Source of the DNA: Escherichia coli
GTDB lineage: Bacteria > Pseudomonadota > Gammaproteobacteria > Enterobacterales > Enterobacteriaceae
NCBI RefSeq assembly: GCF_002854065.1
Contig: NZ_CP024154.1
DNA: 64,000 nt
Strand: one strand, 5' to 3'
Made by a program: the position numbers and the translations under genes
Part shown: piece after piece, positions 1-64,000 of the stretch
Layout of the letters: every line of letters begins with the position of its first letter
Position numbering within the stretch: the stretch's first letter is position 1
Notes under the pieces: model-generated
Databases searched by the model: none
What the model was told of the DNA's origin: nothing
Seen by the model: the letters and a program-made list of their open reading frames with translations, nothing else

Positions 1-66
1 TATGCGGTCGCCCGGTAACAGGTGCGGCACGGCCTGATGGAGGCCGCATGTGAGAGGAGAATTCCC

Positions 67-993
67 ATGCCAAACTGGTGCTCGAATCGTATGTATTTTT
101 CTGGTGAACCGGCACAGATCGCTGAGATTAAACGACTGGCCAGCGGTGCAGTTACACCGCTTTATCGCCGCGCCACAAATGAAGGTATTCAGCTGTTTCT
201 GGCCGGAAGTGCCGGACTTCTGCAGACCACTGAAGATGTGTGGTTTGAACCGTGCCCCGGACTGACGGCTGCCGGACGTGGCGTTGTATCGCCGGAGAAT
301 ATCGCGTTCACCCGCTGGCTGACACACCTGCAGAACGGTGTACTGCTGGATGAGCAAAACTGCCTGATGCTGCATGAACTCTGGCTGCAGAGCGGTACTG
401 GCCAGCGTCGCTGGGAAGGATTACCGGACGATGTCAGGGATACCATCACCGCGCTTTTCACCGCAAAAAGAGGTGACTGGTGTGGCTTCTGGAGTAACGA
501 GGATGTATCGGTGTGGTGGAACCGTCTGTGTGACAACGTACTGCCGGAAAAAACCATGCCGTTTGACCTGCTGACGGTTCTGCCCACCCGCCTTGATGTT
601 GAAGTGAATGGCTTTAACGGTGGTGTTCTGAACGGTGTTCCTTCTGCATATCACTGGTATACCGAACAGTATGGCGTGAAGTGGCCTTGTGGGTATGACC
701 TGAATATCAGCAGTCAGGGAGACAACTTCATTCAGGTTGATTTCGACACGCCGTGGTGTCAGCCGGAAAGCGACGTTATTGCAGAATTAAGCCGCCGTTT
801 CAGCTGCACGCTGGAGCACTGGTATGCCGAACAGGGCTGTGATTTCTGTGGCTGGCAGTTGTATGAGCGCGGAGAGCTCGTTGATGTGCTGTGGGGGGAG
901 CTGGAATGGTCTTCCCCGACAGATGACGATGAGCTGCCGGAAGTCACCGGACCTGCGTGGATAGTCGACAATGTGGCGCATTATGGCGGATGA
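67..993 (+). CDS. conserved leading-region protein of unknown function (about 308 aa; ORF open from window start, preferred start ATG 67)
   Basis: Long ORF with SD-like GAGAGGAGAA about 8 nt upstream of ATG 67; Trp/Cys-rich acidic protein; no catalytic motif recognised. Confidence 0.5.
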   Translation: MPNWCSNRMYFSGEPAQIAEIKRLASGAVTPLYRRATNEGIQLFLAGSAGLLQTTEDVWFEPCPGLTAAGRGVVSPENIAFTRWLTHLQNGVLLDEQNCLMLHELWLQSGTGQRRWEGLPDDVRDTITALFTAKRGDWCGFWSNEDVSVWWNRLCDNVLPEKTMPFDLLTVLPTRLDVEVNGFNGGVLNGVPSAYHWYTEQYGVKWPCGYDLNISSQGDNFIQVDFDTPWCQPESDVIAELSRRFSCTLEHWYAEQGCDFCGWQLYERGELVDVLWGELEWSSPTDDDELPEVTGPAWIVDNVAHYGG

Positions 994-1378
994 AGTATGA
1001 CGGAGACGGGCGGGCAACCGCCCGTTTCTTTTCCGGTAAAGGATGTCGCCGTGCTCCTCTTTATTACTGCGCCGGCTGACGCGGCGCGGCATAAACGCTG
1101 CCTGTGGTCAGTGTCCCGCGTCCGGCCGGGCACGGGACGGGCGCTTTTACCGCTCCCGGCTGGCGTCGGTGACAGTGTACGCCAGCCTGTCGCCCTTTTC
1201 TGATGAACGCCCTTCAAGCCGCTTTCGCGGCATAACCTTGCCGTCAAACAGACGACGGCTGCGGTATTCCACGGTCGGCCTGACCCGTTACCGGACGCGG
1301 TGAACAGCCCACAGGCAGCGGGGAACGGGCACCACAGGGGTGCCCTCCCGGTGCCCTCTGTAAGAGAAGGAGTTTTGT

Positions 1379-2062
1379 ATGTCCCGTTTTGTCCTCGGTA
1401 ACTGCATCGATGTTATGGCCCGTATCCCTGATAACGCCATTGATTTCATCCTCACCGACCCGCCGTACCTCGTCGGTTTCCGTGACCGTTCCGGGCGCAC
1501 CATCGCTGGCGATAAAACCGATGAATGGCTGCAACCGGCCTGTAATGAAATGTACCGCGTACTCAAAAAAGATGCGCTGATGGTCAGCTTCTATGGCTGG
1601 AACCGCGTCGATCGCTTTGTGGCCGCCTGGAAAAATGCGGGATTCAGCGTGGTTGGTCACCTGGTCTTCACCAAAAACTACACATCGAAGGCCGCATATG
1701 TGGGCTATCGCCACGAATGCGCCTACATCCTGGCAAAAGGCCGTCCACGTCTGCCACAAAACCCGCTGCCGGACGTGCTGGGCTGGAAATATTCGGGCAA
1801 TCGCCATCACCCGACGGAAAAGCCCGTTACCAGCCTGCAACCGCTGATTGAGAGCTTCACACACCCGAACGCAATTGTGCTGGACCCGTTTGCAGGCAGC
1901 GGCTCAACCTGCGTCGCCGCCCTCCAGTCCGGACGCCGGTATATCGGTATCGAGCTGCTTGAGCAGTATCACCGTGCCGGGCAGCAACGCCTTGCCGCCG
2001 TGCAACGGGCCATGCAGCAGGGGGCCGCGAATGATGACTGGTTTATGCCGGAGGCTGCGTAA
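1379..2062 (+). CDS. orphan DNA methyltransferase (N6-adenine/N4-cytosine type)
   Basis: DPPY motif (ILTDPPYLVGF) followed by FAGSGST AdoMet-binding motif; SD AGAAGGAG upstream; no adjacent restriction endonuclease. Confidence 0.8.
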   Translation: MSRFVLGNCIDVMARIPDNAIDFILTDPPYLVGFRDRSGRTIAGDKTDEWLQPACNEMYRVLKKDALMVSFYGWNRVDRFVAAWKNAGFSVVGHLVFTKNYTSKAAYVGYRHECAYILAKGRPRLPQNPLPDVLGWKYSGNRHHPTEKPVTSLQPLIESFTHPNAIVLDPFAGSGSTCVAALQSGRRYIGIELLEQYHRAGQQRLAAVQRAMQQGAANDDWFMPEAA

Positions 2063-2284
2063 ATGAACTATGCCGGACACGAAAAACTGCGCGCCGAAGT
2101 GGCGGAGGTGGCCAATGCCATGTGCGACCTGCGTACAACCATGAATGAGATGGAGCAGCGGTACAGCTTTAATGCCGACACCCTGCCGGAACGTCTGGTG
2201 CGTCAGACGCTGTTTCGCGCAAACCGCCTCCTGATGGAGGCATATACCGAAATTCTGGAACTGGATGCGTGCTTTAAAGATTGA
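2063..2284 (+). CDS. hypothetical small protein (73 aa), start abuts the methyltransferase stop
   Basis: ATG immediately after the TAA of the upstream gene (TAAATG); ORF only. Confidence 0.4.
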   Translation: MNYAGHEKLRAEVAEVANAMCDLRTTMNEMEQRYSFNADTLPERLVRQTLFRANRLLMEAYTEILELDACFKD

Positions 2285-2297
2285 GAAGGAGACGAGA

Positions 2298-2732
2298 ATG
2301 TACGGAACATGCGAAACGCTATGCCGGGAGCTGGCAGCAAAGTATCCGGGAGACACGCCGCTGATGCTGGTTATCTGGTCCCCGGAAGAAATTCAGGCCC
2401 TCGCTGACGGAATGGATATTTCCCTGTCCGATCATGAAATCAGGACTGTCCTGGCGCGCCTGGAGGACATCCCGGAAGACCAGCGGACTGAATCCGGTAT
2501 TTCTTCCGGTGCGGCGATGGAGATTATCAAATACGTGAGCGAAAACCGCCAGGTGACCGTCCCTGCTGAACTGCTGGCGTCCCTGATTCAGACCGCTGAA
2601 CAGGCACTGTGGAAACGTGAGTGGGCCGCCCGTGATAACGGCCTCGCCGTTCCGGAATGCGTCACCCGCCGACAGGCGGTGGTTAATCAGGCCCGCGCCC
2701 TGCTGAAAAACAACACACGCGAAAACGACTGA
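2298..2732 (+). CDS. hypothetical leading-region protein (145 aa), paralog of ORF 4435-4857
   Basis: SD GAGAAGGAGA upstream of ATG 2298; shares MY.T..E and R.VTVPA motifs with the 4435 product. Confidence 0.55.
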   Translation: MYGTCETLCRELAAKYPGDTPLMLVIWSPEEIQALADGMDISLSDHEIRTVLARLEDIPEDQRTESGISSGAAMEIIKYVSENRQVTVPAELLASLIQTAEQALWKREWAARDNGLAVPECVTRRQAVVNQARALLKNNTREND

Positions 2733-2776
2733 TGTTATCGCCGCCTCCGGGCGGCGATACAGGGAGACCATGAATC

Positions 2777-3547
2777 ATGAACGAAACGCTGAATGCACTG
2801 ATTTGTCGCCACGCCCGTAACCTGCTGCTGGCGCAGGGCTGGCCGGAAGAGACGGATGTTGACCAGCGAAATCCGAACTATCCGGGCTGGATCAGCATTT
2901 ACGTGCAGCTGGATGCGCCCCGGCTGGCGACGTTACTCGTTAACCGCCACGATGGCGTGCTGCCGCCGCACCTGGCCTCCGCCATTCAGAAACTGACCGG
3001 AACCGTGGCGGAACTTGTACTGTCCGGCAGCCAGTGGCAGGCGCTGCCGGTACTTCCGGCAGACGGAACGCAGGTGTCTTTCCCGTATGCCGGTGAATGG
3101 CTGACGGAGGAAGAAATCAGGGCCGTTCTTGATGCGGTGCACGATGCGGTACGCAGTGTCAGTTGCCGGGTGGCAGAAGATGCGCGGCGTATCAGGGCGG
3201 CGCTGACCACAACCGGTCAGACGTTGCTGACCCGCCAGACGCGCCGCTTTCGCCTGGTTGTGAAGGAAAGCGATTACCCCTGCTGGCTCGATGAAGACGA
3301 CGAAAACCTGCCCGTGGTGCTCGATGCCATCCTGAACCGGGGCGCTCGTTTTTCGTCGGTGGAAATGTATCTGGTCAGTGAGTGTGTGGAGCATATCCTG
3401 TCCAGTGGGCTGGCCTGCGATGTGCTGCGTATACCTGATGAACCGTCCCGTCGCTGGTTTGACCGGGATATTCTGCGGGAGGTGGTCCTGGAAGCCCGGA
3501 CTGAAATCCGCAGCATGGCGGATGCACTGGCGAAAATCCGGAAATGA
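2777..3547 (+). CDS. hypothetical leading-region protein (256 aa)
   Basis: Long ORF with SD AGGGAGA upstream; no recognised motif. Confidence 0.5.
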
Positions 3548-3619
3548 TGACGCTGGCGGGGAAAAATCTCCGCCTTTTCCAGCCGGTCCCCGGAAAGAGC
3601 AAAAGGATGTCGCCGCAGG

Positions 3620-3945
3620 CTCCGCTTTACCCGGCCATGCGGGGCATGGCCTTGTGGGTTTTCAGTTATGTGGCCTCAGCGCCGTGTGCGGGCTGTGCCG
3701 TGCCTCCATCGTAGCCGGGCTTCTGCGGGCGGGTTGCAAGGTAAGGTGAACCGCTGCGGTCACCCGGTCCCTCCTTCCCGTCTGCCGTGATTTTCCGGTC
3801 GTTCACCCGCTCAGATTTCGCGGTCTCACCCTTCAACTCCCGTCAGCCGTGCGCGTCAGGCTGCGGCTTCCCTTGCGCCCTTGCAACCCTGCAGGCCCGG
3901 CAAAGATGGAGGCACGGCACCGCCCGGTGTCGCGGAATATGTGAA
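3620..3945 (+). repeat. repeat family A copy 1: about 330-bp hairpin-rich element, putative single-strand promoter (Frpo/ssi-like)
   Basis: About 95 percent identical to 10567-10892; contains perfect hairpin GGCCATGC-GGG-GCATGGCC; ends about 20 nt before the klcA start. Confidence 0.6.
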
Positions 3946-3962
3946 CAACGGAGGAAAACATC

Positions 3963-4388
3963 ATGCAATATGCGAAACCTGTCACTCTGAACGTTGAAGA
4001 GTGCGACCGTCTGTCTTTTCTGCCTTACCTGTTTGGCCTGGATTTTCTGTATGCCGAAGCGTCTGTATACGCGCTGGCGAAAAAAATGATGCCGGAATAT
4101 GAAGGCGGATTCTGGCACTTCATCCGCCTGCCGGACGGTGGCGGTTACATGATGCCGGATGGCGACCGTTTCCACATGGTGAACGGTGCAAACTGGTTTG
4201 ACCGTACCGTGAGTGCTGATGCCGCAGGCATCATCCTTACCTCCCTTGTGATTAACCGCCAGTTGTGGCTGTACCACGACAGCGGGGATGCAGGGTTGAC
4301 ACACCTGTACAGGATGCGTGATGCGCAGTTGTGGAGCCACATCGAATTTCACCCCGAATGCAACGCGATTTACGCGGCACTTGACTGA
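3963..4388 (+). CDS. klcA: anti-restriction protein, KlcA/ArdB family
   Basis: 141-aa protein with KlcA/ArdB-like sequence and size; SD GGAGGA upstream; leading-region context. Confidence 0.75.
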
Positions 4389-4434
4389 TTAACGGACGGG
4401 GCGGCAATGCCGCCCCTGTAAAGGAGACGAGAAC

Positions 4435-4857
4435 ATGTACTGTACTGTTAAAGAAATCATCCGCGATGTACTGGATACAGACGTGCCGGACAGTGAATGC
4501 GTTTTTGCCGTGGTGCTGACCCGTGGGGATGTGCGTCACATAGCCCGGGACTGGAACCTGTCAGACGATGAGCTGGAAACCGTCATGCAGCGGCTGGACG
4601 ATGCTTTTGTATATGGCGCATGTGACAGAGTTGTTTCCGATATTGTCAATGAACTGATGGAAGAAAAGCGCGCCAGCCGTCATGTGACAGTCCCGGCGGT
4701 GATGCTGGAAAAAGTGATGGCGCTGGCAGGTAGTGAAATGAAGCGCCTGTATGCCGTCGGGAGTGAGAACGGGGGCGACGGTGACGCATTCGTCAGGGAG
4801 GAACTCGAAGCAATGGACGTTGTGTTGCAGGCGCTGGACGGGGAGACGATGTCATGA
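4435..4857 (+). CDS. hypothetical leading-region protein (140 aa), paralog of ORF 2298-2732
   Basis: SD AAAGGAGA upstream; shared MY.T..E, LSD.E..TV..RL.D and R.VTVPA motifs with the 2298 product. Confidence 0.5.
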   Translation: MYCTVKEIIRDVLDTDVPDSECVFAVVLTRGDVRHIARDWNLSDDELETVMQRLDDAFVYGACDRVVSDIVNELMEEKRASRHVTVPAVMLEKVMALAGSEMKRLYAVGSENGGDGDAFVREELEAMDVVLQALDGETMS

Positions 4858-5045
4858 ATATCAGCACAGAAACCCGCGAAATTCTGCGTAATTACAGGGC
4901 CGTGATTAATGCGCGGCGTCGTGAAATGGGGCAGAAACCGCTCACCACCGCGCAGATTGTTGATGAAATCTGCGATTTTGTGGCGAATCAGCAGGCGGTT
5001 TTCCTGGGCGGTCACTACATCCTTCAGGGCAGCAGAAACAGGTGA
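4854..5045 (+). CDS. hypothetical small protein (63 aa), start overlaps upstream stop (ATGA)
   Basis: ORF with translational coupling only. Confidence 0.35.
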   Translation: MNISTETREILRNYRAVINARRREMGQKPLTTAQIVDEICDFVANQQAVFLGGHYILQGSRNR

Positions 5046-5248
5046 TACAGGGGCAGGCGGTGGAGGCCGCCTGTCAGCCCGCGCGAAAACCCCTGGCAGG
5101 CTGACGCCTGCCGGAAACGAGGGGGGCAGCGCCTGCGGCGCTGCCGGCCCGGCTTTCCGGTCAGAAGGTAGTGTATGGCTGTATGCAGGGAACAGGAGTG
5201 ATATTCCGTGACACTGTCACCGTTTCTGGCTGTCTTTTATTGCGCCCA

Positions 5249-5745
5249 CTTCGGCTCCCGGCTGCCTGGCGGCATCCGGTCGTCAGGCCCGACTCCGACG
5301 GGCAGCTGCTGGCGCACCCGCCAGTCTCCGCCGAACCCGCTGGCGCGGTTTCGGGCTGCCGCTACGGTCCGATGCGTGAAAACCCGGCTTGCAGCGACCG
5401 TTCCGGTCGCGCCGCCCCTGTCGCGCCGTGACCTGCGCTCCCTGCACACCTGACGGTGTGTGAGGAAACTGCGCCTGATGGCGCAGCAGTCCTCCCTCCT
5501 GCCGCCACTCCTGCGGCCTGTTTCCCGCTGTGGACTTTCCGGGGGGCAGACGTAACCCCCTCCCGTTCCATCTGTCCAGGGTGAGATGCACCGGCCACAA
5601 AATTTTTAGCCATGAACCCGGCAAAAAATTTTGCGTCCGCCCCCGGACAGCTGCCCCGTGAGGCGGTAAACGGGCCCCCATCGGAAAGGTCCACTGCGGG
5701 GAGAAACCCCTGTGAAGTGGACGGCAGGAGGAGCTTTCGCTCCTC
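5249..5745 (+). repeat. repeat family B copy 1: about 500-bp hairpin-rich element, putative single-strand promoter/ssi
   Basis: Near-identical to 11592-12090 and partially to 14681-15010; multiple perfect hairpins (GCGACCG-TTC-CGGTCGC, ACACC-TGAC-GGTGT); ends about 70 nt before ssb. Confidence 0.6.
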
Positions 5746-5814
5746 TGAAGGGGCACATGAACGTCCCGTCGCCGGTATCCGGTTTATCTCACATCTTTCA
5801 GTCAGGAGGTTCTT

Positions 5815-6342
5815 ATGAGTGCACGTGGTATCAACAAGGTCATCCTCGTCGGGCGTCTGGGCAATGATCCGGAAGTCCGTTACATCCCCAACGGGGGCGC
5901 AGTGGCAAACCTGCAGGTGGCTACGTCAGAAAGCTGGCGCGACAAACAGACGGGGGAAATGAAGGAACAGACGGAATGGCACCGCGTGGTGCTGTTCGGC
6001 AAGCTCGCGGAAGTGGCTGGCGAATATCTGCGCAAGGGCGCGCAGGTCTACATCGAGGGGCAACTCCGTACCCGTAGCTGGGAAGATAACGGTATCACCC
6101 GTTACGTCACTGAAATTCTTGTTAAGACCACGGGCACCATGCAGATGCTGGGGAGTGCACCACAGCAGAACGCTCAGGCGCAACCGAAGCCTCAGCAGAA
6201 TGGGCAGCCACAGAGTGCTGACGCGACGAAAAAAGGTGGCGCGAAAACGAAAGGCCGTGGACGTAAGGCCGCGCAGCCCGAGCCTCAGCCGCAAACGCCG
6301 GAGGGGGAGGATTACGGGTTTTCAGACGACATCCCGTTCTGA
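5815..6342 (+). CDS. ssb: plasmid single-stranded DNA-binding protein
   Basis: OB-fold SSB N-terminus ([18 protein letters not shown]), Gly/Gln/Pro-rich linker and acidic C-terminal DDIPF tail; SD AGGAGG. Confidence 0.92.
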
Positions 6343-6393
6343 TCGGGCTGACTGTGACAACCGCCCCGCCCTGTGCGGGGCATCACCGGAGAT

Positions 6394-6633
6394 ATGAGGA
6401 TGAGCGAATATTTCAGAATACTTCAGGGACTGCCGGACGGCTCCTTTACCCGCGAACAGGCGGAAGCCGTTGCCGCACAGTACCGGAACGTCTTTATCGA
6501 GGATGATCAGGGAACGCATTTTCGCCTGGTTGTCCGCAATAACAGTGGTCTGGTCTGGCGTACCTGGAATTTTGAGGACGGTGCCGGGTACTGGATGAAC
6601 CATGCCATCCGTGATTTCGGGATTCTTAAGTAA
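6394..6633 (+). CDS. hypothetical small leading-region protein (about 79 aa)
   Basis: ORF with ATG at 6394/6400 and purine-rich upstream sequence. Confidence 0.45.
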
Positions 6634-6691
6634 GAGAGGTGCCGGACGCGCGAACGTCCGGCAGGACATAAGCAATTATAAGGGGATGATT

Positions 6692-8650
6692 ATGCCTGTA
6701 ACGAAGTGTGAACCAGAAACCACCCGCAAAGCAAGCCGTAAATCTGCAAAAACGCAGGAAACTGTCCTGTCTGCCCTGCTGGCGCAGACGGAGGAAGTGA
6801 GCGTGCCGCTGGCCTCGCTGATTAAATCACCGCTGAATGTGCGCACGGTGCCGTATTCTGCGGAGTCCGTCAGCGAACTGGCTGAGTCCATTAAGGGCGT
6901 TGGCCTGTTGCAGAATCTGGTCGTGCATACTCTGCCTGGTGACCGTTACGGTGTCGCCGCAGGTGGTCGCCGACTGGCTGCACTCAACATGCTGGCAGAG
7001 CGTGGCATCATTCCGGCTGACTGGCCTGTCCGTGTGAAGGTCATTCCGCAGGAGCTGGCGACGGCGGCATCAATGACTGAAAACGGTCATCGTCGGGATA
7101 TGCACCCTGCTGAACAGATTGCCGGATTCCGCGCAATGGCGCAGGAAGGCAAAACACCTGCACAAATCGGTGATTTGCTGGGCTATTCACCCCGCCACGT
7201 TCAGCGAATGCTGAAACTGGCTGACCTTGCGCCTGTCATCCTCGATGCGCTGGCAGAAGACCGCATCACCACCGAACACTGTCAGGCGCTGGCGCTGGAG
7301 AACGACACCGCGCGTCAGGTGCAGGTGTTTGAAGCTGCCTGTCAGTCGGGATGGGGCGGAAAACCGGATGTGCGGGTTATCCGCAATCTGATTACGGAAA
7401 GTGAAGTGGCGGTGGCGGGGAACAGTAAATTCCGCTTCGTGGGGGCTGATGCCTTCTCGCCAGACGAACTGCGCACCGATTTGTTCAGCGACGACGAGGG
7501 TGGCTATGTGGACTGCGTGGCGCTCGATGCCGCCCTGCTGGAAAAACTCCAGGCTGTCGCAGAGTTCCTTCGGGAAGCCGAAGGCTGGGGATGGTGCGCC
7601 GGACGCATGGAGCCTGTCGGTGAGTGCCGTGAGGATGCCGGAACATACCGCAACCTGCCGGAGCCGGAAGCGGTGCTGACCGAGGCGGAAGAAGAACGTC
7701 TGAACGAACTGATGACGCGTTACGACGCGCTGGAAAACCAGTGTGAGGAATCTGACCTGCTGGAAGCAGAAATGAAGCTGATGCGCTGCATGGCGAAGGT
7801 CAGAGCGTGGACGCCGGAGATGCGTGCCGGAGGTGGCGTGGTGGTGTCCTGGCGTTATGGCAATGTGTGTGTCCAGCGTGGTGTGCAGTTGCGCAGTGAG
7901 GATGATGCGGCTGACGACGCTGACCGCACGGAACAGGTGCAGGAAAAAGCATCAGTGGAGGAAATCAGTCTGCCACTGCTGACGAAAATGTCTTCCGAAC
8001 GCACGCTGGCAGTCCAGGCAGCACTGATGCAGCAACCGGACAAATCCCTGACACTGCTGGCATGGACGCTCTGCCTGAATGTGTTTGGCAGCGGAGCGTA
8101 CAGTAAACCAGCACAAATCAGCCTGGAATGTAAACATTATTCGCTGACCAGCGATGCGCCATCGGGGAAGGAAGGTACCGCATTCATGGCGCTGATGGCA
8201 GAAAAAGCCCGTCTTGCTGCCCTGTTACCGGAGGGATGGTCACGGGACATGACGACATTCCTGTCACTCAGTCAGGAGGTGCTGTTATCCCTGCTGAGTT
8301 TCTGCACCGCATGCAGCCTTAACGGTGTCCAGACCCGTGAGTGTGGTCACACGTCACGCAGTCCGCTTGACACGCTGGAAACCGCTATCGGATTCCACAT
8401 GCGCGACTGGTGGCAGCCGACAAAAGCAAACTTCTTCGGACACCTGAAAAAGCCGCAGATTATCGCAGCTCTGAATGAGGCAGGACTGTCCGGTGCCGCA
8501 CGGGATGCGGAGAAGATGAAGAAAGGCGATGCGGCTGAACATGCAGAGTTCCACATGAAAGACAACTGCTGGGTGCCTGGCTGGATGTGTGCACCACGTC
8601 CACAGACGGATACCACTGAACGCACCGATAACCTGGCTGATGCCGCCTGA
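6692..8650 (+). CDS. ParB-like nuclease-domain protein (about 653 aa)
   Basis: N-terminal ParB/Srx-like region (LIKSPLNVR, GLLQNLVV, AGGRRLAAL, HRRDMHPAEQ); long acidic C-terminal extension; between ssb and psiB. Confidence 0.7.
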   Translation: MPVTKCEPETTRKASRKSAKTQETVLSALLAQTEEVSVPLASLIKSPLNVRTVPYSAESVSELAESIKGVGLLQNLVVHTLPGDRYGVAAGGRRLAALNMLAERGIIPADWPVRVKVIPQELATAASMTENGHRRDMHPAEQIAGFRAMAQEGKTPAQIGDLLGYSPRHVQRMLKLADLAPVILDALAEDRITTEHCQALALENDTARQVQVFEAACQSGWGGKPDVRVIRNLITESEVAVAGNSKFRFVGADAFSPDELRTDLFSDDEGGYVDCVALDAALLEKLQAVAEFLREAEGWGWCAGRMEPVGECREDAGTYRNLPEPEAVLTEAEEERLNELMTRYDALENQCEESDLLEAEMKLMRCMAKVRAWTPEMRAGGGVVVSWRYGNVCVQRGVQLRSEDDAADDADRTEQVQEKASVEEISLPLLTKMSSERTLAVQAALMQQPDKSLTLLAWTLCLNVFGSGAYSKPAQISLECKHYSLTSDAPSGKEGTAFMALMAEKARLAALLPEGWSRDMTTFLSLSQEVLLSLLSFCTACSLNGVQTRECGHTSRSPLDTLETAIGFHMRDWWQPTKANFFGHLKKPQIIAALNEAGLSGAARDAEKMKKGDAAEHAEFHMKDNCWVPGWMCAPRPQTDTTERTDNLADAA

Positions 8651-8704
8651 TGAACAACCACACCGCCCCGCCGGAGACGGGGCGGCAGCAAGGGAGATAC
8701 CGTG

Positions 8705-9139
8705 ATGAAAACTGAACTGACCCTGAATGTATTACAGACCATGAGTGCACAGGAATATGAAGATATCCGGGCTGCCGGAAGTGATGAACGCCGTGAGCTG
8801 ACACACGCCGTGATGCGGGAACTGGATGCGCCGGACAACTGGACGATGAATGGCGAGTACGGCAGCGAGTTCGGCGGCTTTTTCCCCGTCCAGGTCCGTT
8901 TCACGCCTGCCCACGAACGTTTTCACCTGGCGTTATGTTCACCGGGCGATGTCTCTCAGGTCTGGGTGCTGGTTCTGGTGAATGCCGGTGGTGAGCCGTT
9001 TGCGGTGGTTCAGGTGCAGCGGCGGTTTGCACCGGAAGCTGTCAGCCATTCACTGGCACTGGCGGCGTCACTGGATGCGCAGGGGTACAGCGTTAACGAC
9101 ATCATTCATATCCTGATGGCGGAAGGAGGTCAGGCATGA
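8705..9139 (+). CDS. psiB: plasmid SOS inhibition protein B
   Basis: 144-aa product; position immediately upstream of and overlapping psiA; SD AGGGAGA. Confidence 0.85.
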
Positions 9140-9855
9140 GCGCACGTTCACGGGCACTGATCCCCCTCAGCGCAGAACAACAGGCCGCCATGCAGGCGGT
9201 GGCTGTCACAGAACAACGTCGTCGTCAGGGACGCACACTTTCAGCATGGCCTTATGCCACCGCTTTCTTTCGCTGCCTGAATGGCAGTCGCCGGATTTCG
9301 CTGACCGATCTCCGCTTTTTTGCCCCTGCGCTGACGAAGGAGGAATTTCATGGCAACCGTCTCCTGTGGCTGGCTGCCGTGGATAAACTGATTGAAAGTT
9401 TTGGGGAAGTCTGTGTTCTTCCCCTGCCATCCGATGCGGGGCACCGTCTGTTCCCGTCCCTGCCTTTTCGTGAAGGTGAGCGTCGTCGTCAGAAAACCAC
9501 GCTGACAGAGCAGAAATACAGCCGCCAGCGGGAACGTGAGGCAGAACGACGGGAACTGGAATACCAGACATGTTTTGCTCAGGCGCAGATTGACCTTGCG
9601 TTTCATACTCCCGCCACGGTCGGAAGCTGGTTGTCCCGCTGGTCTGGTGTTGTTGAGGAGCATGATCTGGAAACGATTTTCTGGGGGTGGTGCGGGCGTT
9701 TTCCATCACTGTCATCATTTGACCGGTTTTTCTGGCAGGAGGAACCACTCTGGCGGCTGATTTTTGAAGCCGGTGAGGCCGGTCGTGGTGCACCGGTACA
9801 GGTACGTGCACTTGAGCAGTGGATGATCCCGAACAAGCTGGAGAACGTAATATGA
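9136..9855 (+). CDS. psiA: plasmid SOS inhibition protein A
   Basis: 239-aa product, start overlaps psiB stop (ATGA); typical psiB-psiA pair. Confidence 0.85.
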
Positions 9856-10448
9856 TGAAATCAGACGAAAAATACCAGGTTCCCGCGTGGATGCGACCTC
9901 TGTTGCCGTTGCTCTGCAACACCGGGGGGAACGATCCGGAAGAACTGCTGAATGATACAGAAACCACTGCCAGTGCGAATGTTGTCCGTTATGTACTGAT
10001 AGTTGCTGTGCGGTCGCAGGTTGATCTGCTGCAGCTTCTGTACAGGAAAGGGCTGTTGCGCACAGAGATACCAGGTGGCTTTTCACCGGAAGAAGCGCAG
10101 GCACTCCTGGATAATCTGGTGCGCAGCCATATCAGCAGGGCGCTGTCGGGCGAGCGAATGGCAGCCCGTGACAGAAATGCCGATCTGGCCTGGATTGGAC
10201 AGCAACTGGTCGATGCCGCCTGGTTTGTCCGTGCCACACTGGAAGCGCATGGGATGAGCGTCGGAAATGAGAGCCCCCCTGCTCCGCCGGAGACAATGCC
10301 GGACATACAGACACGGGAACTGGTTATGTTGATCAAGCGACTGGCATCATCGCTGAAAGCGGTGAAACCCGACAGTAGCGTGGTGCGTGAAGCGCAGGAC
10401 TGGCTGTGCGACAGAAAACTTGTGGATATCACAGATATTCTCCGGTGA
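9852..10448 (+). CDS. hypothetical leading-region protein (198 aa)
   Basis: ATG 9852 overlaps psiA stop; SD GGAGAA upstream; no recognised motif. Confidence 0.5.
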   Translation: MMKSDEKYQVPAWMRPLLPLLCNTGGNDPEELLNDTETTASANVVRYVLIVAVRSQVDLLQLLYRKGLLRTEIPGGFSPEEAQALLDNLVRSHISRALSGERMAARDRNADLAWIGQQLVDAAWFVRATLEAHGMSVGNESPPAPPETMPDIQTRELVMLIKRLASSLKAVKPDSSVVREAQDWLCDRKLVDITDILR

Positions 10449-10566
10449 ACCAGACATGTATATTTTACGCAGGGACACGCCGATCATGATCGTTTCATAT
10501 CAGGGGTGGTCTGGAGGTCATGCGGCGTGTCCTCTGCACTCGCCGGAATAAGGAAGTCGCCGGCGG

Positions 10567-10892
10567 CTCCGCTTTTACCCGGCCATGCGGGGCATGGCCT
10601 TGTGGGTTTTCAGTTATGTGGCCGCCGTGTCGTGTGCGGGCTGTGCCGTGCCTCCATCGTAGCCGGGCTTCTGCGGGCGGGATGCAAGGTAAGATGAACC
10701 GCTGCGGTCACCCGGTCCCTCCTTCCCGTCTGCCGTGATTTTCCGGTCGTTCACCCGCTCAGATTTCGCGGTCTCACCCTCCAACTCCCGTCAGCCGTGC
10801 GCGTCGGGCTGCGGCTTTCCTTGCGCCCTTGCATCCCTGCAGGCCCGGCAAAGATGGAGGCACGGCACCGCCCGGTGTCGCAGAACATGTGA
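10567..10892 (+). repeat. repeat family A copy 2, putative single-strand promoter
   Basis: About 95 percent identical to 3620-3945; ends immediately upstream of the ardA SD. Confidence 0.6.
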
Positions 10893-10909
10893 CTATGGAG
10901 GATTCGGGA

Positions 10910-11410
10910 ATGTCTGTTGTTGCACCTGCTGTATACGTTGGAACCTGGCACAAATACAACTGTGGAAGCATCGCCGGACGCTGGTTTGACCTGACCACGT
11001 TTGATGATGAGCGCGACTTTTTCGCCGCCTGCCGTGCTCTTCACCAGGATGAAGCCGATCCTGAACTGATGTTTCAGGATTATGAGGGATTCCCGGGGAA
11101 TATGGCCTCTGAATGTCATATCAACTGGGCCTGGGTTGAAGGCTTCCGCCGGGCACGGGATGAAGGCTGCGAAGAGGCTTATCGTCTCTGGGTGGATGAT
11201 ACCGGTGAGACGGATTTTGACAGCTTCCGCGATGCCTGGTGGGGCGAGGCTGACAGTGAGGAGGCTTTTGCGGTTGAGTTCGCCAGTGATACCGGCCTGC
11301 TGGCTGACGTGCCGGAGACGGTGGCGCTCTATTTTGACTATGAGGCGTATGCGCGGGATTTATTCCTGGACTCCTTCACCTTTATTGACGGTCATGTGTT
11401 CCGTCGGTGA
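10910..11410 (+). CDS. ardA: anti-restriction protein ArdA (DNA mimic)
   Basis: 166-aa highly acidic protein (MSVVAPAVYVGTWHKYNCGSIAGRWFDL...); SD GGAGGA; leading-region position. Confidence 0.88.
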   Translation: MSVVAPAVYVGTWHKYNCGSIAGRWFDLTTFDDERDFFAACRALHQDEADPELMFQDYEGFPGNMASECHINWAWVEGFRRARDEGCEEAYRLWVDDTGETDFDSFRDAWWGEADSEEAFAVEFASDTGLLADVPETVALYFDYEAYARDLFLDSFTFIDGHVFRR

Positions 11411-11591
11411 TTTACTCCCCCGCTCCGGCGGGGGTATGGCCTGCCAGGCCGCCGGAAAACCCTGGCAGGCTTACGCCTGCCTGAAATGCAGGAGGGCCGC
11501 GCCTGCGGCGCTGCCCTTCCTGCCCGTCATGGTGTGAGGCATTTTTCTGTTATGTCGTTTCTGTTGTTCTGATTTCCGGAGGCGGGGACAC

Positions 11592-12090
11592 CTTCGGCTC
11601 CCGGCTGCCTGGCGGCATCCGGTCGTCAGGCCCGACTCCGACAGGCAGCTGCTGGCGCACCCGCCAGTCTCCGCCGAACCCGCTGGCGCGGTTTCGGGCT
11701 GCCGCTACGGTCCGATGTCTGAAAAACCAGGCTTGCAGCGACCGTTCCGGTCGCGCCGCCCCTGTCGCGCCGGAAACGGCGCTCCCTGCACACCTGACGG
11801 TGTGTAAGGCCACTGCGCCTGATGGCGCAGTTGTCTGCCCTTCCGCCGCCCCCCCTGCGGCCTGTTTCCCCGCTGTGGACTTTCCGGGGGCTGAAGCGGC
11901 CACAACACGTTTCAGCCGTCCAGGGGAGAGATGTACCAGCCACAAAACTTTTTGCCGCAGGCGTCAAAAACTTTTGCGTCTGCCCCCGGACAACTGCCCC
12001 GTGCCGTGGCAGTCGCTGCCCTATCGGAAAGGTCCACTGCGGGGAGAAACCCCGAAGAAGTGGACGGCAGAAGGGGCTTTCGCCCCTCCG
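11592..12090 (+). repeat. repeat family B copy 2, putative single-strand promoter
   Basis: Near-identical to 5249-5745; ends about 50 nt before ORF 12143. Confidence 0.6.
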
Positions 12091-12142
12091 GGGGAGCAAC
12101 CGGTCGGCCCGGCGACCTGATTCAGCAGAAGGAGACGTTTTC

Positions 12143-12577
12143 ATGACAGTCAGCAGCACGATTTCCGTTTTTTGCCGCGACGGGGTGTTCCGTACCGTTT
12201 ACTGCCACCTGCACGGTGAGCCGACCTGGAACGGTCGCATCCTGCATACCCACTATGCCACTGGTCAGCAGGCCGAAGCCCTGGTTGAACACGGTGATAT
12301 CCGTTGCCTCGGTCCCCGTTGCGACAAACCCGCCGGGCATACGCTTCAGAACCCGGTGGACGGTGTGACGGCTTATTACGGACGTGACAGTGGTTTCCGG
12401 ATGGACAGTGAGGCGCGTGAGTACCGTTCTTTCAGGGAGGCCATCGCCACGGAAAGCACTGAAGAGGTGCGCTTCCATTATGTGTTCATCGACGGCTACT
12501 GGAAGGTGATGTACCGCACGCCGGAAGGCTGGAAGATGAAGTCGCTTGCGCTGGCACTGCGCCGCTGTCCGAAATGA
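12143..12577 (+). CDS. hypothetical protein (144 aa) directly downstream of repeat B2
   Basis: SD AAGGAG 7 nt upstream of ATG; Cys/His-containing; rho-independent terminator hairpin downstream (about 12579-12606). Confidence 0.55.
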   Translation: MTVSSTISVFCRDGVFRTVYCHLHGEPTWNGRILHTHYATGQQAEALVEHGDIRCLGPRCDKPAGHTLQNPVDGVTAYYGRDSGFRMDSEAREYRSFREAIATESTEEVRFHYVFIDGYWKVMYRTPEGWKMKSLALALRRCPK

Positions 12578-12669
12578 AAAAAAGGCAGGGCGATAAACCC
12601 TGCCTCTCTCCGCCGCTGCTTCCCGGCCAGGAAGAGCGGCAGTCATCAACAACATAAGGAGAAATATTT

Positions 12670-12936
12670 GTGAGACCATCAATTATCTTTGCAACGGCTG
12701 AATATGTAAAGCGTCTGCGTGAAGAGTGCCTGCGGGAGAATAAACCCCTGCACCGCCATACCCGCTTCAGACGTCAGGAGCTGGCACAGGATGAGATTAA
12801 CCCGGACGTCCTGGCGATGAGCAGTCATATCGCCAGACGCTGCAGTAAGCAGAAGCGGGTGCGTATCCCCGCGATGAAAGCCAGCGAATGGGGCCACCTG
12901 CTCCGCGCGCTTGAAATTGAGCGGGTCTGCCACTGA
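12670..12936 (+). CDS. hypothetical small basic protein (88 aa, GTG start)
   Basis: ORF only; Arg/Lys-rich. Confidence 0.3.
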   Translation: MRPSIIFATAEYVKRLREECLRENKPLHRHTRFRRQELAQDEINPDVLAMSSHIARRCSKQKRVRIPAMKASEWGHLLRALEIERVCH

Positions 12937-13000
12937 TTAACCCTTGCCGTCTGCCTGTGCAGGCGGCAGGATACGTTCAGACATCTCACCAGGAGGAACC

Positions 13001-13951
13001 GTGAGTAAGAAGAAAAACACCACAACGCCCACGCCGCATGATGCCGCGTTCCGGTCGTTCCTGGCGAATCCCGACGTTGCCAGGGATTTTCTGGAACTGC
13101 ATCTTCCTGCGGAGCACCGGCAGTTGTGCGACCTGTCCACGCTGAAGCTGGAACCCGCCACCTTTGTTGAGCCGGACCTGCATCAGTACGCCAGCGATAT
13201 CCTCTGGAGCGTGAAAACCACCGGGGGTGAAGATGGTTATGTTTATACGCTCATCGAGCACCAGAGCACAGAAAATCTGTACATGCCTTTTCGCATGTTA
13301 CGCTACAGTGTGGCGGCGATGCAGAGACATCTGGAGCAGCACAAAACGTTGCCACTGGTGATTCCGGTGCTGTTCTATCACGGTGAGCGCAGCCCGTACC
13401 CGTACAGCATGAACTGGCTGGACTGTTTTGAGAATCCGGCACTTGCGGCTAAAATATACACAAAGCCGTTTCCGCTGGTTGATATCACTGTCGTTGATGA
13501 CAATGAAATCATGAACCATCGCCGGATGGCCGCACTGACGCTGCTGATGAAGCATATCCGCCATCGTGACATGATGGAGCTGCTGGACAAACTCCCGCAG
13601 GTCATGGTGGAAATTTCAGATGAACAGGTGCGTGTTCTGATTCATTACATCGTTAACGCAGGGGACTCTGTATCACCGGAATTTATGCGGGCGCTGGCTG
13701 AGCGTCTGCCGCAGCATGAGGATAAACTGATGACTATCGCAGAACGTCTTGAGCAAAAAGGTCGCCAGGAAGGCAGGATGGAAGGACGCATGGAAGGACG
13801 CATGGAAGGACGCATGGAAGGACGCATGGAAGGAGCGCTTGAAAAAGCCCTGGCTATTGCGTGCCAGCTTCAGAAAATGGGGATGACGCCGGAGCAGATT
13901 AAGCAGGCTACCGGACTTTCCGATGACGAACTGAAGAACATCACTCACTGA
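13001..13951 (+). CDS. Rpn-family (YhgA-like, transposase_31) PD-(D/E)XK recombination-promoting nuclease
   Basis: N-terminal YhgA-like motifs (HDAAFRSF, ASDILW, YTLIEHQS); SD CAGGAGGA before GTG 13001; C-terminal tail carries (EGRM)n repeat; terminator hairpin at about 13963-13990. Confidence 0.75.
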   Translation: MSKKKNTTTPTPHDAAFRSFLANPDVARDFLELHLPAEHRQLCDLSTLKLEPATFVEPDLHQYASDILWSVKTTGGEDGYVYTLIEHQSTENLYMPFRMLRYSVAAMQRHLEQHKTLPLVIPVLFYHGERSPYPYSMNWLDCFENPALAAKIYTKPFPLVDITVVDDNEIMNHRRMAALTLLMKHIRHRDMMELLDKLPQVMVEISDEQVRVLIHYIVNAGDSVSPEFMRALAERLPQHEDKLMTIAERLEQKGRQEGRMEGRMEGRMEGRMEGRMEGALEKALAIACQLQKMGMTPEQIKQATGLSDDELKNITH

Positions 13952-14013
13952 TGAGAACCACAAAGCCCGGCAAAATGCCGGGTTTTTTTGTCAGCAGGAG
14001 CAGAGCAAACAGC

Positions 14014-14196
14014 ATGACGATTGCAGAACGTCTTATACAGAAAGGTTTCGACGAAGGTTTTAAGAAAGGTGCGCTTGAAGTGGCGCGGGAAGCAGCCTGC
14101 CGGCTGCGGGATATGGGCTGGACGCCGGAACGGATTCAGGAGGCAACCGGACTTTCCGGTGAAGAACTGAAAAAGCTGTTTCCTGATGAGCAGTAG
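14014..14196 (+). CDS. free-standing paralog of the Rpn C-terminal tail domain (60 aa)
   Basis: MTIAERLIQKG...TPERIQEATGLSGEELKKLF aligns with the Rpn tail MTIAERLEQKG...TPEQIKQATGLSDDELKNI; weak SD; hairpin terminator downstream. Confidence 0.45.
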   Translation: MTIAERLIQKGFDEGFKKGALEVAREAACRLRDMGWTPERIQEATGLSGEELKKLFPDEQ

Positions 14197-14226
14197 CCTG
14201 GCATTCTGCCAGGCTGTGAATCACGC

Positions 14227-14478
14227 TCACACATTCCCTGCCGTTTCCCCCAGTTCATTTTCCAGTCGCCTGATGATATCTGCCTTACGCATCCCCTGCA
14301 TGTGAGGCAGCAGGTCACGGACTGAAAGTGCCTGGGTGGTCCTCCAGACGGTGACATCCACCTGTTCCGCATTTTCCCAGGCGTGCCATGTTCTCTGTGT
14401 CACGCCAAATTCTCTGGCCGCTTTTTCGCGTGACCAGAGCATGCTTTTTCGCCAGATTCGCAGTTCCCAGCCGGTCAT
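14227..14478 (-). CDS. helix-turn-helix (XRE/Cro-like) transcriptional regulator (83 aa)
   Basis: HTH signature SREKAAREFGVTQRTWHAWE; AT-rich upstream region with GTGAA-N5-TTCAC inverted repeat. Confidence 0.55.
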   Translation of the reverse strand: MTGWELRIWRKSMLWSREKAAREFGVTQRTWHAWENAEQVDVTVWRTTQALSVRDLLPHMQGMRKADIIRRLENELGETAGNV

Positions 14479-14680
14479 AAAACACCTTTGAAAAAGTGAA
14501 AAAACTTCACTTTATTTTATCATCATAGTCACCAAGTCAGCGCGATAAATAAGAGTGAAAAAGTAAAGAAATTTCATTTTTTTTAGTTGTAGGTGTCGTG
14601 CTGTTTTCTCTGTTTTCACCTGTGCGGGAGTGGGCGTCAGTGACCACCACATGCCATTGTTGTGCCGTCGTTTTTCTTCA

Positions 14681-15010
14681 GTCGCGCCGGATGCGGCGCT
14701 CCCTGCACACCTGACGGTGTGTAAGGCCACTGCGCCTGATGGCGCAGCTGTCTCTGCCTGTCTGCCGCCGCACTGCGGCCTGTTCTCCGCAGACGGACTT
14801 TCCGGGGGTGCATACACGACCACATCCCGTTTCAGTCGTCCAGGGGAGAGATGTACCAGCCACAAAACTTTTTACCGCAGGCGTCAAAAACTTTTGCGTC
14901 TGCCCCCGGACAACTGCCCCGTGACGTGGTGAGCGTCCCCCGTCGGAAAGGTCCACTGCGGGGAAATCCCCGAAGACCCGGACGGCAGAAGGAGCTTCGC
15001 TCCTCCGGGA
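14681..15010 (+). repeat. repeat family B copy 3 (5'-truncated), putative single-strand promoter
   Basis: Matches the 3' two-thirds of copies B1/B2; ends about 45 nt before ORF 15057. Confidence 0.55.
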
Positions 15011-15056
15011 AATGACCTGGCTGACCCGGCAGTCGTGACGATGAGGAGACAATGTG

Positions 15057-15905
15057 ATGAATCAGACTTTACCCACTGCTGACCTGAATACTGCCGGCAC
15101 GACAGATGTTATTCTGTCTGTGGCTATCGACCGCATCATAGCGCAGCGTAACGAAGGTATTGCACTGTTCATGCAGGCGATGGAATGCCTGGCGACAGCG
15201 CGCAGGATTCTGCTCGATGCTTCCGGTGACATTTTTCTCTACGGGTTTGAAGACTGCGTGACTGACTCCGTTCGGTGCATGGATAAACCGGAAGAAGCAA
15301 AAAAGAATATCACCCGTCTTGCCGACCGGAAAATCTGGGATCGCCTGATGACGGATACTGGCATGTACACCTTCATGAGTTCATGCCAGCGTGATGAGTG
15401 GAACAGCCAGCTGATGAGCGACACCTGTCCTGAAATCACCCTGGACAATGTACTGGCAACTTTTCGCTATCTGAATGCCAGCAAGATGCGGACGTTTGAA
15501 CAGGGACTGATTGATGTCTGGCGGAAATTGTCATGGGATTACAGAACCAATAATCCCTGCCGTCTGGGCAAGAAAATCATTATTGAAAACCTGCTGTACC
15601 GCTGGAGTAACGGGCGTGTGACGCTGGACTGCAGCGGACGGGAGGCACTGGATGACCTGGTATGTCCGTTTTATCTACTGGAGGGACGCAACGTTCCTGA
15701 CTTCAGGAACAGCATCGGGGCGCAGTATGGTGAATATCTCGGGAACGGCGATAATGTCGGTAAGCTGTTAGAAGGGGAATATTTTACGGTGCGTGGCTAC
15801 CAGAAAGGGACCGTACACATTGTCTTTAAGCGTCCTGACCTTGTTGAAAAACTGAATGATATTATTGCACGGCATTATCCTGGTGCATTGCCGCCACGAG
15901 TCTGA
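15057..15905 (+). CDS. hypothetical protein (283 aa); oriT-proximal plus-strand gene of the leading region
   Basis: SD GAGGAG 7 nt upstream of ATG 15057; directly behind repeat B3; terminator hairpin at about 15911-15945. Confidence 0.55.
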   Translation: MNQTLPTADLNTAGTTDVILSVAIDRIIAQRNEGIALFMQAMECLATARRILLDASGDIFLYGFEDCVTDSVRCMDKPEEAKKNITRLADRKIWDRLMTDTGMYTFMSSCQRDEWNSQLMSDTCPEITLDNVLATFRYLNASKMRTFEQGLIDVWRKLSWDYRTNNPCRLGKKIIIENLLYRWSNGRVTLDCSGREALDDLVCPFYLLEGRNVPDFRNSIGAQYGEYLGNGDNVGKLLEGEYFTVRGYQKGTVHIVFKRPDLVEKLNDIIARHYPGALPPRV

Positions 15906-15989
15906 TTAAACAGAAAAGCCCTGGTATTTATGCCGGGGCTTTTTTTCTGTAATCATCATAATCTCAGAACACGATGTGACATTGTCACA

Positions 15990-16331
15990 TCAATTGTTGT
16001 TCATATCGATGCCATCTTTCCTGCCTGAATCTGTCTTTTTAGGTGCTGTTTTAGAGGAAGAACGGCGGGATGGTTTTTTCGATTCTGCTTCCCGAATAAT
16101 GTCACGAAGTGCTTTCTCTCCTACTTCATACCCTGCATTTTTGAGCGTGTCACGAACATCTGCCAGTGTATAACCCTTTGTCCTTACCAGGACAATGATG
16201 TCATCACGAATGGCATCAAGAAAATCACGCAATGTTTTCCGTTGAGCGGTGAGGTCCGGCAATTCCGATAAGGCAGCTTTTGCCAGCTGGATGTCATCAT
16301 CTGAGTAAAATTTTTTAGAAGCCATTGGCAC
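15990..16331 (-). CDS. hypothetical small basic protein next to oriT (possible DNA-binding protein)
   Basis: ORF of 113 aa with Lys/Arg/Ser-rich C-terminus; stop codon lies within a perfect 20-bp palindrome. Confidence 0.4.
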   Translation of the reverse strand: MPMASKKFYSDDDIQLAKAALSELPDLTAQRKTLRDFLDAIRDDIIVLVRTKGYTLADVRDTLKNAGYEVGEKALRDIIREAESKKPSRRSSSKTAPKKTDSGRKDGIDMNNN

Positions 16332-16439
16332 TTTCTCTCTGTTTTATGTTGAAGCCTGATTTTATCACCAAAACTGCCCCTGGCAGGGCTGCGCCCTGCC
16401 TCTGCCGTCTGCATAAGACTATGATGCACAAAAATAACA

Positions 16440-16545
16440 GGCTATAATTGACCGAAAAACGGGACAGGATGTGGGAATGTCGGACCGCGCACGCGCACTC
16501 AGACATTCCCCACCTGGTCAGGGCTTTGCCCCGACACCCCGGTAA
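16440..16545. other. oriT: origin of transfer (oriT) with inverted repeats, immediately upstream of nikA
   Basis: GGGAATGTC...GACATTCCC inverted repeat flanking a GC-rich core, plus GGTCAGGGCTTTGCCCCGAC; position and orientation relative to nikA-nikB and the leading region. Confidence 0.65.
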
Positions 16546-16555
16546 GGAGCAGACC

Positions 16556-16888
16556 ATGAGTGAGAAGAAAACCCGAACGGGCAGTGAGAACAGGAAGAGA
16601 ATTGTAAAATTCACGGCGAGATTCACGGAGGATGAGGCTGAAATCGTAAGAGAAAAAGCGGAGTCAAGTGGACAGACGGTTTCAACATTTATACGAAGCT
16701 CTTCACTGGATAAGGTGGTTAACTGCCGTACTGACGACCGTATGATTGATGAGATTATGCGTCTTGGCCGCCTTCAGAAGCATCTGTTTGTGGAGGGAAA
16801 ACGCACTGGTGATAAGGAGTATGCAGAGGTTCTTGTTGCCATTACTGAATATGTCAATGCTCTGCGAAGAGACTTAATGGGACGCTGA
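16556..16888 (+). CDS. nikA: relaxosome accessory protein NikA (ribbon-helix-helix)
   Basis: 110-aa product immediately upstream of the relaxase; SD AAGGAG. Confidence 0.85.
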   Translation: MSEKKTRTGSENRKRIVKFTARFTEDEAEIVREKAESSGQTVSTFIRSSSLDKVVNCRTDDRMIDEIMRLGRLQKHLFVEGKRTGDKEYAEVLVAITEYVNALRRDLMGR

Positions 16889-16899
16889 GATAACTGCTG

Positions 16900-19611
16900 A
16901 TGAATGCCATTATTCCGCACAAAAGACGTGACGGCAGGTCTTCCTTTGAAGACCTGATTGCGTACACGTCTGTGCGGGATGATGTGCAGGAAAATGAGCT
17001 CACAGAAGACAGCGAAATCAAGAGTGATGTCCCTCACCGCAACCGTTTCAGACGGCTTGTTGATTATGCAACACGCCTGCGTAACGAAAAATTTGTCTCC
17101 CTGATTGATGTGATGAAAGACGGCAGTCAGTGGGTAAATTTCTATGGCGTAACCTGTTTCCATAACTGCAATTCACTGGAAACAGCTGCTGAAGAGATGC
17201 AGTACAAGGCGGACAAAGCTGTTTTTTCCCGTAATGATACAGACCCCGTTTTCCACTACATTCTTTCCTGGCCTGCGCATGAAAGCCCGCGTCCTGAGCA
17301 GCTTTTTGACTGTGTGCGTCACACACTGAAATCTCTTGAACTCTCAAAACATCAGTACGTGGCTGCCGTTCATACGGACACGGATAATCTGCATGTGCAT
17401 GTTGCCGTGAATCGTGTACATCCTGAAACTGGTTATATTAACTGGCTTTCCTGGAGCCAGGAAAAACTCAGCCGTGCATGTCGTGAACTTGAACTTAAGC
17501 ACGGATTCGCGCCTGATAATGGCTGCTTTGTGCATGCACCCGGCAACCGTATTGTGCGCAAAACAGCGCTGGTACGTGAGCGCCGTAATGCCTGGCGACG
17601 CGGGAAAAAGCAGACGTTCAGGGAATATATTGCGCAGATGTCGATTGCCGGGCTGCGTGAAGAGCCCGCACAAGACTGGTTGTCTTTGCATAAACGGCTG
17701 GCCAGTGATGGTCTGTATATCACGATGCAGGAAGGGGAACTGGTGGTGAAGGATGGCTGGGACAGAGCGCGGGAAGGTGTTGCACTCAGTTCGTTCGGAC
17801 CGTCATGGACAGCTGAAAAACTGGGGCGGAAACTGGGGGAATATCAGCCTGTACCGACAGATATTTTCAGTCAGGTGGGGACACCCGGTCGTTATGATCC
17901 GGAAGCCATAAACGTTGATATCCGGCCGGAAAAAGTGGCAGAAACGGAGAGTCTGAAACAGTACGCCTGCCGTTATTTTGCCGAACGCTTACCGGAAATG
18001 GCGAGAAATGGTGAGCTGGAAAGTTGCCTGGATGTGCACAGAACTCTGGCAAAGGCTGGATTATGGATGGGGATCCAGCACGGGCATCTGGTACTGCATG
18101 ATGGATTTGATAAACAACAGACACCAGTACGTGCAGACAGTGTGTGGCCGTTAATGACGCTGGATTATATGCAGGATCTGGATGGTGGATGGCAGCCTGT
18201 ACCGAAGGATATTTTTACTCAGGTTATACCCGGAGAACGATTCCGGGGACGTAATCTTGGTACTCAGGCTGTCAGTGATTACGAATGGTATCGTATGCGG
18301 ATGGGGACAGGTCCACAGGGAGCAATAAAGCGCGAACTGTTTTCTGATAAGGAAAGTCTGTGGGGGTACACGACTGTTCAGTGTGAGTCGTTGATTGAAG
18401 ATATGATCGCGGGCGGGAATTTCAGCTGGCAGGCGTGCCATGAGATGTTTGCGCGTAAAGGGCTTATGTTGCAGAAACAGCATCATGGTCTTGTGATTGT
18501 GGATGCGTTTAATCATGAGCTCACACCAGTGAAGGCCAGCAGTATCCACCCGGATTTGACGTTATCCAGGGCTGAGCTGCAGGCAGGGCCATTTGAGATT
18601 GCAGGTGCAGATATATTTGAACGGGTGAAGCCTGAATGTCGCTACAATCCGGAACTTGCTGCCAGCGATGAAGTGGAACCCGGCTTCCGGCGCGATCCTG
18701 TACTGCGTCGTGAACGCCGTGAAGCCCGTGCAGCTGCGCGGGAAGATTTGCGCGCGCGTTATCTTGCATGGAAGGAGCACTGGCGTAAACCCGACTTACG
18801 TTACGGAGAACGGTTACGGGAAATTCATGCTGCCTGCCGTCGGCGCAAGGCGTATATCCGTGTGCAGTTCCGGGATCCACAATTGCGTAAGCTGCATTAC
18901 CATATTGCGGAAGTGCAGCGTATGCAGGCGCTGATCAGGCTGAAGGAGAGTGTGAAGGAAGAGCGGTTGTCACTGATTGCGGAGGGTAAGTGGTATCCTT
19001 TGTCCTACCGGCAGTGGGTGGAGCAACAGGCGGTACAGGGAGACAGAGCTGCATTATCACAGTTACGTGGCTGGGATTATCGTGATCGTCGCAAAGACAA
19101 GCGACGAACAACGAATGCCGACCGCTGCGTGATTCTCTGTGAACCGGGAGGAACTCCACTTTATGAAGACACTGGCGTTCTCGAAGCCCGTCTGCAGAAA
19201 GATGGCAGTGTGCGTTTTCGTGATCGGAGGAATGGCGAGTTAGTCTGTGTGGATTATGGGGACCGTGTGGTGTTCTACCATCATCAGGACAGAAATGAAC
19301 TGGTGGATAAGCTGAATCTGATTGCTCCTGTATTGTTTGATCGTGAGCCAGGAATGGGTTTTGAACCGGAAGGCTCATATCAACAGTTTAATGATGTATT
19401 TGCGGAAATGGTGGCCTGGCATAATGCAGCTGGAATAACCGGAAATGGACACTTTGTAATCAGCCGCCCGGATGTGGATTTACATCGTCAGCGTAGTGAA
19501 CAGTACTACCACGAATATATCAGGCAACAGAAAAGCATATCCGGGGGGCATGGCGCATCTTATGCTCCAGTTCAGGATAATGAGTGGACGCCACCATCAC
19601 CTGGAATGTAG
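16900..19611 (+). CDS. nikB: conjugative relaxase NikB (MobP family)
   Basis: 903 aa; histidine-triad motif HTDTDNLHVHVAVNRV in the N-terminal relaxase domain; follows nikA; terminator hairpin at about 19631-19664. Confidence 0.9.
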   Translation: MNAIIPHKRRDGRSSFEDLIAYTSVRDDVQENELTEDSEIKSDVPHRNRFRRLVDYATRLRNEKFVSLIDVMKDGSQWVNFYGVTCFHNCNSLETAAEEMQYKADKAVFSRNDTDPVFHYILSWPAHESPRPEQLFDCVRHTLKSLELSKHQYVAAVHTDTDNLHVHVAVNRVHPETGYINWLSWSQEKLSRACRELELKHGFAPDNGCFVHAPGNRIVRKTALVRERRNAWRRGKKQTFREYIAQMSIAGLREEPAQDWLSLHKRLASDGLYITMQEGELVVKDGWDRAREGVALSSFGPSWTAEKLGRKLGEYQPVPTDIFSQVGTPGRYDPEAINVDIRPEKVAETESLKQYACRYFAERLPEMARNGELESCLDVHRTLAKAGLWMGIQHGHLVLHDGFDKQQTPVRADSVWPLMTLDYMQDLDGGWQPVPKDIFTQVIPGERFRGRNLGTQAVSDYEWYRMRMGTGPQGAIKRELFSDKESLWGYTTVQCESLIEDMIAGGNFSWQACHEMFARKGLMLQKQHHGLVIVDAFNHELTPVKASSIHPDLTLSRAELQAGPFEIAGADIFERVKPECRYNPELAASDEVEPGFRRDPVLRRERREARAAAREDLRARYLAWKEHWRKPDLRYGERLREIHAACRRRKAYIRVQFRDPQLRKLHYHIAEVQRMQALIRLKESVKEERLSLIAEGKWYPLSYRQWVEQQAVQGDRAALSQLRGWDYRDRRKDKRRTTNADRCVILCEPGGTPLYEDTGVLEARLQKDGSVRFRDRRNGELVCVDYGDRVVFYHHQDRNELVDKLNLIAPVLFDREPGMGFEPEGSYQQFNDVFAEMVAWHNAAGITGNGHFVISRPDVDLHRQRSEQYYHEYIRQQKSISGGHGASYAPVQDNEWTPPSPGM

Positions 19612-19714
19612 GGATGAGGAGTGGATATTAAAAATCTTAACTTGTATTAGTTAAGATTTTCTTTGCTCTGACAGAGCTATGGTACTGAGATCTATATGGA
19701 TTGAGGAGCAATAT

Positions 19715-20110
19715 ATGGGGGTAAAGAAAATCGTTATGCTGGCTATTTTAGTCAGCTTTGTGGCGGGATGTGCGCCATTACATCCTTCAAATTGCCATAA
19801 AACTACAGCCCTGGGTAGTTGCAGTTCAGGACGTTGGGATGATCAGGATGAATGGGGGGAGCAGGCACGGGGAATCAGGGATGCAATTAATGCTAAACTT
19901 GATGATCCGCAAAAATGGAAAAGGAAAAAATGCAGGTTGCATATGGAATTCTCCCGGGATGGCACGGCGTTAAAAATATCAACCAGTAATGGCGATAAAG
20001 CCTATTGCGAAGCGATAAAGTCAGCAGCCCATAAAGCTAAATTCCCGGCCTTCAACAATCCGGAAGTTTATAGAGATTTTCAAAAATCCGGCTTTGACAT
20101 GCGCGGTTAG
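19715..20110 (+). CDS. putative lipoprotein (131 aa)
   Basis: Signal peptide with lipobox (LVSFVAGC); SD GAGGAG upstream. Confidence 0.5.
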   Translation: MGVKKIVMLAILVSFVAGCAPLHPSNCHKTTALGSCSSGRWDDQDEWGEQARGIRDAINAKLDDPQKWKRKKCRLHMEFSRDGTALKISTSNGDKAYCEAIKSAAHKAKFPAFNNPEVYRDFQKSGFDMRG

Positions 20111-20497
20111 CTCCACGACATATCTGTAGGGCTAACAGAAGACTGTCAGGTTGGCTGATTACTACACTGGAACCTGAGGTACTTTGCCTCAGGTTATGTT
20201 GACATACTCAAAAATAGATTCTTACATTATCCCGGTAACGGCGTCTTTCATCGGCCTGCCAGTTACCATCAATGGTATTGGTACCCTCATTCTTTCTGTC
20301 TGTGATGTTAATAAGGGCAAAATTAATCAGCATGTCTGGCAGGATCTGGGAATTCATACCAATATCCATAGAAGTGAATCTATTACGAACGTGGGGAACC
20401 CTGGCACCATTTTTTGTGCTGCCCATATTTGTTTTCATGTATAATTCATAATCAAAGCGTTCATCCTGATTTAGCTTAACTGATTAAAATCCGTAGA

Positions 20498-20791
20498 TTA
20501 TGATTTTATCAGTGTTGTGACTTTATTTATTATGGGGAGCTTACCCAGTATTTCGAAATTATCGGGAGAACACTTGTACCATCTGTTTGAGCCTGCAAGT
20601 ATTTCTCTGTCCCATCGTCTGACCCTCTCCCCGTTTCTGAGTATGCATATCATATAGTTTTCGGGCACCATCAGTGTCCGGGCTGCCAGAAGACTATTTT
20701 TAAACGTCAGGGAAGTGATATTGATATCTTCTCCGGAATTTTTACGATAAATAACAGACCATGAGTTTTTTTCCGGGCTACTAATACACAT
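20498..20791 (-). CDS. hypothetical protein (97 aa) in AT-rich spacer
   Basis: ORF only. Confidence 0.3.
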   Translation of the reverse strand: MCISSPEKNSWSVIYRKNSGEDINITSLTFKNSLLAARTLMVPENYMICILRNGERVRRWDREILAGSNRWYKCSPDNFEILGKLPIINKVTTLIKS

Positions 20792-20904
20792 TTATTGTAC
20801 CTCTGGTGATGGATTGAAATCCTGAATCCTCCGCTTACTATGGTGAGCGGAGGAGATTAATAATCGCGTAAAGGTTGTTATTAAAATCAGCCATACAGGT
20901 GTTA

Positions 20905-23208
20905 TCAGAATCTTTTTTTACGACTCTCTTGTTTTCCACCTGATGGTGTCTGAGCGACATTTTTTTTATGGGGCGGGGATGCAGTTAGATCCGGTACAGG
21001 TAACAGCATCTCCAGGGGGAGCAGAGTATTCAGAATCGCCTTCACTGAAGGTATATCTTCAGGACCAGAGTGTTCCTCTTCCGGACGATTCAGTGTGATA
21101 TAACATACCCGGCGTTCTTCCCTGGTTGTGTTATTGATAGTGTGCACAGCCTTTTTCCACAGTTCGTTTGCCCGGGATTCGATATCTGTATCATATTGCG
21201 GAAGCAGATCCAGTGATGTCTGCGCTGTTGCCAACCGGCGCTGGAATGTATCAATGATACGGTAAGGCTCTGTACGGTTTTTACGACGTTTACGGGATGG
21301 TTTTGCTGTCAGTACACCGATGATGCTGCTGACATGCTCCGGTGTGGGGAGCCTGCGCTGCACTGTCCTGGGGACGAGACGGCGGAGACGCTCCAGCCGG
21401 GGGGCTTCAACGGAAATATAGCGGTTGATGACCACCGGATCACTGTCGCAACTTTTCTCGCTGTCCGGAATATACACAGAGGCTGACGGCACCACATCCC
21501 CCTGGAAAACGGTAAAGAACTCACCGGCATTCAGTCTGATCAAATCCTGCACGTCGATTTTGCTTTCCATCTGGATGGTGATCTGGTTACCGTCCACCCA
21601 GGACTCACCCATCACACCATCGTGGCGCTGCAGGCTGCCCATTCTGGCCCGTGCCTCTTCACCGGCGGCATTTTTCACCGTTCTTGCCGTTTTGTCGTCA
21701 CTGACAATGCGTCCGGCGAATTTGGTGCCGGCGTTCTGCATCAGTGTGGCGGTGTTGGTGGCGGAGGTCTGCCCTTCAATTCGCTCCTGATCCTGCGCCG
21801 TCATTATCAGGGAAAACTCCAGTGAACGTACCTGGGTGGCCTCCACAGCAATGCGGTCTGTGTAGTAGGCACCGACTTCATCAAGGATACAGATATAGGG
21901 GAAGCTGCCTTTGTATTTTTTGACTTCCAGGGTCTGTGCATCTGTGCCTTCCAGCCGGTAGCCCAGGTCACGGGCGAGGAGCATGCTCTGCTGGGTGACG
22001 AACATACGACCGAGTGCCGACGTGGTATGAGCCGATGTGTCCAGTGCAGGGATCATCACAATCAGAATGCGGTCGCTGTGAATACTGTCGCGAATATCGA
22101 TGTCGCCGGCATCTGCCGCAAAGACGTCCCCGAAGGTTTCGGCAAAGGTTGTGAACGTTTCCGAGAACTGACCGGAGAGATAAGCATGCTGTTTACGGGG
22201 CTCCTCAGTCCAGGCTGACGGCGTTCTCACCAGTGACATATCGAATCCCGGGACATCCTGCAGGTAGTTTCGCAGTGGTGCGATAGCTTCTTCCGGCCAC
22301 TGGTCATCAAGGCCACGGCAATAGAGTTTTGCCATCCCTTCCAGCGTCATATGTTCCCGTAACATCTGCAGGGACATGGTTTTACCTTCCCGGACGCACC
22401 AGAATTTTGTGCCAAAGACCAGGGCCTTGTTCATGGCTATCGCCCGTGACTGCCATTCTCCCCCCTGAACGTTCTGGGGTAGCATGGACTGCATGGTTTC
22501 GGCGGTGAAGGCTTCTGTGCTGAATGCGAACGGGTTCCAGGTGTTTGACTGTGGGCGGGATTTTTCGCCGCTCTGAATGATTTCACTGCGGGATTTTCCG
22601 CCGTTCATGAAGTTGATGACTTCGATATCATCCTCCCTGCCAAAACGTCGGGAGAGATACCAGATTGTCCTCGTGGTATCGTTCTGTGCCTTTCCGTCAA
22701 CAAAGGTAAAGCCTCTTCCCCAGCAGAGCGGGTTGAGCAGCCAGGCAAAGGTGGTTTCTGTTTTACCGCCACCGGTGGTGGCAAAAAACATGACATGCCG
22801 GGTGAGGTCATCCATGCTCAGCCAGAGCTCACGACCGATATCGTTGATACGGCGGTAACCGACATAAAAAATCCCCCGGGCGGGGAATGTTTCATCCGCT
22901 TCATACTGAAACAGGGTGGGCCAGAAGCTGAAGAGGCTTCTCCTGACCTTTCTGTCCTGGGAGGGGTCATCAAGGCTGAGTGTCATGGGCATACGCAGGG
23001 GGCATCGCCAGCGTTGCAGCATGAATATCACGGAGGTGACCAGGGTGAACAGCAGGCAGACAGGAAGGGCCAGTGGCCATATCAGCGCCGTAATGATACT
23101 GCCGGCCAGACACAGACCAGTGATGTTCAGGTTATGCAGTGCATTCCACAACGGGTTTCCCCAGGCCGTGCGGTGTATGAGGTCAGGATTAACGTGGTGC
23201 TGGCTCAT
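20905..23208 (-). CDS. trbC: TrbC-like conjugation ATPase (putative type IV coupling protein) with N-terminal transmembrane segments
   Basis: 767-aa ORF; Walker A FATTGGGKTETTF; position downstream of trbB. Confidence 0.75.
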   Translation of the reverse strand: MSQHHVNPDLIHRTAWGNPLWNALHNLNITGLCLAGSIITALIWPLALPVCLLFTLVTSVIFMLQRWRCPLRMPMTLSLDDPSQDRKVRRSLFSFWPTLFQYEADETFPARGIFYVGYRRINDIGRELWLSMDDLTRHVMFFATTGGGKTETTFAWLLNPLCWGRGFTFVDGKAQNDTTRTIWYLSRRFGREDDIEVINFMNGGKSRSEIIQSGEKSRPQSNTWNPFAFSTEAFTAETMQSMLPQNVQGGEWQSRAIAMNKALVFGTKFWCVREGKTMSLQMLREHMTLEGMAKLYCRGLDDQWPEEAIAPLRNYLQDVPGFDMSLVRTPSAWTEEPRKQHAYLSGQFSETFTTFAETFGDVFAADAGDIDIRDSIHSDRILIVMIPALDTSAHTTSALGRMFVTQQSMLLARDLGYRLEGTDAQTLEVKKYKGSFPYICILDEVGAYYTDRIAVEATQVRSLEFSLIMTAQDQERIEGQTSATNTATLMQNAGTKFAGRIVSDDKTARTVKNAAGEEARARMGSLQRHDGVMGESWVDGNQITIQMESKIDVQDLIRLNAGEFFTVFQGDVVPSASVYIPDSEKSCDSDPVVINRYISVEAPRLERLRRLVPRTVQRRLPTPEHVSSIIGVLTAKPSRKRRKNRTEPYRIIDTFQRRLATAQTSLDLLPQYDTDIESRANELWKKAVHTINNTTREERRVCYITLNRPEEEHSGPEDIPSVKAILNTLLPLEMLLPVPDLTASPPHKKNVAQTPSGGKQESRKKRF

Positions 23209-24313
23209 TGTGATACTCCTCGCTATCTGTTGCTTTCAGGAAGAGGCGAACGGAAGTGGCGTCTTTCAGGATGCCGGACGGCAGGTGCCAGCCGGTATCT
23301 GATAACACCCAGGGGGTTCCGCCAAAACCGAACTGGCGGAAAGCCTGGTTATTGACATCGATGGCAGCACGTGCGGCGGTCAGACACTGTCCATCCTGTG
23401 CGGCCGGTGCATCGCCGGTGGGGGCCATACCACTGTCAGCGGAATACAGCTGATGCCATCCGGTCGCCCGTTTTTGTGAGTCCGGTTCACACAGCAGCGG
23501 AGCAGTCCGCTTTGTACTGGACTCCCCGCCAATCACGGAGACCGGATAAATCACCACGCTGAATTCCCGGGCCAGTTGCTTAAGCGCGGGTTCCAGCAGA
23601 CGGCAGTTGATGCATGCGGGGTCAAGGAAGGCGTACAGCGTGCGTTCATGACCAGTGGACAGGTTAATGGTGAACATCCCCCGGTCTGCGTTGCGTTTAA
23701 GTACTGTGGCCAGATTACGGCGGGCCTCAGCGGCCTGAACGTGTTGTTCTTCCGTCACTGCCGTCGGGGCGGGGGCAGAAGAAGGTTCCTGCTGTGTGGG
23801 AGCCGGGCGGGCCGGGATGCTGTTAACATGATGTTCCGTATGTGGGCGTGGTGTCTCTGTGTCGGTTACTGGTTCAGCTCTCCATTCCTGAGATGTAGGG
23901 TAAGCCAGCGTGGAAGGGGACTCTGCCTTCATCCAGTGGTAACCTGCAACTGTCGCCGGCAGAGCAATTCCGGCGATAAAGCCACACATCAGTGTCCGCC
24001 AGAAGCCATTTTTCCGGGAGGGATGTTTTCCTTTTCCGGCATATTCGGCATCCAGGCAGGCATCAATCGCTGAGAGCATTCTGCCGATGTGATGTCCGGG
24101 ACGTTCTGCATCAACGGTATCAACAAGCACCGTTTCAGTTATTTCGCGAAAAGGGGAACTGAAGGACAGGTGCATCAGCCTGTTATTACGGTTAATCAGT
24201 GCGCCCAGTTCTGTTACCGGCAGGATGGCAATCACCTCCCGATTACCGTCAGGGTACAGGGCGGTCAGGGACAGGTGTTTATTATTCAGTGTTGCAGTGT
24301 AGTGGATGGTCAT
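23189..24313 (-). CDS. trbB: TrbB-like thioredoxin-fold disulfide isomerase
   Basis: CxxC motif (DPACINCRLLEP) in C-terminal half; Pro/Thr-rich linker; trbA-trbB-trbC order. Confidence 0.7.
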   Translation of the reverse strand: MTIHYTATLNNKHLSLTALYPDGNREVIAILPVTELGALINRNNRLMHLSFSSPFREITETVLVDTVDAERPGHHIGRMLSAIDACLDAEYAGKGKHPSRKNGFWRTLMCGFIAGIALPATVAGYHWMKAESPSTLAYPTSQEWRAEPVTDTETPRPHTEHHVNSIPARPAPTQQEPSSAPAPTAVTEEQHVQAAEARRNLATVLKRNADRGMFTINLSTGHERTLYAFLDPACINCRLLEPALKQLAREFSVVIYPVSVIGGESSTKRTAPLLCEPDSQKRATGWHQLYSADSGMAPTGDAPAAQDGQCLTAARAAIDVNNQAFRQFGFGGTPWVLSDTGWHLPSGILKDATSVRLFLKATDSEEYHNEPAPR

Positions 24314-25635
24314 TGTTCTTTTTCCTTGTCGGCGGGATGCTGTTTTTCGGTGGTTTCGGTGGTTTCGGTGGTTTCGGTGGTTTCGGTGGTTTCGGTGGTT
24401 TCGGTGGTTTCGGTGGTTTCACCAGTGTCAGTGTCTTCGTCGTTATCATGGCGGCGGGGTATCACGTCATCCGTGAGTGACCAGCGGGTCCTGATCTGAC
24501 GTTTACGATCGCGATCTGGCTGAGGTTCGTCCCATATCAGGCCCAGCCCCAGCATGTCCCGTCGAAGCCCTTCAATGGCCTCTTCCACACAGGGTTCCGG
24601 GCAGGGGAGGCCGAGACGGCTGGCTTCATTTTCTGCCCGGGCAACGGCCACCACGCCGGCCCCTTCGATGAAGCCTTTTGTGGTGTTTGCCCGGTGAAGG
24701 GCATAGAAGAGCGTCCGGTCAACGCCCTTGAGCCACAGCCAGTTGGGGGGCGTCAGGCGCAAATCATGTGCGTAAAGCCAGACAAGACCGCTGCGAACGT
24801 AACGGTGCTGCCTGAGCCACTGTTGTGCGTCTTCTGTTTTTATGACCCGGATAAAGGCGTTTCTGGCCAGTGAATACACTGGCGTGCTGAAACGCCCCTG
24901 GTCCCGCTTGCTTTTGAGTCTGCAGGAGAGGTTGAGGTTATTCATCAGGGAAACAGCCGATTTCCGGTCCCCAAGGAAGAACTGCAGGCCAAAGACGGCA
25001 AAGAGTGCTTTTTCATGTGGAGCCATGTCTTTCCAGGTGGTCAGAGGCTGGCCCAGTTGCGCCATAAAGCACTGGCGCGTGGCCGCAACATCGAGCTGCA
25101 TGTTGCGGATAAGGTTGTTCTGCTCCACAAAGGCTTCGGGGGTTAGAGCGACACGGCGCTCGGGACGTTTTTGTCCGTGGAAGAGTCTGTTGCTGTCTCC
25201 GTCAGCCAGAACGGGGGCGATCGCCGGTGACAGTGATGAAAACAGATGTGGCAGCGTGTGGATATTCAGTGGTCTGCGGGTGAAGCGGGGCTGGGCCGGA
25301 TGCTGAAACCACATCCACAGAAAGCCGATCGTCATGGGAAGCAGAATCAGCCAGAGGATCCCCACGGTCTGTGACATGACATCCAGCCACTGGCTGAAAG
25401 TGATCGTTGCAGCGTTGTTGGCGGTGTTGGCCAGCAGGTTATAACGGGGGGCGGCAAAATGGTGAAAAGGCCCCCAGTCAGTCATCCCCCACATTGTGTG
25501 CAGGATCAGGCAGGTGGCAAAGACGATGTCGGGTAAAAAGAGCCAGATGAGAAGCGCAAAGAGCAGACATATGGTGCCAACGATATACCATATGTTCATC
25601 GGGTCTTCTGTTGTGGGGGAGTGTTGGTAAGACAC
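24310..25635 (-). CDS. trbA: TrbA-like membrane protein with C-terminal (TET)n repeat
   Basis: 441-aa ORF with N-terminal TM segments; identity assigned by position upstream of trbB; 9-bp in-frame tandem repeat at 24349-24420. Confidence 0.6.
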   Translation of the reverse strand: MSYQHSPTTEDPMNIWYIVGTICLLFALLIWLFLPDIVFATCLILHTMWGMTDWGPFHHFAAPRYNLLANTANNAATITFSQWLDVMSQTVGILWLILLPMTIGFLWMWFQHPAQPRFTRRPLNIHTLPHLFSSLSPAIAPVLADGDSNRLFHGQKRPERRVALTPEAFVEQNNLIRNMQLDVAATRQCFMAQLGQPLTTWKDMAPHEKALFAVFGLQFFLGDRKSAVSLMNNLNLSCRLKSKRDQGRFSTPVYSLARNAFIRVIKTEDAQQWLRQHRYVRSGLVWLYAHDLRLTPPNWLWLKGVDRTLFYALHRANTTKGFIEGAGVVAVARAENEASRLGLPCPEPCVEEAIEGLRRDMLGLGLIWDEPQPDRDRKRQIRTRWSLTDDVIPRRHDNDEDTDTGETTETTETTETTETTETTETTETTEKQHPADKEKEQ

Positions 25636-25779
25636 GAGGATTCCTCCATCGATAAATAGATAAATTTCGGGATGAGGCTGAGTGGAATTAATGCGAACAA
25701 TCGCCGGTAATGACCGGGCAGGGCTGAATTCAGCAGGGCATTTTCACAGGAACAGCAGAAGGTGGTGAGAGACAGGCAC

Positions 25780-25810
25780 AAAAAAGCCGACTGGTGAGGC
25801 CGGCTTTTTT
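25780..25810. terminator. bidirectional rho-independent terminator-like hairpin (copy 1 of a duplicated element)
   Basis: AAAAAAGCCG-ACTGGTGAG-GCCGGCTTTTTT. Confidence 0.5.
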
Positions 25811-26083
25811 GCGATCCCAGGGAGAGTGGGTGGCTCTGGCCCGGAGGAAGTCTCTTTTCAACTAACGTTACCAGAATATCGTTATATTCACCTGATCGCA
25901 ATCTGTTCGTTACAGTCTATTGTTCCGGGAGTAGCGATATCGCCTGAAACAAGTATAATCAGCAAGTTAGCCTTGTCTGGAGACTTACCTTCGCATCAAT
26001 CCATTTGCCGTATTTTCGTAAAATTCAACAGGAAATATTCAACGGGAGTGAGAGAACTGCTGTCCGGGGAGGAGGTACAGACG

Positions 26084-26117
26084 CAAAAAAACCGACTGGT
26101 GAGGCCGGTTTTTTTGC
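26084..26117. terminator. bidirectional terminator-like hairpin (copy 2)
   Basis: AAAAAAACCG-ACTGGTGAG-GCCGGTTTTTTT, nearly identical to copy 1. Confidence 0.5.
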
Positions 26118-26431
26118 GATTCCGGATCGAAGTTGGTAGCCCTGACCGGAAGATAACTGCCTATAACTGACTATGAAATAATACGGCTGAAATAATATTT
26201 CTGCAAGCACAGTATAAGTATATACTCGGTGTGTCAGCTTTGAGGCACGTTCTTTCCGGCATATCGTTCACCGGGATGAACAGGTTGCAAGTCCTGGCCA
26301 AAACATCAGGTGGTGCTGGTTTTGGTGCTCTGGCCGGAGAAGAACTGTCTATAACTGACACTATAGAAAACGTGGCGACAGGCAATGTAAGGGCAAACCA
26401 CGGTGTTCTTTCTCCATTGATGGAGAAGCGG

Positions 26432-26527
26432 ATGATTAACCTGTTAATCATCGTTCTCAGGGCGGTTGTTGCTGTGGCTAACGCAGTGATAGCTCTCCTG
26501 GAACTGATCCGGGAACTGGTTGACTGA
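26432..26527 (+). CDS. small hydrophobic peptide (31 aa), candidate type I toxin-like membrane peptide
   Basis: SD GGAGAA 5 nt upstream of ATG 26432; MINLLIIVLRAVVAVANAVIALLELIRELVD; hairpin terminator downstream. Confidence 0.35.
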   Translation: MINLLIIVLRAVVAVANAVIALLELIRELVD

Positions 26528-26546
26528 TAATCCCGGAAACGTACTT

Positions 26547-26577
26547 AAGGGCAGAGGGTCACCGCCTTCTGCCCTTT
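26547..26577. terminator. bidirectional hairpin between convergent small ORFs
   Basis: GGGCAGA-N12-TCTGCCC followed by T-run. Confidence 0.5.
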
Positions 26578-26589
26578 AACAAAATATGC

Positions 26590-26766
26590 TCAGGTTAAAA
26601 ATCGAAAACCTTCCTGCACTTCCTGTGCCTGTTCCCGTGAGTCAAACATGAGCCGGCTTTTACCCGGAACTCCCCAGGAAATATATTCTACATCCACCCA
26701 CCATTTTCCGTATTCTTCATACGGTCCGGATATCACTTTAGTGACAAATGCATCAACCAGGTTCAT
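26590..26766 (-). CDS. hypothetical small protein (58 aa) downstream of the nuclease gene
   Basis: SD AAAGGTG upstream of ATG; MNLVDAFVTKVISGPYEEYGKWWVDVEY...; below the ORF-track size cutoff. Confidence 0.35.
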   Translation of the reverse strand: MNLVDAFVTKVISGPYEEYGKWWVDVEYISWGVPGKSRLMFDSREQAQEVQEGFRFLT

Positions 26767-26915
26767 TTTTACACCTTTCTGTTATTCTGCTTATTACGAC
26801 CAGCAGACAGCAAATATTAAAAATAACGCGGCGGTAAAAATGGCAATTTTTTCCATGCTGTATTTTTGCCATTTATTTTCTTTGAAATGGTTTTTTTCTT
26901 CATATCAGCAAATAA

Positions 26916-27383
26916 TTATTTCTTATTCTGTTTTCTCCAGGTCCATGGTGGTACCGGATTTTTATCTGCCCATAATCCCCGCTTCAGGGCGCGGGCATCA
27001 CGCTGGAGCGGCGGGAGAGTATAGTCATTATTGTAGTCCGGGTACACCCAGGCAGCGCCGTTACGGACCTGCCAGCGATTTGCTTCTGTGCCGTCAGCGG
27101 TATAGACCCGGCCGAGAATACGGCCATACCTGTCTGTCTGCGCGTATTGCACGGTTACGGGCTTTCCGGCCACCAGGTCCTTCAGCTGAGTGGCTGACCA
27201 GCGTCCAAAGGGCTGTTTCTTTTCCGGTGCATCAATATTAGCCAGACGGACCCTGACAGGCTTTTTGTCCTGTAATATTTCCAGCGTATCACCATCAAGA
27301 ACGCGGATGACGTGCCCCTGAATCTGTGCGGCACAGAGAGAAGCGGAAAAAATAATGGTGAGTGAAAAGATATATTTTATCAT
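26916..27383 (-). CDS. secreted thermonuclease (staphylococcal nuclease-like) family protein
   Basis: Signal peptide; SNase-like motifs (VIRVLDGDTLEI, RLANIDAPE, YGRILGRVY). Confidence 0.8.
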   Translation of the reverse strand: MIKYIFSLTIIFSASLCAAQIQGHVIRVLDGDTLEILQDKKPVRVRLANIDAPEKKQPFGRWSATQLKDLVAGKPVTVQYAQTDRYGRILGRVYTADGTEANRWQVRNGAAWVYPDYNNDYTLPPLQRDARALKRGLWADKNPVPPWTWRKQNKK

Positions 27384-27484
27384 TTCATCGTCTCCTTTTT
27401 ATTTATGAAAACAGGTGCAATTAATATTGCGAAATAATAACGTTCAGGTGTTTTTTTTTGGCAGTGTGATACTTCACGCAGGGC

Positions 27485-28165
27485 ATGAATTCCAGTACGC
27501 TGATATCCGTGATGATACGGCAACAGATATCCGGTGACGGTATGCAGGAACATATTGATTATCAGATTGAGAAATATCAGTTCAGGGCCAGGAATGAGTC
27601 ACCGCGACTGATGCGCCAGTGGGAAGATGTCATGCGTGAATGCCGTGATACCGGAGCAGGAGCCAGGGAGCGGCTGCGGATTGCCTTACTTAATGTTGAT
27701 TATGTGACCAGTTTTGAACTGCCGTTTCGTCTGCTGTTAACCCGGACACCGCAGATGATTGACAGCGTGCGGCGGGAATGGCAGCTCAGCCAGAAAAAAG
27801 TCGTATTCAATGAGCGGCAGCGGGGATGTGTATACAGTCTGCAGAATGACTTATCCGGCGTGCCGGATAGCTTCAGTTACAGTCTTGCGACGCGAATACG
27901 GCGGGTGGACAGCTATGGCATGACGACGCGTTGTTTCACTGATATAGCCGGGCAGGTTAAAGCCCCGACAGCACGGCTGAAACTGGCGCTGGAAAGCGGG
28001 TTAATTGTCACCGCGCTGGATGGTCTGTTCTGGCTTGGTATTCAACGTATTGCCGCAGATGTGCAGCGGCTGCGTCAGTCCGGAATGACAATCATCACCC
28101 GGGATGTTGAGGTCTCAGACTCGCTGACCGGAACCACACGGGTTGTTTCCGGGTACAGCCTTTGA
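27485..28165 (+). CDS. hypothetical protein (up to 226 aa), possible DNA-binding protein
   Basis: ORF; several candidate starts; C-terminal region resembles a winged-helix fold by composition only. Confidence 0.4.
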   Translation: MNSSTLISVMIRQQISGDGMQEHIDYQIEKYQFRARNESPRLMRQWEDVMRECRDTGAGARERLRIALLNVDYVTSFELPFRLLLTRTPQMIDSVRREWQLSQKKVVFNERQRGCVYSLQNDLSGVPDSFSYSLATRIRRVDSYGMTTRCFTDIAGQVKAPTARLKLALESGLIVTALDGLFWLGIQRIAADVQRLRQSGMTIITRDVEVSDSLTGTTRVVSGYSL

Positions 28166-28366
28166 TTTATGCAACAAAGTATCGCAGCGTCGAATATGAG
28201 CTATGGCCAGATTTTTGTTAATCGTGGTTGTTGCAACATGTAAGGCGAATGACCACACTATTCTGGCACGCTCGTAATCATGCTGAAATTCTGCTTCCTG
28301 TCCTGCCGTGATGAGTTCCGACCAGGACATACGGCGAAGTGTATGTCTGTCAGTAATATCCGTCAT
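28115..28366 (-). CDS. hypothetical small protein (83 aa)
   Basis: ORF whose start overlaps the stop of the upstream gene (ATGA); last gene of a three-gene minus-strand cluster. Confidence 0.4.
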   Translation of the reverse strand: MTDITDRHTLRRMSWSELITAGQEAEFQHDYERARIVWSFALHVATTTINKNLAIAHIRRCDTLLHKSKAVPGNNPCGSGQRV

Positions 28367-28578
28367 GAGCTCTCAGCCTCCTCCTTCGTATTTCCGTCAG
28401 AAACACAAACGCCCCGCAGAGAAAATTCGCCAACATTCTCCTTTTTAATGGCGCGCAATGCATCGCGGCAGGCCCGTTCGGTATGAAAGGCCTGGCTGTG
28501 CACCGCCAGTGTGGGCTGACGGGCATCACCGGAAGAGACATTAAAGGGCGATGAAAGCCAGAAAATCAGTAGCCACAT
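28363..28578 (-). CDS. hypothetical small protein with N-terminal hydrophobic segment (71 aa)
   Basis: ORF only. Confidence 0.4.
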   Translation of the reverse strand: MWLLIFWLSSPFNVSSGDARQPTLAVHSQAFHTERACRDALRAIKKENVGEFSLRGVCVSDGNTKEEAESS

Positions 28579-28581
28579 GCG

Positions 28582-28965
28582 TCACACCTCGTCCTTTTTA
28601 TGCGGGTATCTGGACAGAATATTGAGCGCCTGTAATGGCGCTTCATGCATTTCACGGATACAACGGGCATCGGTGATATTTTCCCGGTAATGTGTGGTTT
28701 CCAGCATCATATGATGCATATGGAGCATCCGGGCCAGGGCTGCGCGGAGTTCTTCAATATGTTGTTCATGGGAATGCTGGCGGGGCTGTATCCGGCAGAG
28801 AGGGATAACCTCCACATCATCCGGGTGCGCGCGAAGCCACGCGTCAGTGACTGCAATGTCGTCAGTGTAAAACCATGTGCCGGATGTCCCGTTGGCCAGA
28901 AAACGCATTTTCCAGGCTTCTGGGGTGGCGGTTGTGTTGTTATCTTTCATGGTGCCACCACTCAT
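28582..28965 (-). CDS. hypothetical protein (about 122-127 aa), His-rich
   Basis: ORF only; first gene of the three-gene cluster. Confidence 0.45.
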   Translation of the reverse strand: MSGGTMKDNNTTATPEAWKMRFLANGTSGTWFYTDDIAVTDAWLRAHPDDVEVIPLCRIQPRQHSHEQHIEELRAALARMLHMHHMMLETTHYRENITDARCIREMHEAPLQALNILSRYPHKKDEV

Positions 28966-29240
28966 TCAACAGGCTTAATGCTGTCCAGGCGCAGTCTGCT
29001 CAGACTGCCGTGGCTGCCACAGCGGCGTCCAGTGCTTTTGCTGTAGCACTCCTGCCCCCTGATACACCATGCCGTTGGCGTTTCGTAGAGGCTGACACGT
29101 CGGGTTTTATCTTTAATGATGAGAAGCCCGGTGTGAGTTTTTGTCTTTTTCATCGGTGGGGTACAAACGCAGAGATTTTGTTGTCATCAGTTTTTGCCTG
29201 CAGAGGCCTGAAAAGACAGCGTTTTCAGGCCCTGTTCAGG

Positions 29241-29483
29241 TTAGTGAATATTCTTGCCTGGCCTTTCGGCAATATCAATCCCCTGAAGTTGCATGGATAT
29301 CCCATGCCCATTGAGCATCTGGCTGTCCATGGAATTGATACCGCATGTCATCATCAGGTTGTAACAAAGCGTACTCAGCATGGTGAGCGCCTCTTCTGAG
29401 GATTTACAATGTGTATTCATAAGGGCCAGAAACTGCTCAACAACATCCGGGTTAATGCTGGTACTGTGTATTTCATCCTTCAT
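29241..29483 (-). CDS. hypothetical small protein (80 aa)
   Basis: SD AAGGA 6 nt upstream of ATG 29483. Confidence 0.4.
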   Translation of the reverse strand: MKDEIHSTSINPDVVEQFLALMNTHCKSSEEALTMLSTLCYNLMMTCGINSMDSQMLNGHGISMQLQGIDIAERPGKNIH

Positions 29484-29664
29484 GATGTGTCCTTGTTTTT
29501 TATTATTTTGCATTTCAGAAAATAACACGATGCCTGCAGCCCGGAAAACAGATGTGTGCACACGTAGTCACTTTCCGGCTTTATTTCTGTCCCTGACACA
29601 AAATACGTGGTGGCATGAAAAGGATTGTGGCGGACAGGAAAACGATTAGAATAGCGGCGGGCGC

Positions 29665-29958
29665 TTGAGGCTGTATGCCGAAAGCGTTTTGTGGACGGCA
29701 TGTAGCAGAAAGCCCCAGGCGATTTTTTTATCAATCAACCCAGGGCCCACTGTAATGCCTCAACAACATTATAGTAGCCCGATGACGGCCGAAAGGCAAT
29801 GGAGGGGCTGCGATGCCACAACGAACGTTTTTAATGATGTTAATCGTCGTCTGTGTGACGATACTGTGTTTTGTCTGGATGGTGAGGGATTCGCTTTGCG
29901 GATTTCGTATCGAGCAGGGAAATACGGTGCTTGTGGCAACGTTAGCCTACGAAGTTAA
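29665..29958 (+). CDS. pndC: pndC (mok-like) overlapping leader reading frame of the pnd locus
   Basis: Reading frame that overlaps and ends inside pndA in a different frame, as in hok/mok loci. Confidence 0.5.
   Translation: MRLYAESVLWTACSRKPQAIFLSINPGPTVMPQQHYSSPMTAERQWRGCDATTNVFNDVNRRLCDDTVFCLDGEGFALRISYRAGKYGACGNVSLRS
29690..29780 (-). ncRNA. pndB: expected position of PndB (Sok-like) antisense RNA; not delimited from sequence
   Basis: Placed by analogy to hok/sok architecture only. Confidence 0.25.
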
Positions 29959-29965
29959 ACGTTAA
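29813..29965 (+). CDS. pndA: PndA, Hok-family type I toxin (50 aa)
   Basis: MPQRTFLMMLIVVCVTILCFVWMVRDSLCGFRIEQGNTVLVATLAYEVKR; hairpin terminator at about 29975-30005. Confidence 0.85.
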   Translation: MPQRTFLMMLIVVCVTILCFVWMVRDSLCGFRIEQGNTVLVATLAYEVKR

Positions 29966-30102
29966 CGGGCAACACGGCGGCAGGACATCTGCCGCCGGAT
30001 TGTTGCGAAGGCTGACCTCAATGCGCCTTGTTTGTCTTTTTTACCGGACGACTGCTGGTTGCTGCTGTCCGGCAGCTATTATTTTTTCCGTCCTGTGCGT
30101 CA

Positions 30103-31689
30103 TCAATTATGACAGTCGCTCTCATTTGGTTGTCTCTGGTTAGATGTATTATTAGATATTTTCGGGGTAATTCGATAAAAGTTATCCACTTCAGCACCAG
30201 ACTGAATGATATATGCAATAAGATCTAAACGATGAATCTCGTATCGTGTACGTAACTCCATCATTTCACGCCATGCTAAAATCCTTGATGTTTTCAGTTC
30301 AGCCTCTATAAGTTTCCATGTGTTTGTTGAGATGGCATGTTCTTCCAGCTGACGTAACGAGAACCTATCACTAATGACCAACCATCCCCATCCTCGAGTA
30401 TGTGCCCATTTGCGACCTGCATTACTTTTTATTCTCGTGAGACTCAAGGTCATTCGGTCTGTTGGCTTCACTTCCATAAGTAGGCACCGACCATCAACTG
30501 TCGCAATGAGTAAATCTGGATAGTATTTTTTTGATTTGTTTTTAAAACAATATGGAATAGAAAATGGTTGTTCTTGATAGAAAAGAACCTGATCGCAACA
30601 TTCTAATAGATTCATTATTTTAAACTCAAGCCCTGATTCGTACTGGACTGTACGACCTAATTTTTGAGAGTAAAAGAATCCAGATATGTCAGTATCATTA
30701 ACCGCTCTCTGTGAACATAGCTGTTCTACGGGGGGAGGAGGTGCGATATATTTTGGCCAATGTGTATTGTCTAGCCATTTACTGAATATGAACTCAACTC
30801 TTTCTTTCTTGATTCGGGCTCTTTCCTGAGCGTGAGCGTGTGCTAATTCTGCTCTTCGTTCACGTAACTTCTGCTTTTGTAATTGTGATATTAATGAGAG
30901 CGAATTTTTTATTTCATCTCGTCTTGCTTTAGGAATGCCTGCGGCAAAAATGATGAATTTGGCGGCTAACTCAGAGGATGTAACGAAATCCCGATGAACA
31001 ATACGATAAATCCATACTGCTATATCATATGGTGAATTACCTATTGAGTTAATAAGGGCTTTAAGGCAAGCTCCAGGTGTCCCTTCATAGCGAGATTTAG
31101 CAGCTAGTAAGCCAAGGGCTCGTTCCTGAAGTTGTCTTACCCTTTCACGGGAAATTCCTAATTTGACGGCAATATCTGCCAGAGAATGAGGTGAATCATC
31201 TGTGCCGAGTCGCATTAGAAGAATATATTGATGTCGTTTATTAGATAAACTTTCGATAGCAGAATGAATTAGCATAATGACATCATGTTCATCGGCTATA
31301 TAATCTTTAAAATCTGTATTGGGTTGGCAGAGGGGGAGTGGGGTATTTTGTTTAAAACTATTCTTTTGTATTTCAACTTTATCATGAGCAATTGTTTTTG
31401 CAGTGCTCAATGATATTAAATTATTGATGATACTATTGTGTTCTTGGCGAGGAATCTTGTTGAAGTAATTGCTGAGGTCATTCACCGTGTTTATATCGTT
31501 GAACTCAAGAAACTCAGAAGGAAGCAGGCGTTTGATTGCTCCACGTATTCCCCCGGACGATCGTTGATGTGTTTGAGTAAGTTTTTTTAGCGAGACGCCC
31601 TCCGCTATGGATACGAGAAGACGCTGTAACTCTTCAGTATTCCATGGAGTACCATGTCGTGCTGGAAAATTGCTGCGGGATTCAGACAT
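30103..31689 (-). CDS. 528-aa protein with N-terminal HTH domains and C-terminal PD-(D/E)XK-like nuclease motif, in AT-rich DNA
   Basis: Sigma-70 region-4-like HTH (SLADIAVKLGISRERVRQLQERALGLL); Myb/GcrA-like N-terminus (PWNTEELQRL); C-terminal YYPD...LLMEVKP. Confidence 0.55.
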   Translation of the reverse strand: MSESRSNFPARHGTPWNTEELQRLLVSIAEGVSLKKLTQTHQRSSGGIRGAIKRLLPSEFLEFNDINTVNDLSNYFNKIPRQEHNSIINNLISLSTAKTIAHDKVEIQKNSFKQNTPLPLCQPNTDFKDYIADEHDVIMLIHSAIESLSNKRHQYILLMRLGTDDSPHSLADIAVKLGISRERVRQLQERALGLLAAKSRYEGTPGACLKALINSIGNSPYDIAVWIYRIVHRDFVTSSELAAKFIIFAAGIPKARRDEIKNSLSLISQLQKQKLRERRAELAHAHAQERARIKKERVEFIFSKWLDNTHWPKYIAPPPPVEQLCSQRAVNDTDISGFFYSQKLGRTVQYESGLEFKIMNLLECCDQVLFYQEQPFSIPYCFKNKSKKYYPDLLIATVDGRCLLMEVKPTDRMTLSLTRIKSNAGRKWAHTRGWGWLVISDRFSLRQLEEHAISTNTWKLIEAELKTSRILAWREMMELRTRYEIHRLDLIAYIIQSGAEVDNFYRITPKISNNTSNQRQPNESDCHN

Positions 31690-31962
31690 GATTTTATCTT
31701 TATGTTTTCTAGGTACTGCCTTGAGTGTGTGGATATGATAATTATTTATAATGATATTGTTATCTTTTATAGATAACTGATATGCAGAATTGTATTGATT
31801 TTGTCTACAGTGGGCAAGACAGTGCTAAGAATTTGTGGGGAAAACATAGAGACTCCATGCGGCGTCCTGAGATAGACGGCAGACAGGCATTCTGCCTGAA
31901 AAGAAAAAGCCGGTTCAGAGAAAACCGGCTGACGGATTATCGTCTAACAGTTGATAGCTACC

Positions 31963-32610
31963 TCAAAATACTTCTGCAACAGGAACACCGGCAACTTTTT
32001 CCCACTCTTTAACCCGATACCGGATCATCTGTGGGAAACGTTCCTTGTACTCATATCCACGTGCAGCCATGGTGTGCATGGTGTTGGCCAGCGTCCTTGA
32101 TGAGATGCCGGAGATTTCCAGTGGGATCATCGGCAGACTCACATATGTAGTGTGGATTTCCAGCTTGCCGTCTTCAGCAACCGTGCGGGTAAAGTTGTGA
32201 ATATCCAGACCAATCACATCCATCACATTGTTCGGATAAATGCGCACATACAGCATGGTGCCGTTTTTAATGTCGATCCCGAAATAACAACTCTTCGAGA
32301 ATGACAGTTGCTCATAATCGCTGGTTGGAGCAAAGTGACAGCTTTCTTTTATCTGCTGAACAACCTGCTGGACTTTCTTTTTTTTCGCTCTGGTTCTCAG
32401 ATATAGCCAGAGTAATGGGAGAATTATTAATGCCCAGCATCCATATGCAAAAATAAAATCCATTGTTTGAGATAAGGCTGAATCATGAACAATTAGTGTT
32501 CCGAAAAAAGCATAAAATAATAAGCATGGTATGCCAAATATGAAATACGCATTGCGAACAAGGTAATAATATGGCCACCAGGAAGGATATCTGCTTTTTG
32601 TTGTACTCAT
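31963..32610 (-). CDS. putative entry-exclusion inner-membrane protein (ExcA-like by position)
   Basis: 215-aa ORF with N-terminal TM segments directly downstream of the traY-like gene; AT-rich. Confidence 0.5.
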   Translation of the reverse strand: MSTTKSRYPSWWPYYYLVRNAYFIFGIPCLLFYAFFGTLIVHDSALSQTMDFIFAYGCWALIILPLLWLYLRTRAKKKKVQQVVQQIKESCHFAPTSDYEQLSFSKSCYFGIDIKNGTMLYVRIYPNNVMDVIGLDIHNFTRTVAEDGKLEIHTTYVSLPMIPLEISGISSRTLANTMHTMAARGYEYKERFPQMIRYRVKEWEKVAGVPVAEVF

Positions 32611-32697
32611 AATAAACCCCCATATTCACCTGAATATATTTTAATCTCTTCAGGTGAATATGGCAATAGTGTTTTATTGGTTTTTCGATATTTTTAT

Positions 32698-34857
32698 TTA
32701 TTGTTTTATTCCGTCTTTATCATCTCCATTAACATTTTTCAGTTTTTCTTCACGAACGCCAGGTGTTCTGCGCATATTGGTATTACCTCCGGCAATAATA
32801 TCTTTGACTGAAGAAACCATATTCCCCAGCATATTAACGCCGTCACGTCCGCCCAGAAAATTAATTACATGGTCAGGCAGATAAGCCTGAAGCGCAAAAA
32901 CGGCTGCAACCAGTGTGGTACAGACTCGGGCATAAATCAGCAAAAATCCAGCGATGCTGAATAACCCCGTAAGGGAGTCCGCCTGCACATTAACCAGAGC
33001 CGCGCCAAACAACGCATTCAGAATGGTGCCGCCGGCCACGATGGCGACCGATGCAAAAAAGAATCCGAACACCATCAGCAGCGGTCTGATCATGCTGTCT
33101 ATCAGGTAGATGTAACCGTAAGCAGCCCGGCTTCCCCTGTCCTGGCTTGTTCCCAGATGGGTGGCGGCCCACAGGGGGCCAGCAGCACATCCAATCAGTA
33201 CGCTGACTATCCAGTTGCCGATGCCGGTCATCCAGAAGATAAACGGGATAAACGGCAGGTAAATGGATAACGAAAAGCCGGCACAGAACAGCAAAAACAG
33301 CAGGAAGTAGAGTGGTGGTGCGGATGCTTCCAGAAAAGCCTTTGCGGCGTCAGATAATCCGCTGACGGCATTGACCAGTCGACCAAAAACGGAGTTGCTG
33401 CCGGCTGTGGAAAGTACCCTGACGGTGGTATAACCCGCCCATATGCTTTCAGTAATACCCATAGTGTAATCACCGATATTTTTCATTTTTATCAGTGGAT
33501 TTAGTTGGTCCGAGGATGTTCCTGTTCCAGATAAGGATGTCGCAATTTTGTCTGCAAAATTTTCACCCGACCATACTTTCATTATTATGCTTTTAGGTTC
33601 AGCGGCTTCCGCTGTTCTGTATTCAGTTGATGAAGTGTTTGTTCCCAGTGCAGGAGTATATGGTGAATTCTGCAGCTGTGCCTGGTAAGCCCCCTTGACT
33701 TCCTTCAGGAATTCCGTATCCCCGGCTTCGCCCAGTGACGAGACGCCACTCACGGTAGGGGCGCGGTTGGCCAGGTCTTCCAGTCGCTGGTTGGCGGTGG
33801 CAAAGGTCTGGTACCAGGCACCCAGGGCAACCCAGCCGTAGGTGGTCAGGTAGGATTTCAGCTGCTCCCTGCGCTCAGTTTCTGCGTTATCTGCCGGCAA
33901 CGCCTTCTGCACCGTTTCTTCATACCGGTTGGCTGCCTTCTGAATACGGCTTTCAATATCCGGCAGGTTGCCGTTACCCGTGTCGCGCCGGGTCCGGTAT
34001 GCCGACACAAATTCCTGCGCCGCGCTGTCCAGGTCACGGAGCATGGTATCCATGGCGGAGCGTTGTGCCGTCAGAACCCCCTGATATTCCGTTTCAATGA
34101 AGGGATTGAAAAAATGGGCCAGCGCGGACTGCTTGTTACTGCCGTTTCCTTTCACGGAGAGACTCACACTCCCGCAGGTGGCGCTGCCATTTGAGACGGT
34201 GACGGTATATCTGCCATTCTCTGTCCGTGAGGATTCGCTCATGGGCGGCGTTGATGAACGTGCGGTACGGTTAAAGTCATCGAGGCCCGTATTCATGGCG
34301 TGTTTGCACAGTTCCATCTCCAGAATTCCCCGTGCTGCCGTGCGGGTGGAGACATGTACTGGCTGTACGGTCATTGAATAGTCTTCAGCAATGTTTTCTG
34401 CCGCTGTCTGAACCATGATATTGGCGGAACCGATGCCCATGATGGATGCGCCCCACAGCATGACCAGTTGCGCCAGACTCCAGCCGGAAGCGGTGGGCAC
34501 AATCATCAAAAATCCACTCACGACACTGAGTATGCCGACGACGTCCCGTCCGTTGTTAAAGACACTGCCCTGGTGTCCCGTGCGGACAGCATGACGGATA
34601 CCAATAAACAGAAACCAGACTATCCCCATCGTGGCGATAATTGCGTTAAACACCATGAACAGGTTGCCAATGATGGTGTTGCTGCTGGCTGTCAGGGGAT
34701 TTGTGACCACATCACCAAAAATGGTGACCAGTGCCTGGCGCGACAGGTCATCCGGATTGGTGGCGGCACTCACAATGTCCTGATAGGTGACGAAAGCCTG
34801 TGCAGGTACGGCAGCCAGCGCCAGACCTGCACTCAGTGCTCTGGGTATGATTTTCAC
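32698..34857 (-). CDS. traY: TraY-like polytopic inner-membrane conjugation protein (DotA-like)
   Basis: 719 aa with signal peptide and multiple TM segments; gene order. Confidence 0.65.
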   Translation of the reverse strand: MKIIPRALSAGLALAAVPAQAFVTYQDIVSAATNPDDLSRQALVTIFGDVVTNPLTASSNTIIGNLFMVFNAIIATMGIVWFLFIGIRHAVRTGHQGSVFNNGRDVVGILSVVSGFLMIVPTASGWSLAQLVMLWGASIMGIGSANIMVQTAAENIAEDYSMTVQPVHVSTRTAARGILEMELCKHAMNTGLDDFNRTARSSTPPMSESSRTENGRYTVTVSNGSATCGSVSLSVKGNGSNKQSALAHFFNPFIETEYQGVLTAQRSAMDTMLRDLDSAAQEFVSAYRTRRDTGNGNLPDIESRIQKAANRYEETVQKALPADNAETERREQLKSYLTTYGWVALGAWYQTFATANQRLEDLANRAPTVSGVSSLGEAGDTEFLKEVKGAYQAQLQNSPYTPALGTNTSSTEYRTAEAAEPKSIIMKVWSGENFADKIATSLSGTGTSSDQLNPLIKMKNIGDYTMGITESIWAGYTTVRVLSTAGSNSVFGRLVNAVSGLSDAAKAFLEASAPPLYFLLFLLFCAGFSLSIYLPFIPFIFWMTGIGNWIVSVLIGCAAGPLWAATHLGTSQDRGSRAAYGYIYLIDSMIRPLLMVFGFFFASVAIVAGGTILNALFGAALVNVQADSLTGLFSIAGFLLIYARVCTTLVAAVFALQAYLPDHVINFLGGRDGVNMLGNMVSSVKDIIAGGNTNMRRTPGVREEKLKNVNGDDKDGIKQ

Positions 34858-34931
34858 GGTAACTCCGGAACCGAAGGGGATGCCCGGGCATCAGCCCCCG
34901 GAATGAGGAAAAGAAATTGCAGACCGGACAG

Positions 34932-35501
34932 TCAGTACTGCCGGTGGGTAATGGCCAGCCATGTGGCCTGTTTCCAGCCGTGCCGGGCCTGCAGGTAATC
35001 GGGGAATGTGCCCTGTTCGTCCTCGCTGACCCGACGTTCATTCAGCTGCCAGAGGCGGTATGACGCAATCAGGGCTTTTGAGGCACACAGTGCTGCAATG
35101 GTACTCATCAGTAACAGGCAGACCAGGATACGTATCAGGGTGATGACCGGCAGTGCGGTGGCCGCAAGGGCCATACCACACAGCAGAAGTACCGGTATCA
35201 TCATCAGCCAGAATCCTGTCCGCCAGAACATCCTGCGACGTCGCAGACGCCGGTCCAGTTCGTCGACCGTCAGTCCGCTGGCCCTGACCGCTTCCTCCCA
35301 GGTCATACAGACCGGACTCTCCGGTTGCCGGTCGGGCATGAGGCGCTTCAGGCGCGTTTTATGCTGGTCCAGCATATGGCGGCAGCTGCGCAGCATCCAG
35401 CGGGTTTCGGCCAGTGGTGCGAACAGATTTATCCCTATATCACCGATGCGGCGGAGACGGGGGGCCGGTTTTTTTTCGTCGATGCTGTTGTCGTCTTTCA
35501 T
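34932..35501 (-). CDS. TraX-like membrane protein
   Basis: 189 aa; TM segments; gene order. Confidence 0.5.
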   Translation of the reverse strand: MKDDNSIDEKKPAPRLRRIGDIGINLFAPLAETRWMLRSCRHMLDQHKTRLKRLMPDRQPESPVCMTWEEAVRASGLTVDELDRRLRRRRMFWRTGFWLMMIPVLLLCGMALAATALPVITLIRILVCLLLMSTIAALCASKALIASYRLWQLNERRVSEDEQGTFPDYLQARHGWKQATWLAITHRQY

Positions 35502-36703
35502 CTTACGCTCCCCTGGCTCATGGCCTGTGACAGTTCGCCAAGGCGCTGTCCGTAATACTGCCGTGCGGCCAGCGCAAGTTGCTGCCCGGCGATAACGTTA
35601 CCCTGACGAATCTGCTCTTTCAGATCGTTCATCTGCCAGTTCAGCAGGGCGGTGGTGCGCAGCAGCTCACGGAGAAGGTTATCGCCTTCCATGCCCTGCA
35701 GATCCTGCTGCCAGTCGGTGTTGGCATACCGTCTGCCGGCTTCAAAGGCCTCAAACTCCCGCTGGCTCATGTGGCCACGGGTGCGGGCTTCTGATGATGC
35801 GGTCCGGTCAAAATATGCCGCAGCTGACGGTGACTGCAGGGCTTCAGTCAGTGCCCCACGGGTGGCTTCATTAGGGGTACTGTCAGCAATCAGTGACAGC
35901 TGCGGATGAGAGGCGGCATCGATGATGCCGTTGTATTCATTCTGCAGGCCCACATACGTGCGCCCGGTCTGTGTGCCCACTTCTCCTTTCCCCGGGGCAC
36001 GACCCGCTGACGGTCTGGCGGTGTTTTTCATATAAGCCGTCGCAGCATCAATCTGTTTCTGATCCCAGGTGAGAGCGGCCGGGGTATCTGCTGTGCCTGC
36101 GCCCTGATAGAGCGATCGTACCTGGCTGTCTCCGCCCGGCAGATCGCCCACGGCAGGGCAGACATCAGTTCCGCCAAAGCGGGCATACTCCGCTTCCGTG
36201 CAGTAACCGGCGTGGATGCCGGCACTGTCATACGCCTCGCGGACCGGGGAGTCCGCAGCCCGGGAGAGACGTTCCCGGATGGGTTTACTGCTGACCCCTC
36301 CCCCCTGACTCAGACGTGCCGCTGCAGACGCTGCTGCCCGGCGGCTTTCTGCTGCAATGCCGGACGCGGATTCACTGCAGATGGAGTCCGGCACGCTGAA
36401 GCTTTTCCTGGCCTCCTCGAGGCGGTGTGTTTCATTACTGAATATCATCTGCTGACGGGTGGCCTGCCCGTCCTGGGCAATGACGGTGGCCAGTTTTTCT
36501 GAGTTCTGGGTGATGGCTGTGCCGGTGGCCGTCTGCATACGGACCATTTCCTCCATGATGCCCTGTATGGTGGCCAGCTCCGGCATGATCTGTCGGGTGA
36601 CCGGCTGACTGGACACAACATTCACAGAGTAGGCATGGGTGGCAGGGATAACCGCACAGCCTACAAGGAGTGCAAGCAGTGTGGTTGCAGATTGTCTTTG
36701 CAT
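35498..36703 (-). CDS. TraW-like secreted/lipoprotein component
   Basis: Signal peptide (LLALLVGCAVIPATHA); SD GGAGAA before ATG 36703; gene order. Confidence 0.55.
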   Translation of the reverse strand: MQRQSATTLLALLVGCAVIPATHAYSVNVVSSQPVTRQIMPELATIQGIMEEMVRMQTATGTAITQNSEKLATVIAQDGQATRQQMIFSNETHRLEEARKSFSVPDSICSESASGIAAESRRAAASAAARLSQGGGVSSKPIRERLSRAADSPVREAYDSAGIHAGYCTEAEYARFGGTDVCPAVGDLPGGDSQVRSLYQGAGTADTPAALTWDQKQIDAATAYMKNTARPSAGRAPGKGEVGTQTGRTYVGLQNEYNGIIDAASHPQLSLIADSTPNEATRGALTEALQSPSAAAYFDRTASSEARTRGHMSQREFEAFEAGRRYANTDWQQDLQGMEGDNLLRELLRTTALLNWQMNDLKEQIRQGNVIAGQQLALAARQYYGQRLGELSQAMSQGSVR

Positions 36704-37281
36704 TCTTTTTTCTCCGTTTTCGGGGGATACAGGATGTCTGGTACGCGATGACTGAGTGATTCCGGCAGCGGAGCCAGCGGGAAACACTGGAAGCGGCGCG
36801 TGATCCATCCCTGACGGTTACGGTTATCGATGAGCGTGAAGGTACGACGCTTCACGCGTTTCAGTGTCGGGGTGTCGCTTTCCATGACCGGCCAGTCTCC
36901 GGCTGTGAGTGCCGGTGTGCCGGGGACATCCGGCCACAGCCAGGTGTTGTCAGACATCAGCGCAGTGAGTGGTGCGGGCAGAAGCCAGTGAATGACATGC
37001 TGTATATCAAAAGGCGGTCGCTCCGGCACGTTAACCTGCCAGGTGGCCGTTGTTATCAGCGTGCCTGTCTCTCCGGGCAGGGCCAGGCGAATACCACTCA
37101 TCTCCCCGTCAGCCCGTCTGTCACTGGCAAAAATGACCCGGGGATTGGGGGACGGTCGCAGTGTGAAGCAGGCGGACGGCAGGGTGAAGCTGAAACTGTC
37201 ACCGTCCACGCGCAGTGTTTTCAGGAAGACCTGTCCCCGGGCAGGACGCCGGCAGCGGGGGGTGATATGAATGCTGTACAT
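36661..37281 (-). CDS. TraV-like protein
   Basis: 206-aa ORF, start coupled to the traU stop. Confidence 0.5.
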   Translation of the reverse strand: MYSIHITPRCRRPARGQVFLKTLRVDGDSFSFTLPSACFTLRPSPNPRVIFASDRRADGEMSGIRLALPGETGTLITTATWQVNVPERPPFDIQHVIHWLLPAPLTALMSDNTWLWPDVPGTPALTAGDWPVMESDTPTLKRVKRRTFTLIDNRNRQGWITRRFQCFPLAPLPESLSHRVPDILYPPKTEKKECKDNLQPHCLHSL

Positions 37282-40200
37282 CAGAGGTTATATCCCTGCT
37301 TACGGATGAGTTCTGCTGCCAGCTCATGGATGACGTTTTCACTGTCATGTGTGCGGGCGCGGTGTTCTATCAGTGAGGTGGCTGAACCCCGGGGAAAGTG
37401 TTCGGCCAGGATCTGGCGTGCCCGCAGTGACCCCACCTCCTGCGTCAGCGCACGTCGCAGGGCGCTGTCTTTAGGAGAGGAGTTCAGTGCCCACAGCTCC
37501 AGTGGACCGAGGGTGAATTTCAGGATCCGGGCCAGCGTGCCGTTTTTTACACGGAACACAGCCAGTACCGGGACACCGCTGCCGTCCGGTGCGGCCCCTT
37601 CCGGCATTTTCAGGAAGCGCCGCAGTGTGACTTCCGGGACGCCAAAGTTATCCCGCAGGAACGGAATTTCGTCAGGGCGGTAACGCAGCAGCCACAGGGT
37701 GTTGGCGGATTTGAGCACGGCCGGAGGATAATGCTGCAGCAGCTGGGTGCTCAGCACCGTGCGTATCCCGAACTTACGCTGCTCCAGCTCCTGGGTGTCC
37801 AGGGCTTCCCAGATGAAGTTGATCCCTTTTGCATTGTGCAGTTCGTCATAGACTTTGGTCTTGACCTCCTGATCAAGCTGTTCAATGCGGCGGAAAATCA
37901 CCTCATGGTAGCGTGGGTCGAGATTTTTCCGTATTTCCTCCTGATACTGCGGCAGGACAAAATCCCCGCCGGCGATCTGCCCGGCCAGCAGATACATGAT
38001 ACCGGTGCGCAGACGTCCGGCAGGTGTCTTGTCCCCGGCCACATTGTTCAGATCAACGGCGACCACGCGGGTGTCGGGGCTGAGCATAAACCGGGTACAG
38101 CCGGACATCATCGGGTAGTCACTGTGTCCCTGATCGAGGGCACGGCGGATGTAGTCCAGCAACCGCTCTTCCGAGTTATCACGCTGAACGGTGCCGAACA
38201 CATCCCGGATGGACGGCTGTCCCAGCAGGGCGGACATTTCAGCCAGCAGGGGCATGGCCTGGTAGTGTGCCCGCTGGGCGGCGGGGATATTCCCTGCAAT
38301 ATGCAGCATGTCCCTGATTTCAAACCAGGTGGCGGCATTCCACCATCCGGCATCATGTTGTTCAGCGATGCCGCTCTCTTCCAGGGCGAGATCCACCAGG
38401 GGTTCCGTACCTGCGCGGTAAAGTCTGGGGTTATTCTCGCCATATTCCCGGAAGGCCAGGTCCACCAGGCTGCTGATGATTTGCCGGGTGTCGCCGGGAT
38501 TACAGGGCTGACCGGTGCCGGTATCCACACACAATGCACAGAGGACGGAGACCATGAAGTTCTTTTCCGGTGTGACGGGTTTTCTGGCCCCGTACATCAC
38601 ATCAAACAGGTTGCGGGTGTGGTCCGGGTCATTACTCAGAATGATCCCCACGGCTTCGTCCTTTCTCTGCTCAGGCAGGCTGTCACGGATAAGCTGTACC
38701 AGTCCCTGTGCACTGAATCCCTTGTCGATATAGGCAATGAAAGGGAGATTCTTCTGGGCTGAGGCTATCTGGATCTCCGACAGTGCGTTGATGAGTACCG
38801 ATTTGCCCAGACCGGGTGCGCCGGGTGTCAGCTCCGTGTGCTTGTTCTGTTGTGATGACGCCAGCGCCACCTCCCATGCAGAGCCGTCTTCGGTGTGCAT
38901 CATCAGATTTCCCTGTCCCCGCCAGACAGAGCCTGCCCTGTTCAGGGGAAACAGGGAAAGGGCGTGTGAAAGGGGCGGGTAAAGGGGGATCGGGCCGGAG
39001 CTGTGGGAGGCTGCCAGAACCGTGTTCACCCAGGCACGTCTCGGATCACCGAAGGTTGTGGTGGTGCCGCATACCCCCCAGCCTTCCAGCGCAGATTTCA
39101 GGAGAGCCTGGTTACGGGTACAGACTTCCCGGCTGTTTCCCCATGTGGTGGCAACAATGGTCATGATACAGACCGGATCATGCTTGTTGATGTCATTCAG
39201 CATCATTACCGAGTCATACATGGGCCGGAGAGGAGGAATAAAGCTGCTGTAGGTCAGCAGGGTTTTCTTGACCCCCAGCGCCTTCATGCCGTCGGGCATC
39301 AGATCCATCCGGATACGCCAGGGGATTGCACGGGGCACATCCCTGACCAGCTGGTTGAATGTCCGCAGATTCTGAGGGGGCAGGGTAATGGCGACCATAC
39401 CGTGCCAGAGCTCACCGGCCTGAATCAGGCTGCCGTGTGTTTCAGGCTGTGTGGTGAATAACTGCAGATTCAGCGACGGTGCGTGGAATACAGAGGTATC
39501 CCCGCCCTGTCGCCAGCCGGCAGGACGGGCATCTTCGGGCAGATGAGGCTGCCATACTGCCGGTGTACTGTTGCGCTCCAGTTGGCGGCGGATTTCCCGT
39601 CCCACTTCATGGATATCCATCAGGCGAATCAGCAGGCCATCAGAATCATGTGTCAGGGCCTGCTCCAGCGTGTCCAGTAAGGCGTCATGCCGTATTTTGA
39701 GGGCGGAAAGTGTCCAGCGCCAGGGATCCTGCGCAAAACGGGCTGGCGGAGCGTGTTCAGCTAGTTTCCTGACACGGGTCTGATGGTCCTTGCGATCGGT
39801 CCGGCTCAGCAGTTCTTCAGAGCTCCAGACGGTCAGCCAGCAGCGCTCCCGGACAAGCCAGGGGGTGAGTGTGGTGACTTTTTCATCCAGGACGTCCTGA
39901 AGCAGGATCCCCGTGCGTGCGATGGATTTTCGCTGGGGTAAGAGCATGGCTTCGATTTCATCCCTTCCACGCTCCGGATCGCGTTCGAAAACAAAACTGA
40001 TTTTGTGGCCGGAATTTTTCCAGGCCGTGTTCATTCGCTCAGCCAGTGCTGCAATCAGTGACTCCAGTGTCCCGGGGGCCGTCTGGTCCGGGTTTTCATC
40101 CATTTCTTTCAGGGCACCGCTGATTTCAAAGACGGAAAGGTAATACCCCTGTTTTGTGGTGGCAATGTAGGGGGCTTTCAGCCAGGGGCGGCGTTCGCGG

Positions 40201-40349
40201 TCCTGCTGGTCCAGACCGATGACGGTGTGCAGATCACAGTAATCGGGGAAGAATGCGGAAACGGAATACCGTGACAGGGTACTGATACAGTCTTCAATGG
40301 CAAAAATAATGCGGTTGATATTCATGGCAGAGGTGGCTCCGGAAGACAA
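37281..40349 (-). CDS. traU: TraU conjugation ATPase (DotO/IcmB-like)
   Basis: 1022 aa; Walker A GAPGLGKSVLINAL. Confidence 0.85.
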   Translation of the reverse strand: MSSGATSAMNINRIIFAIEDCISTLSRYSVSAFFPDYCDLHTVIGLDQQDRERRPWLKAPYIATTKQGYYLSVFEISGALKEMDENPDQTAPGTLESLIAALAERMNTAWKNSGHKISFVFERDPERGRDEIEAMLLPQRKSIARTGILLQDVLDEKVTTLTPWLVRERCWLTVWSSEELLSRTDRKDHQTRVRKLAEHAPPARFAQDPWRWTLSALKIRHDALLDTLEQALTHDSDGLLIRLMDIHEVGREIRRQLERNSTPAVWQPHLPEDARPAGWRQGGDTSVFHAPSLNLQLFTTQPETHGSLIQAGELWHGMVAITLPPQNLRTFNQLVRDVPRAIPWRIRMDLMPDGMKALGVKKTLLTYSSFIPPLRPMYDSVMMLNDINKHDPVCIMTIVATTWGNSREVCTRNQALLKSALEGWGVCGTTTTFGDPRRAWVNTVLAASHSSGPIPLYPPLSHALSLFPLNRAGSVWRGQGNLMMHTEDGSAWEVALASSQQNKHTELTPGAPGLGKSVLINALSEIQIASAQKNLPFIAYIDKGFSAQGLVQLIRDSLPEQRKDEAVGIILSNDPDHTRNLFDVMYGARKPVTPEKNFMVSVLCALCVDTGTGQPCNPGDTRQIISSLVDLAFREYGENNPRLYRAGTEPLVDLALEESGIAEQHDAGWWNAATWFEIRDMLHIAGNIPAAQRAHYQAMPLLAEMSALLGQPSIRDVFGTVQRDNSEERLLDYIRRALDQGHSDYPMMSGCTRFMLSPDTRVVAVDLNNVAGDKTPAGRLRTGIMYLLAGQIAGGDFVLPQYQEEIRKNLDPRYHEVIFRRIEQLDQEVKTKVYDELHNAKGINFIWEALDTQELEQRKFGIRTVLSTQLLQHYPPAVLKSANTLWLLRYRPDEIPFLRDNFGVPEVTLRRFLKMPEGAAPDGSGVPVLAVFRVKNGTLARILKFTLGPLELWALNSSPKDSALRRALTQEVGSLRARQILAEHFPRGSATSLIEHRARTHDSENVIHELAAELIRKQGYNL

Positions 40350-40549
40350 AATAAATCGCGGGCTGCAACTGTATTCAAATGGGAACGCTATGCGTGTAAG
40401 TTGTGCTGAGTGAGTATTGCTGTCAGGATGTTTTTTGCTGAGAATAGTGTAGTTTCCCCGGCAGGGAAATTTAAAGTCATGATTTGTCCTCCAGGTTATG
40501 TGTAATGTTTTCCGTTTTTAATATGTTTCTTGGGAAATGAGGAAATAGA

Positions 40550-41095
40550 GTGAAGGCTGAAAATAAAATATTAAATCTTTTTCATGCGACAACAATGAGC
40601 AGAGGCCTGCAAATAATAAAAGATGGGAAAATAAGAACTGATGCTCCTTCTGTTATATGCTGGTCGTTAGAGACGACACCAGGATGGATTTATTTATCGG
40701 ATCAACTTGATAATGCGGTGCATTGGGGGAATAAAATAGCATGCTTTTCAAAAGATGAATTATTTTTCTATATTTTCAGAGTTCAGGTTCAGGAAGAAAA
40801 TTGTTATCCTGATACAGATGATTTGCAATATGTGTCGTGGTTATCTCCTGAGGAGGCAGAAAACACAGACCTGTATACATGTCTTTCTCTTTGCCATTCC
40901 TGCCGAACTGACAAAGAACTGTATACAGGTTGTGAAATATCAGATTATGCAGTCCTTCCTGCAACAACACTGTATACTGACAATTCAGGACATCCTCAAT
41001 ATGATATTGTTAATACGCTTAAAAAACATATAGGCAAAGATGAGTATAATCAGTATGAATCACTTCGTCAGCGTATTGAATGGGTTTGTTTATAA
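40550..41095 (+). CDS. AT-rich orphan ORF (181 aa, GTG start) on the strand opposite to the tra operon
   Basis: SD GAGGAA 6 nt upstream of GTG 40550; markedly lower GC than flanking tra genes; no recognised motif. Confidence 0.45.
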   Translation: MKAENKILNLFHATTMSRGLQIIKDGKIRTDAPSVICWSLETTPGWIYLSDQLDNAVHWGNKIACFSKDELFFYIFRVQVQEENCYPDTDDLQYVSWLSPEEAENTDLYTCLSLCHSCRTDKELYTGCEISDYAVLPATTLYTDNSGHPQYDIVNTLKKHIGKDEYNQYESLRQRIEWVCL

Positions 41096-41451
41096 GTGAT
41101 CTTATTAAGGTGTACAACAATAGATTTTCTTCTTTTGTTTTGTATAAATACCGGAGGAATATAAAAGAAACGGAGACTGCAGAGACAGAGATGAAGTTGT
41201 TTTCCCCGTTTCCTTAATGAAAATTCAGTCAGGGGGGTGGCCGGATAATTATGCCGCGCACTTAATTCCCTGTTGAACTGAAGTATTCCGGCAATATTCA
41301 GCAGTACGCCGGCCAGCCTGCCGTCATCATCCCGCAGGAAACGACGGAGTAGCCGGTGCTCTTCTTTGGCGGTACTGTCAGCTTTTCCGGCCAGGTGTGC
41401 GTGGATGAGTGTTATAAGCGTCTCCGGGGATATGCGGTGAATTTTCATCAT
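41068..41451 (-). CDS. hypothetical tra-region protein (127 aa)
   Basis: ORF only; 3' end runs into AT-rich DNA. Confidence 0.4.
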   Translation of the reverse strand: MMKIHRISPETLITLIHAHLAGKADSTAKEEHRLLRRFLRDDDGRLAGVLLNIAGILQFNRELSARHNYPATPLTEFSLRKRGKQLHLCLCSLRFFYIPPVFIQNKRRKSIVVHLNKITYKQTHSIR

Positions 41452-41852
41452 TCTTCTCCTGATTTTGTCGGGGGTACACCCGGATAAATAAACTGCTGGC
41501 GGCGAATGAAAAAATCACAGAAGGGCATATCCGGTAATTCCGGGAGACCGGACACGGCAATATCCATCCATGAGAGATAGTTATCGACGCTCACTGTGAC
41601 GGTGATGCTGTTATGGGTACGGGATCTTTCATGAATTTCTGCAGCCAGAAAGAGCAGCCAGCCGCCGTTAAATGCCGGGTGGCGGAGAATGAACCGGGCA
41701 ATCTCTTTTTCATCTCCGTCAGGCGGAATATCGTCAGTCAGCGTCCGGATAATAAAGCGCCGGAATGCATCTGCGGAAAACTGATATCCGGCAGTGAGGG
41801 TATCCATTTTTTGTTCCTCTGTCAGTTGGGGCCGGCAGAACGTCACCGGCAC
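41448..41852 (-). CDS. hypothetical tra-region protein (134 aa or shorter)
   Basis: ORF coupled to the downstream gene. Confidence 0.4.
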   Translation of the reverse strand: MPVTFCRPQLTEEQKMDTLTAGYQFSADAFRRFIIRTLTDDIPPDGDEKEIARFILRHPAFNGGWLLFLAAEIHERSRTHNSITVTVSVDNYLSWMDIAVSGLPELPDMPFCDFFIRRQQFIYPGVPPTKSGEE

Positions 41853-41861
41853 CGGTGTGTG

Positions 41862-42680
41862 TCACATGACGTACTTTTTATCAGGAAACGAATCCGGCAG
41901 CAGAATGAGCGCCACCCCGTCCATTTTCTCCCTCAACGTTTTACGCTGTGCCGGCGGCCAGCGGCGCAGGGCATCAGCAAAATCCGCCGGACGCCAGGTG
42001 CGGAATTTCTCCTCAACGGCCAGACGGTTCTGTACCAGGGCATTCAGGACTGCCCGTCCCTGCCTGACCCGCTGACGGTTATCGCTGAAAATCTCCTGCA
42101 GTGCCCGCGCATTGAGGGCAACCACCGAGGCCGGATGCAAATCGGGGAGCCAGACCATCACTCCCTGTGCGGCAGCATAGCCGTTCAGACAGTGCCAGGC
42201 ATGGCAGAAGGCACAGAGATGAAAGGGCGGGCCTTCCGGCTGCAGCAGGTCACTTTCATTTTCGCTGAGTGCATCCGTTGTGACGATTTGCGACTTTTCC
42301 ACATGACGCAGGGCCAGTCGCCTGGCCGACAGGCGGGCCTGTGCCAGGGACCGCTCCGCATCCTGCAGGGTTCGGGTGTGTTTCTTTTTTTCGTCAGCGT
42401 TTTCCGGTACCGGACGTTTTTTCAGGCGCATCACCCGGGTGAGGTTTTTTTCCAGCAGGACGACCGTATCCCGGCAGGTGTCAGCCATCTGCTGTAATGG
42501 CCATGAATCTTCCAGAATGAAGCGGTGGGTGACGGTCCTGCGACAGCAGGGGCAGCGTCCCTCTGTTGAGAGCACTGGCGGTGGTAACAGGGCTTCACCG
42601 CTGAATACCGTGTCCGGTTGCGGGAGCGGGAAAAGCCATCGTTCCCGGACCGGGGCGATGAGTGGCGGGGTCTTTTTCAT
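41862..42680 (-). CDS. TraT-like protein (by position), Cys-rich
   Basis: 272-aa ORF. Confidence 0.45.
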   Translation of the reverse strand: MKKTPPLIAPVRERWLFPLPQPDTVFSGEALLPPPVLSTEGRCPCCRRTVTHRFILEDSWPLQQMADTCRDTVVLLEKNLTRVMRLKKRPVPENADEKKKHTRTLQDAERSLAQARLSARRLALRHVEKSQIVTTDALSENESDLLQPEGPPFHLCAFCHAWHCLNGYAAAQGVMVWLPDLHPASVVALNARALQEIFSDNRQRVRQGRAVLNALVQNRLAVEEKFRTWRPADFADALRRWPPAQRKTLREKMDGVALILLPDSFPDKKYVM

Positions 42681-42879
42681 ACGCTTTTCTCTCTGTATAC
42701 AGGGTGACGGCAGCCAGAATCAGTGCTGCTATAGCGGTGGAGTAACACTCTGCAAACACAAACTCCTGATTATCCCGGTTGTCGCGGGCAATCACGTTGC
42801 CGTGCTCTGTTCTGAGCAGGGTGAAAGGGGGTAGCTCACAGGACATGGTCTGGTCCTCCTCATTGTGTGAAGACGGCAC
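42595..42879 (-). CDS. TraS-like small membrane protein (by position)
   Basis: ORF with TM segment. Confidence 0.35.
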   Translation of the reverse strand: MPSSHNEEDQTMSCELPPFTLLRTEHGNVIARDNRDNQEFVFAECYSTAIAALILAAVTLYTERKAYEKDPATHRPGPGTMAFPAPATGHGIQR

Positions 42880-42902
42880 CGGTTTCCCGGTGCCTTTGCG
42901 GA

Positions 42903-43301
42903 TTAACTGATTGAAACCGGAGAAAGACCGAGCGTTTTCTGTCCGCTGCCCATCAGTTCCGGTACGACGGCAAGGCAGACGCCGACCAGAATTGACAGCA
43001 GGCAGGCCAGCCCTGCACCGGGTTTTTTACCGATTTGTTTGAGGCCAAGCAGGCCGCCGATAAAGAGCACCAGGCCAATAACCTGACCGATAGCCACAAA
43101 CGAACTGCTGGAGCCTCTGGCACCATCGCCAACGGTTTTAATCATATCGAAGAGGGTATTTGCCATTGCGGTGTGGGGCAGCAGCATCACGGGAAGCAGC
43201 AGTAACAGGCGTACCAGCCGGTCACGGCAGGCCATCAGGCATAACTGAACATAAACAGATGCAGCGCGCAGACGCGCCGCCATGGCACGAAGTCGTGACA
43301 T
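42903..43301 (-). CDS. TraR-like membrane protein (by position)
   Basis: SD AAGGAG before ATG 43301; TM segments. Confidence 0.5.
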   Translation of the reverse strand: MSRLRAMAARLRAASVYVQLCLMACRDRLVRLLLLLPVMLLPHTAMANTLFDMIKTVGDGARGSSSSFVAIGQVIGLVLFIGGLLGLKQIGKKPGAGLACLLSILVGVCLAVVPELMGSGQKTLGLSPVSIS

Positions 43302-43347
43302 AGTGTCTCCTTTATTAACAGATTGATTTACTGAAAAAATACAGGGG

Positions 43348-43878
43348 TCAGAAGGCGATACCGAGGCTTGCCAGAGTGGCATCGATAACCCGGTCGTTGA
43401 AAACCAGCAGAACGCCGGCCACAAACTTGACGTTCCCTTTACTGATGGATTCACTGGCGCTCAGGGCGGTGTGCCCGTCCAGCAGTGATTTGCGCCAGAT
43501 GGATATGCCGTTCATGACAAAACCGACGCCGGCCAGTTTTGCCAGTGAGAGAATGGCATTGACGGCACCGGCAGCGGCACCAAAGGAGCCCGGCTGCACG
43601 TATGCGATGGGGGCGAAAGAATCTGCCCTGAAGCCCATCTGGGTACCACCGGCATTGATCATTGAGGGCAGACTGACCAGCATGCCGCAGATGAAGATAC
43701 CGGCAATAAATTTTCCCGGTCCCATACTGCGACGTCCTTCTGCCCGGGCGCGCATCAGATGACCGATAAGGCCGATAATCCCCAGCAGCTCTCCCCAGGT
43801 AAAGAGAAACTCCATGCCTGCACTGAAAATACCGCTGGCAAAGTTCTCTATGGCTGTCAGGGCATCAATGCTCATCAT
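43348..43878 (-). CDS. TraQ-like inner-membrane protein (by position)
   Basis: 176 aa, multiple TM segments. Confidence 0.5.
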   Translation of the reverse strand: MMSIDALTAIENFASGIFSAGMEFLFTWGELLGIIGLIGHLMRARAEGRRSMGPGKFIAGIFICGMLVSLPSMINAGGTQMGFRADSFAPIAYVQPGSFGAAAGAVNAILSLAKLAGVGFVMNGISIWRKSLLDGHTALSASESISKGNVKFVAGVLLVFNDRVIDATLASLGIAF

Positions 43879-44588
43879 CGTAATGTACCGGCAGAGGTGA
43901 TGACTGCCCGGCTGGACGGGTCAATCCGGGTGATGGTGATGTTTCCCAGACTGTCGCCTTCCCGTACTGCCCAGGCACTGCCCTGCCAGCGGATCCAGGC
44001 CATGCCTTTCTCCACCGACATGATTTTCATGCCCTGCAGAGGTGAAGGCAGGGTTTTCGCAGGCTGTCTGTTATTCCCGGTCGGGGCTGGCAGTGCTCCC
44101 TGCATCTGTAGGGTATGCACCTGCTTACGGGTCTCCTCAAGCAACTGACGGGTTTCCTGTGCCCAGGCCTCATCCTTCTGAATGGCGTTACTGAGGGTGG
44201 TGATACTGTCCTTCAGCATGGTCAGGGTGCGCCGGATTTCCTCATCCCGTCTGTCCAGCTCTGCTTTCAGATCACGGGCAAGTTGCTGCATGTCTGCCTG
44301 TGGGGTAACCGGCGGTGCGGGCATGTTGTTTCCGCTCCCGGACTCCGTCATGGTCATGGGCTCTGCCCAGCTCTCAGCAGCGGGCGGTGTGACAGCAAAG
44401 CCTGCATCTGCAGGGGGCTCTGAGGGTGTCCGCAGAAACTTGTACCAGATGGCGACCAGGATGATGAGGGCACAGCCGGCCCAGACCGGCAGGCTGTATC
44501 CCATATACTGGCGTTTCAGGAAGGATTTGCCGGATGCCGGTGCCGTCGTTTCGCCAAAGCTGCCGGGATCTTCATGTTCGTTTTTCAT
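43875..44588 (-). CDS. TraP-like protein (by position)
   Basis: 237 aa, one TM segment and coiled-coil-like region. Confidence 0.5.
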   Translation of the reverse strand: MKNEHEDPGSFGETTAPASGKSFLKRQYMGYSLPVWAGCALIILVAIWYKFLRTPSEPPADAGFAVTPPAAESWAEPMTMTESGSGNNMPAPPVTPQADMQQLARDLKAELDRRDEEIRRTLTMLKDSITTLSNAIQKDEAWAQETRQLLEETRKQVHTLQMQGALPAPTGNNRQPAKTLPSPLQGMKIMSVEKGMAWIRWQGSAWAVREGDSLGNITITRIDPSSRAVITSAGTLR

Positions 44589-45916
44589 GGATAACTTTCC
44601 TGTTGTATGCCGTAGCGTTGCTGCATTTCATTCTGTTTACGGAGGACCGCCGCCCGGATCCTGTCAGAGGCCTGGTGCTCTGCCTCCGCCTGGGTGAGCG
44701 GACGTCCGGAGGAGGGGGACTCAGAAGGGGCAGTGCCGGAGGACGGCGTACTGATATCGTTGCTCATGACCGGCTCAACAAACAGAATGGAGACGACCTC
44801 GCCCCGTGATACTGTCACCTGACGGTAAGGTTCGCTCTCTGCCTGGCGGGTCAGCAGCTGGCTGCCCCGTTCGGCCATGCCACCTGCAATGACGCCGGCC
44901 AGCGCCTCTCCATCAGGCATTCCCACCCTGCCGGTAATACTGCCGTAGTTTCCCTGAAGGATCTGTGTGTTGGCGTCTTTGTAAAGACTTCCGACATTGC
45001 CCACCCCGCCAAGTACGGACGGCAGAACGATGTGCTTAAACCAGCGGTGGTTCACGTCGCTGGCCACGGTTGACATTCCTGTTCGTTCATTCAGGGCATA
45101 TGCATTGACCTTCAGAAACATGCCCCGCCACATCATCCGGTCAAAGTGGATATCCATTCCCTGACCTGCGAGTCTGGCGTCCTGGCTGTAGAGAACGGCT
45201 CCGGCCCATGGCCCGGCAGGTACGGAGGCCACCACGCGGGAGACCGCATTGTCAGAGTCCACTGCGGTGTCGATGTAAGCCGGTACGCGGGTCAGTGCCG
45301 GTATCAGCTGGATCCCCTGACGTGTAGCCGGTGTTGCCAGACTCGTCTCCTGCAGACGGGGATGCTGTGATGTAACGGTACCGGACGGTGACGCATGAGG
45401 GGCTGTCCCGGGCGCGCCGGTGGTGCTCCACATGGCTGCTGCCACTATCGGTGGCCGGGCATCCTGATGCTGTGTGTTGATACGGGCAAGCAGTTTCTGT
45501 AATGCCTCACGCCGTTTTTCCCGGGCCGTCTGATCTTCCTGAGGAGGGGATGCGTTTTGCCCGGAAGTGCCTGACTGATCATCGGGGGGATTATCCCTTT
45601 TCTGATCGTTTCCGGTATCGGTATCCAGTCCCCGGGGCAGACTGGCGATAAACGTCTCGTTATTACGTAACGCTTCTGCAGCACCACGTTCATTGTCAGC
45701 CCGCAGTAAATCCCGGTAGTGCTGTGTCTCCATCACGTTCCGTCCGCCGCCGGACGTTGTGCTGTTGATATTGACTGACGAGAGCGATGCAGCGTTTTCG
45801 GGGGACAGCCAGGTGAGCAGCAGGTATCCGCCCCCGATAATAATCACGCCCCCCATAACCAGCAGGGCTGACAGCTTTTTGCCGGATTTTGCGGCTGTGT
45901 CCTGTTCTTCGCTCAT
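44585..45916 (-). CDS. TraO-like (DotG/VirB10-like) channel protein
   Basis: 443 aa; N-terminal TM segment, Pro/Gln-rich linker, conserved C-terminal domain. Confidence 0.6.
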   Translation of the reverse strand: MSEEQDTAAKSGKKLSALLVMGGVIIIGGGYLLLTWLSPENAASLSSVNINSTTSGGGRNVMETQHYRDLLRADNERGAAEALRNNETFIASLPRGLDTDTGNDQKRDNPPDDQSGTSGQNASPPQEDQTAREKRREALQKLLARINTQHQDARPPIVAAAMWSTTGAPGTAPHASPSGTVTSQHPRLQETSLATPATRQGIQLIPALTRVPAYIDTAVDSDNAVSRVVASVPAGPWAGAVLYSQDARLAGQGMDIHFDRMMWRGMFLKVNAYALNERTGMSTVASDVNHRWFKHIVLPSVLGGVGNVGSLYKDANTQILQGNYGSITGRVGMPDGEALAGVIAGGMAERGSQLLTRQAESEPYRQVTVSRGEVVSILFVEPVMSNDISTPSSGTAPSESPSSGRPLTQAEAEHQASDRIRAAVLRKQNEMQQRYGIQQESYP

Positions 45917-45919
45917 GAT

Positions 45920-46894
45920 TTACTCCAGTTCCGGGGTGACGTGAACGGACTGACCATTCACGGAGAAGGTGAGTAAGGGGGTCACCGGCAGTTTCCACAG
46001 CCGCGTACCATCAGCCGATGCCAGCGTCTGTTCAAATTCATCCCGCAGCATGGCCCGTGAGCGCACGAGAAGATCATCGCCGTGTTGCCAGATGGTGGTG
46101 TCCGGGACGTTACCGGAGAATTTCAGGCGGCGGATGGCGGGATCATCCGGTGGCACACCGTCCAGAAAGGCCTGCAGAGTGGCGTCATGCAGGGCAATTT
46201 TTTCTGACGGTATGGACACCACCGGGTTGGCAGGTCCCTGCCGGGGAATGCGCAGATCCAGACGACTGTCGATTTCCTGACTCAGGGTAGTGGTGTCTGT
46301 TTCACCACTGGTGATATTCAGGATGACCGGTACAGACAATCCTTTGAGATAGACCGTCACATTCCCGGCAGCCCAGGCGCGCAGGGGGGTGACGGACACC
46401 ATATTGCCGTTGAACTGCACGTCAAAGTGACCGGGCGCAGCGTTATAGGGCGGATCCGACTGTGGCCACGGACTGCCGTTGACGTCAGTGAAGGTCACCA
46501 CGCTGACGTTATGCAGAGCGGTACGGACAAGGGGCAGGCTGGCCCCCGGAGACAGATTCACCGTGAGGGAACTGATACGGGGCACCACACTGGTGAGCGG
46601 GGCACTGATGGCCCGTTCGTTATCGGCCATTATCCCACGGAGTTCACGAATTTCACCGGCATTCAGGGGAGAATCCAGCGATGCGCCTTCCTGTACAAGA
46701 GCAGCGCCGGGAGGCGGCAGGTTTCCCGGGAGTTGTGCGGCTGGCGGGGGACCGCCTGCCGGGGTGTTCCCGGTTGCCTGTGCGGTCTTTCCGCCGGTCT
46801 GCGGGCTTCGTGCATTTTTCCAGCCCGGGTTATCTGCAGCTGTGACAGTGCCGCACACAATAAGCAGTGCGCCAATAAGATGATGTATGTGCAT
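45920..46894 (-). CDS. TraN-like secreted protein (by position)
   Basis: Signal peptide after ATG 46894 (MHIHHLIGALLIVCGTVTA). Confidence 0.55.
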   Translation of the reverse strand: MHIHHLIGALLIVCGTVTAADNPGWKNARSPQTGGKTAQATGNTPAGGPPPAAQLPGNLPPPGAALVQEGASLDSPLNAGEIRELRGIMADNERAISAPLTSVVPRISSLTVNLSPGASLPLVRTALHNVSVVTFTDVNGSPWPQSDPPYNAAPGHFDVQFNGNMVSVTPLRAWAAGNVTVYLKGLSVPVILNITSGETDTTTLSQEIDSRLDLRIPRQGPANPVVSIPSEKIALHDATLQAFLDGVPPDDPAIRRLKFSGNVPDTTIWQHGDDLLVRSRAMLRDEFEQTLASADGTRLWKLPVTPLLTFSVNGQSVHVTPELE

Positions 46895-46904
46895 GATATG
46901 AGTC

Positions 46905-47600
46905 TCAGATTCCTGCTGCGGCGTTACGGGAAACCATCTGGCTGATTTCCATGCCGCCGGGTTTGATGCGGGGGTCAACGCGCCGGACAGTGATTTCAAA
47001 GGTGAAGGCCTGTTCGGGGCGGGTGCTGGTCTGACCGACCAGGCGCATCCTGACCGGATACTGGAATTTCCAGAACCAGACGCCGTTCTCCATCTGTCCC
47101 TGGTTGACCAGGGTACCTGCCCCGATAGTGGTTGTGAGGTTAAATTTCTCCTTTTTAATAGTGTCGAGAATGTTCGAGGCCTGAAGGGCATTCACATAGC
47201 CGGCAAAGCCGGCTTCGGAAAAGCGGGGGGCCTGTGTCGTGATTTGTTTTCGGTAGTGGACAAAATCGAGATTGAAGGCTTCGCTCAGCGTCATGCTGCC
47301 AAAGTTCATGACGTCGCTCTGACTCCAGGCCGGCTGGCTGGTTGGTGCCAGACGGACCAGTCGGCCATTGTCAGTGGCAAAGTATTCGCGCGTCACGCCG
47401 GTGGCATGCCAGTACTGTATGCCATTAGCCACCAGGCTGATGCAGAGTGCTGCGCCGCTGTACAGCAACGCCCTGACCAGACCGGGTACCAGCGCGGCCC
47501 GTTGTTCTGACTGTGCGATGGTTCTGAGCACGGGGTTATAAATATCTCCGCTGTTATCCGCTTCCGGTGAGACAGGGGAGGTGGGTTGTGCTTCGCTCAT
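46905..47600 (-). CDS. TraM-like membrane protein (by position)
   Basis: 231 aa with TM segment. Confidence 0.55.
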   Translation of the reverse strand: MSEAQPTSPVSPEADNSGDIYNPVLRTIAQSEQRAALVPGLVRALLYSGAALCISLVANGIQYWHATGVTREYFATDNGRLVRLAPTSQPAWSQSDVMNFGSMTLSEAFNLDFVHYRKQITTQAPRFSEAGFAGYVNALQASNILDTIKKEKFNLTTTIGAGTLVNQGQMENGVWFWKFQYPVRMRLVGQTSTRPEQAFTFEITVRRVDPRIKPGGMEISQMVSRNAAAGI

Positions 47601-47611
47601 GGTGCTCCTGT

Positions 47612-47962
47612 TCAGAGGTTGTAGTCTTTCCAGGGGTCGATATTCCCCGGAAGATGGTCATTCACCCGATCCACGACGGCATCACAGACCTGGTTTTCCA
47701 GGTCGCGGAGGAGCTTGTCCAGGCTGGGGAACTGCGGAAGAGTGATACTGATGTCCTTGATGCGGGACAGGCAGGACTGCAGGGAGGAGGCGACGTCATT
47801 CTCCCGCTGTGACCATGCCTGGCTGGCTGTGCGCGCCCGCTCCCAGGCGGCTCTGCTGCCGGCTTCGGCAGCGGCCCCCGCCCGGCAGGTGGCGGCACCT
47901 GCCACCGGTGATGCCAGGGTGATGCCGGTCAGTATGACCAGCAGCGTTTTTTTCATGTTCAT
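47612..47962 (-). CDS. TraL-like small secreted protein (by position)
   Basis: Signal peptide; SD AAGGA before ATG 47962. Confidence 0.5.
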   Translation of the reverse strand: MNMKKTLLVILTGITLASPVAGAATCRAGAAAEAGSRAAWERARTASQAWSQRENDVASSLQSCLSRIKDISITLPQFPSLDKLLRDLENQVCDAVVDRVNDHLPGNIDPWKDYNL

Positions 47963-47978
47963 GGTCGTCCTTACCGGC

Positions 47979-50900
47979 TCATCGGCCGGGGCTGTGGGAT
48001 TGTGCCTGTTGCAGAGTTTTTTCCTGCCTGTCCTCCGCCTTTTGGCTGTCAGACCACTCTTTCCAGGTCTGCTCAAAACCCAGAGAGCGGAAAAGCTTGT
48101 CCGGTTGCTCTTCCGGTTTGTGGATGGCGGCAAACAACGGGGAGTCCTGTTGCTTCAGGTGAAACTGCATTATTTGTGGGGACGGACGCTGATGATTATT
48201 CTCATCATGGTTAACAGCTTCACCGTAACCGGCAAACTGCAGACCGTTATCCGTCAGGGCATTGATAACCAGCTGACGGTTGTCAGCTGACGGGGTGGCC
48301 AGTGCCGGGTAAAGGGTGCCGTTCAGGCGGACCACGCCCTGCAGATGATCATCTGCGCTGTGGACCAGCAGAAGATTCAACTGACGATTGTCCTTATCGG
48401 CAGAGGCGATGGCTGGTATCAGTTCATTGGGGGCATTACCAGCGAGGGGGAGTCGCATTGATTGATCCTGAGGTGCTGATGCAGGTTGCCTGTCTTCACC
48501 AATGTACAGATTATTGGGAGGATTTTTGGGGGAGCGAACTTCCTGCATTATCTGTGGCCAGTGTTGTTGCATCTGTAACATCACCTGGCTGAATGTTGCC
48601 ATCGGAAACTCCAGGGTATGCTGACCCGCATGAGGTTGGTCATTATTAACGGTAATGCCGTTACTGACCGGGGTTATGGCCCAGATATTACGGATACGAT
48701 CCCGCGTTTCACCGGACAGCCGGAATGTTTCTCTCGCCTGCAGTGTCAGTGTGACGGGGTCACCCTTCTGATGGTTTTTGACCAGTTCTTCCAGGCCGTT
48801 TCCCCAGTATTCCCGTTTGCCACTGCGGTTGGTGAGCTCCACAAAAAAGCAGCGCCCTTTTCCGGGCGCATACTCTTTTTCTCCGTAGTTTGTCAGGACG
48901 GCAGTCACACTTTCACCGGGGCTGAGCTTGCCGGGCGGCTCTTCCACCGGTGTGTCGGGTTGCTGCGGCTGTGCACTGACAGGGGCTTTTTCTGGCGCAG
49001 ACGACGGGGCGGCGGGGTGTTCCGGTCTGTCGGCCCGGGGGGCTTCAGCTTTTGCCGTGACCGGCGCTTCCGGATGCGGTGTTTCAGCCGTACTGCCTGC
49101 TGTTTGTTCAGCCTCTGCCTTCGGTGACACAGGGGGGGCCGGTTGGGCCATTGTTGTCTCTTCCGGTGACTGGCGGTTGAGTTCCGGCGTGGGTCTGTGG
49201 GTGACAATGGCATCATGCGCCATCTCTTTTTCCTTGCGGAGTTTTTCCAGTGCTGCCCGCTGGGCCGGGAGTTTCATGCGAACCTTGATGTCGTATTCGA
49301 CAATCAGCTGCATGGCTTTTTGCTTAAAGGCATCACTGCCGGTCAGCTCGATAACGCCGCCATAGAAGTTGGTGGCCACAGCAAGGGCAGCCAGGACCTT
49401 TTTGTCATCCGCGCTGGCGCCATCCACCATTTCGAGACAGTAGAGTCTGTCCAGGAAGGCGGGTTCACCGTCAACGCTGTAGAGCGCAGTCCTGTCGGGA
49501 AACTCTTTGTGTGTAAGATTTTTAAGGATCTCGTCCAGGTTGTGCCGCTGCGGACTGTCGGGACGGCGGGGTGCAAAGATAATCGTGTCCGGTTCCGCTG
49601 ACGATGTGTCTTCCGGGCTGGTTTCCGGTGGTGATGGTGGTGCGACCTCCTCTGTTGCTGTTTCAGCCTCCGTGGGCTTTTTCTCCTGAATAACGGAAGG
49701 TTCTGAGGTGCGTGATTTCACACCGGTCAGAAAACGGCGCAGACGGCTGAAAAGCGATGGCGTTTCAGGGCGGGCTGCTTCATTCGCTGTGCTGGTCTCA
49801 GTGGCGGACACAAGACGCTCTTCCTGCAGTTTATCTTCAGCCGTCGGTTCAGCGGTGGCCTGCCGGACTGGCTGAGTTTCTGCAGGTTCAGAAGGTGAGG
49901 CTGTTTCTGCTGTGCCGGTGTTGTGAACAGCAACCGTGGCATCGGCATTGAGCTCCTCAGCGGGTGCGTTCCTGTTGTCATCGGTGATGTCAGAGGAGTG
50001 CTCTGCGCCGGTCTCAGCGGCAGACGCAACGCTCTTTTCCTGTGCTTTATCTTCTGCCGTCAGTTCAGTGGTCACCTGCTGAACTGGCCGCATCCCGGCC
50101 GGTTCAGAAACTGTATTTGTCTCCGCGTTGTCGGTGTTGTGAACAGTGGGGGCCCCCGGAGTGTCAGCGTTGAGATCTTCCGCAAATGCGCTCCAGTCGT
50201 CAGCGCTGGCCATGGAAACCTGCACTTGTTCTTCAGACTGCGTTGTGGTGGTGTGCTGTGTCCCGGCCGCGTCGGAGAGGGAGGTTTCCGGTGTGTCTTC
50301 ACTCCGGGGATGTTCTTCTGCCTGCGTGCTCTGGTTGTCAGCGGTGGTGGCAGAGGCATTTTCTTCACCGGTATCAGCGGTAGCCACAGAGGCATTTTCT
50401 TCTCTGGTATCGGCAGCGGAAACAACGTTCTCGTGTGGTTTATCTTCTGCGGTCGGTTCAGTGGTTGCCTGCTGCACGGACTGCATCCCGGCAGGTTCAG
50501 GAAGCGTTCCTGTTTCTGCTGTGTCGCTGTTGTGAGCGGTGTCTGTACCTGTGGCGTCTGTATTGAGGTCTTCCTGGTCGCCAGCGGTAGGCACAGAGGT
50601 ATTCTCTGTGCCGGTATCAGCGGCAGACGCAATATTCTCCAGTGGTTTATCCGGGGATAACGTCTCCGCAGTTACTGATTGCAGGGATGCATAGGCGGCA
50701 TAGTCATCTTCATATGCCTGGTTTTCTGTATCGTCGGAGTGGGTGTCATAAGGCGTATCCTGTGTCGCCAGCTCCGTTTCCGGGGCTGTGCTCTGTCTGT
50801 TTTCAGGGGACATTTGTGGCTTCTCATCTTTTACCGGTGTGAATATCAGGTTGTCGATCACGACAGCCTCACGATGGTCGGCAGTGTCACTGTTGGGTGT

Positions 50901-52040
50901 GGGGATACCGATATGTTTTAACTGTGCATTCATGGCATTCTGAAAGTTGTCCCGTCCCCGGCTGGCGTCCAGGTCATTGAAATCGGTCAGTCCCTGTGCT
51001 TTTTCCGCCTCCGTAAAGGCCGGAATAATGACTTCGCCATTCGTGACTTCTGCGGCCTTTGTTGCACTAAAAACCCCTTTGTTAATTTCCCGTTGATGAT
51101 CGTTGTCGGCACAGAAGACAAAGGGGCTGTCAGTCCAGATTTGGCGGGCATTTTCTGCCACGGCAATCATATTGCTGGCATCAACTGTCATCAGAACCGG
51201 AAGGCCGGTTGCTTCGTGCAGGGAGGCTGCAGTAGCGTAACCTTCCGCAAATAACAGGGGGCGGCCATTTTCCGGGGTTCCGAAGGTGAACCAGTTGCCG
51301 GTTTTCTCGGAGTCTTTCAGAATGCGGGCATCCTTCCCGCCGGTGACCGGAATACGCTGGTACGAACGTATTTCTCCCCGGCCGTTGCTGAAGGGAATAA
51401 CCAGCTCATTTTTATTGTTCAGCCGCACGCCAGGCGCGGCCCGGATGCCCTTGCGCGTCAGGTATTCATGTGCTGTTGCCTGTGGCAACCTGTTAATATA
51501 GGAGCGGGCATAGCCGGCCTGTTTGTTATACTGTTGCTGCAGTTTACGTGCGTTATCATCGCGCTGTTGCTGAGCGAATGCCCGCAGATGCAGTCTGGCC
51601 AGAGGATCGTGTTGTTCTCCGCCGGAAAATACCCAGTTTGTGGGACTGTCATCGGCGCTCCGGTAGTCGCGGTACCAGCCGGCGGGACGACCATCAAGAT
51701 AGGCCCTGTATGCGCCACTTTTGGCCCCTTTTTTGTCATCCCGGGTGGCCACTCTGTGTATGGCTCCGTCCATCTGTGGCAATCCCTGAATAACCAGCCC
51801 GGCGTTTTCCAGGACCTGAGCAAATTCAGTGACCGGATCGCCGGCATCCATCGACAGTTCCTGTGGCCGGGGTAACCAGCGCTCCAGCAGTGAAAGTTCG
51901 GTACCCGCCCGGGCATACCAGAGCTTTTTTTCTGGATCCCATGCGACAGCTTTGCGGCCATTTAACGGGGGAACCGCATTTTTTACGGCTTCTGTCTCCT
52001 CAGGCGGGACAGCAAGCCAGGTTCGATATCTGGACTTCAT
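47979..52040 (-). CDS. sogL: Sog DNA primase (SogL), transferred with the DNA during conjugation
   Basis: 1353 aa; N-terminal primase/Toprim-like region (EGYATAASLHEATGLPVLMTVDASN); long acidic repeat-containing linker. Confidence 0.85.
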   Translation of the reverse strand: MKSRYRTWLAVPPEETEAVKNAVPPLNGRKAVAWDPEKKLWYARAGTELSLLERWLPRPQELSMDAGDPVTEFAQVLENAGLVIQGLPQMDGAIHRVATRDDKKGAKSGAYRAYLDGRPAGWYRDYRSADDSPTNWVFSGGEQHDPLARLHLRAFAQQQRDDNARKLQQQYNKQAGYARSYINRLPQATAHEYLTRKGIRAAPGVRLNNKNELVIPFSNGRGEIRSYQRIPVTGGKDARILKDSEKTGNWFTFGTPENGRPLLFAEGYATAASLHEATGLPVLMTVDASNMIAVAENARQIWTDSPFVFCADNDHQREINKGVFSATKAAEVTNGEVIIPAFTEAEKAQGLTDFNDLDASRGRDNFQNAMNAQLKHIGIPTPNSDTADHREAVVIDNLIFTPVKDEKPQMSPENRQSTAPETELATQDTPYDTHSDDTENQAYEDDYAAYASLQSVTAETLSPDKPLENIASAADTGTENTSVPTAGDQEDLNTDATGTDTAHNSDTAETGTLPEPAGMQSVQQATTEPTAEDKPHENVVSAADTREENASVATADTGEENASATTADNQSTQAEEHPRSEDTPETSLSDAAGTQHTTTTQSEEQVQVSMASADDWSAFAEDLNADTPGAPTVHNTDNAETNTVSEPAGMRPVQQVTTELTAEDKAQEKSVASAAETGAEHSSDITDDNRNAPAEELNADATVAVHNTGTAETASPSEPAETQPVRQATAEPTAEDKLQEERLVSATETSTANEAARPETPSLFSRLRRFLTGVKSRTSEPSVIQEKKPTEAETATEEVAPPSPPETSPEDTSSAEPDTIIFAPRRPDSPQRHNLDEILKNLTHKEFPDRTALYSVDGEPAFLDRLYCLEMVDGASADDKKVLAALAVATNFYGGVIELTGSDAFKQKAMQLIVEYDIKVRMKLPAQRAALEKLRKEKEMAHDAIVTHRPTPELNRQSPEETTMAQPAPPVSPKAEAEQTAGSTAETPHPEAPVTAKAEAPRADRPEHPAAPSSAPEKAPVSAQPQQPDTPVEEPPGKLSPGESVTAVLTNYGEKEYAPGKGRCFFVELTNRSGKREYWGNGLEELVKNHQKGDPVTLTLQARETFRLSGETRDRIRNIWAITPVSNGITVNNDQPHAGQHTLEFPMATFSQVMLQMQQHWPQIMQEVRSPKNPPNNLYIGEDRQPASAPQDQSMRLPLAGNAPNELIPAIASADKDNRQLNLLLVHSADDHLQGVVRLNGTLYPALATPSADNRQLVINALTDNGLQFAGYGEAVNHDENNHQRPSPQIMQFHLKQQDSPLFAAIHKPEEQPDKLFRSLGFEQTWKEWSDSQKAEDRQEKTLQQAQSHSPGR

Positions 52041-52103
52041 GTCGTTCTCCGGGGATTAAAGATGAGGGCGTTGTGATACGCCGGGATGATGAACAAAAGA
52101 GGG

Positions 52104-52394
52104 TTATTCCGTTCCGCGCCATTCACGGGGTAATTCTGTGCGATGCCGGTACCACCAGGGACGGCCTGACGCCTGTTTACCCTGCACCAGGCTGTACAGA
52201 CGCCGGCAGAGCGTCCGGACAGTCCATCCTGAGTACCCCAGGAGCACAAAAAACAGCAGAATGCCGCTGCACACCCAGAATGTTGTTTTTGACGGATACG
52301 GAAACAGCAGCAGGTAAATCATGGTAAACGGCAACGGGACACCATAAATATTCAGTGGCGGAGTGACATCCCGCCAGAAGCCTTCGCGTTTCAT
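52104..52394 (-). CDS. TraK-like small membrane protein (by position)
   Basis: 96-aa ORF coupled to traJ. Confidence 0.45.
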   Translation of the reverse strand: MKREGFWRDVTPPLNIYGVPLPFTMIYLLLFPYPSKTTFWVCSGILLFFVLLGYSGWTVRTLCRRLYSLVQGKQASGRPWWYRHRTELPREWRGTE

Positions 52395-53539
52395 TTGGGG
52401 AATTCTCCGGCCGGGATGAAGAGCGCAGCTTCTGATGCCTCAATGCTGCCCGTCTGATACATGGTCAGAACCTGATCCCGTATCCGCCGTTTTTCCTTGC
52501 GAATGATTTCATCAATGTAATGCCCCCATGTCGCATGGGACTGCCGGGAGAGCGTATCACGCAGTTCGTCAGTTATGACGATGTATTCCCGGACGGCCTG
52601 TCTGCCACCGTCATTTGTTCTGACCAGGACCTGCACCAGAATGAACTGCACCAGGGAAAGGGTGGCGGCTGCCATTGAATCCCTGATTTCCGGTGGAAAT
52701 AACCCCAGCAGCCGGGCAAAGGTTTCACCGGGTGATTTGGTGTGCATGGTGCCGATGCAGAAGTGACCGGTGTTACCTGCCTGGACGGCTGCATCTGCCG
52801 TTTCATAATCCCTGATTTCACCGATACCGATGATGTCCGGGTTACGGCGAACGGCAGAGCGAAGTCCTGCCGCAAAACTTTCCACATCACGCCCGATTTC
52901 GGCCTGATGGGGTGGCAGAAGGTCATTCTCTCCCCCCAGAATGTATTCCACCGGATCTTCATAGGTCACCGTTTTGCGGTCGGGGAAATGCGTCTGAATG
53001 TAGCGGTACAGTGCCGCTGCCAGTGTGGATTTACCGGAGCCGGTCTCTCCGCAGATGAAACCCAGACCGGTTTTCCGGAGCATGGCATCCAGCAGGTCCG
53101 GTTCAATATTCATGGTGAGGATGTCCGGAATATCGGACGGGATCACCCGCATGGTGACGGAGATTACTTTTTCTTCTGTTGCTGATGTTCCCTGAATCAG
53201 ATGACAGCGCAGGCGAACACGCTGCCCCCGTTGCAGACCGTAGCGACCGGAGGCATCACCGCTGACCTGAATGGTACGGTCCACGGGATGACCGGACAGC
53301 ACCCGGGGAAGGACTTCCCGTCCAAACAATTCATCACTCAGCGCCATCATGATGGAGGACGGCAGAGGATGTGCGGACGAACGTACCCGCCGTCCAAAGC
53401 GACTGACAGATACCGGTGAGCCGCCTGTCAGATCGATATCACTGACGCGGTGTCGGGCACACCAGGCAAAAAAATAGCGAAACTCTTCGGCCGTGAAACG
53501 GGCGAAAGGGAATGTGCCGAACTCATCGGGTAATTTCAT
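52391..53539 (-). CDS. traJ: TraJ conjugation ATPase (DotB/PilT/VirB11-like)
   Basis: Walker A GETGSGKST; 382 aa. Confidence 0.85.
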   Translation of the reverse strand: MKLPDEFGTFPFARFTAEEFRYFFAWCARHRVSDIDLTGGSPVSVSRFGRRVRSSAHPLPSSIMMALSDELFGREVLPRVLSGHPVDRTIQVSGDASGRYGLQRGQRVRLRCHLIQGTSATEEKVISVTMRVIPSDIPDILTMNIEPDLLDAMLRKTGLGFICGETGSGKSTLAAALYRYIQTHFPDRKTVTYEDPVEYILGGENDLLPPHQAEIGRDVESFAAGLRSAVRRNPDIIGIGEIRDYETADAAVQAGNTGHFCIGTMHTKSPGETFARLLGLFPPEIRDSMAAATLSLVQFILVQVLVRTNDGGRQAVREYIVITDELRDTLSRQSHATWGHYIDEIIRKEKRRIRDQVLTMYQTGSIEASEAALFIPAGEFPK

Positions 53540-54359
53540 CGGGGGCTCCTTCCGTGCTGACGACCGGACGCCAGCGTGATTTCTGCAGGGTGAATTCCGC
53601 GTGTGTCTTCAGACGGCGGACGTGGTCTCCGGTGATGAGTTTCCTGCCGTTACCGGTGACGGTCTGCCGCTGTTCAGTCACATCCGGGCGTGTGATCATG
53701 CCCTGACGCCAGAGCAGGGCATAAAGCATCATTCCCCGGTAATCCCGGGTCAGGCGTTTCTGGTTGGCTTCCAGGGTGAGGTCAGCGTTGTCACGGCCTT
53801 CCTGCCAGCCCTGGCGGAGTGCGTTTTCCCAGAGTCTGCGCTGTGCGCGGTCTTCCGGTACAACACGGCCCTCAGTTCCCGGGGTGGCGGTAGTGGAAAG
53901 CCCCCGCAGAAGCCAGTCACGCCAGCCCGGCGGGTTACTGACAAAACGTTCGGGGCGCAGGATGGTCCAGACACGGGACGCGGTTCTTATCTGGTCAGGC
54001 TGAATGTGAGCAACATCCTGCGCTTCATCAATAACAGGGGGTAGCCAGCCTTCCCTGCTGATAAGGGGACGGAAGTCATACAGGGCATTCAGTGTACTTT
54101 CCCGGGCATTCAGTGCCTGAATCAGTTCCCATGAGCGCTGTGCTTTTCCGCCACGGAATCCCAGCGTTCGTCCGGCGTCCGTGAGCATCTGGCGACGGGT
54201 GTCTGAAATGCCGTCATCCTGGTTGTCAGTGGGCGTCAGCCATGCCCGGAGATCCGGCGGTGGTAAATTGCCTGCCATACCGGCAGGGGGGCGATGGTGC
54301 TGTCCGGCACAGCCTGCCAGCAGGAGCCCGGACAGCAGGAGACAGACCTGTTTTTTCAT
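53523..54359 (-). CDS. TraI-like lipoprotein (DotC-like)
   Basis: Lipobox LLLAGCAG; 278 aa. Confidence 0.6.
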   Translation of the reverse strand: MKKQVCLLLSGLLLAGCAGQHHRPPAGMAGNLPPPDLRAWLTPTDNQDDGISDTRRQMLTDAGRTLGFRGGKAQRSWELIQALNARESTLNALYDFRPLISREGWLPPVIDEAQDVAHIQPDQIRTASRVWTILRPERFVSNPPGWRDWLLRGLSTTATPGTEGRVVPEDRAQRRLWENALRQGWQEGRDNADLTLEANQKRLTRDYRGMMLYALLWRQGMITRPDVTEQRQTVTGNGRKLITGDHVRRLKTHAEFTLQKSRWRPVVSTEGAPDEITR

Positions 54360-54814
54360 TTTTTCTCCGTTGGCATATAGGAAAGATGTAAACGCCCGGC
54401 TGACTGTGAGAGGACTGCCCGCCAGGCAGTCTGGGCCTCTGTGAGACGAAGGGCATCAGCGAAGGTCATATCGCGTACATGGAGTGAGACGGGCAGGGGA
54501 AGACGCACGCCGCTGTAACTGAACTGTTGTCCGCGCAGACGGGCCAGCTCGCTCAGGAGCTCCAGAGCATCGCCTTCCCAGTCAAAGGAAACCCGCCCGC
54601 TGTGAGCCTGCAGGCTGCCTCCGGGCTGGCGGGAAGGCAGGGCTGCAGAATACGTGCCCTGCTCCCACAACTGATACTGTGCATGTCGTGTGACAGCGAC
54701 TTCAGAAGCTGCACCGTACTTCCTGGCCGGTGCGGTATTATCCGGGGGAAGATGACAGCCGCTCAGACAGAGCATGGCAACTCCCCCTGCAAGGGTGATA
54801 CGTTTTTTTTGCAT
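54356..54814 (-). CDS. TraH-like lipoprotein
   Basis: Lipobox LCLSGCHL; 152 aa. Confidence 0.55.
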   Translation of the reverse strand: MQKKRITLAGGVAMLCLSGCHLPPDNTAPARKYGAASEVAVTRHAQYQLWEQGTYSAALPSRQPGGSLQAHSGRVSFDWEGDALELLSELARLRGQQFSYSGVRLPLPVSLHVRDMTFADALRLTEAQTAWRAVLSQSAGRLHLSYMPTEKK

Positions 54815-54917
54815 GGTTTTATCCGGAAAATAATGAACAGGACTGGCGGTGAGTGGCCAGAAGAGCGGAAACGAGCAGATTCAGGTCAGAAGCCCCGGGC
54901 GTCCCGGGGCGTGATAA

Positions 54918-56120
54918 TCAGAAGGTGAACTGTAACTGAGCAATGGCACCGTAGTTGTTGTCGGTGCCCACGAGGCCGGCGACATCAATGTGAATCACAT
55001 CAAACGGTGAGAGCCCAATCCCGGCAGTGAATGCACTGCCGTTGTTGCTGGCCAGATTCTGGCGGTAACCGGTACGTAACTGTGCCCATTTCCAGGCATT
55101 AAACTCAGCACCTACGGCGGCAAACTGACGTTTGCTGTCTGATGTGAAGCCGCTGGCCGGGGTCAGATCCACATCCAGTGCCGTGGTGAACATGTCGTTG
55201 TGCCATGATACGCCGGTTGTTACCTGCGGACGGATCCTGAAGGTTTCAGTGACACCATGTACCTCTTTGGTCTCAATGCTGCGTGGGATCAGGTTCTGTG
55301 CGACCAGACCCAGCGTCCAGTTGTCATCCAGGTCCATGCTGGCACCGATATCAGCGTTAATACCGTTTTGGGTGTTGTGGTAACGGTCACCTTTGAATGC
55401 GCTGCTGTCATAGTTTTTGATCAGCGTATTGTAGTTAAACAGGTCAACACGCTGGAATTTTGGTGTGAAGCCCAGTGACCATTTTTGTCCGGCCGTTTCC
55501 AGTTCAGTGGCCAGCGCAACGCCCACATCGGTGATCAGTGCGGCACGGGCAAAAGCCTGTGAGGTCAGTCTGTTTTTATCCACATCCTGGCTGCCACTGT
55601 CTGCAATGCTTTCCAGATAGTTCAGGTCGGCATCGCTGACTTTACCGTCGACGCTGACAGTCCCGAGCGTTTTCAGCATCAGTGCAGCAGCGAGGGTATC
55701 ACCGGGAAGGGCCGCCACAGCAGATACCCCGGCCTGTGCGCTGGCATGGGTGTTCCGGAAGTCCTGCAGTCTCTCTTTCAGGCGGGCCGCTGTCTGCGGT
55801 ACCCCGGAGTGGCTGTCGACGGCACGGTCGAAGGCTTTCCAGTCATCGCTGATTTTGTCGGCGTTGTCGGCGATATTACCCGGATCGGACAGCTGCGCAC
55901 CCACGGACGGAAGCAGAAGACTGAAGTCATCTTTTGCACCGGATTTTGTCAGCAGTGCCGGGTTTGCCAGTGGGGCCACACCATAGTGAGAGGAGGCAAC
56001 CCCCGTTCCTCCCATCGCATCATTGCGGGCTTCAAAATATGACGTTGCTGCAGTCGAATTAAAGGAAAATAAAACGGCAGACGCGATGAGAGTACGGGTA
56101 ATATGCTTTTTCATCATCAT
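54918..56120 (-). CDS. outer-membrane beta-barrel protein (TraF/TraG-like by position)
   Basis: Signal peptide; C-terminal aromatic residue (QLQFTF) typical of outer-membrane proteins. Confidence 0.55.
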   Translation of the reverse strand: MMMKKHITRTLIASAVLFSFNSTAATSYFEARNDAMGGTGVASSHYGVAPLANPALLTKSGAKDDFSLLLPSVGAQLSDPGNIADNADKISDDWKAFDRAVDSHSGVPQTAARLKERLQDFRNTHASAQAGVSAVAALPGDTLAAALMLKTLGTVSVDGKVSDADLNYLESIADSGSQDVDKNRLTSQAFARAALITDVGVALATELETAGQKWSLGFTPKFQRVDLFNYNTLIKNYDSSAFKGDRYHNTQNGINADIGASMDLDDNWTLGLVAQNLIPRSIETKEVHGVTETFRIRPQVTTGVSWHNDMFTTALDVDLTPASGFTSDSKRQFAAVGAEFNAWKWAQLRTGYRQNLASNNGSAFTAGIGLSPFDVIHIDVAGLVGTDNNYGAIAQLQFTF

Positions 56121-56221
56121 TTCAGTTTCCTGTATTGAGGTATTTTGGGTATAACAACAGAGGGCACGGCTGTGCCATTAAAAACAGTTGGTGTATTATT
56201 CCAGTTTATTGCTCAGTATTA

Positions 56222-57043
56222 TTACCAGGGGGATAACGGAACCCTGAATAACGCAGTGGGTAATATTTTTCCTGTTATCAGATATTCTGCCTGTGCCGGA
56301 GTGAGTGTTACGGCGCGAACAGGGATATCCGGAGATATTTTTCGGGCCATCTGAAACCAGCCTTCTTTTTCTATATCCATTCTGGCCGGATATAACGAAA
56401 GTACCGGATAAATAATGGTGTTATTAATTTCTTTTTTCTGCCTGAGCAGAACGCCGCAATATTCTCCGGAATGCGTTCCGGCAAACGGAAAACCATGCCA
56501 GAGAATAATGTCCATATTCTCGCGGGCTGAAATAATCCTGCAGAATATCTCCTGTGTGGCTGGCCAGTCTCCCGGACGATACAGTGGATAATGCACCCTG
56601 CCGTTCAGCCATTCCGGACTGAGATAAAACCAGTCAGCCAGTGCTGCAAGAATCTCCCCGGTCAGATAGTCAGTGAGTCTGTCCGGCTCCCGGAAGACGG
56701 CAGGGCGGATATTCCAGGGGGCCAGTAATGCAGCCATCGTTGTTGCGCTGATATCATGTGCCTGCATGATGTGCTCCATCCTGCTGAGAAGACGGCGGAC
56801 GATGTTATCTGCAGGAAGAAACATTTCACTTAACGCGTCTTCGACCAGGATACGCGTCAGGTCAGAGACGGAAAGAGAAAGCTGTTCGCTCATGATACCA
56901 AGGGCATCCCTGACTCCCTGCGGATAACGAACCTGCAGGGGTGTGGACTGCAGCTGGCGATGACTGAGCAGGCATTCGCAAATTCGCTCCCTGTCCAGGG
57001 AGAGCATCATACGGGCGGCAATACCTGTGCTGTCAGTTTTCAT
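56222..57043 (-). CDS. hypothetical protein (273 aa), TraE-like by position
   Basis: ORF; no tyrosine-recombinase motifs. Confidence 0.4.
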   Translation of the reverse strand: MKTDSTGIAARMMLSLDRERICECLLSHRQLQSTPLQVRYPQGVRDALGIMSEQLSLSVSDLTRILVEDALSEMFLPADNIVRRLLSRMEHIMQAHDISATTMAALLAPWNIRPAVFREPDRLTDYLTGEILAALADWFYLSPEWLNGRVHYPLYRPGDWPATQEIFCRIISARENMDIILWHGFPFAGTHSGEYCGVLLRQKKEINNTIIYPVLSLYPARMDIEKEGWFQMARKISPDIPVRAVTLTPAQAEYLITGKILPTALFRVPLSPW

Positions 57044-57515
57044 TTCACCTCCATGCGGGTCAGCGTGTTTTGTTCATAAATTGAGTCTAAAGAGAGTGTT
57101 TTTTAAACGGAAGCGAGTTATTTCGATCGTTATGATCGAGTGTGTTTCAAGAGTGTTTGCAACTCTGTTTTAAGGGCGAATGAAAAGGATTCGGACAGGA
57201 GGTGACTGAGCATGCTGGCATGAGATATTGCCAGTCCCCGGGTTTCTGCACGGGTTTCAAGGTCGAAATCGTGCAGTGTCACGACAAACAGCCCGTTTCT
57301 GCACCCGACAGTTGCAGGGTAGGGAACAAAATAAGGGGAAATTTTGCTGGTCTGTTTACGCCTGGCATCGAGTTTGCTGACCAGCTGATATGCCCGGAGA
57401 TTTATTTCATTTGCCGTGCCAGTGGGAGCGTCATATCAAATCATCTCCAGACCAACACAAAATTACGCCTGTGGTAACGGTGTTTTCTCTGTGTATGCCT
57501 ATCAGATGTGAGTCC

Positions 57516-58877
57516 CTAGCTGGCTTTAACAATGTAGTTGAATGCAATGTTTTTGGGACGCATTTCTGTGGTACTCCCCTGTGCCCAGTATGGCATACCA
57601 CTATGATGCCCTTTCAGCCATCCGCCACGTTCGTGATAGACGCCTGATTGATCGGCCTGATAACTCAGGAGCTGTCTGTTCCGATCACCATCAAGTCCCT
57701 TCCCGTTATCCCAGCCACGGATAAAAACACCGCGCAGATCGGGTAACTTACAGCTAGGATAAGCACGGGCAAGCTGAGGATACCGGGAACAGGAAAACGA
57801 CTGGCCGTTCATCAACAGATAGCCTTGTGGAGGAGTGGCAGATGGCCACGGGATAGGGCTTCCCACAGGGTAGGATTCAAAGCCAACCCACACACCGGAT
57901 TGGCACGAAAGTATTGCCCCTTTGCTGTCGCGGCCTACAAGTCCATCTGGTGAACACTTTGTATTTGCTACGGCTGTTTTATCCAGCTGTAAATACTCAC
58001 CTGTGGAAAGGCGACCGTCAGACCGGACTGTCCCCCCACTGACTTTTCCTCCTTTGATTTCCCCTGTGGTTATAATTCCTTTACCACCGACTGCGCGTAT
58101 CCACTGGCTGTCTGTCATCGTAAAACCGCCACCATAGGTGATGTTCTTCCAGCCTTTATCATTTTTGGTGATTAACCAGCCGTTTTCGCTTGTAACATCA
58201 CCTTTCAGTGTTGCACTTTGTCCATTGACGTTTCCTGCATTGTTCAGGTTGTTCCCTCCCATATTGATGGCCGTGTTCATCTGGTTCAGCTCCGGTCGTC
58301 CCGGTACCTGAAAGCGATACAGGCGATCGCTTTCCTGCAGGTCATCACCCATCATTACGATGGCGATGTGCCCGCCATTGCAGCTGAGTCCATAGTCGCC
58401 GGGTTTATCTGTCCATCCACCAAAAACACCGGTTGCTGTGCCATTTTTTCCTATAAATCCGCCCAGACCGGGGAGCAGGCTGGCGATACTGCGCAGGGCA
58501 TCGTCTTTGATATTCTCCCCTCCGGTGGAGCAGGTCAGGGCCTCCAGACGACCGGTACTCGTGTTACGACGGATGCCGGTGGTATAACTCTGCCCAAAGG
58601 GCGAGCGGTTAAGACCCTTCAGATATCCTTTCCGGATTAACTCATCCGCCGTGAAGGTGGCAGGAAGCGTTCCGCTATGCAGGCGGGCATTGTTATCGGC
58701 GATGTAGGTCCTGGCTGCAGTATTGTAGGCATCTGCATGAAATGCGGCGCTCTGGTTGCGCATTTCATTCAGGTAGTCTTCAATGTAAGACCAGAACAGC
58801 GGCATGAGCAGGCTGATGACAACCAGTCCTCCCAGAATTTCAAGAAGTGCAAAACCTTTATCGTTGTCTTTTTGCAT
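57516..58877 (-). CDS. pilV: PilV thin-pilus minor pilin/adhesin
   Basis: Prepilin-like N-terminus (KGFALLEILGGLVVISLL); SD GGAGGGA before ATG 58877; shufflon-type site within the 3' part. Confidence 0.8.
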   Translation of the reverse strand: MQKDNDKGFALLEILGGLVVISLLMPLFWSYIEDYLNEMRNQSAAFHADAYNTAARTYIADNNARLHSGTLPATFTADELIRKGYLKGLNRSPFGQSYTTGIRRNTSTGRLEALTCSTGGENIKDDALRSIASLLPGLGGFIGKNGTATGVFGGWTDKPGDYGLSCNGGHIAIVMMGDDLQESDRLYRFQVPGRPELNQMNTAINMGGNNLNNAGNVNGQSATLKGDVTSENGWLITKNDKGWKNITYGGGFTMTDSQWIRAVGGKGIITTGEIKGGKVSGGTVRSDGRLSTGEYLQLDKTAVANTKCSPDGLVGRDSKGAILSCQSGVWVGFESYPVGSPIPWPSATPPQGYLLMNGQSFSCSRYPQLARAYPSCKLPDLRGVFIRGWDNGKGLDGDRNRQLLSYQADQSGVYHERGGWLKGHHSGMPYWAQGSTTEMRPKNIAFNYIVKAS

Positions 58878-58894
58878 AGTCGTTCCCTCCGGTA

Positions 58895-59521
58895 TTACCA
58901 AAGGCCACCGGGATAAAAAGTAAATGCGTACTGTGACGCGCAGAGAAACGGCCCAAAGGGAAGTTCTCTGGTAATGCGTCGTTGTCCGTTACACCACAGA
59001 TAAAGTAAGGCTCCGCCTGCTGCCGTTGCGACAATCCAGGGGATGTCTCCCGGCGGGGACCAGATGGCAATACCGGCAATCAGAAAAACATCGCCCAGGC
59101 CTATGGTTTCTGTTTTCCTGCGGTAAGAGGTGTATTGCCTGAACAGAAGCAACAGCAGGAACCAGAACCCTGCACTGCACAGGCCTGTCAGCCAGTCTCC
59201 CTGCCAGAGACGAAATGCGCTGCCGCTTATCAGATACATGATGGTGAAGGGCCGGGGAAGACGGCAGGATGCAGCATCCGTCAGGGTCATCAGTGTCATA
59301 CATCCGGTCATTATCGTCATAAACAGCACCCCGACAGCGCTGTCATTCTGATAAAGACGCAGGATAATGGCGGCAGCTGCAAGCATCCCGCTCATCAGCG
59401 CCAGCCCATGGTGAGGGGGGCGGGCATTCATCCGGGAGAGTCGATAGCGACTCATCTGAACGGCCAGACACTGTATTACCACGGTTATGGCGACCAGCAG
59501 TGCCGGGATTATCTGGAGCAT
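58895..59521 (-). CDS. pilU: PilU prepilin peptidase (A24 family)
   Basis: 208-aa polytopic membrane protein between pilT and pilV. Confidence 0.75.
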   Translation of the reverse strand: MLQIIPALLVAITVVIQCLAVQMSRYRLSRMNARPPHHGLALMSGMLAAAAIILRLYQNDSAVGVLFMTIMTGCMTLMTLTDAASCRLPRPFTIMYLISGSAFRLWQGDWLTGLCSAGFWFLLLLLFRQYTSYRRKTETIGLGDVFLIAGIAIWSPPGDIPWIVATAAGGALLYLWCNGQRRITRELPFGPFLCASQYAFTFYPGGLW

Positions 59522-59536
59522 GGCAGTTCTCCCGGA

Positions 59537-60022
59537 CTAACGTCCCTGCATGTAAGCGCTGTAAATCTGCCGGGCGTATTTCATCCGGCGGTGAGTGTTA
59601 CTTTTACTGAAGCCGGCGTTATAACTGCCGAGGCATTCCCAGTTTACGCCGCATCGCTGAAAATGCCGGGCGAGGATCCATGCTCCGGTCTGAATATTCA
59701 GGCAGACATTATTCAACAGATCTTTCTCACTCCGGATAATGCCCATTTTTTTCAGCCCGGGAATATGTGTGGAGTTAATCTGCATTATCCCGTAATCGGT
59801 ACTGATAATTTTTCCTCTGTCATTCCTGTTATGATTAATGGCCCGGGGATTCAGACTGCTTTCCCTGCGGGCAATAATTTTGAGTAATCCTGGATCAATG
59901 GAATAACGTTTTCCGGCGGTAATAAAACAACGATCATATTGTTTGTCCTGTGGGGATGCCTGTGCGGAAGGAAGTGAGCATAACAGTGAAAAAATCACTG
60001 TCAGGATAAATAACCTGTTCAT
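59537..60022 (-). CDS. pilT: PilT lytic transglycosylase
   Basis: Signal peptide and SLT-like motif (GIMQINSTH). Confidence 0.8.
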   Translation of the reverse strand: MNRLFILTVIFSLLCSLPSAQASPQDKQYDRCFITAGKRYSIDPGLLKIIARRESSLNPRAINHNRNDRGKIISTDYGIMQINSTHIPGLKKMGIIRSEKDLLNNVCLNIQTGAWILARHFQRCGVNWECLGSYNAGFSKSNTHRRMKYARQIYSAYMQGR

Positions 60023-60066
60023 ACAGTGACCTTAAATAAAGCGCCCGGGCGGGCGCTGATGAATGA

Positions 60067-60603
60067 TTAACTGTTGGTTTCCAGTTTGATAGTAGTTTTA
60101 TCTGCGTTACATACTGTAGACGGGTCAACTTTATTCGTCACATTGCCGTTGATTTTTGTAAACATGGATGAACTGCGCAGGCTGGTGACCAGATCAATAC
60201 AGTTTTTCTTCGGCACATTGCTGGATTCAATAACGTAGGAGTATTTATCTGAACTGACTTTGATGGTTACCGCACCACCCCAGGCATTTTTCGCCTTATT
60301 ACCACCGGCGATCATATCGGCAGGCAGGCCACCACTTTCGGTCAGGATTTTGACGTAGTCAGTACCTGTATACTGCCCCTGGAATTTCTGGGCTTTCATT
60401 TTGGTGGCGATTGTCTGCAGGTTTTTGAGTTCCTTCTGGTTGTCTGAAGAGGACAGGGTATCGGACATCAGTCCCATCACGGCACCAATAACAATGGCAG
60501 CGACGACCAGAACACCGAGAACTTCCAGCAGGGTCATGCCTTTATCATCGTTCTGAAGGTGACGAATATTATGTTCTGAATACGAAGAGGTTATGACGCT
60601 CAT
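60067..60603 (-). CDS. pilS: PilS type IV (thin pilus) major prepilin
   Basis: Leader followed by G/MTLLEV and hydrophobic helix. Confidence 0.85.
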   Translation of the reverse strand: MSVITSSYSEHNIRHLQNDDKGMTLLEVLGVLVVAAIVIGAVMGLMSDTLSSSDNQKELKNLQTIATKMKAQKFQGQYTGTDYVKILTESGGLPADMIAGGNKAKNAWGGAVTIKVSSDKYSYVIESSNVPKKNCIDLVTSLRSSSMFTKINGNVTNKVDPSTVCNADKTTIKLETNS

Positions 60604-60664
60604 ATTAGCTCCTGAGATTGGTAAAACAGAATTTGGATCGAGGGGAATATAAAGGATGCTGTGT

Positions 60665-61759
60665 TTACTGCTTCAGCATGTCACTGATGCCGTAAATGGC
60701 ACTGACCATATTGATGATGAAGAGAAATACCAGCAGACCTGATATAGCAGTAATAATAATGCCGCTTTTTCTGACATTCTTTTTTGCTTCTTCCAGCCAG
60801 CGGTCTGCATAAAGCGCCATACTGGCAACACTGTCCTCCCTTTCTGAATTTAAAAGAAGATTATTCACACAGGATTTTGACGGAAAGTCATAACCACAGT
60901 TTTTCATGGCCAGTGCCAGTGACTGACCGGATAAGACATTTTTTCTGATAGCACTTATTCGTGATTTTAACCATCGGTTATGTTCTGCATGTTTTTCTAT
61001 TCTGGTAAGGGCATGAGATAAAGGAATATTTATCTGCAGCATGGATGAAATATTAAAAAGGTAATTCACGCCATGGAAAGTCTGATACAGGGACCATGGC
61101 GGGATGCGATCAAGATACCGTCGTCGGGGACCGGTATACAGACTGAATGACATCCTGATGAGAATTGCCAGCAGCAGCAGTCCTGCCAGCAGCCACAAAC
61201 CATAACCGATAACCAGTCCGGAGGATTTGGCCAGAATGACCATCTGTACTGACCAGCGTTCTTCCGGTGCAAAGGCGCTGATCATCGGAATAACCCGGGT
61301 ATGAACGTTATACATATTCACCACACAGAGTGTCAGCAGGATGAGCGGATAGAGGCAGACACTCACCAGACTGCTAATCATCTCCTGTCGTCCTTTTGCC
61401 GTTTTGACGACCTGAAACATGGCTTCAGCGATATCACCTCGTTCTTCACCGTTACGGATCAGGGCAATTTCATCTTTGGGTACCCAGTCCTTCAGGGCCG
61501 GAGAGAGCTGACCACTGCTGCGTATGCTGGCGATACAGTCTGTCGCCAGAAAATACAGGCCGGACTGCCCTTTCTTTTTACCAAAATCCGTTTCCACATC
61601 GCAGATGAACTCCAGTGCCCGCATAACCGGTGTGCCGTCCCGGATCATGCCTGCAAGGGACTCGTAAAACGTAGTCCGCCTGAACGTCTTTTTGCCCAGC
61701 CAGCGGTTAAGGCCGGACAGTTCCAGTTCCGTATTGTTGAGTCTTTCCAGAATTTTCAT
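60665..61759 (-). CDS. pilR: PilR inner-membrane platform protein (GspF/PilC-like)
   Basis: 364 aa polytopic protein downstream of the pilQ ATPase. Confidence 0.8.
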   Translation of the reverse strand: MKILERLNNTELELSGLNRWLGKKTFRRTTFYESLAGMIRDGTPVMRALEFICDVETDFGKKKGQSGLYFLATDCIASIRSSGQLSPALKDWVPKDEIALIRNGEERGDIAEAMFQVVKTAKGRQEMISSLVSVCLYPLILLTLCVVNMYNVHTRVIPMISAFAPEERWSVQMVILAKSSGLVIGYGLWLLAGLLLLAILIRMSFSLYTGPRRRYLDRIPPWSLYQTFHGVNYLFNISSMLQINIPLSHALTRIEKHAEHNRWLKSRISAIRKNVLSGQSLALAMKNCGYDFPSKSCVNNLLLNSEREDSVASMALYADRWLEEAKKNVRKSGIIITAISGLLVFLFIINMVSAIYGISDMLKQ

Positions 61760-61760
61760 A

Positions 61761-63269
61761 TCAGTGCAGCAGCGTATAGCTGTCCTCGTCTACAGGGGAT
61801 ATGTAATGCGCAGCCAGCGGATCGACCTGACCACTGTTGATTTTGCCCAGCAGGTGCTGATTTCGTGTCATACCGCCGAGCTCCCGGTGCCAGTAGGTTT
61901 TTGCCTCAATCCGGCCTTTTTCCCGGTAAATCTGGAAAAACTTCGCATCCGGGGAAATCACTTCTGCAATGACGGTCCGGCCGTTCACTCCACGCCAGCA
62001 GTGTGGGCAGCCGTTATGGTTACGAAGATACACGGCATCGGGCTGGCAGAAGTTTTCCACCAGGCGTCGTTCTTCATCCGTCCGGGAGCTCTCCACCTCA
62101 TGCCAGGGGAGGCGGCAGTGGGGACATATCACCTGAACCAGACGCTGGCTGAGCAGGCCGATAAATAACTGCGGATCTGCAATCATCCTTGCCTGAACGC
62201 CCTCCATTTCCAGACGCTCAAGAATATTTATCGGGTCGTTAGCATGAAGGGTGGTCAGCATCAGGTGACCGGTCATGGCGGCTTTTATCGCCGTGATGGC
62301 GGAGGCATGGTCACGTATCTCCCCGTTCAGGATAGCGTCAGGATCAAGGCGCAGGGCGGACTTAACAGAATCGACCCAGCCCTGAGCGGTATCCATAACG
62401 GCCGTCTGAATTGCACCGGGGATACGCCCCTCTGGTGGTGATTCTATTGTGAACAGACGTCGCCGGGGGAGCAGGATCCCTCCGGTATCGTTGAAGCCAT
62501 ACTGTTCCAGATAGGCGGCAGAAGCCGTCCTCAGCGTGGTGGATTTTCCGGAACCGGTGGGGCCAGAGAGGATCACGATGCCCTCCGGTCGCTGCAGCAT
62601 CCTTCGGACAGCGCGCTCCTGCTCAGGGTGATACCCCAGCATACTGAATGTCGGTATATGCTGACTGTCATCCTTGATCAGACGCAGTACGGCATAGAGT
62701 CCGCCCACACACGGATAGTGGGAGTAGCGCGCACCAAACAGTCCGGCCAGTTTCAGGAATCTTTCAGCCAGACGGGCATCCTGGGGGACACCGGGATCAA
62801 ACTGTGTTCCCTTTATGACGTCAGTCATTCCGGAATAGGTGGCCCCCAGTAATTCCAGCCCCTCATCTTTTCTGACGATATCGAGCAGCTCCAGCTCTCC
62901 GTGGACACGGGCCTCCAGATACGTGAAATCCGTACTGTCACGCCCCGGCGTGATGTGAAGATCTGAGGCGCTGAGGGTGGCCGCATGGCTGATATACCCG
63001 AGCATTTTTTGCTGTACGGGGTTAATTCCGTTTTCCACCCCGGAAATGACCGTCTCCTGCCTGAGTCGGGCGATCACATCAAGTGTGGTGAACTCAAACG
63101 GGGATACTTTACCCGGATAGCGGGAGCACAGGCGGGTCAGATAATCCTGGACGGCACGAAGGTGTTTTTTTCCTTCCACCACTCTGACATGAATTTGTCC
63201 TGTTTTATCTGTATCAACAACCACGTATTCCAGAATGTCATCAGGTGGCTGGTCTGCAGGTGCCAGCAT
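61761..63269 (-). CDS. pilQ: PilQ pilus assembly ATPase (GspE/PilB family)
   Basis: Walker A SGPTGSGKSTTL; tetracysteine motif (CPHC...CPHC). Confidence 0.85.
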   Translation of the reverse strand: MLAPADQPPDDILEYVVVDTDKTGQIHVRVVEGKKHLRAVQDYLTRLCSRYPGKVSPFEFTTLDVIARLRQETVISGVENGINPVQQKMLGYISHAATLSASDLHITPGRDSTDFTYLEARVHGELELLDIVRKDEGLELLGATYSGMTDVIKGTQFDPGVPQDARLAERFLKLAGLFGARYSHYPCVGGLYAVLRLIKDDSQHIPTFSMLGYHPEQERAVRRMLQRPEGIVILSGPTGSGKSTTLRTASAAYLEQYGFNDTGGILLPRRRLFTIESPPEGRIPGAIQTAVMDTAQGWVDSVKSALRLDPDAILNGEIRDHASAITAIKAAMTGHLMLTTLHANDPINILERLEMEGVQARMIADPQLFIGLLSQRLVQVICPHCRLPWHEVESSRTDEERRLVENFCQPDAVYLRNHNGCPHCWRGVNGRTVIAEVISPDAKFFQIYREKGRIEAKTYWHRELGGMTRNQHLLGKINSGQVDPLAAHYISPVDEDSYTLLH

Positions 63270-63371
63270 AAAATCTCCTTACGGGCAGCGGTACCCGGAA
63301 ACGATTTTTTTGTGATTAAGGGCCGGGGGAATAATCTGTTCCGACAGCCGGCTGTAAATGGCGGCACTGAG

Positions 63372-63830
63372 TCAGGGTTGTAGTGTTGTTCTGATACCAT
63401 TTTGTTCAAGGACAACACTGTCAGTGGTGATCTTTTCCACGCGGAATGTGGTGCCGGGAATGTGTTGCCCTTCTTTTACATCAGCAGTTTGTCCGCCCGG
63501 CAGTTGTATCCTGGCGGTTATCTGGGGGTGAACTCCGGATATCTCTGTCAGCCGGGGAATACCGGTAATGGGGGCAGGGGTATCTGTCGTGACGGCTGAA
63601 CTGCTTTCCTGTGAATGCACAGGCTCAGCTGGTTCTCCCTGCTCCAGGGTTCTGAGTTCATGTCGCACCTTTTCTCTTGCCAGCATGGCTTCATACAGTG
63701 CAGTTTCTTCCTGAATCTGTTCCACCTGGAGTTGCCGGTTATTCTGTTGCATGTTGCTGATGGTGCTGGCCGCGACCGTTGTCGGCAGGATCAGGACGGA
63801 AAGCAGAAGAGCTTTTGTTTTACTGGACAT
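63372..63830 (-). CDS. pilP: PilP-like pilus biogenesis protein
   Basis: 152 aa with signal peptide; position upstream of pilQ. Confidence 0.6.
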   Translation of the reverse strand: MSSKTKALLLSVLILPTTVAASTISNMQQNNRQLQVEQIQEETALYEAMLAREKVRHELRTLEQGEPAEPVHSQESSSAVTTDTPAPITGIPRLTEISGVHPQITARIQLPGGQTADVKEGQHIPGTTFRVEKITTDSVVLEQNGIRTTLQP

Positions 63831-63999
63831 AATATTTACCTGTGAATTGATAACGGAAACGACCCTCTTCCAGTTGCCTTGTTACGGAGATAAAACGGAC
63901 GGAGGGTTCACTGAAATGCTCTGCCACCTGGTGCGCCGGAAGTGTCGTCAGTATCTGCAGGTCATACTCCTTCCAGGGGGGCTGGATGGTATTTCCGTC
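63820..63999 (-). CDS. 3' end of upstream pil gene (pilO-like), partial at window edge
   Basis: Open frame to the window end; stop overlaps the pilP start (ATGTCCAGTAA). Confidence 0.45.
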   Translation of the reverse strand, partial: DGNTIQPPWKEYDLQILTTLPAHQVAEHFSEPSVRFISVTRQLEEGRFRYQFTGKYYVQ

Positions 64000-64000
64000 T

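What the first reader, a model, noticed from the sequence alone, without database searches (positions are those of the whole stretch)
15973..16545. oriT region with nikA-proximal inverted repeats and a separate perfect 20-bp palindrome
The oriT candidate (16440-16545) has GGGAATGTC/GACATTCCC inverted repeats around a GC-rich core. About 450 bp further into the leading side, a perfect palindrome GATGTGACAATTGTCACATC (15973-15992) overlaps the stop codon of the oriT-adjacent gene and may be a protein-binding site or terminator.
Basis: partly seen in the sequence, partly recalled or inferred. Interest (0 to 1): 0.3.

Follow-up and report, generated by a model that had tools for sequence, protein, structure and literature searches.

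The report
Plasmid transfer origin beside a matS site
The region is the well-known transfer origin (oriT) of an IncI-complex conjugative plasmid, and the separate "palindrome" next to it is letter-for-letter the E. coli consensus matS, the docking site of the chromosome-terminus protein MatP. A second such site lies 10.8 kb away in the same leading region, and this appears not to have been described for these plasmids.

Summary
The window is an I-complex (IncK2/Z-like) plasmid.

**oriT.** Positions 16459-16541 are a textbook R64-type oriT:
- a nick region, minus strand ACATCCTG|TCCCGT
- the inverted repeat GGGAATGTC.../...GACATTCCC, whose arms covary across the family
- a distal conserved hairpin
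- nikA and nikB downstream

All of this is already known.

**The palindrome.** It was mis-transcribed. It is 19 bp (9-1-9), GATGTGACATTGTCACATC, at 15973-15991, not 20 bp. It overlaps the yggA stop codon by 2 nt. It is not the terminator; that is the GC hairpin at 15914-15943.

**matS identity.** The 13-bp core at 15976-15988, GTGACATTGTCAC, is exactly the published consensus E. coli matS (GTGACRNYGTCAC, bound by MatP).
- A second exact matS sits at 5208-5220, upstream of ssb.
- Two exact sites compare with 0.02-0.04 expected in 64 kb.
- The whole 86-kb relative p86 has just these two.
- At least 1875 public plasmids keep the first core intact in context, and at least 1510 keep the second.
- Distant relatives of the same transfer family have none.

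**Best reading.** These are host MatP docking sites bracketing the leading region. Binding and its consequence are inferred, not shown.

The parts
15914..15943 (.). Bidirectional intrinsic terminator between the convergent genes ygfB (DUF4942, 15054-15905, +) and yggA. It is a GC-rich hairpin, AAAAGCCCTGGTAT / ATGCCGGGGCTTTT, flanked by an A-run and a T-run.
   Evidence: Inverted repeats I3, I4 and I9. It dominates the RNA fold of the minus strand, z = -5.6. Only sub-threshold Rfam matches to terminator-bearing sRNAs and leaders fall here.
15973..15991 (.). It is really 19 bp: GATGTGACA-T-TGTCACATC. It overlaps the yggA TGA stop codon by 2 nt.
   Evidence: (I6). The outermost base is G->A in the mosaic plasmid pJD053 while the 13-bp core stays intact.
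15976..15988 (.). matS core GTGACATTGTCAC, the exact E. coli consensus MatP-binding site. It lies about 482 bp from the predicted nick, on the leading side.
   Evidence: [quoted passage not shown] It fits GTGACRNYGTCAC, Kd 8 nM (PMC6907758). The core is intact in context in >=1875 PLSDB records.
5208..5220 (.). Second exact matS, GTGACACTGTCAC, in the non-coding region upstream of ssb (5815-6342). It sits in a ~60-bp stretch that is absent from the paralogous Frpo-like copy at ~11.5 kb.
   Evidence: The core is intact in context in >=1510 PLSDB records. Its flanks are unrelated to those of the first site.
44806..44818 (.). One-mismatch matS-like site, GTGATACTGTCAC, inside traO (44585-45916, -). 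The homologous position is a perfect matS in another I-complex lineage.
   Evidence: The perfect variant GTGACAGTGTCAC is in traO of pRM10042-1 and 168 other records. The window's variant is in 272 records.
15990..16325 (-). yggA, 111 aa, with a helical N-terminal ~80 aa and a basic tail. It is the first gene of the leading region and a homologue of pCTX-M3 Orf35, which represses the nikA-nikB-traH operon.
   Evidence: ORF. Annotated as yggA in pCH56. tblastn finds IncL/M and other MOBP/MPF_I homologues; alignment. Orf35 function comes from PMC6112013. No Pfam or NCBIfam family. The AF2 model is all-helical, pLDDT 74, with no significant fold match. There is a weak profile hit to the RpoN C-terminal HTH domain, E = 0.015.
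16359..16386 (-). Predicted sigma-70 promoter of yggA: CTGCCA, 16-nt spacer, TG-TAAAAT.
   Evidence: Consensus scan only.
16382..16400 (.). Perfect 8-bp inverted repeat GGCAGGGC-tgc-GCCCTGCC overlapping the predicted yggA -35. It is a candidate operator.
   Evidence: I11. The Enterobacter plasmid L004 has the compensatory variant GGCAGTGC-tcc-GCACTGCC at the same place.
16443..16448 (+). TATAAT, the likely -10 of the nikAB ('oriT operon') promoter. Transcription would start at about the nick region and run through the repeats.
   Evidence: The sequence shows it directly. A TATAAT/CATAAT/TAGAAT-like hexamer is kept at this position in the family alignment. No good -35 was found, so this is an inference.
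16459..16472 (-). Nick region. The minus strand reads ACATCCTG|TCCCGT. The predicted nick is on the minus strand between 16465 and 16464, 8 nt from the proximal repeat. The minus strand is the transferred strand, and its 5' end leads toward yggA.
   Evidence: This block is nearly invariant in 17 distinct oriTs. Mutating the equivalent ACATCTTGT of pCTX-M3 abolished oriT function; the authors assigned it by similarity to R64 (PMC7440800). The exact nick position follows the MOBP consensus YATCCTG|Y and the R64 mapping, recalled from Furuya & Komano 1991, which I could not read here.
16473..16510 (.). NikA-type inverted repeat. Repeat A (proximal) is 16473-16490 and repeat B is 16493-16510. The perfect outer arms are GGGAATGTC / GACATTCCC.
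   Evidence: I1. Across 12 oriTs the arms take at least 6 different sequences yet stay 9/9 to 18/19 complementary. The R64-like pCH56 shows the classical 17-bp repeat with one mismatch.
16511..16541 (.). Distal conserved block of oriT, CACCTGGTCAGGGCTTTGCCCCGACACCCCG. It contains the 8-bp hairpin GTCAGGGC / GCCCCGAC (16517-16524 / 16528-16535).
   Evidence: It is nearly invariant in the family, with one compensatory change (GGAC/GTCC). It marks the right edge of the oriT copy carried by 1.5-kb Col plasmids, which match window 16456-16541.
16556..16888 (+). nikA, 110 aa, the ribbon-helix-helix relaxosome accessory protein.
   Evidence: Pfam NikA-like PF21983, E = 3e-19; NCBIfam MobA, E = 5e-31.
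16900..19611 (+). nikB, 903 aa, the MOBP relaxase.
   Evidence: ORF. Annotated as a relaxase (NikB) in homologous records typed MOBP.

Best explanation
The interval holds two different things.

(1) 16459-16541 is the R64-type origin of transfer of an I-complex plasmid.
- NikA binds the repeat next to the nick region.
- NikB cuts the minus strand at ACATCCTG|T, between 16465 and 16464.
- The strand then enters the recipient 5'-first toward yggA, so the repeats and nikAB enter last.

(2) The palindrome 482 bp into the leading side is a matS site. In double-stranded form its 13-bp core GTGACATTGTCAC is bound by a dimer of the host protein MatP.
- With the second matS 10.8 kb further on (5208-5220), it brackets most of the leading region (ssb, psiB, psiA, ardA, ygfB).
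- The likely consequence is what MatP does on the chromosome terminus. It locally unloads MukBEF and ties the DNA to the Ter/division-site territory.
- That would influence where the plasmid sits and when sister copies separate, in the donor or just after establishment in a recipient.

Shown here: the sequence identity to the consensus, the statistical excess, and the persistence across the plasmid group.
Inferred: MatP occupancy, which is very likely for an exact consensus site in an enteric host, and any benefit to the plasmid.

The palindrome is not the yggA terminator and is probably not a NikA or YggA site.
For: oriT:
- The best match is IncK2/Z pCP55-141k at 99.8%, and 2103 plasmid records match.
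- The family alignment shows a conserved nick block, a covarying inverted repeat and a conserved distal block.
- Mutation of the equivalent nick region kills oriT in pCTX-M3 (PMC7440800).
- nikA carries the PF21983 domain.
- 1.5-kb relaxase-less Col(MG828) plasmids carry only this ~86-bp segment.

matS:
- A literature string search with the core retrieved the MukBEF-MatP paper, which names GTGACATTGTCAC 'the consensus E. coli matS'. The consensus GTGACRNYGTCAC has Kd 8 nM.
- There are two exact consensus sites in 64 kb against 0.017-0.044 expected under Markov orders 0-5; Poisson P(>=2) is 1.5e-4 to 9e-4.
- The two sites have unrelated flanks, so they are not copies of one repeat.
- The complete 86,147-bp relative p86 has exactly these two exact sites.
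- Another lineage, pRM10042-1, also has two: this one plus one in traO.
- Core intact in context: >=1875 of about 1992-2071 records for the yggA site and >=1510 of about 1696 for the ssb site. A neighbouring spacer 41-mer scores 1149.
- The one variant seen, in pJD053, changes a base outside the 13-bp core.
- About 146 kb of non-I-complex MOBP/MPF_I plasmid DNA fetched here has no exact matS.
- Hosts of the matching plasmids are Escherichia, Salmonella, Shigella and Klebsiella. MatP and its matS-contacting residues are conserved in these (PMC11724359).
Against: - No binding data exist, and none could be produced here.
- All I-complex plasmids are 95-100% identical in this stretch. Persistence in about 1900 records therefore reflects few independent events and is weak evidence of selection. 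The 41-mer counts are also only a crude measure.
- The palindrome extends 3 bp beyond matS on each side (chance about 1/64), and further imperfectly (GAACA...TGTTC). MatP is not known to require this, and it fits a hairpin function.
- The ssb-side site is missing in one lineage, pRM10042-1.
- Distant relatives of the transfer system have no matS near yggA, so there is no independent recurrence.
- There is no chromosome-terminus-like context: no dif-like site and no KOPS convergence.
- The identification came from a search across all literature.
- In vivo looping between matS sites is disputed (PMC8053113; PMC6907758).
Confidence: 0.62

Rival explanations
1. The palindrome acts as a nucleic-acid hairpin rather than a duplex protein site. 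It could be a 3'-end stabiliser or processing hairpin of the yggA mRNA, a back-up terminator or insulator against read-through from ygfB into yggA and oriT, or a hairpin in the transferred single strand. On this view the match to matS is a coincidence.
For: - It folds as an 8-9 bp stem, extended by GAACA/UGUUC, directly at the stop codon. The 116-nt region folds at -37.6 kcal/mol with z = -5.6, though most of that energy is the neighbouring terminator.
- As ssDNA the local fold is -9.5 kcal/mol with z = -2.8.
- The + strand scan calls it terminator-like, with tail AATTGTTGTT.
- The palindrome extends 3 bp beyond the matS core on each side.
Against: - There is no U-run on the yggA strand, and only 4 G-C pairs.
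- A strong bidirectional terminator already lies 30 bp away.
- No compensatory change has been seen. The only variant breaks the outer pair.
- It does not explain a second exact matS core at 5208-5220, whose symmetry stops at 6 bp and which would make a poor hairpin.
- No Rfam family matches.
- Distant yggA homologues have no equivalent hairpin at the stop codon.
Confidence: 0.13
2. The palindrome is an operator for a plasmid-encoded dimeric DNA-binding protein: YggA itself, the XRE-type YgeA, or NikA. This is what the first reader proposed testing.
For: - YggA is a small basic helical protein whose IncM homologue represses the nikAB-tra operon.
- It has a weak HTH-like profile hit.
- The site abuts yggA.
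- TGTCAC half-sites recur at 16100 and 16148, inside yggA (D3).
Against: - The expected target of YggA is the nikA promoter/oriT interval, which contains no GTGAC..GTCAC motif.
- That interval has its own covarying 8-bp repeat at 16382-16400, a better operator candidate.
- NikA's site is the oriT repeat, whose sequence is unrelated.
- YgeA has its own palindrome by its promoter, AAAGTGAA-n5-TTCACTTT at ~14493-14513.
- YggA homologues in other plasmids have no such palindrome downstream.
- The exact identity to the host matS consensus would be unexplained.
Confidence: 0.08
3. The sites are fortuitous. The matS-like sequences arose by chance in an ancestral I-complex backbone and persist only because the whole backbone is young and nearly clonal. 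MatP may or may not bind, with no consequence for the plasmid.
For: - The region is 95-100% identical over about 2000 records, so conservation is uninformative.
- One lineage lacks the ssb-side site, and the traO site comes and goes.
- There is no recurrence in distant families.
- There is no Ter-like context.
- A published survey found matS enrichment only in replicons >300 kb (PMC11724359).
Against: - Two to three independent exact consensus positions sit in an ~86-kb backbone where 0.03-0.06 are expected.
- Both widespread sites fall in the ~17-kb leading region.
- The neighbouring spacer is more polymorphic than the matS-centred 41-mer.
Confidence: 0.17

Closest known systems
oriT of IncI1 plasmid R64 / ColIb-P9 (nikA-nikB 'oriT operon', MOBP relaxase family; globally similar to IncP RP4 oriT)
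   Same: - The order of parts is the same: nick region, 8-nt spacer, repeat A, repeat B, distal 8-bp repeat, then nikA and nikB.
- The nick block and the distal block are nearly identical to the R64-like pCH56.
- The leading region begins with yggA.
   Different: - The repeat arms are GGGAATGTC.../...GACATTCCC instead of the R64-type GCAATTGTAATA.../...TATTACAATTGC.
- nikA diverges from IncI1 nikA, and homology to most IncI1 records stops at the nikA start.
- This is the K/Z-type specificity variant, not a new kind of oriT.
matS, the 13-bp MatP-binding site of the E. coli Ter macrodomain (Mercier et al. 2008)
   Same: - 15976-15988 equals the published consensus letter for letter.
- 5208-5220 fits GTGACRNYGTCAC.
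- The plasmid's hosts are enterics that encode MatP.
   Different: - It is not in a chromosomal terminus. There are two sites 10.8 kb apart on an ~86-kb conjugative plasmid, next to oriT, instead of 23 sites spread at about 35-kb intervals around dif.
- There is no dif-like site and no KOPS convergence.
- Binding has not been tested.
matS sites reported on large secondary replicons of Enterobacteriaceae (R27; megaplasmids >300 kb; PMC11724359)
   Same: These are also plasmid-borne matS, detected by sequence in an enterobacterial replicon, with a statistical excess over random expectation.
   Different: - In that survey most plasmids had none. Enrichment was a property of replicons >300 kb and went with FtsK-dependent Xer sites opposite the origin.
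- Here the replicon is ~86 kb, has its own recombinase, and carries the sites in the conjugative leading region.
- I-complex plasmids are not mentioned in the text or in the supplements held.
Orf35 of IncM plasmid pCTX-M3 (repressor of the nikA-nikB-tra operon)
   Same: - YggA aligns with Orf35-type proteins over the N-terminal ~78 residues (38.5% tblastn identity to the IncL/M copy).
- It occupies the same position, divergent from nikA across oriT.
   Different: - YggA's own role is untested; the IncM authors say so.
- In a transposon-insertion screen of an IncI1 plasmid, yggA was classed with the genes not required for transfer.

Membership tests
R64/IncI1-type (MOBP) oriT | Nick region matching the MOBP consensus YATCCTG|Y on the transferred strand | tested here: met
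   The minus strand of 16459-16473 reads CACATCCTGTCCCGT. The block is conserved in 17 distinct oriTs. The equivalent ACATCTTGT is essential in pCTX-M3 (PMC7440800).
R64/IncI1-type (MOBP) oriT | Inverted repeat 8 nt from the nick, on its 5' side on the transferred strand (the accessory-protein site) | tested here: met
   Repeat A starts at 16473, 8 nt (ACATCCTG) from the predicted nick. The arms covary across 12 oriTs, staying 9/9 to 18/19 complementary with at least 6 different arm sequences.
R64/IncI1-type (MOBP) oriT | Adjacent genes for a ribbon-helix-helix accessory protein (NikA) and a MOBP relaxase (NikB) | tested here: met
   nikA matches PF21983 at E = 3e-19 and NF041264 at E = 5e-31. 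The 903-aa ORF is annotated as a relaxase, typed MOBP, in homologous records.
R64/IncI1-type (MOBP) oriT | Site- and strand-specific nicking, and mobilisation of a cloned fragment | not testable with these tools
   Indirect support only: natural 1.5-kb Col(MG828) plasmids with no relaxase carry just this ~86-bp segment and are typed mobilizable.
matS (MatP-binding site) | 13-bp palindrome GTGACRNYGTCAC | tested here: met
   15976-15988 is GTGACATTGTCAC, which equals the published consensus. 5208-5220 is GTGACACTGTCAC.
matS (MatP-binding site) | Occupied by MatP in vitro or in vivo | not testable with these tools
   No ChIP or EMSA data for this plasmid were available. This is inferred from the exact consensus and the reported Kd of 8 nM.
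matS (MatP-binding site) | Member of the cluster of sites that defines the chromosomal Ter macrodomain around dif | tested here: not met
   The site is on a plasmid. Complete relatives have no dif-like sequence (<=8 mismatches) and no KOPS convergence. It can therefore be called a matS-consensus site, not a Ter matS.
matS (MatP-binding site) | Host encodes MatP | not tested
   Hosts of matching plasmids are Escherichia, Salmonella, Shigella and Klebsiella. MatP conservation in Enterobacteriaceae is taken from PMC11724359.
Intrinsic (rho-independent) terminator | G+C-rich stem-loop immediately followed by a U-run on the transcribed strand | tested here: not met
   On the yggA (minus) strand the stem is followed by GUGUUCUGAG and has 4/8 G-C pairs. 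Only the + strand gives a weak consensus match. The true terminator is at 15914-15943.
CRP-binding site | TGTGA-N6-TCACA spacing (from established knowledge of the CRP consensus) | tested here: not met
   The sequence is TGTGA-CATTG-TCACA, a spacer of 5.

The most novel reading that the evidence does not exclude
I-complex conjugative plasmids (IncI1, I-gamma, K, B/O, Z) have acquired and maintain consensus matS sites in their leading region, one of them about 480 bp from the nick. By doing so they recruit the host's MatP and plug into the Ter/MukBEF/divisome system. The recruitment would position the plasmid or delay separation of its copies, or shield the newly entered leading region from MukBEF-type SMC activity during establishment. 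It would be a case of a transmissible plasmid borrowing a chromosome-organisation signal.
Probability: 0.35. Interest if true: 0.7.

Novelty: new member of a known kind. Interest (0 to 1): 0.48.

Why it matters
The oriT itself adds nothing new. It is the K/Z-type variant of a classical origin.

The matS identity is the useful result.
- It turns an anonymous palindrome into a precise, cheap hypothesis: does MatP bind I-complex plasmids, and does that affect their stability, localisation, transfer or establishment?
- I-complex plasmids are major carriers of ESBL and other resistance genes in E. coli and Salmonella, so a host factor that touches their leading region is of practical interest.
- It would also extend the reported picture, in which matS matters only for megaplasmids (PMC11724359), to ordinary ~90-kb conjugative plasmids.
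EMSA should use MatP, not NikA or YggA.

Tried and rejected
- **Terminator reading.** Rejected, because the real terminator is 30 bp away and the palindrome lacks a U-run on the yggA strand.
- **Known RNA family.** Nothing in Rfam above noise.
- **CRP site.** Wrong spacing.
- **Fur, LexA and lac-type operators.** Compared from memory; no fit.
- **Analogous palindrome downstream of distant yggA homologues.** None was found in 9 plasmid loci. No matS was found in 7 further loci from species-representative genomes, about 112 kb.
- **Common repeat origin of the two matS sites.** Rejected, because the flanks are unrelated. The ssb-side site lies in a stretch missing from the paralogous Frpo-like copy.
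- **Mini-terminus architecture (dif-like site, KOPS convergence, GC-skew switch at the sites).** Not found in two complete relatives.
- **YggA characterisation.**
  - No Pfam or NCBIfam family.
  - The AF2 model has only moderate confidence (pLDDT 74).
  - Foldseek against the PDB gives only meaningless calmodulin-like hits, E > 0.2.
  - There is a weak RpoN-domain profile hit.
  - So nothing links YggA to the palindrome.
- **My first placement of the nick.** I put it in the right-hand conserved block (CCCTG|A). This was wrong, and I corrected it after comparing the family alignment with the pCTX-M3 mutagenesis.
- **Primary R64 oriT papers.** Furuya & Komano could not be read.
- **Per-plasmid matS counts.** They are not in the held supplements of PMC11724359.
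- **Population-level test of selection on the cores.** Only crude 41-mer hit counts were possible. The hits used to view flanking variation around the ssb-side site were selected for an intact core, so that alignment is circular as a conservation test.
Full report
**What the window is.** A 1.1-kb query around the finding matches 2103 plasmid records. The best is IncK2/Z plasmid pCP55-141k at 99.8%. Nearly all are MOBP/MPF_I conjugative plasmids of Escherichia, Salmonella, Shigella and Klebsiella. The local gene order is as follows:
- ygfB (DUF4942, 15054-15905, +)
- yggA (15990-16325, -)
- a 230-bp intergenic region
- nikA (16556-16888, +)
- nikB (16900-19611, +)

nikA carries the NikA-like domain (PF21983, E = 3e-19).

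**Checking the observation.** The oriT repeats are as described. GGGAATGTC is at 16473-16481 and GACATTCCC at 16502-16510. They extend to 18-nt arms that are 83% complementary. The palindrome was mis-read: the sequence is GATGTGACATTGTCACATC, 19 bp, 9-1-9, at 15973-15991, not a 20-mer. It overlaps the yggA TGA by two bases. A perfect 9-bp-arm palindrome is only mildly unusual. The window has 7 such palindromes against about 1.5 expected, and most of them are GC-rich terminators.

**The oriT.** I aligned the intergenic regions of the window with an R64-like I-gamma plasmid, a 1.5-kb Col plasmid and nine more distant MOBP/MPF_I plasmids (Enterobacter, Erwinia, Serratia, Klebsiella, Yersinia, IncL/M). 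The alignment shows three kinds of column.
- **A near-invariant left block**, ACGGGACAGGATGTG. Its minus strand, CACATCCTGTCCCGT, carries the MOBP nick motif.
- **An inverted repeat** whose arms differ between plasmids but stay complementary. There are at least 6 arm sequences, 9/9 to 18/19 paired. The R64-like copy shows the classical 17-bp repeat with one mismatch.
- **A near-invariant right block**, CTGGTCAGGGC-nnn-GCCCCGACACCC. It forms an 8-bp hairpin with one compensatory change.

I first placed the nick in the right block, and that was wrong. The equivalent of the left block (ACATCTTGT) was assigned as the nick region of pCTX-M3 by similarity to R64, and mutating it abolished oriT function (PMC7440800).

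The predicted nick is therefore on the minus strand between 16465 and 16464, 8 nt from repeat A. The exact bond is taken from the MOBP consensus and from my recollection of the R64 mapping; the primary papers were not available. The minus strand leads toward yggA, which the literature calls the first gene of the R64 leading region (PMC6112013). The repeats and nikAB enter last.

Small relaxase-less Col(MG828) plasmids carry only window-equivalent 16456-16541, with the window's arm type. This marks the functional unit. All of this is established biology. The window simply has the K/Z-type specificity variant, with different arms and a diverged nikA; most IncI1 matches stop at the nikA start.

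**The palindrome is not the terminator.** Between the convergent ygfB and yggA lies a GC-rich hairpin (15914-15943) with an A-run on one side and a T-run on the other. This is a bidirectional terminator. The palindrome lies between that terminator and the yggA stop codon. On the yggA strand it has 4/8 G-C pairs and is followed by GUGUUCUGAG. Only the + strand gives a weak terminator-like match. Rfam finds nothing.

**What the palindrome is.** Searching the window for the half-site gave a second exact copy of GTGACA-N-TGTCAC at 5208-5220 and a one-mismatch copy at 44806. That is 3 matches against 0.18 expected, and 0 of 100 shuffles reach 3. [quoted passage not shown] A review lists the MatP motif as GTGACRNYGTCAC with Kd 8 nM. 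So 15976-15988 is the consensus matS letter for letter, and 5208-5220 (GTGACACTGTCAC) also fits it.

**Is that more than chance?**
- Under Markov models of order 0-5 trained on the window, 0.017-0.044 exact matS are expected in 64 kb. Two are seen; Poisson P is 1.5e-4 to 9e-4.
- The two sites have unrelated flanks. The ssb-side site sits in a ~60-bp stretch missing from the paralogous Frpo-like element at 11.5 kb.
- The complete 86,147-bp IncK2/Z relative p86 contains exactly these two exact sites and no other.
- pRM10042-1, from another lineage, also has two. One is the yggA-side site. The other is inside traO, where the window has the one-mismatch version.
- About 146 kb of non-I-complex plasmid DNA from the same transfer family has none.

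One caveat applies. The second, independent site is what makes the identification solid.

**Persistence across plasmids.** I used 41-mers centred on each site. Any 28-base megablast seed in such a query must span the whole core. The counts are:

| 41-mer | Records with the core intact in context | Comparison |
|---|---|---|
| yggA-side matS | >=1875 | about 1992-2071 records hold the region |
| ssb-side matS | >=1510 | about 1696 records hold the region; includes one IncFIA Klebsiella plasmid |
| Adjacent non-coding spacer (control) | 1149 | none |
| traO, perfect version | 169 | none |
| traO, the window's version | 272 | none |

In the mosaic IncX1/IncY plasmid pJD053, which captured only yggA-oriT-nikAB, the junction lies about 20 bp left of the palindrome. 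Its single difference is in the outermost palindrome base, outside the 13-bp core.

This is consistent with constraint but is not proof. The whole region is 95-100% identical across the group, so few independent events are sampled. My alignment of ssb-side variants was drawn from hits selected for an intact core.

**What is known about matS on plasmids.** A survey of 981 enterobacterial secondary replicons reports several things (PMC11724359 and its preprint):
- Most plasmids contain no matS.
- Replicons >100 kb tend to have one.
- Significant enrichment appears above 300 kb, together with FtsK-dependent Xer sites. R27 has one matS near such a site.

I-complex plasmids are not mentioned in the text or in the held supplements. 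No held paper links MatP with IncI1 in a relevant way. The two complete relatives have no dif-like site, and their KOPS motifs do not converge on the matS sites. The chromosome-style FtsK/Xer logic therefore does not obviously apply.

**Mechanism, with its status.**
- *Shown:* exact consensus, statistical excess, persistence, and placement of both widespread sites in the leading region, 482 bp and 11.25 kb from the predicted nick.
- *Inferred with good confidence:* MatP dimers occupy these sites on double-stranded plasmid DNA in enteric hosts.
- *Inferred weakly:* the consequence. By analogy with Ter, this would be local MukBEF unloading and association with the Ter/septal territory (PMC8669397; PMC6907758). 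That would affect plasmid positioning or the timing of copy separation, or the fate of the leading region soon after entry.
- Bridging of the two sites by MatP tetramers is possible in vitro but disputed in vivo.

**Rivals.**
- *Hairpin function.* This could be mRNA 3' stabiliser, insulator or ssDNA hairpin. It is supported by the 3-bp symmetric extension beyond matS (chance about 1/64) and by fold energies. It does not explain the second site, and there is no covariation.
- *Operator for YggA, YgeA or NikA.* YggA is a helical, basic protein homologous to the IncM repressor Orf35. Its expected target is the nikA promoter interval, which lacks the motif. That interval has its own covarying 8-bp repeat at 16382-16400. 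YggA homologues elsewhere have no such palindrome. Structure prediction and fold search were uninformative.
- *Fortuitous sites in a young, near-clonal backbone.* This remains a serious possibility for function, though not for the sequence identity.

**Verdict.** The oriT is already known. The palindrome is real, was mis-transcribed by one base, and is best explained as a plasmid-borne consensus matS. That makes it a new member of a known kind, in an undescribed place. It yields a sharp and easily tested hypothesis.

Noticed in passing
L003 (NZ_CP102064.1, pC31, 1546 bp) 396-481; equivalent to window 16456-16541: A 1.5-kb Col(MG828) plasmid with no relaxase and no nikA carries a copy of just the oriT core. 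It has the window's (K/Z-type) repeat arms, and they are even better paired (12/12). It looks like an oriT-only hitch-hiker specific for this NikA type.
   Followed up: partly
window 5084-5771, 11453-12114, 14681-14929: There are three paralogous GC-rich non-coding elements in the leading region, upstream of ssb, of a gene block near 12 kb, and of ygfB. They resemble the Frpo/ssi single-strand promoter elements of conjugative leading regions. Part of the element (5249-5300) matches >5000 plasmids, including IncF.
   Followed up: partly
window 16382-16400: A perfect 8-bp inverted repeat, GGCAGGGC-tgc-GCCCTGCC, overlaps the predicted yggA -35. An Enterobacter plasmid has GGCAGTGC-tcc-GCACTGCC at the same place, which is a compensatory double change. 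It is a candidate operator (YggA autoregulation?) or a transferred-strand hairpin.
   Followed up: partly
window 16465-16468 with 16513-16516: Within oriT, CAGG in the nick block pairs with CCTG just beyond repeat B. Serratia and Yersinia similis plasmids have CCAG...CTGG/CCGG, so both sides changed. This suggests an outer stem that encloses the NikA repeat in the single strand.
   Followed up: no
window 16550 onward (nikA) versus 15850-16550: Most IncI1/I-gamma records match the window at about 95% up to the nikA start and then drop out, and the oriT repeat arms differ in step. NikA and its repeat appear to be exchanged as a specificity module on an otherwise shared backbone. At least four arm types exist within the I-complex (window, pCH56, pO145, pRM10042-1).
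   Followed up: partly
window 44806-44818 (inside traO, 44585-45916, minus strand): The window has a one-mismatch matS, GTGATACTGTCAC. The homologous traO position is a perfect matS, GTGACAGTGTCAC, in pRM10042-1 and 168 other plasmids. That lineage lacks the ssb-side site, so both lineages end up with two exact sites.
   Followed up: partly
L005 (NZ_CP095788.1, pJD053-144K) ~2500-5389: An IncX1/IncY mosaic plasmid has captured only the palindrome-yggA-oriT-nikA-nikB module from an IncI1 plasmid. The left junction lies about 20 bp outside the palindrome.
   Followed up: no
window 13645-13830 (inside the Rpn-family ORF 12944-13951): The coding sequence contains a tandem repeat that gives (EGRM)n in the protein, GRQEGRMEGRMEGRMEGRMEGRMEG. 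A shorter related ORF follows at 13951-14196 (direct repeats D7 and D10).
   Followed up: no
window 14493-14513: The palindrome AAAGTGAA-aaaac-TTCACTTT lies just upstream of the XRE-type regulator gene ygeA (14227-14478, minus strand). It is probably that regulator's own operator.
   Followed up: no
window 26431-26452 and 16935-16956: There are other perfect palindromes that are not GC-rich terminators: GATGATTAACCTGTTAATCATC (10-bp arms) and CAGGTCTTCCTTTGAAGACCTG, the latter inside the 5' end of nikB.
   Followed up: no

What the first reader, a model, noticed from the sequence alone, without database searches (positions are those of the whole stretch)
19620..20900. AT-rich spacer between converging nikB and trbC with a lipoprotein gene and small ORFs
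This spacer has markedly lower GC than either flank and carries a lipobox protein (19715-20110) plus short ORFs on both strands. Convergent operon ends are common insertion points for cargo.
Basis: seen in the sequence. Interest (0 to 1): 0.3.

Follow-up and report, generated by a model that had tools for sequence, protein, structure and literature searches.

The report
Plasmid cargo slot with TolA-mimic lipoprotein
The gap between two converging conjugation operons of this I-complex plasmid is a variable cargo slot whose one intact, well-conserved gene makes an outer-membrane lipoprotein that copies the tip of the host protein TolA, the docking point used by many colicins and filamentous phages; its function has never been tested.

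Summary
Between the nikB stop (19611) and the trbC stop (20905) lies a 1,293-bp spacer of 41.4% GC, against 54% for the window. It holds three things. (1) A lipoprotein gene (19715-20110, lipobox VAGC) whose folded part is a TolA domain III: Pfam PF06519, and an AF2 model about 1 Å from E. coli TolAIII. (2) The last 70 codons of an ireA-type TonB-dependent receptor, a gene relic. (3) A 97-aa PilI-like gene. IncI1 plasmids have only 36 bp here. Related plasmids carry other cargo in the slot: a DUF2971 gene, a full ireA, IS elements, or a resistance island. The "cargo slot" reading is therefore supported.

The lipoprotein equals pO157 L7092, which was detected by proteomics. It is under purifying selection (dN/dS about 0.1). 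It occurs in 1,274 of 5,426 complete E. coli genomes, and the chromosomal copies examined lie between Q and the lysis genes of lambdoid prophages. It belongs to a broad family of about 130-aa TolAIII lipoproteins. I found no functional study.

My best guess (about 0.4) is a TolA mimic tethered to the outer membrane that intercepts Tol-dependent colicins or filamentous phages. The rivals are Tol-Pal interference and a decaying passenger gene. The gene is known and annotated; its role is unassigned. Interest is moderate.

The parts
16900..19611 (+). nikB-type MOBP relaxase gene (left flank, context)
   Evidence: 903-aa ORF. Annotated as relaxase in near-identical plasmids. About 71% nt identity to IncI1 nikB.
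19631..19660 (+). Perfect 12-bp AT-rich hairpin followed by TTTTCTTTG, just after the nikB stop; a weak terminator-like element
   Evidence: Inverted repeat I2. RNA fold -11.8 kcal/mol, z = -3.0. Not called by the strict terminator scan.
19715..20110 (+). Gene for a 131-aa outer-membrane lipoprotein with a TolA domain III fold. PGAP uses an upstream start at 19679, giving 143 aa. Equals pO157 L7092.
   Evidence: Lipobox VAGC with Ala at +2. Pfam PF06519 E = 4e-14, 53 bits against a cutoff of 25. PDB TolAIII E about 3e-8. AF2 pLDDT 91-98 for residues 45-131. Foldseek rmsd 1.0-1.3 Å to 3qdp/3qdr/2x9a/1tol. dN/dS 0.08-0.13. L7092 was detected as a lipoprotein, VAGC31A.
20171..20195 (.). 11-bp GC-rich hairpin between the lipoprotein gene and the ireA relic. 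It folds on both strands and is a likely bidirectional transcript end.
   Evidence: RNA fold -16.6 (+) and -15.7 (-) kcal/mol, z = -3.5 and -2.9. It lies in the segment that is 84-86% identical to the 3' flank of ireA.
20155..20448 (-). Relic of an ireA-type TonB-dependent siderophore receptor: its last ~70 codons (ORF 20208-20438) plus the native 3' flank
   Evidence: NCBIfam NF010011 positions 613-682 of 682, E = 1e-25, 90 bits against a cutoff of 1197. 85-86% nt identity to the 3' end of chromosomal and plasmid ireA. The ORF ends in ...RIYF, as a TonB-dependent receptor does.
20498..20791 (-). 97-aa PilI-like gene, co-oriented with and 113 nt downstream of trbC. Mostly unannotated in public records.
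   Evidence: Pfam PilI PF10623 E = 4e-11, 42.6 bits against a cutoff of 25. AGAGG lies 8 nt before the ATG. Full-length homologues at 51-55% identity occur in a Salmonella I-complex-like plasmid and a K. michiganensis element. By position and length it equals pMS7163B_00650.
20827..20854 (-). 12-bp GC-rich hairpin just downstream of the trbC stop and upstream of the PilI-like gene
   Evidence: Inverted repeat I4. RNA fold -17.4 kcal/mol on the minus strand, z = -3.7.
20905..23208 (-). trbC (right flank, context)
   Evidence: 767-aa ORF. Annotated trbC in near-identical plasmids.

Best explanation
Anatomy (shown, confidence above 0.9). The 1,293-bp nikB-trbC spacer is an accessory-gene slot of an I-complex (IncB/O/K/Z-type) plasmid. 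It holds one intact, selected gene for an outer-membrane lipoprotein whose folded part is a stand-alone copy of TolA domain III. It also holds a dead 3' stump of an ireA siderophore-receptor gene and a small PilI-like gene that trails the trbABC operon.

Mechanism (inferred, about 0.4). The lipoprotein lacks TolA's inner-membrane anchor and its long helical domain II, so it cannot transmit TolQR energy. It hangs from the inner face of the outer membrane on a ~25-residue conserved tether. There it presents the same free beta3 edge strand onto which TolB, phage g3p-N1 and colicin N dock on real TolA by beta-strand addition. I propose it acts as a competitive TolA mimic. It would capture the TolA-binding epitopes of Tol-dependent invaders just under the outer membrane, before they reach the energised TolA. 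The candidate invaders are group A colicins or related bacteriocins, and filamentous phages such as the I-pilus-specific IF1, whose g3p uses TolAIII. The result would be tolerance for the cell that carries the plasmid or prophage.
For: - Domain identity: Pfam PF06519 above its cutoff; PDB sequence hits only to TolAIII; AF2 domain pLDDT 91-98; Foldseek rmsd 1.0-1.3 Å and TM 0.85-0.92 to E. coli TolAIII, including its complexes with colicin A, M13 g3p and IF1 g3p.
- Not a real TolA: 131 aa, a lipoprotein signal peptide in place of the TM anchor, and scores below both NCBIfam TolA equivalog cutoffs.
- Docking strand: the beta3 strand is retained (S125-G-F-D128-M-R130 against TolA A415-P-L-D418-F-K420) with no proline at the positions whose backbone amides make the H-bonds to g3p, and where proline substitutions abolish ColN activity and TolB binding (mapping; PMC4339652). 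Alpha4 and beta3 are among the most conserved segments in 67 distinct homologues.
- The protein is made and behaves as a lipoprotein in O157:H7 (L7092).
- Purifying selection, dN/dS 0.08-0.13.
- Distribution typical of a protective moron. It is present with >=80% coverage in 603 plasmid records, 593 of them >=99% identical. It is found in 1,274 of 5,426 complete E. coli genomes. The three prophage copies examined lie between antiterminator Q and the holin. It matches PHROG 5772.
- The prophages carry a second tandem paralogue that ends in VLDFKP, like host TolA. Many of the ~130-aa family members are lipoproteins that end in LDFK(P/L). This fits mimicry of the host docking strand.
- From my own knowledge, not tested here: periplasmic expression of detached TolAIII gives colicin and Ff-phage tolerance (Levengood-Freyermuth et al. 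1993).
Against: - No phenotype or binding data exist.
- Identity to host TolAIII is only 27-32%.
- The colicin A box is not conserved: K368/K379/K396/D377 correspond to E78/S89/H106/K87 (mapping; PMC3365938).
- Abundance in the O157 proteome is low (APEX 321).
- The gene is 3'-truncated by insertions in several successful plasmid lineages (P0107, P0059, P0005).
- No convincing own promoter lies upstream.
- The prophage copies sit in the late, lysis-proximal region, which could mean expression at lysis rather than in the protected lysogen.
- PADLOC gives no defence-system match.
Confidence: 0.4

Rival explanations
1. Tol-Pal interference. The detached TolAIII domain competes with host TolA for the TolB N-terminus (or for Pal or CpoB) and locally loosens the outer membrane. 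This would aid phage lysis or release in prophages, and vesiculation, mating-pair formation or protein release in plasmids.
For: The site used by g3p and ColN is also the TolB site (PMC4339652; PMC7391070), and the beta3 strand is retained. The prophage copies lie immediately upstream of holin, endolysin and spanin. A ciprofloxacin study reports 32-fold induction of a prophage gene that it links to TolA; I did not check whether that gene belongs to this family. From my own knowledge: periplasmic TolAIII causes a leaky tol phenotype.
Against: A tol phenotype (bile and detergent sensitivity) should be costly for gut bacteria that carry a plasmid copy. The plasmid copy has no lysis partners. The protein is detected in unstressed O157 cultures. 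The gene is absent from sequenced lytic and temperate phage genomes except for one record.
Confidence: 0.2
2. Passenger or decaying cargo. The module is a leftover of past insertions and now contributes nothing to this plasmid. The lipoprotein gene is simply the part that has not yet been hit.
For: The ireA stump is dead. The PilI-like gene is deleted, IS-disrupted or frameshifted in pO113, L012 and L019. The lipoprotein gene is truncated in three independent ways. IncI1 plasmids do without the whole slot. TraDIS logFC is +0.39 and +1.79, so the genes are not needed for surface conjugation.
Against: dN/dS is about 0.1 across plasmid, prophage, Citrobacter and Enterobacter alleles. The gene is present with >=80% coverage in 603 plasmid records, 593 of them >=99% identical, and it was retained when pO157 kept only the nikB tail plus this gene. 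The protein is detected.
Confidence: 0.15
3. Conjugation accessory, or entry or surface exclusion. The lipoprotein would act at the mating interface.
For: It lies between the relaxase operon and the coupling-protein operon. Surface-exclusion proteins such as TraT are outer-membrane lipoproteins (my own knowledge).
Against: There is no TraT or exclusion family hit. The same gene lives in prophages and in Citrobacter and Enterobacter chromosomes with no conjugation genes nearby. TraDIS in pMS7163B shows no requirement, although that allele is already truncated.
Confidence: 0.05
4. Partner of the IreA siderophore receptor. A TolA/TonB-fold lipoprotein would work together with the adjacent TonB-dependent receptor.
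For: The gene is convergent with an ireA relic here and with a full-length ireA in pSTEC2018_553-a and pSTEC1012_2. The TolAIII and TonB C-terminal domains share a fold (weak Foldseek hits).
Against: A chromosomal ireA locus is IS-flanked and has no such gene. Homology between chromosomal ireA loci and the window stops at 20155. The prophage, Citrobacter and Enterobacter copies have no adjacent receptor. The full ireA in related plasmids is a later 2.9-kb insertion.
Confidence: 0.05

Closest known systems
E. coli TolA, C-terminal domain III (PDB 1TOL, 3QDP/3QDR, 2X9A, 1S62)
   Same: The same alpha/beta fold (rmsd 1.0-1.3 Å). The two Cys that align with TolA C363 and C388 are invariant (C73, C98). 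The C-terminal beta3 edge strand is retained, with the Asp and the basic residue kept.
   Different: It has no transmembrane domain I and no helical domain II. It has a lipoprotein signal peptide and outer-membrane anchor instead, plus a conserved Cys-rich tether (residues 19-44) that TolA lacks. Identity is 27-32%. The colicin A box lysines are replaced. It scores below the NCBIfam TolA cutoffs.
pO157 L7092 (E. coli O157:H7 virulence plasmid)
   Same: The same gene, 99.2% aa identity. pO157 keeps window 18800-20265, that is the nikB tail plus this gene. It was detected as a lipoprotein with motif VAGC31A.
   Different: It sits in an F-type, non-conjugative plasmid as a remnant of an I-complex backbone. 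The literature still lists it as 'uncharacterized'.
Small outer-membrane lipoproteins of mobile elements that exclude invaders: T5 Llp, phi80/N15 Cor, F TraT, lambda Bor (from my own knowledge)
   Same: Small lipoproteins carried as morons or cargo by phages and plasmids. The prophage copies occupy a classic moron slot between Q and the lysis genes.
   Different: Those proteins block outer-membrane receptors (FhuA, OmpA) or complement and are unrelated in sequence. This one copies a periplasmic host domain. No exclusion phenotype has been shown.
Laboratory constructs that export detached TolAIII, g3p-N1 or colicin T-domains to the periplasm (from my own knowledge: Levengood-Freyermuth 1993; Bouveret and co-workers)
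   Same: A free TolAIII domain in the periplasm, which in those experiments gave colicin and Ff tolerance together with outer-membrane leakiness.
   Different: This is a natural gene. It is lipid-anchored to the outer membrane, divergent from host TolAIII, and expressed at an unknown, apparently low level.
R64 PilI (Pfam PF10623) for the 97-aa ORF
   Same: The HMM match is above the gathering cutoff. Identity to annotated PilI proteins is 35-45% over part of the length.
   Different: It lies after trbC rather than at the head of the pil operon. PilI itself has no known function and is dispensable for surface conjugation in pMS7163B.
IreA TonB-dependent siderophore receptor for the 76-aa ORF
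   Same: 85-86% nt identity to the 3' end of ireA, with the terminal ...YF motif.
   Different: Only positions 613-682 of 682 remain. There is no plug and no barrel, so it is non-functional.

Membership tests
TolA C-terminal domain (Pfam PF06519, TolAIII fold) | Profile match above the curated gathering score | tested here: met
   53 bits against a cutoff of 25, E = 4e-14, residues 44-125 on profile positions 10-92 of 96.
TolA C-terminal domain (Pfam PF06519, TolAIII fold) | Three-stranded sheet packed against helices, superposable on solved TolAIII | tested here: met
AF2 pLDDT 91-98 for residues 45-131.
TolA C-terminal domain (Pfam PF06519, TolAIII fold) | Free C-terminal beta3 edge strand able to accept a partner strand (the TolB, g3p and ColN site) | tested here: inconclusive
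   The strand is predicted at 124-130. D128 and R130 align with D418 and K420, and there is no proline (PMC4339652). Partner binding cannot be tested with these tools.
Full-length TolA (NCBIfam TIGR02794 / NF007065, cell envelope integrity protein) | Equivalog score cutoff for the whole protein | tested here: not met
   45.2 bits against 59.45, and 53.8 bits against 213. Only the C-terminal ~80 profile positions match.
Full-length TolA (NCBIfam TIGR02794 / NF007065, cell envelope integrity protein) | N-terminal inner-membrane anchor (domain I) and long helical domain II that couple to TolQR | tested here: not met
   The protein is 131 aa in total. The N-terminus is a lipoprotein signal peptide, followed by a 25-residue tether.
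Bacterial lipoproteins (signal peptidase II substrates) | Positively charged n-region, hydrophobic h-region, lipobox [LVI][ASTVI][GAS]C | tested here: met
   MGVKK-IVMLAILVSF-VAGC. The Cys is aligned in 44 of 45 family members. The pO157 orthologue was enriched in the lipoprotein fraction.
Bacterial lipoproteins (signal peptidase II substrates) | Outer-membrane sorting (no Asp at +2, Lol pathway rule) | tested here: met
   The +2 residue is Ala. The family members listed have A, T, S, H, V, Q, G, N or K at +2. The actual localisation is not testable here.
IreA-family TonB-dependent receptor (NF010011) | Full-length plug plus 22-strand barrel, score above the cutoff | tested here: not met
   Only profile positions 613-682 of 682 match. 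89.7 bits against a cutoff of 1197. It is a fragment.
PilI (Pfam PF10623) | Profile match above the gathering score | tested here: met
   42.6 bits against 25, residues 34-84 on profile positions 26-75 of 77.
PilI (Pfam PF10623) | Encoded at the start of the thin-pilus (pil) operon | tested here: not met
   It lies 113 nt downstream of trbC. There is no other copy in the window.
Surface or entry exclusion proteins (TraT, ExcA/TraS type) and colicin lysis lipoproteins | Sequence membership in those families | tested here: not met
   The only Pfam and NCBIfam hits are to TolA models. The mature protein of 112 aa is far larger than colicin lysis proteins (my own knowledge).
Known anti-phage defence systems (PADLOC-DB 2.0) | Match to any defence-protein model | tested here: not met
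   No hit for the lipoprotein or its Klebsiella relative. The PilI-like ORF has only a chance-level hit.

The most novel reading that the evidence does not exclude
Lipid-anchored copies of TolA domain III may be a widespread, undescribed class of envelope-level protection factors carried by plasmids and prophages of Enterobacteriaceae. They would disarm Tol-dependent invaders by mimicking the host docking domain. On I-complex plasmids this would cover the plasmid's own weak point, because its I-pili attract filamentous phages (IF1 type) whose g3p must next bind TolAIII. One further lead is untested. The tether is as conserved as the fold core and carries a G-x-C-S-S-G-R-W-D-D-Q-D-E-W-G motif. 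This recalls, from memory only, the colicin E9 TolB-binding epitope. If the resemblance is real, the protein could trap TolB through two sites and so also mimic Pal.
Probability: 0.3. Interest if true: 0.7.

Novelty: new variant of a known kind. Interest (0 to 1): 0.42.

Why it matters
If the mimic idea is right, about a quarter of sequenced E. coli strains carry a simple, transferable tolerance factor against Tol-dependent colicins or filamentous phages. These strains include O157:H7, through pO157, and many hosts of ESBL and other resistance plasmids of the IncB/O/K/Z groups. That would bear on bacteriocin- and phage-based therapies, on competition in the gut, and on why conjugative plasmids can afford to display pili that phages use. 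It would also add host-domain mimicry in the periplasm to the known ways in which mobile elements protect their hosts. If the rival is right (Tol-Pal interference), the protein would be a natural tool for outer-membrane destabilisation and vesicle release. In either case the experiments are cheap, and the gene has sat unstudied in pO157 under the locus tag L7092.

Tried and rejected
- Rfam scan of 19400-21100 at E <= 1: only a chance snoRNA hit, so there is no known RNA gene.
- Repeat search: no terminal inverted or direct repeats bound the module, so there is no transposon signature.
- Promoter and terminator scan: no plus-strand promoter lies upstream of the lipoprotein gene and no canonical terminator is called. 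My manual look at 19612-19714 found only a poor CTGACA-19 nt-TATATG pair. How the gene is transcribed remains open.
- PADLOC: no hit.
- BFVD viral structure library: nothing at E <= 0.001.
- Phage genome collection: one record only.
- Contexts of distant family members P0145, P0217 and P0160: the contigs were too short to be informative.
- Selection on the PilI-like ORF among close alleles: too few substitutions.
- Deeper-alignment AF2 run to resolve the conserved tether: it stayed at pLDDT about 52.
- Literature: seven full-text searches for a function of a TolA-like lipoprotein on plasmids or prophages found none. One apparent hit was the author name 'Tolar'.
- Entry exclusion or colicin-lysis protein identity: rejected on sequence.
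- IreA-partner idea: rejected on context.
- The plus-strand ORF tested (20184-20444) has no family hit and overlaps the ireA relic on the opposite strand. The other short plus-strand ORFs (20272-20451, 20517-20657) were not scanned; they overlap the supported minus-strand features, so I treat them as antisense shadows.
Full report
**1. Observation**

- The window is part of an I-complex plasmid. Near-identical records are typed IncI1/B/O, MOBP, MPF_I.
- The 903-aa relaxase ORF (nikB type) ends at 19611 on the + strand. The 767-aa trbC ORF ends at 20905 on the - strand. The convergent spacer is therefore 19612-20904, 1,293 bp.
- Its GC is 41.4%, against 51.1% for nikB, 54.1% for trbC and 54.0% for the window. 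Only 2.7% of equal-size windows are as low.
- The lipobox ORF at 19715-20110 exists as described.

**2. Contents of the spacer, left to right**

(a) A perfect 12-bp AT-rich hairpin at 19631-19660, followed by a T-rich run, lies just after nikB.

(b) The lipoprotein gene, 19715-20110.
- GAGGAG lies 7 nt before the ATG. The signal peptide is MGVKKIVMLAILVSFVAGC, with Ala at +2.
- PGAP starts it 36 nt earlier, at 19679, giving 143 aa. Three things favour 19715: homology to the prophage alleles begins at 19716, those alleles start with GTG at that position, and pMS7163B is annotated from that position. The mature protein is the same with either start.

(c) An 11-bp GC-rich hairpin at 20171-20195 folds on both strands.

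(d) A 76-aa minus-strand ORF at 20208-20438.
- It matches only positions 613-682 of 682 of the IreA TonB-dependent receptor model.
- It is 85-86% identical at the DNA level to the 3' end and 3' flank of ireA.
- It is a gene stump.

(e) A 97-aa minus-strand ORF at 20498-20791.
- It has a good ribosome-binding site and matches Pfam PilI above the cutoff.
- Full-length homologues at 51-55% identity occur in other conjugative elements.
- Most public records leave it unannotated.

(f) A 12-bp GC-rich hairpin at 20827-20854 lies just after trbC.

The plus-strand ORF tested (20184-20444) has no family hit. No Rfam family and no bounding repeats were found.

**3. The spacer is a variable cargo slot**

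| Plasmid | What lies between nikB and trbC |
|---|---|
| IncI1-type p9134dAT | 36 bp, no gene |
| An IncI1 variant | a DUF2971 gene |
| S. sonnei p1527837_2 | 220 bp, no gene |
| pO113 | window minus 20348-20624; fuses the PilI-like N-terminus to the ireA stump |
| pSTEC2018_553-a, pSTEC1012_2 | a 2.9-kb segment with a complete ireA inserted at 20212-20215, AAAT at both junctions; the former also has an IS3 |
| An STEC plasmid (L012) | ISEc31 at 20431-20434 and IS66 at 20752 |
| CP142549 | ISKpn26 |
| pMS7163B | a sul/dfrA14/aph island |

- pO157 retains only the nikB tail plus the lipoprotein gene, window 18800-20265, at 98-99% identity.
- The TraDIS data for pMS7163B give logFC +1.79 for the 294-bp ORF next to trbC and +0.39 for the ORF next to nikB. 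Neither is needed for surface conjugation.
- Equating those two ORFs with the ones here rests on position and length.
- The nikB-side ORF there is 153 aa. That matches the truncated allele P0107, which diverges after residue 105. The test is therefore not clean for the lipoprotein.

**4. What the lipoprotein is**

- Pfam TolA C-terminal domain: 53 bits against a cutoff of 25.
- The PDB sequence search hits only TolA domain III entries at E about 1e-8.
- AF2 with a 45-sequence alignment gives pLDDT 91-98 for residues 45-131 and about 52 for the tether, residues 19-44.
- Foldseek on the first AF2 model (10-sequence alignment) superposes it on E. coli TolAIII at 1.0-1.3 Å. The matches include the complexes with colicin A, M13 g3p and IF1 g3p.
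- It is not a TolA. It is 131 aa, it has no membrane anchor and no domain II, and it scores below both NCBIfam TolA cutoffs.

Using the HMMER alignment (query residue i corresponds to TolA residue i + 290):
- The two Cys are invariant: C73 and C98 align with TolA C363 and C388.
- The beta3 strand is kept as a strand with no proline: S125-G-F-D128-M-R130 against TolA A415-K420. On TolA this strand accepts TolB, g3p and colicin N by strand addition, through the D418 and K420 backbone amides (PMC4339652).
- The colicin A box is changed: K368, D377, K379 and K396 correspond to E78, K87, S89 and H106 (PMC3365938).

**5. Evidence that it is a working gene**

- The pO157 orthologue L7092 (16,108 Da, motif VAGC31A) was detected by shotgun proteomics and was enriched in the lipoprotein fraction (PMC3210124).
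- dN/dS against the prophage, Citrobacter and Enterobacter alleles is 0.08-0.13, with dS 0.5-1.0.
- Among 67 distinct close homologues, the most conserved segments are beta1, alpha4-beta3 and, unexpectedly, the tether (13 of 26 residues invariant), which AF2 cannot place.

**6. Distribution**

- tblastn finds it in 883 plasmid records. In 603 a match covers at least 80% of the protein, and 593 are at least 99% identical.
- In complete E. coli genomes it is present in 1,274 of 5,426: 548 plasmid places and 825 chromosomal places at about 88% nt identity.
- The three prophage copies examined lie in lambdoid prophages. In the phage record and in one chromosome the gene sits between antiterminator Q and the holin. 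In the second chromosome it sits just upstream of the holin in a degraded Rac-like prophage. This is the slot that holds stx in Stx phages.
- In all three it is in tandem with a second TolAIII lipoprotein, whose C-terminus VLDFKP is almost that of host TolA and which is often a pseudogene.
- It matches PHROG 5772, function unknown, E = 2e-60.
- Homologues at 80-86% identity are single genes in varied chromosomal contexts in Citrobacter, Enterobacter, Serratia and Raoultella.
- Klebsiella IncR and IncF plasmids carry a 144-aa relative (32% identity, lipobox ITAC) next to a thioredoxin-fold gene.
- An exhaustive search of 1.8 billion representatives gives 111 hits, mostly 120-150 aa. Of 45 aligned members, 44 have the lipobox Cys, and many end in LDFK(P/L).
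- There is thus a broad family of lipid-anchored TolA domain III proteins.
- Seven full-text searches found no functional study.

**7. Mechanism**

- Shown: a detached TolAIII fold on an outer-membrane lipid anchor, expressed, selected, and carried by plasmids and prophages.
- Inferred: because it cannot couple to TolQR, its plausible activity is competition for ligands of TolAIII.
- My preferred reading (about 0.4) is a protective mimic. It would intercept colicin or filamentous-phage epitopes beneath the outer membrane. IF1, the I-pilus phage, is known to use TolAIII (PDB 2x9a), which gives an I-complex plasmid a specific reason to carry such a gene.

| Rival | Confidence | Main argument for |
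|---|---|---|
| Interference with Tol-Pal through TolB | about 0.2 | The gene sits next to the lysis cassette in prophages |
| Decaying passenger | about 0.15 | The other slot contents are dead or often disrupted |
| Conjugation or exclusion accessory | 0.05 | Position between the two transfer operons |
| IreA partner | 0.05 | Convergent with ireA in this slot |

- Against the mimic reading: identity to host TolAIII is low, the colicin A box is lost, abundance is low, several plasmid lineages carry truncated alleles, no own promoter is evident, and the prophage location is in the late region.
- Against the IreA-partner rival: a chromosomal ireA locus is IS-flanked and has no such neighbour.

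**8. Comparison with known families, and verdict**

- The domain is a member of PF06519. The protein is not a member of the TolA equivalog family.
- The closest functional analogies are mobile-element lipoproteins such as Llp, Cor, TraT and Bor, and laboratory periplasmic TolAIII constructs. These are from my own knowledge and were not tested here.
- The sequence itself is not new. It is L7092 of pO157, and PGAP names it "TolA C-terminal domain-containing protein".
- What I could not find in the literature is any recognition of a family of TolA-mimic lipoproteins borne by mobile elements, or any role for it. I rate it a new variant of a known kind and of moderate interest.
- The rest of the spacer, the ireA stump and the PilI-like ORF, is ordinary plasmid debris and small cargo.

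Noticed in passing
window 30103-31689 (-): This is the lowest-GC stretch of the window (about 38%). It holds a 528-aa ORF that combines a sigma-70 region 4 domain with a TnsA-like endonuclease N-terminal domain. It is probably the 'putative sigma factor' singled out in the pCT IncK plasmid paper, but I did not test that equivalence.
   Followed up: partly
window 24345-24420: A perfect 9-bp tandem repeat (TTTCGGTGG, 8.4 copies) lies in the 3' end of the trbA-type ORF (24310-25635, -). It encodes a (TTE)n tail. It could vary in copy number between plasmids.
   Followed up: no
L011 6106-10358 and L019 4080-6996, against window 20212-20215: Two related plasmids carry a complete ireA inserted exactly between the last codon and the stop codon of the older ireA stump. 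AAAT is present at both junctions, and the inserted gene is only 86-89% identical to the stump. It is odd that a second ireA copy landed precisely at the end of the first, and this is unexplained.
   Followed up: partly
L014 5422-5850; L015 4589-4849; L016 3589-3849: Lambdoid prophages carry a second TolAIII lipoprotein (lipobox IIGC) directly upstream of the one studied. Its sequence is much closer to host TolA and ends in VLDFKP. In both E. coli chromosomes inspected it is a pseudogene.
   Followed up: partly
L013 2768-3797: Klebsiella IncR and IncF plasmids (about 277 records with weak tblastn hits) encode a different 144-aa TolAIII lipoprotein (lipobox ITAC) immediately after a periplasmic thioredoxin-fold protein. 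This may be a two-gene unit.
   Followed up: partly
window 19769-19846 (lipoprotein residues 19-44): The tether between the lipid Cys and the TolAIII fold is as conserved as the fold core (13 of 26 residues invariant in 67 homologues) and carries two extra Cys and a W-x5-W acidic motif. AF2 gives it a pLDDT of only about 52. It looks like a binding motif rather than a passive linker.
   Followed up: no
P0107, P0059, P0005 (alleles of window 19715-20110): Three different 3' truncations or fusions of the lipoprotein gene, after residues 105, 109 and 113, are each represented in public data. Two of them are seen on more than 100 contigs each. The 3' third of the gene seems to be a preferred insertion point.
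   Followed up: partly
L009 1126-1944 and L013 8467-8791: A DUF2971 gene fills the nikB-trbC slot in some IncI1 plasmids. Another DUF2971 gene lies about 4.7 kb from the Klebsiella TolAIII lipoprotein gene. This is possibly a coincidence.
   Followed up: no

Follow-up and report, generated by a model that had tools for sequence, protein, structure and literature searches.

An in-frame 9-bp coding repeat in plasmid trbA that differs in length between near-identical relatives

What does a perfect run of 9-bp units do near the 3' end of a conjugal transfer gene: does it switch the gene on and off, tune the encoded protein, act on translation of the next gene, or chiefly mark lineages? The question is raised by a 64,000-nucleotide stretch of Escherichia coli DNA (contig NZ_CP024154.1; hereafter, the window). 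An earlier note, made from the letters of the window, had described eight tandem copies in a trbA-like gene and had predicted that their number would vary and might modulate the protein or mark strain-level variation.

The array and the gene that carries it

Tandem Repeats Finder placed a perfect 9-bp tandem array at positions 24345-24420 (8.4 copies, 100% matches, 0 indels, score 152). As the earlier note had counted, 24349-24420 holds exactly 8 units in register GGTGGTTTC; the unit quoted there, GGTTTCGGT, is a rotation of the same repeat, starting at 24352. The unit reads GAAACCACC on the coding strand and TTTCGGTGG on the plus strand. Translation likewise bore out the proposed in-frame Glu/Thr tail near the 3' end of the gene: the 441-aa open reading frame yields (Glu-Thr-Thr)8 plus Glu at about residues 406-430, directly after DTDTG, so that the C terminus runs ...WSLTDDVIPRRHDNDEDTDTG-E(TTE)8-KQHPADKEKEQ*. 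The array and its surroundings comprise the following features.

24310-25635, minus strand: trbA coding sequence, 441 aa, GTG start (open reading frame list and annotation of relatives)
24562-25083, minus strand: DotM_C-like cytoplasmic domain, TrbA residues 185-358 (Pfam PF23127, PDB matches, AlphaFold)
24313-24510, minus strand: predicted disordered C-terminal tail, TrbA residues 376-441 (AlphaFold2 pLDDT)
24345-24420, minus strand: perfect tandem array (Tandem Repeats Finder, sequence, translation and chance control)
24323-24327, minus strand: AAGGA, Shine-Dalgarno-like, putatively serving trbB (read from the sequence)
24310-24313, minus strand: ATGA, shared by the trbA stop and the trbB start (open reading frame coordinates and sequence)
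23189-24313, minus strand: trbB, 374 aa, DsbC/thioredoxin-like (open reading frame list and annotation of relatives)
20905-23208, minus strand: trbC, 767 aa, type IV coupling protein, DotL/VirD4-like (open reading frame and annotation of relatives)

A two-unit 18-mer of the repeat matched the window 7 times, every time within the array, whereas 0.03 matches were expected from dinucleotide shuffles. None of 100 dinucleotide-preserving shuffles reached 7 matches, which rules out a chance origin. We also discarded the idea that array units recur elsewhere as iterons or binding sites, as the 18-mer had no match outside the array in the 64-kb window. Open reading frames in other frames and on the plus strand also cross the array (VVS, FGG, WFR, and PKP repeats), but they exist because the repeat has no stop codons, and we rejected them as stop-free artefacts. 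Among the frames that cross the array, only the minus-strand trbA frame continues a DotM_C domain and matches homologues.

Only one tandem repeat besides the trbA array scored at least 50 in the window. A second perfect coding repeat lies at 13778-13834 on the plus strand, in the open reading frame 12944-13951, where 4.8 copies of the 12-bp unit ATGGAAGGACGC encode (GRME)n near the C terminus of an Rpn-family recombination-promoting nuclease. This repeat varies too: the closest backbones, CP056607.1 and CP088412.1, have 1 and 0 exact units, respectively, and the Rpn-family coding sequence is 24 bp shorter in CP088412.1 than in CP056607.1.

The call of a trbA-like gene stood up to comparison with annotations and profiles. 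Close relatives of this open reading frame are annotated as "IncI1-type conjugal transfer protein TrbA", and residues 185-358 match Pfam PF23127 (DotM_C) at E=5.2e-47 (160.7 bits; cut-off 27). DotM chains in the PDB (6EXA, 6EXB, 6EXC, 6EXE, 6SZ9, and 5X1U) match residues 186-358 with E values from 2.5e-7 to 4.1e-6. Against the DotM/IcmP equivalog NCBIfam NF033890, TrbA scored 72.4 bits, below the cut-off of 230; it is therefore a DotM relative but not an orthologue by the equivalog standard. Judged by these similarities, TrbA is a predicted DotM-like subunit of a type IVB (MPF_I) coupling complex. The exact 441-aa protein had no match in a collection of 15 billion proteins. Its stop codon is the TGA at 24310-24312. 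Annotation pipelines disagree among relatives over the start, some preferring the in-frame ATG at 25599 (Met13), which gives 429 aa, to the GTG at 25635. The longer form (MSYQH..., GTG in the window) is favoured by the MSY... N terminus conserved in IncI1 TrbA.

The gene order trbA-trbB-trbC, running from 25635 down to 20905, is that of I-complex plasmids, and relatives of this transfer region are typed MPF_I and MOBP. In relatives, trbB is annotated as "DsbC family protein" (its match to Pfam Thioredoxin_2 is weak: E=2.4e-4, 21.8 bits, under the 27-bit cut-off), and the trbC equivalent as "TraM recognition domain-containing protein / TrbC". The AAGGA motif sits 9 nt upstream of the trbB ATG, within the last trbA codons (..DKEKEQ), and the ATGA overlap is compatible with trbA-trbB translational coupling. 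Upstream of trbA, Rfam AgrB (RF02891), the antisense RNA of the dinQ-agrB type I toxin-antitoxin locus, matches 26083-26170 on the minus strand (47.7 bits, gathering score 40, E=4.9e-6), a region annotated in relatives with small hypothetical proteins only.

Copy number among related plasmids

A megablast search with the trbA region at 90% identity or more returned 473 records in PLSDB and 398 among complete E. coli genomes, from which we sampled 59 PLSDB and 58 complete E. coli RefSeq records at even steps down the hit lists. In all 117 sampled records, the trbA region differed in length from that of the window by exact multiples of 9, corresponding to 1-16 units in the PLSDB sample and 1-13 in the RefSeq sample; there was no out-of-frame array allele among them. 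We then counted units directly in 16 related loci (L001-L013, L016, L018, and L019) and obtained 1, 1, 1, 2, 3, 4, 4, 6, 7, 7, 8, 10, 11, 12, 13, and 16, against 8 in the window. The change always fell inside the array, and the flanks were intact.

Length differed even where little else did. Flanks at least 99.8% identical to those of the window accompanied 1 unit (pMTY2805_IncBOKZ, tail GETTEKQH), 4 units (CP088388.1, NZ_CP069999.1, and NZ_LR883004.1), 8 units (CP090250.1), or 13 units (CP134937.1 and NZ_CP145708.1). The 25-kb backbone had no 100% match in PLSDB (best 99.2%), and its two closest relatives, 99.0-99.2% identical, carry 7 units rather than 8. The pace of change in the array therefore exceeds that of point substitution, and the array marks strain- or plasmid-level variation. 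The variation that the earlier note had foreseen is thus present across complete plasmids, in 9-bp steps; an invariant copy number among relatives, which that note had named as grounds for giving up the idea, was not what we found, and its suggestion of a strain-level marker holds for otherwise near-identical plasmids. Full-text literature searches turned up no paper describing a repeat in trbA; PMC8004404 does mention a "9 bp tandem repeat", which adjoins pilJ of IncI1 and is not in trbA.

Could the differences be artefacts of sequencing or assembly, with the true array invariant? Draft assemblies do often break here: "partial" TrbA proteins from drafts (P0002 and P0061) have their last residues immediately before or at the array (exactly ...DTDTG or ...DTDTGE). 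Short-read contigs evidently break at the repeat, which could distort some copy numbers; counts from drafts call for this caution, whereas the closed records used here are unaffected. The variation appears in closed plasmids from many laboratories and in two collections, in exact 9-bp steps between intact flanks, and long reads can span arrays of 9-144 bp, as short reads mostly can too. The backbone search also returned 18 records of S. sonnei plasmids, every one 109,845 bp long; one read directly has 6 units, and two others have a matching trbA-region span, so that the records checked from this one outbreak agree. The array may have been stable over that outbreak, or the records may be reference-guided assemblies. 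Taken together, we give the artefact explanation almost no credence.

The product names given to the alleles differ ("IncI1-type TrbA", "conjugal transfer protein TrbA", "hypothetical protein", and "DotM-related subunit"); among the fetched loci, alleles of up to 8 units are named IncI1-type TrbA and those of 10 or more bear the other names.

The arrays have the composition of slippage-prone repeats. All 11 directly read related loci with at least 4 units are pure ACCGAAACC. A second allele type, with the 3' junction ...ETRHPADKEKAQ, was read in three loci and has 1-3 units; two of the three carry synonymous ACC-to-ACT interruptions. Pure arrays are usually unstable and prone to slippage, whereas interrupted arrays are stabilised. 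Two E. coli TrbA proteins of the ...ETRHPADKEKAQ type (P0073 and P0078) have, in addition, a 21-residue internal tandem duplication (AQNNLIRNMQLDVAATRQCFM twice), an in-frame change of 63 bp around the N-terminal edge of the DotM_C match in an essential transfer gene.

The trbA array is an ordinary in-frame, slippage-prone coding variable-number tandem repeat. It resembles other bacterial coding repeats and contingency loci in being a perfect short-unit array that is polymorphic among near-identical sequences and whose purity is tied to instability. The most plausible mechanism would be slipped-strand mispairing during vegetative or conjugative replication, by which the array would grow and shrink in whole 9-bp units. 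A unit of three codons keeps slippage in frame: all that changes is how many Glu-Thr-Thr triplets (from 1 to 16 in the alleles seen) stand between the conserved segment WSLTDDVIPR and the final residues, whose codons overlap the ribosome-binding site and start codon of trbB. In classical contingency loci, genes are turned on and off by frameshifts or altered promoter spacing. The trbA alleles differ from these in all being in frame, so that only tail length changes, and we rejected an on/off phase-variable locus on three counts: the 9-bp unit, the frame kept in all 117 sampled records, and an unchanged junction to the Shine-Dalgarno sequence and start of trbB.

The array is confined to one branch of the I-complex. 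MOB-suite typed 12 of 15 fetched PLSDB relatives as IncK2/Z, alone or with other replicons, and the other three as IncI1/B/O, IncI-gamma/K1, and IncFIA/IncFII; MPF_I was assigned in 14 of the 15, and one related RefSeq plasmid carries the name "IncBOKZ". The host plasmid is of the IncB/O/K/Z type (I-complex "cluster 2"). By tblastn, TrbA homologues occur in 3,556 plasmids, about 1,500 of which (IncI1-type, roughly 76% identity) align only to residue 394. A representative IncI1-type TrbA, 402 aa long, lacks the repeat: it terminates in ...LPRTPATDNEF, and a spacer of 18 nt separates its gene from trbB. This restricts the array to the B/O/K/Z branch, and comparison with IncI1 proper makes it a lineage-specific, recent addition.

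The acidic tail and its possible roles

An AlphaFold2 model of TrbA, built with a 25-sequence alignment, shows a helical body modelled for the most part with confidence: pLDDT is mainly 80-92 over the N-terminal helices and the DotM_C domain, with long N-terminal helices predicted at residues 12-32, 34-52, 55-73, and 80-111 (pLDDT 83-89). Residues 376-441, with pLDDT 25-33 and no secondary structure, form a tail that is predicted to be disordered and that contains the array. The variable tail that contains the repeat (residues 392-441) has a net charge of -12 (pI 4.2), and the wider cytoplasmic region (residues 141-358) one of +9 (pI 9.7).

The segment ...GLIWDEPQPDRDRKRRIRTNWSLTDD is conserved across TrbA lineages, and variable sequence follows it; these tails are net negative in 19 of 21 anchorable homologues, the window included. 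Most enterobacterial lineages have a short acidic tail that ends in Phe (...RPGQEDDEQPF, ...GDDDDLIF, or ...ATDNEF; homologues P0003, P0004, P0010, P0012, and P0019-P0033, and loci L014 and L015), resembling the acidic-Phe tip of SSB. In B/O/K/Z TrbA, the terminal Phe is missing and the tip is replaced by DNDEDTDTGE(TTE)nKQHPADKEKEQ, which runs into the trbB start. As a net negative tail is kept in most lineages, the tail may matter, and its length may not be strictly neutral.

One way in which it could matter is by tuning function: the acidic (ETT)n tail would serve as a Glu-rich pseudo-signal or partner-binding element, making trbA a graded contingency locus. The target of the tail could be TrbA's own basic DotM-like domain, onto which it would fold back, or else TrbC or a transferred protein; slippage would then adjust substrate recruitment or the rate of transfer. 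The model for such an interaction comes from Legionella, where DotM binds the acidic, Glu-rich C-terminal tails of effectors on arginine patches (Meir et al., PMC5802825), through R196/R197, R217, and R314/R315, and requires roughly 25-30 residues of acidic peptide (PMC5802825); the same authors state the function of TrbA as unknown. The opposite charges of tail and domain in TrbA and the net negative tails of its homologues fit this idea, but the charge complementarity is suggestive only. In our reading of the alignment, just the R314 equivalent of the peptide-binding arginines is kept in TrbA (R217 becomes D203, and R315 becomes T). The AlphaFold model leaves the tail undocked, although a prediction of disorder is compatible with docking in cis too.

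Evidence on transfer also weighs against tuning. TrbA itself is needed: a trbA knockout of pMS7163B (I-complex cluster 2) abolishes transfer, which complementation restores (PMC10286972), and a trbA knockout of pCT (IncK) gives no transconjugants (PMC6868128). From published coordinates, pCT trbA is 1263 bp long, the same as the 1-unit alleles read here, so by length pCT carries a 1-unit allele; the plasmid is described as highly conjugative (PMC6868128). A minimal array thus appears compatible with efficient transfer, which argues that repeat length is not critical. Plasmids with 1 to 16 units were all typed conjugative, the conjugativity of the long alleles being a MOB-suite prediction, and this suggests that length is tolerated. 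IncI1 TrbA, moreover, works with a 9-residue tail after the common ...TDD(I/V)(L/I)PR segment. We consider tuning by tail length unlikely.

A role in RNA or translation would place the effect downstream, the repeat being an unstructured, U-free stretch that acts as a ribosome standby site or enhancer, or as a spacer in trbA-trbB coupling. The overlapping stop and start, the position of the trbB Shine-Dalgarno sequence within the last trbA codons, and a U-free repeat mRNA that is 32-107 nt ahead of the trbB start and has less structure than shuffles are all in keeping with it. The array-region mRNA has a minimum free energy of -10 kcal/mol (z=+1.6 versus shuffles) and no stable structure, and there is no Rfam match at the array. 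However, ribosomes translating trbA traverse this region in any case, which leaves little weight to upstream structure; the segment from the array to the trbB start is constant in all alleles, so copy number leaves Shine-Dalgarno context and coupling distance unaffected; and IncI1 manages with its separate spacer and no array. Given weak folding and the constant segment, an effect on trbB translation is unlikely, and we regard this role as very improbable.

We infer instead that slippage makes the array grow and shrink and that its length is close to neutral. Probably, then, the array changes by whole units, in frame, in a disordered acidic tail whose length is largely tolerated. Because length changes are apparently tolerated, the array would drift fast and act as a lineage marker rather than a switch.

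Related systems and significance

The closest described analogue is the variable (QQP)n tract of F-like TraD, which is QPQQP in F and 23 residues long in R1 (PMC3245843). Both are in-frame repeats of a short unit, both belong to disordered sequence that extends the C terminus of a coupling-complex protein, and both differ in length between related plasmids; the TraD tract has been proposed to underlie plasmid-specific differences (PMC3245843), a precedent that lends the tuning explanation some support. The two proteins differ in kind: TraD is a VirD4-type ATPase of MPF_F with a neutral Gln/Pro repeat, whereas TrbA is DotM-like, belongs to MPF_I, and has an acidic Glu/Thr repeat. TraD also has a defined TraM-binding tip after its repeat, whereas the TrbA tail has no known partner.

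TrbA is most like TrbA of IncI1 R64 and DotM (IcmP) of Legionella, with which it shares the DotM_C domain and a gene position upstream of the coupling ATPase gene, as well as a requirement for transfer in relatives (PMC10286972, PMC6868128). It departs from the 402-aa IncI1 protein in having the array, and from DotM in that the arginines that bind Glu-rich peptides are mostly not conserved. The Legionella DotM chain in 6SZ9 has 380 residues, and the TrbA match ends at its residue 362. Like the Glu-rich or E-block signals of Legionella effectors, the tail is C-terminal, disordered, and acidic, contains Glu, and is about as long. A three-residue period occurs there too, in the (EKT)4 tract of the effector Lem8, although the Lem8 EKT peptide did not bind DotM (PMC5802825). 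Unlike an E-block signal, the acidic tail of TrbA is on the DotM homologue itself and not on a substrate.

A more specific proposal, which we hold to be a long shot, can be made: the (ETT)n tail would be a slippage-tunable intramolecular mimic of a Glu-rich signal, competing for the DotM-like basic surface or binding TrbC and so grading transfer. If true, the plasmid would have a heritable and quickly reversible means of trading horizontal spread against the cost of carriage.

The main use of the array is in strain marking. It is a fast-evolving marker that is easily sized by PCR, and outbreak or One Health tracing could use it to tell apart IncB/O/K/Z resistance plasmids that are otherwise nearly identical. 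Annotation is affected as well, since the array breaks short-read assemblies and leaves "partial TrbA" entries, and longer alleles are named inconsistently. Finally, the natural allelic series in the acidic tail of TrbA, seen against the acidic C termini found across the family, is a cheap handle on whether this tail has a partner in I-type conjugation.
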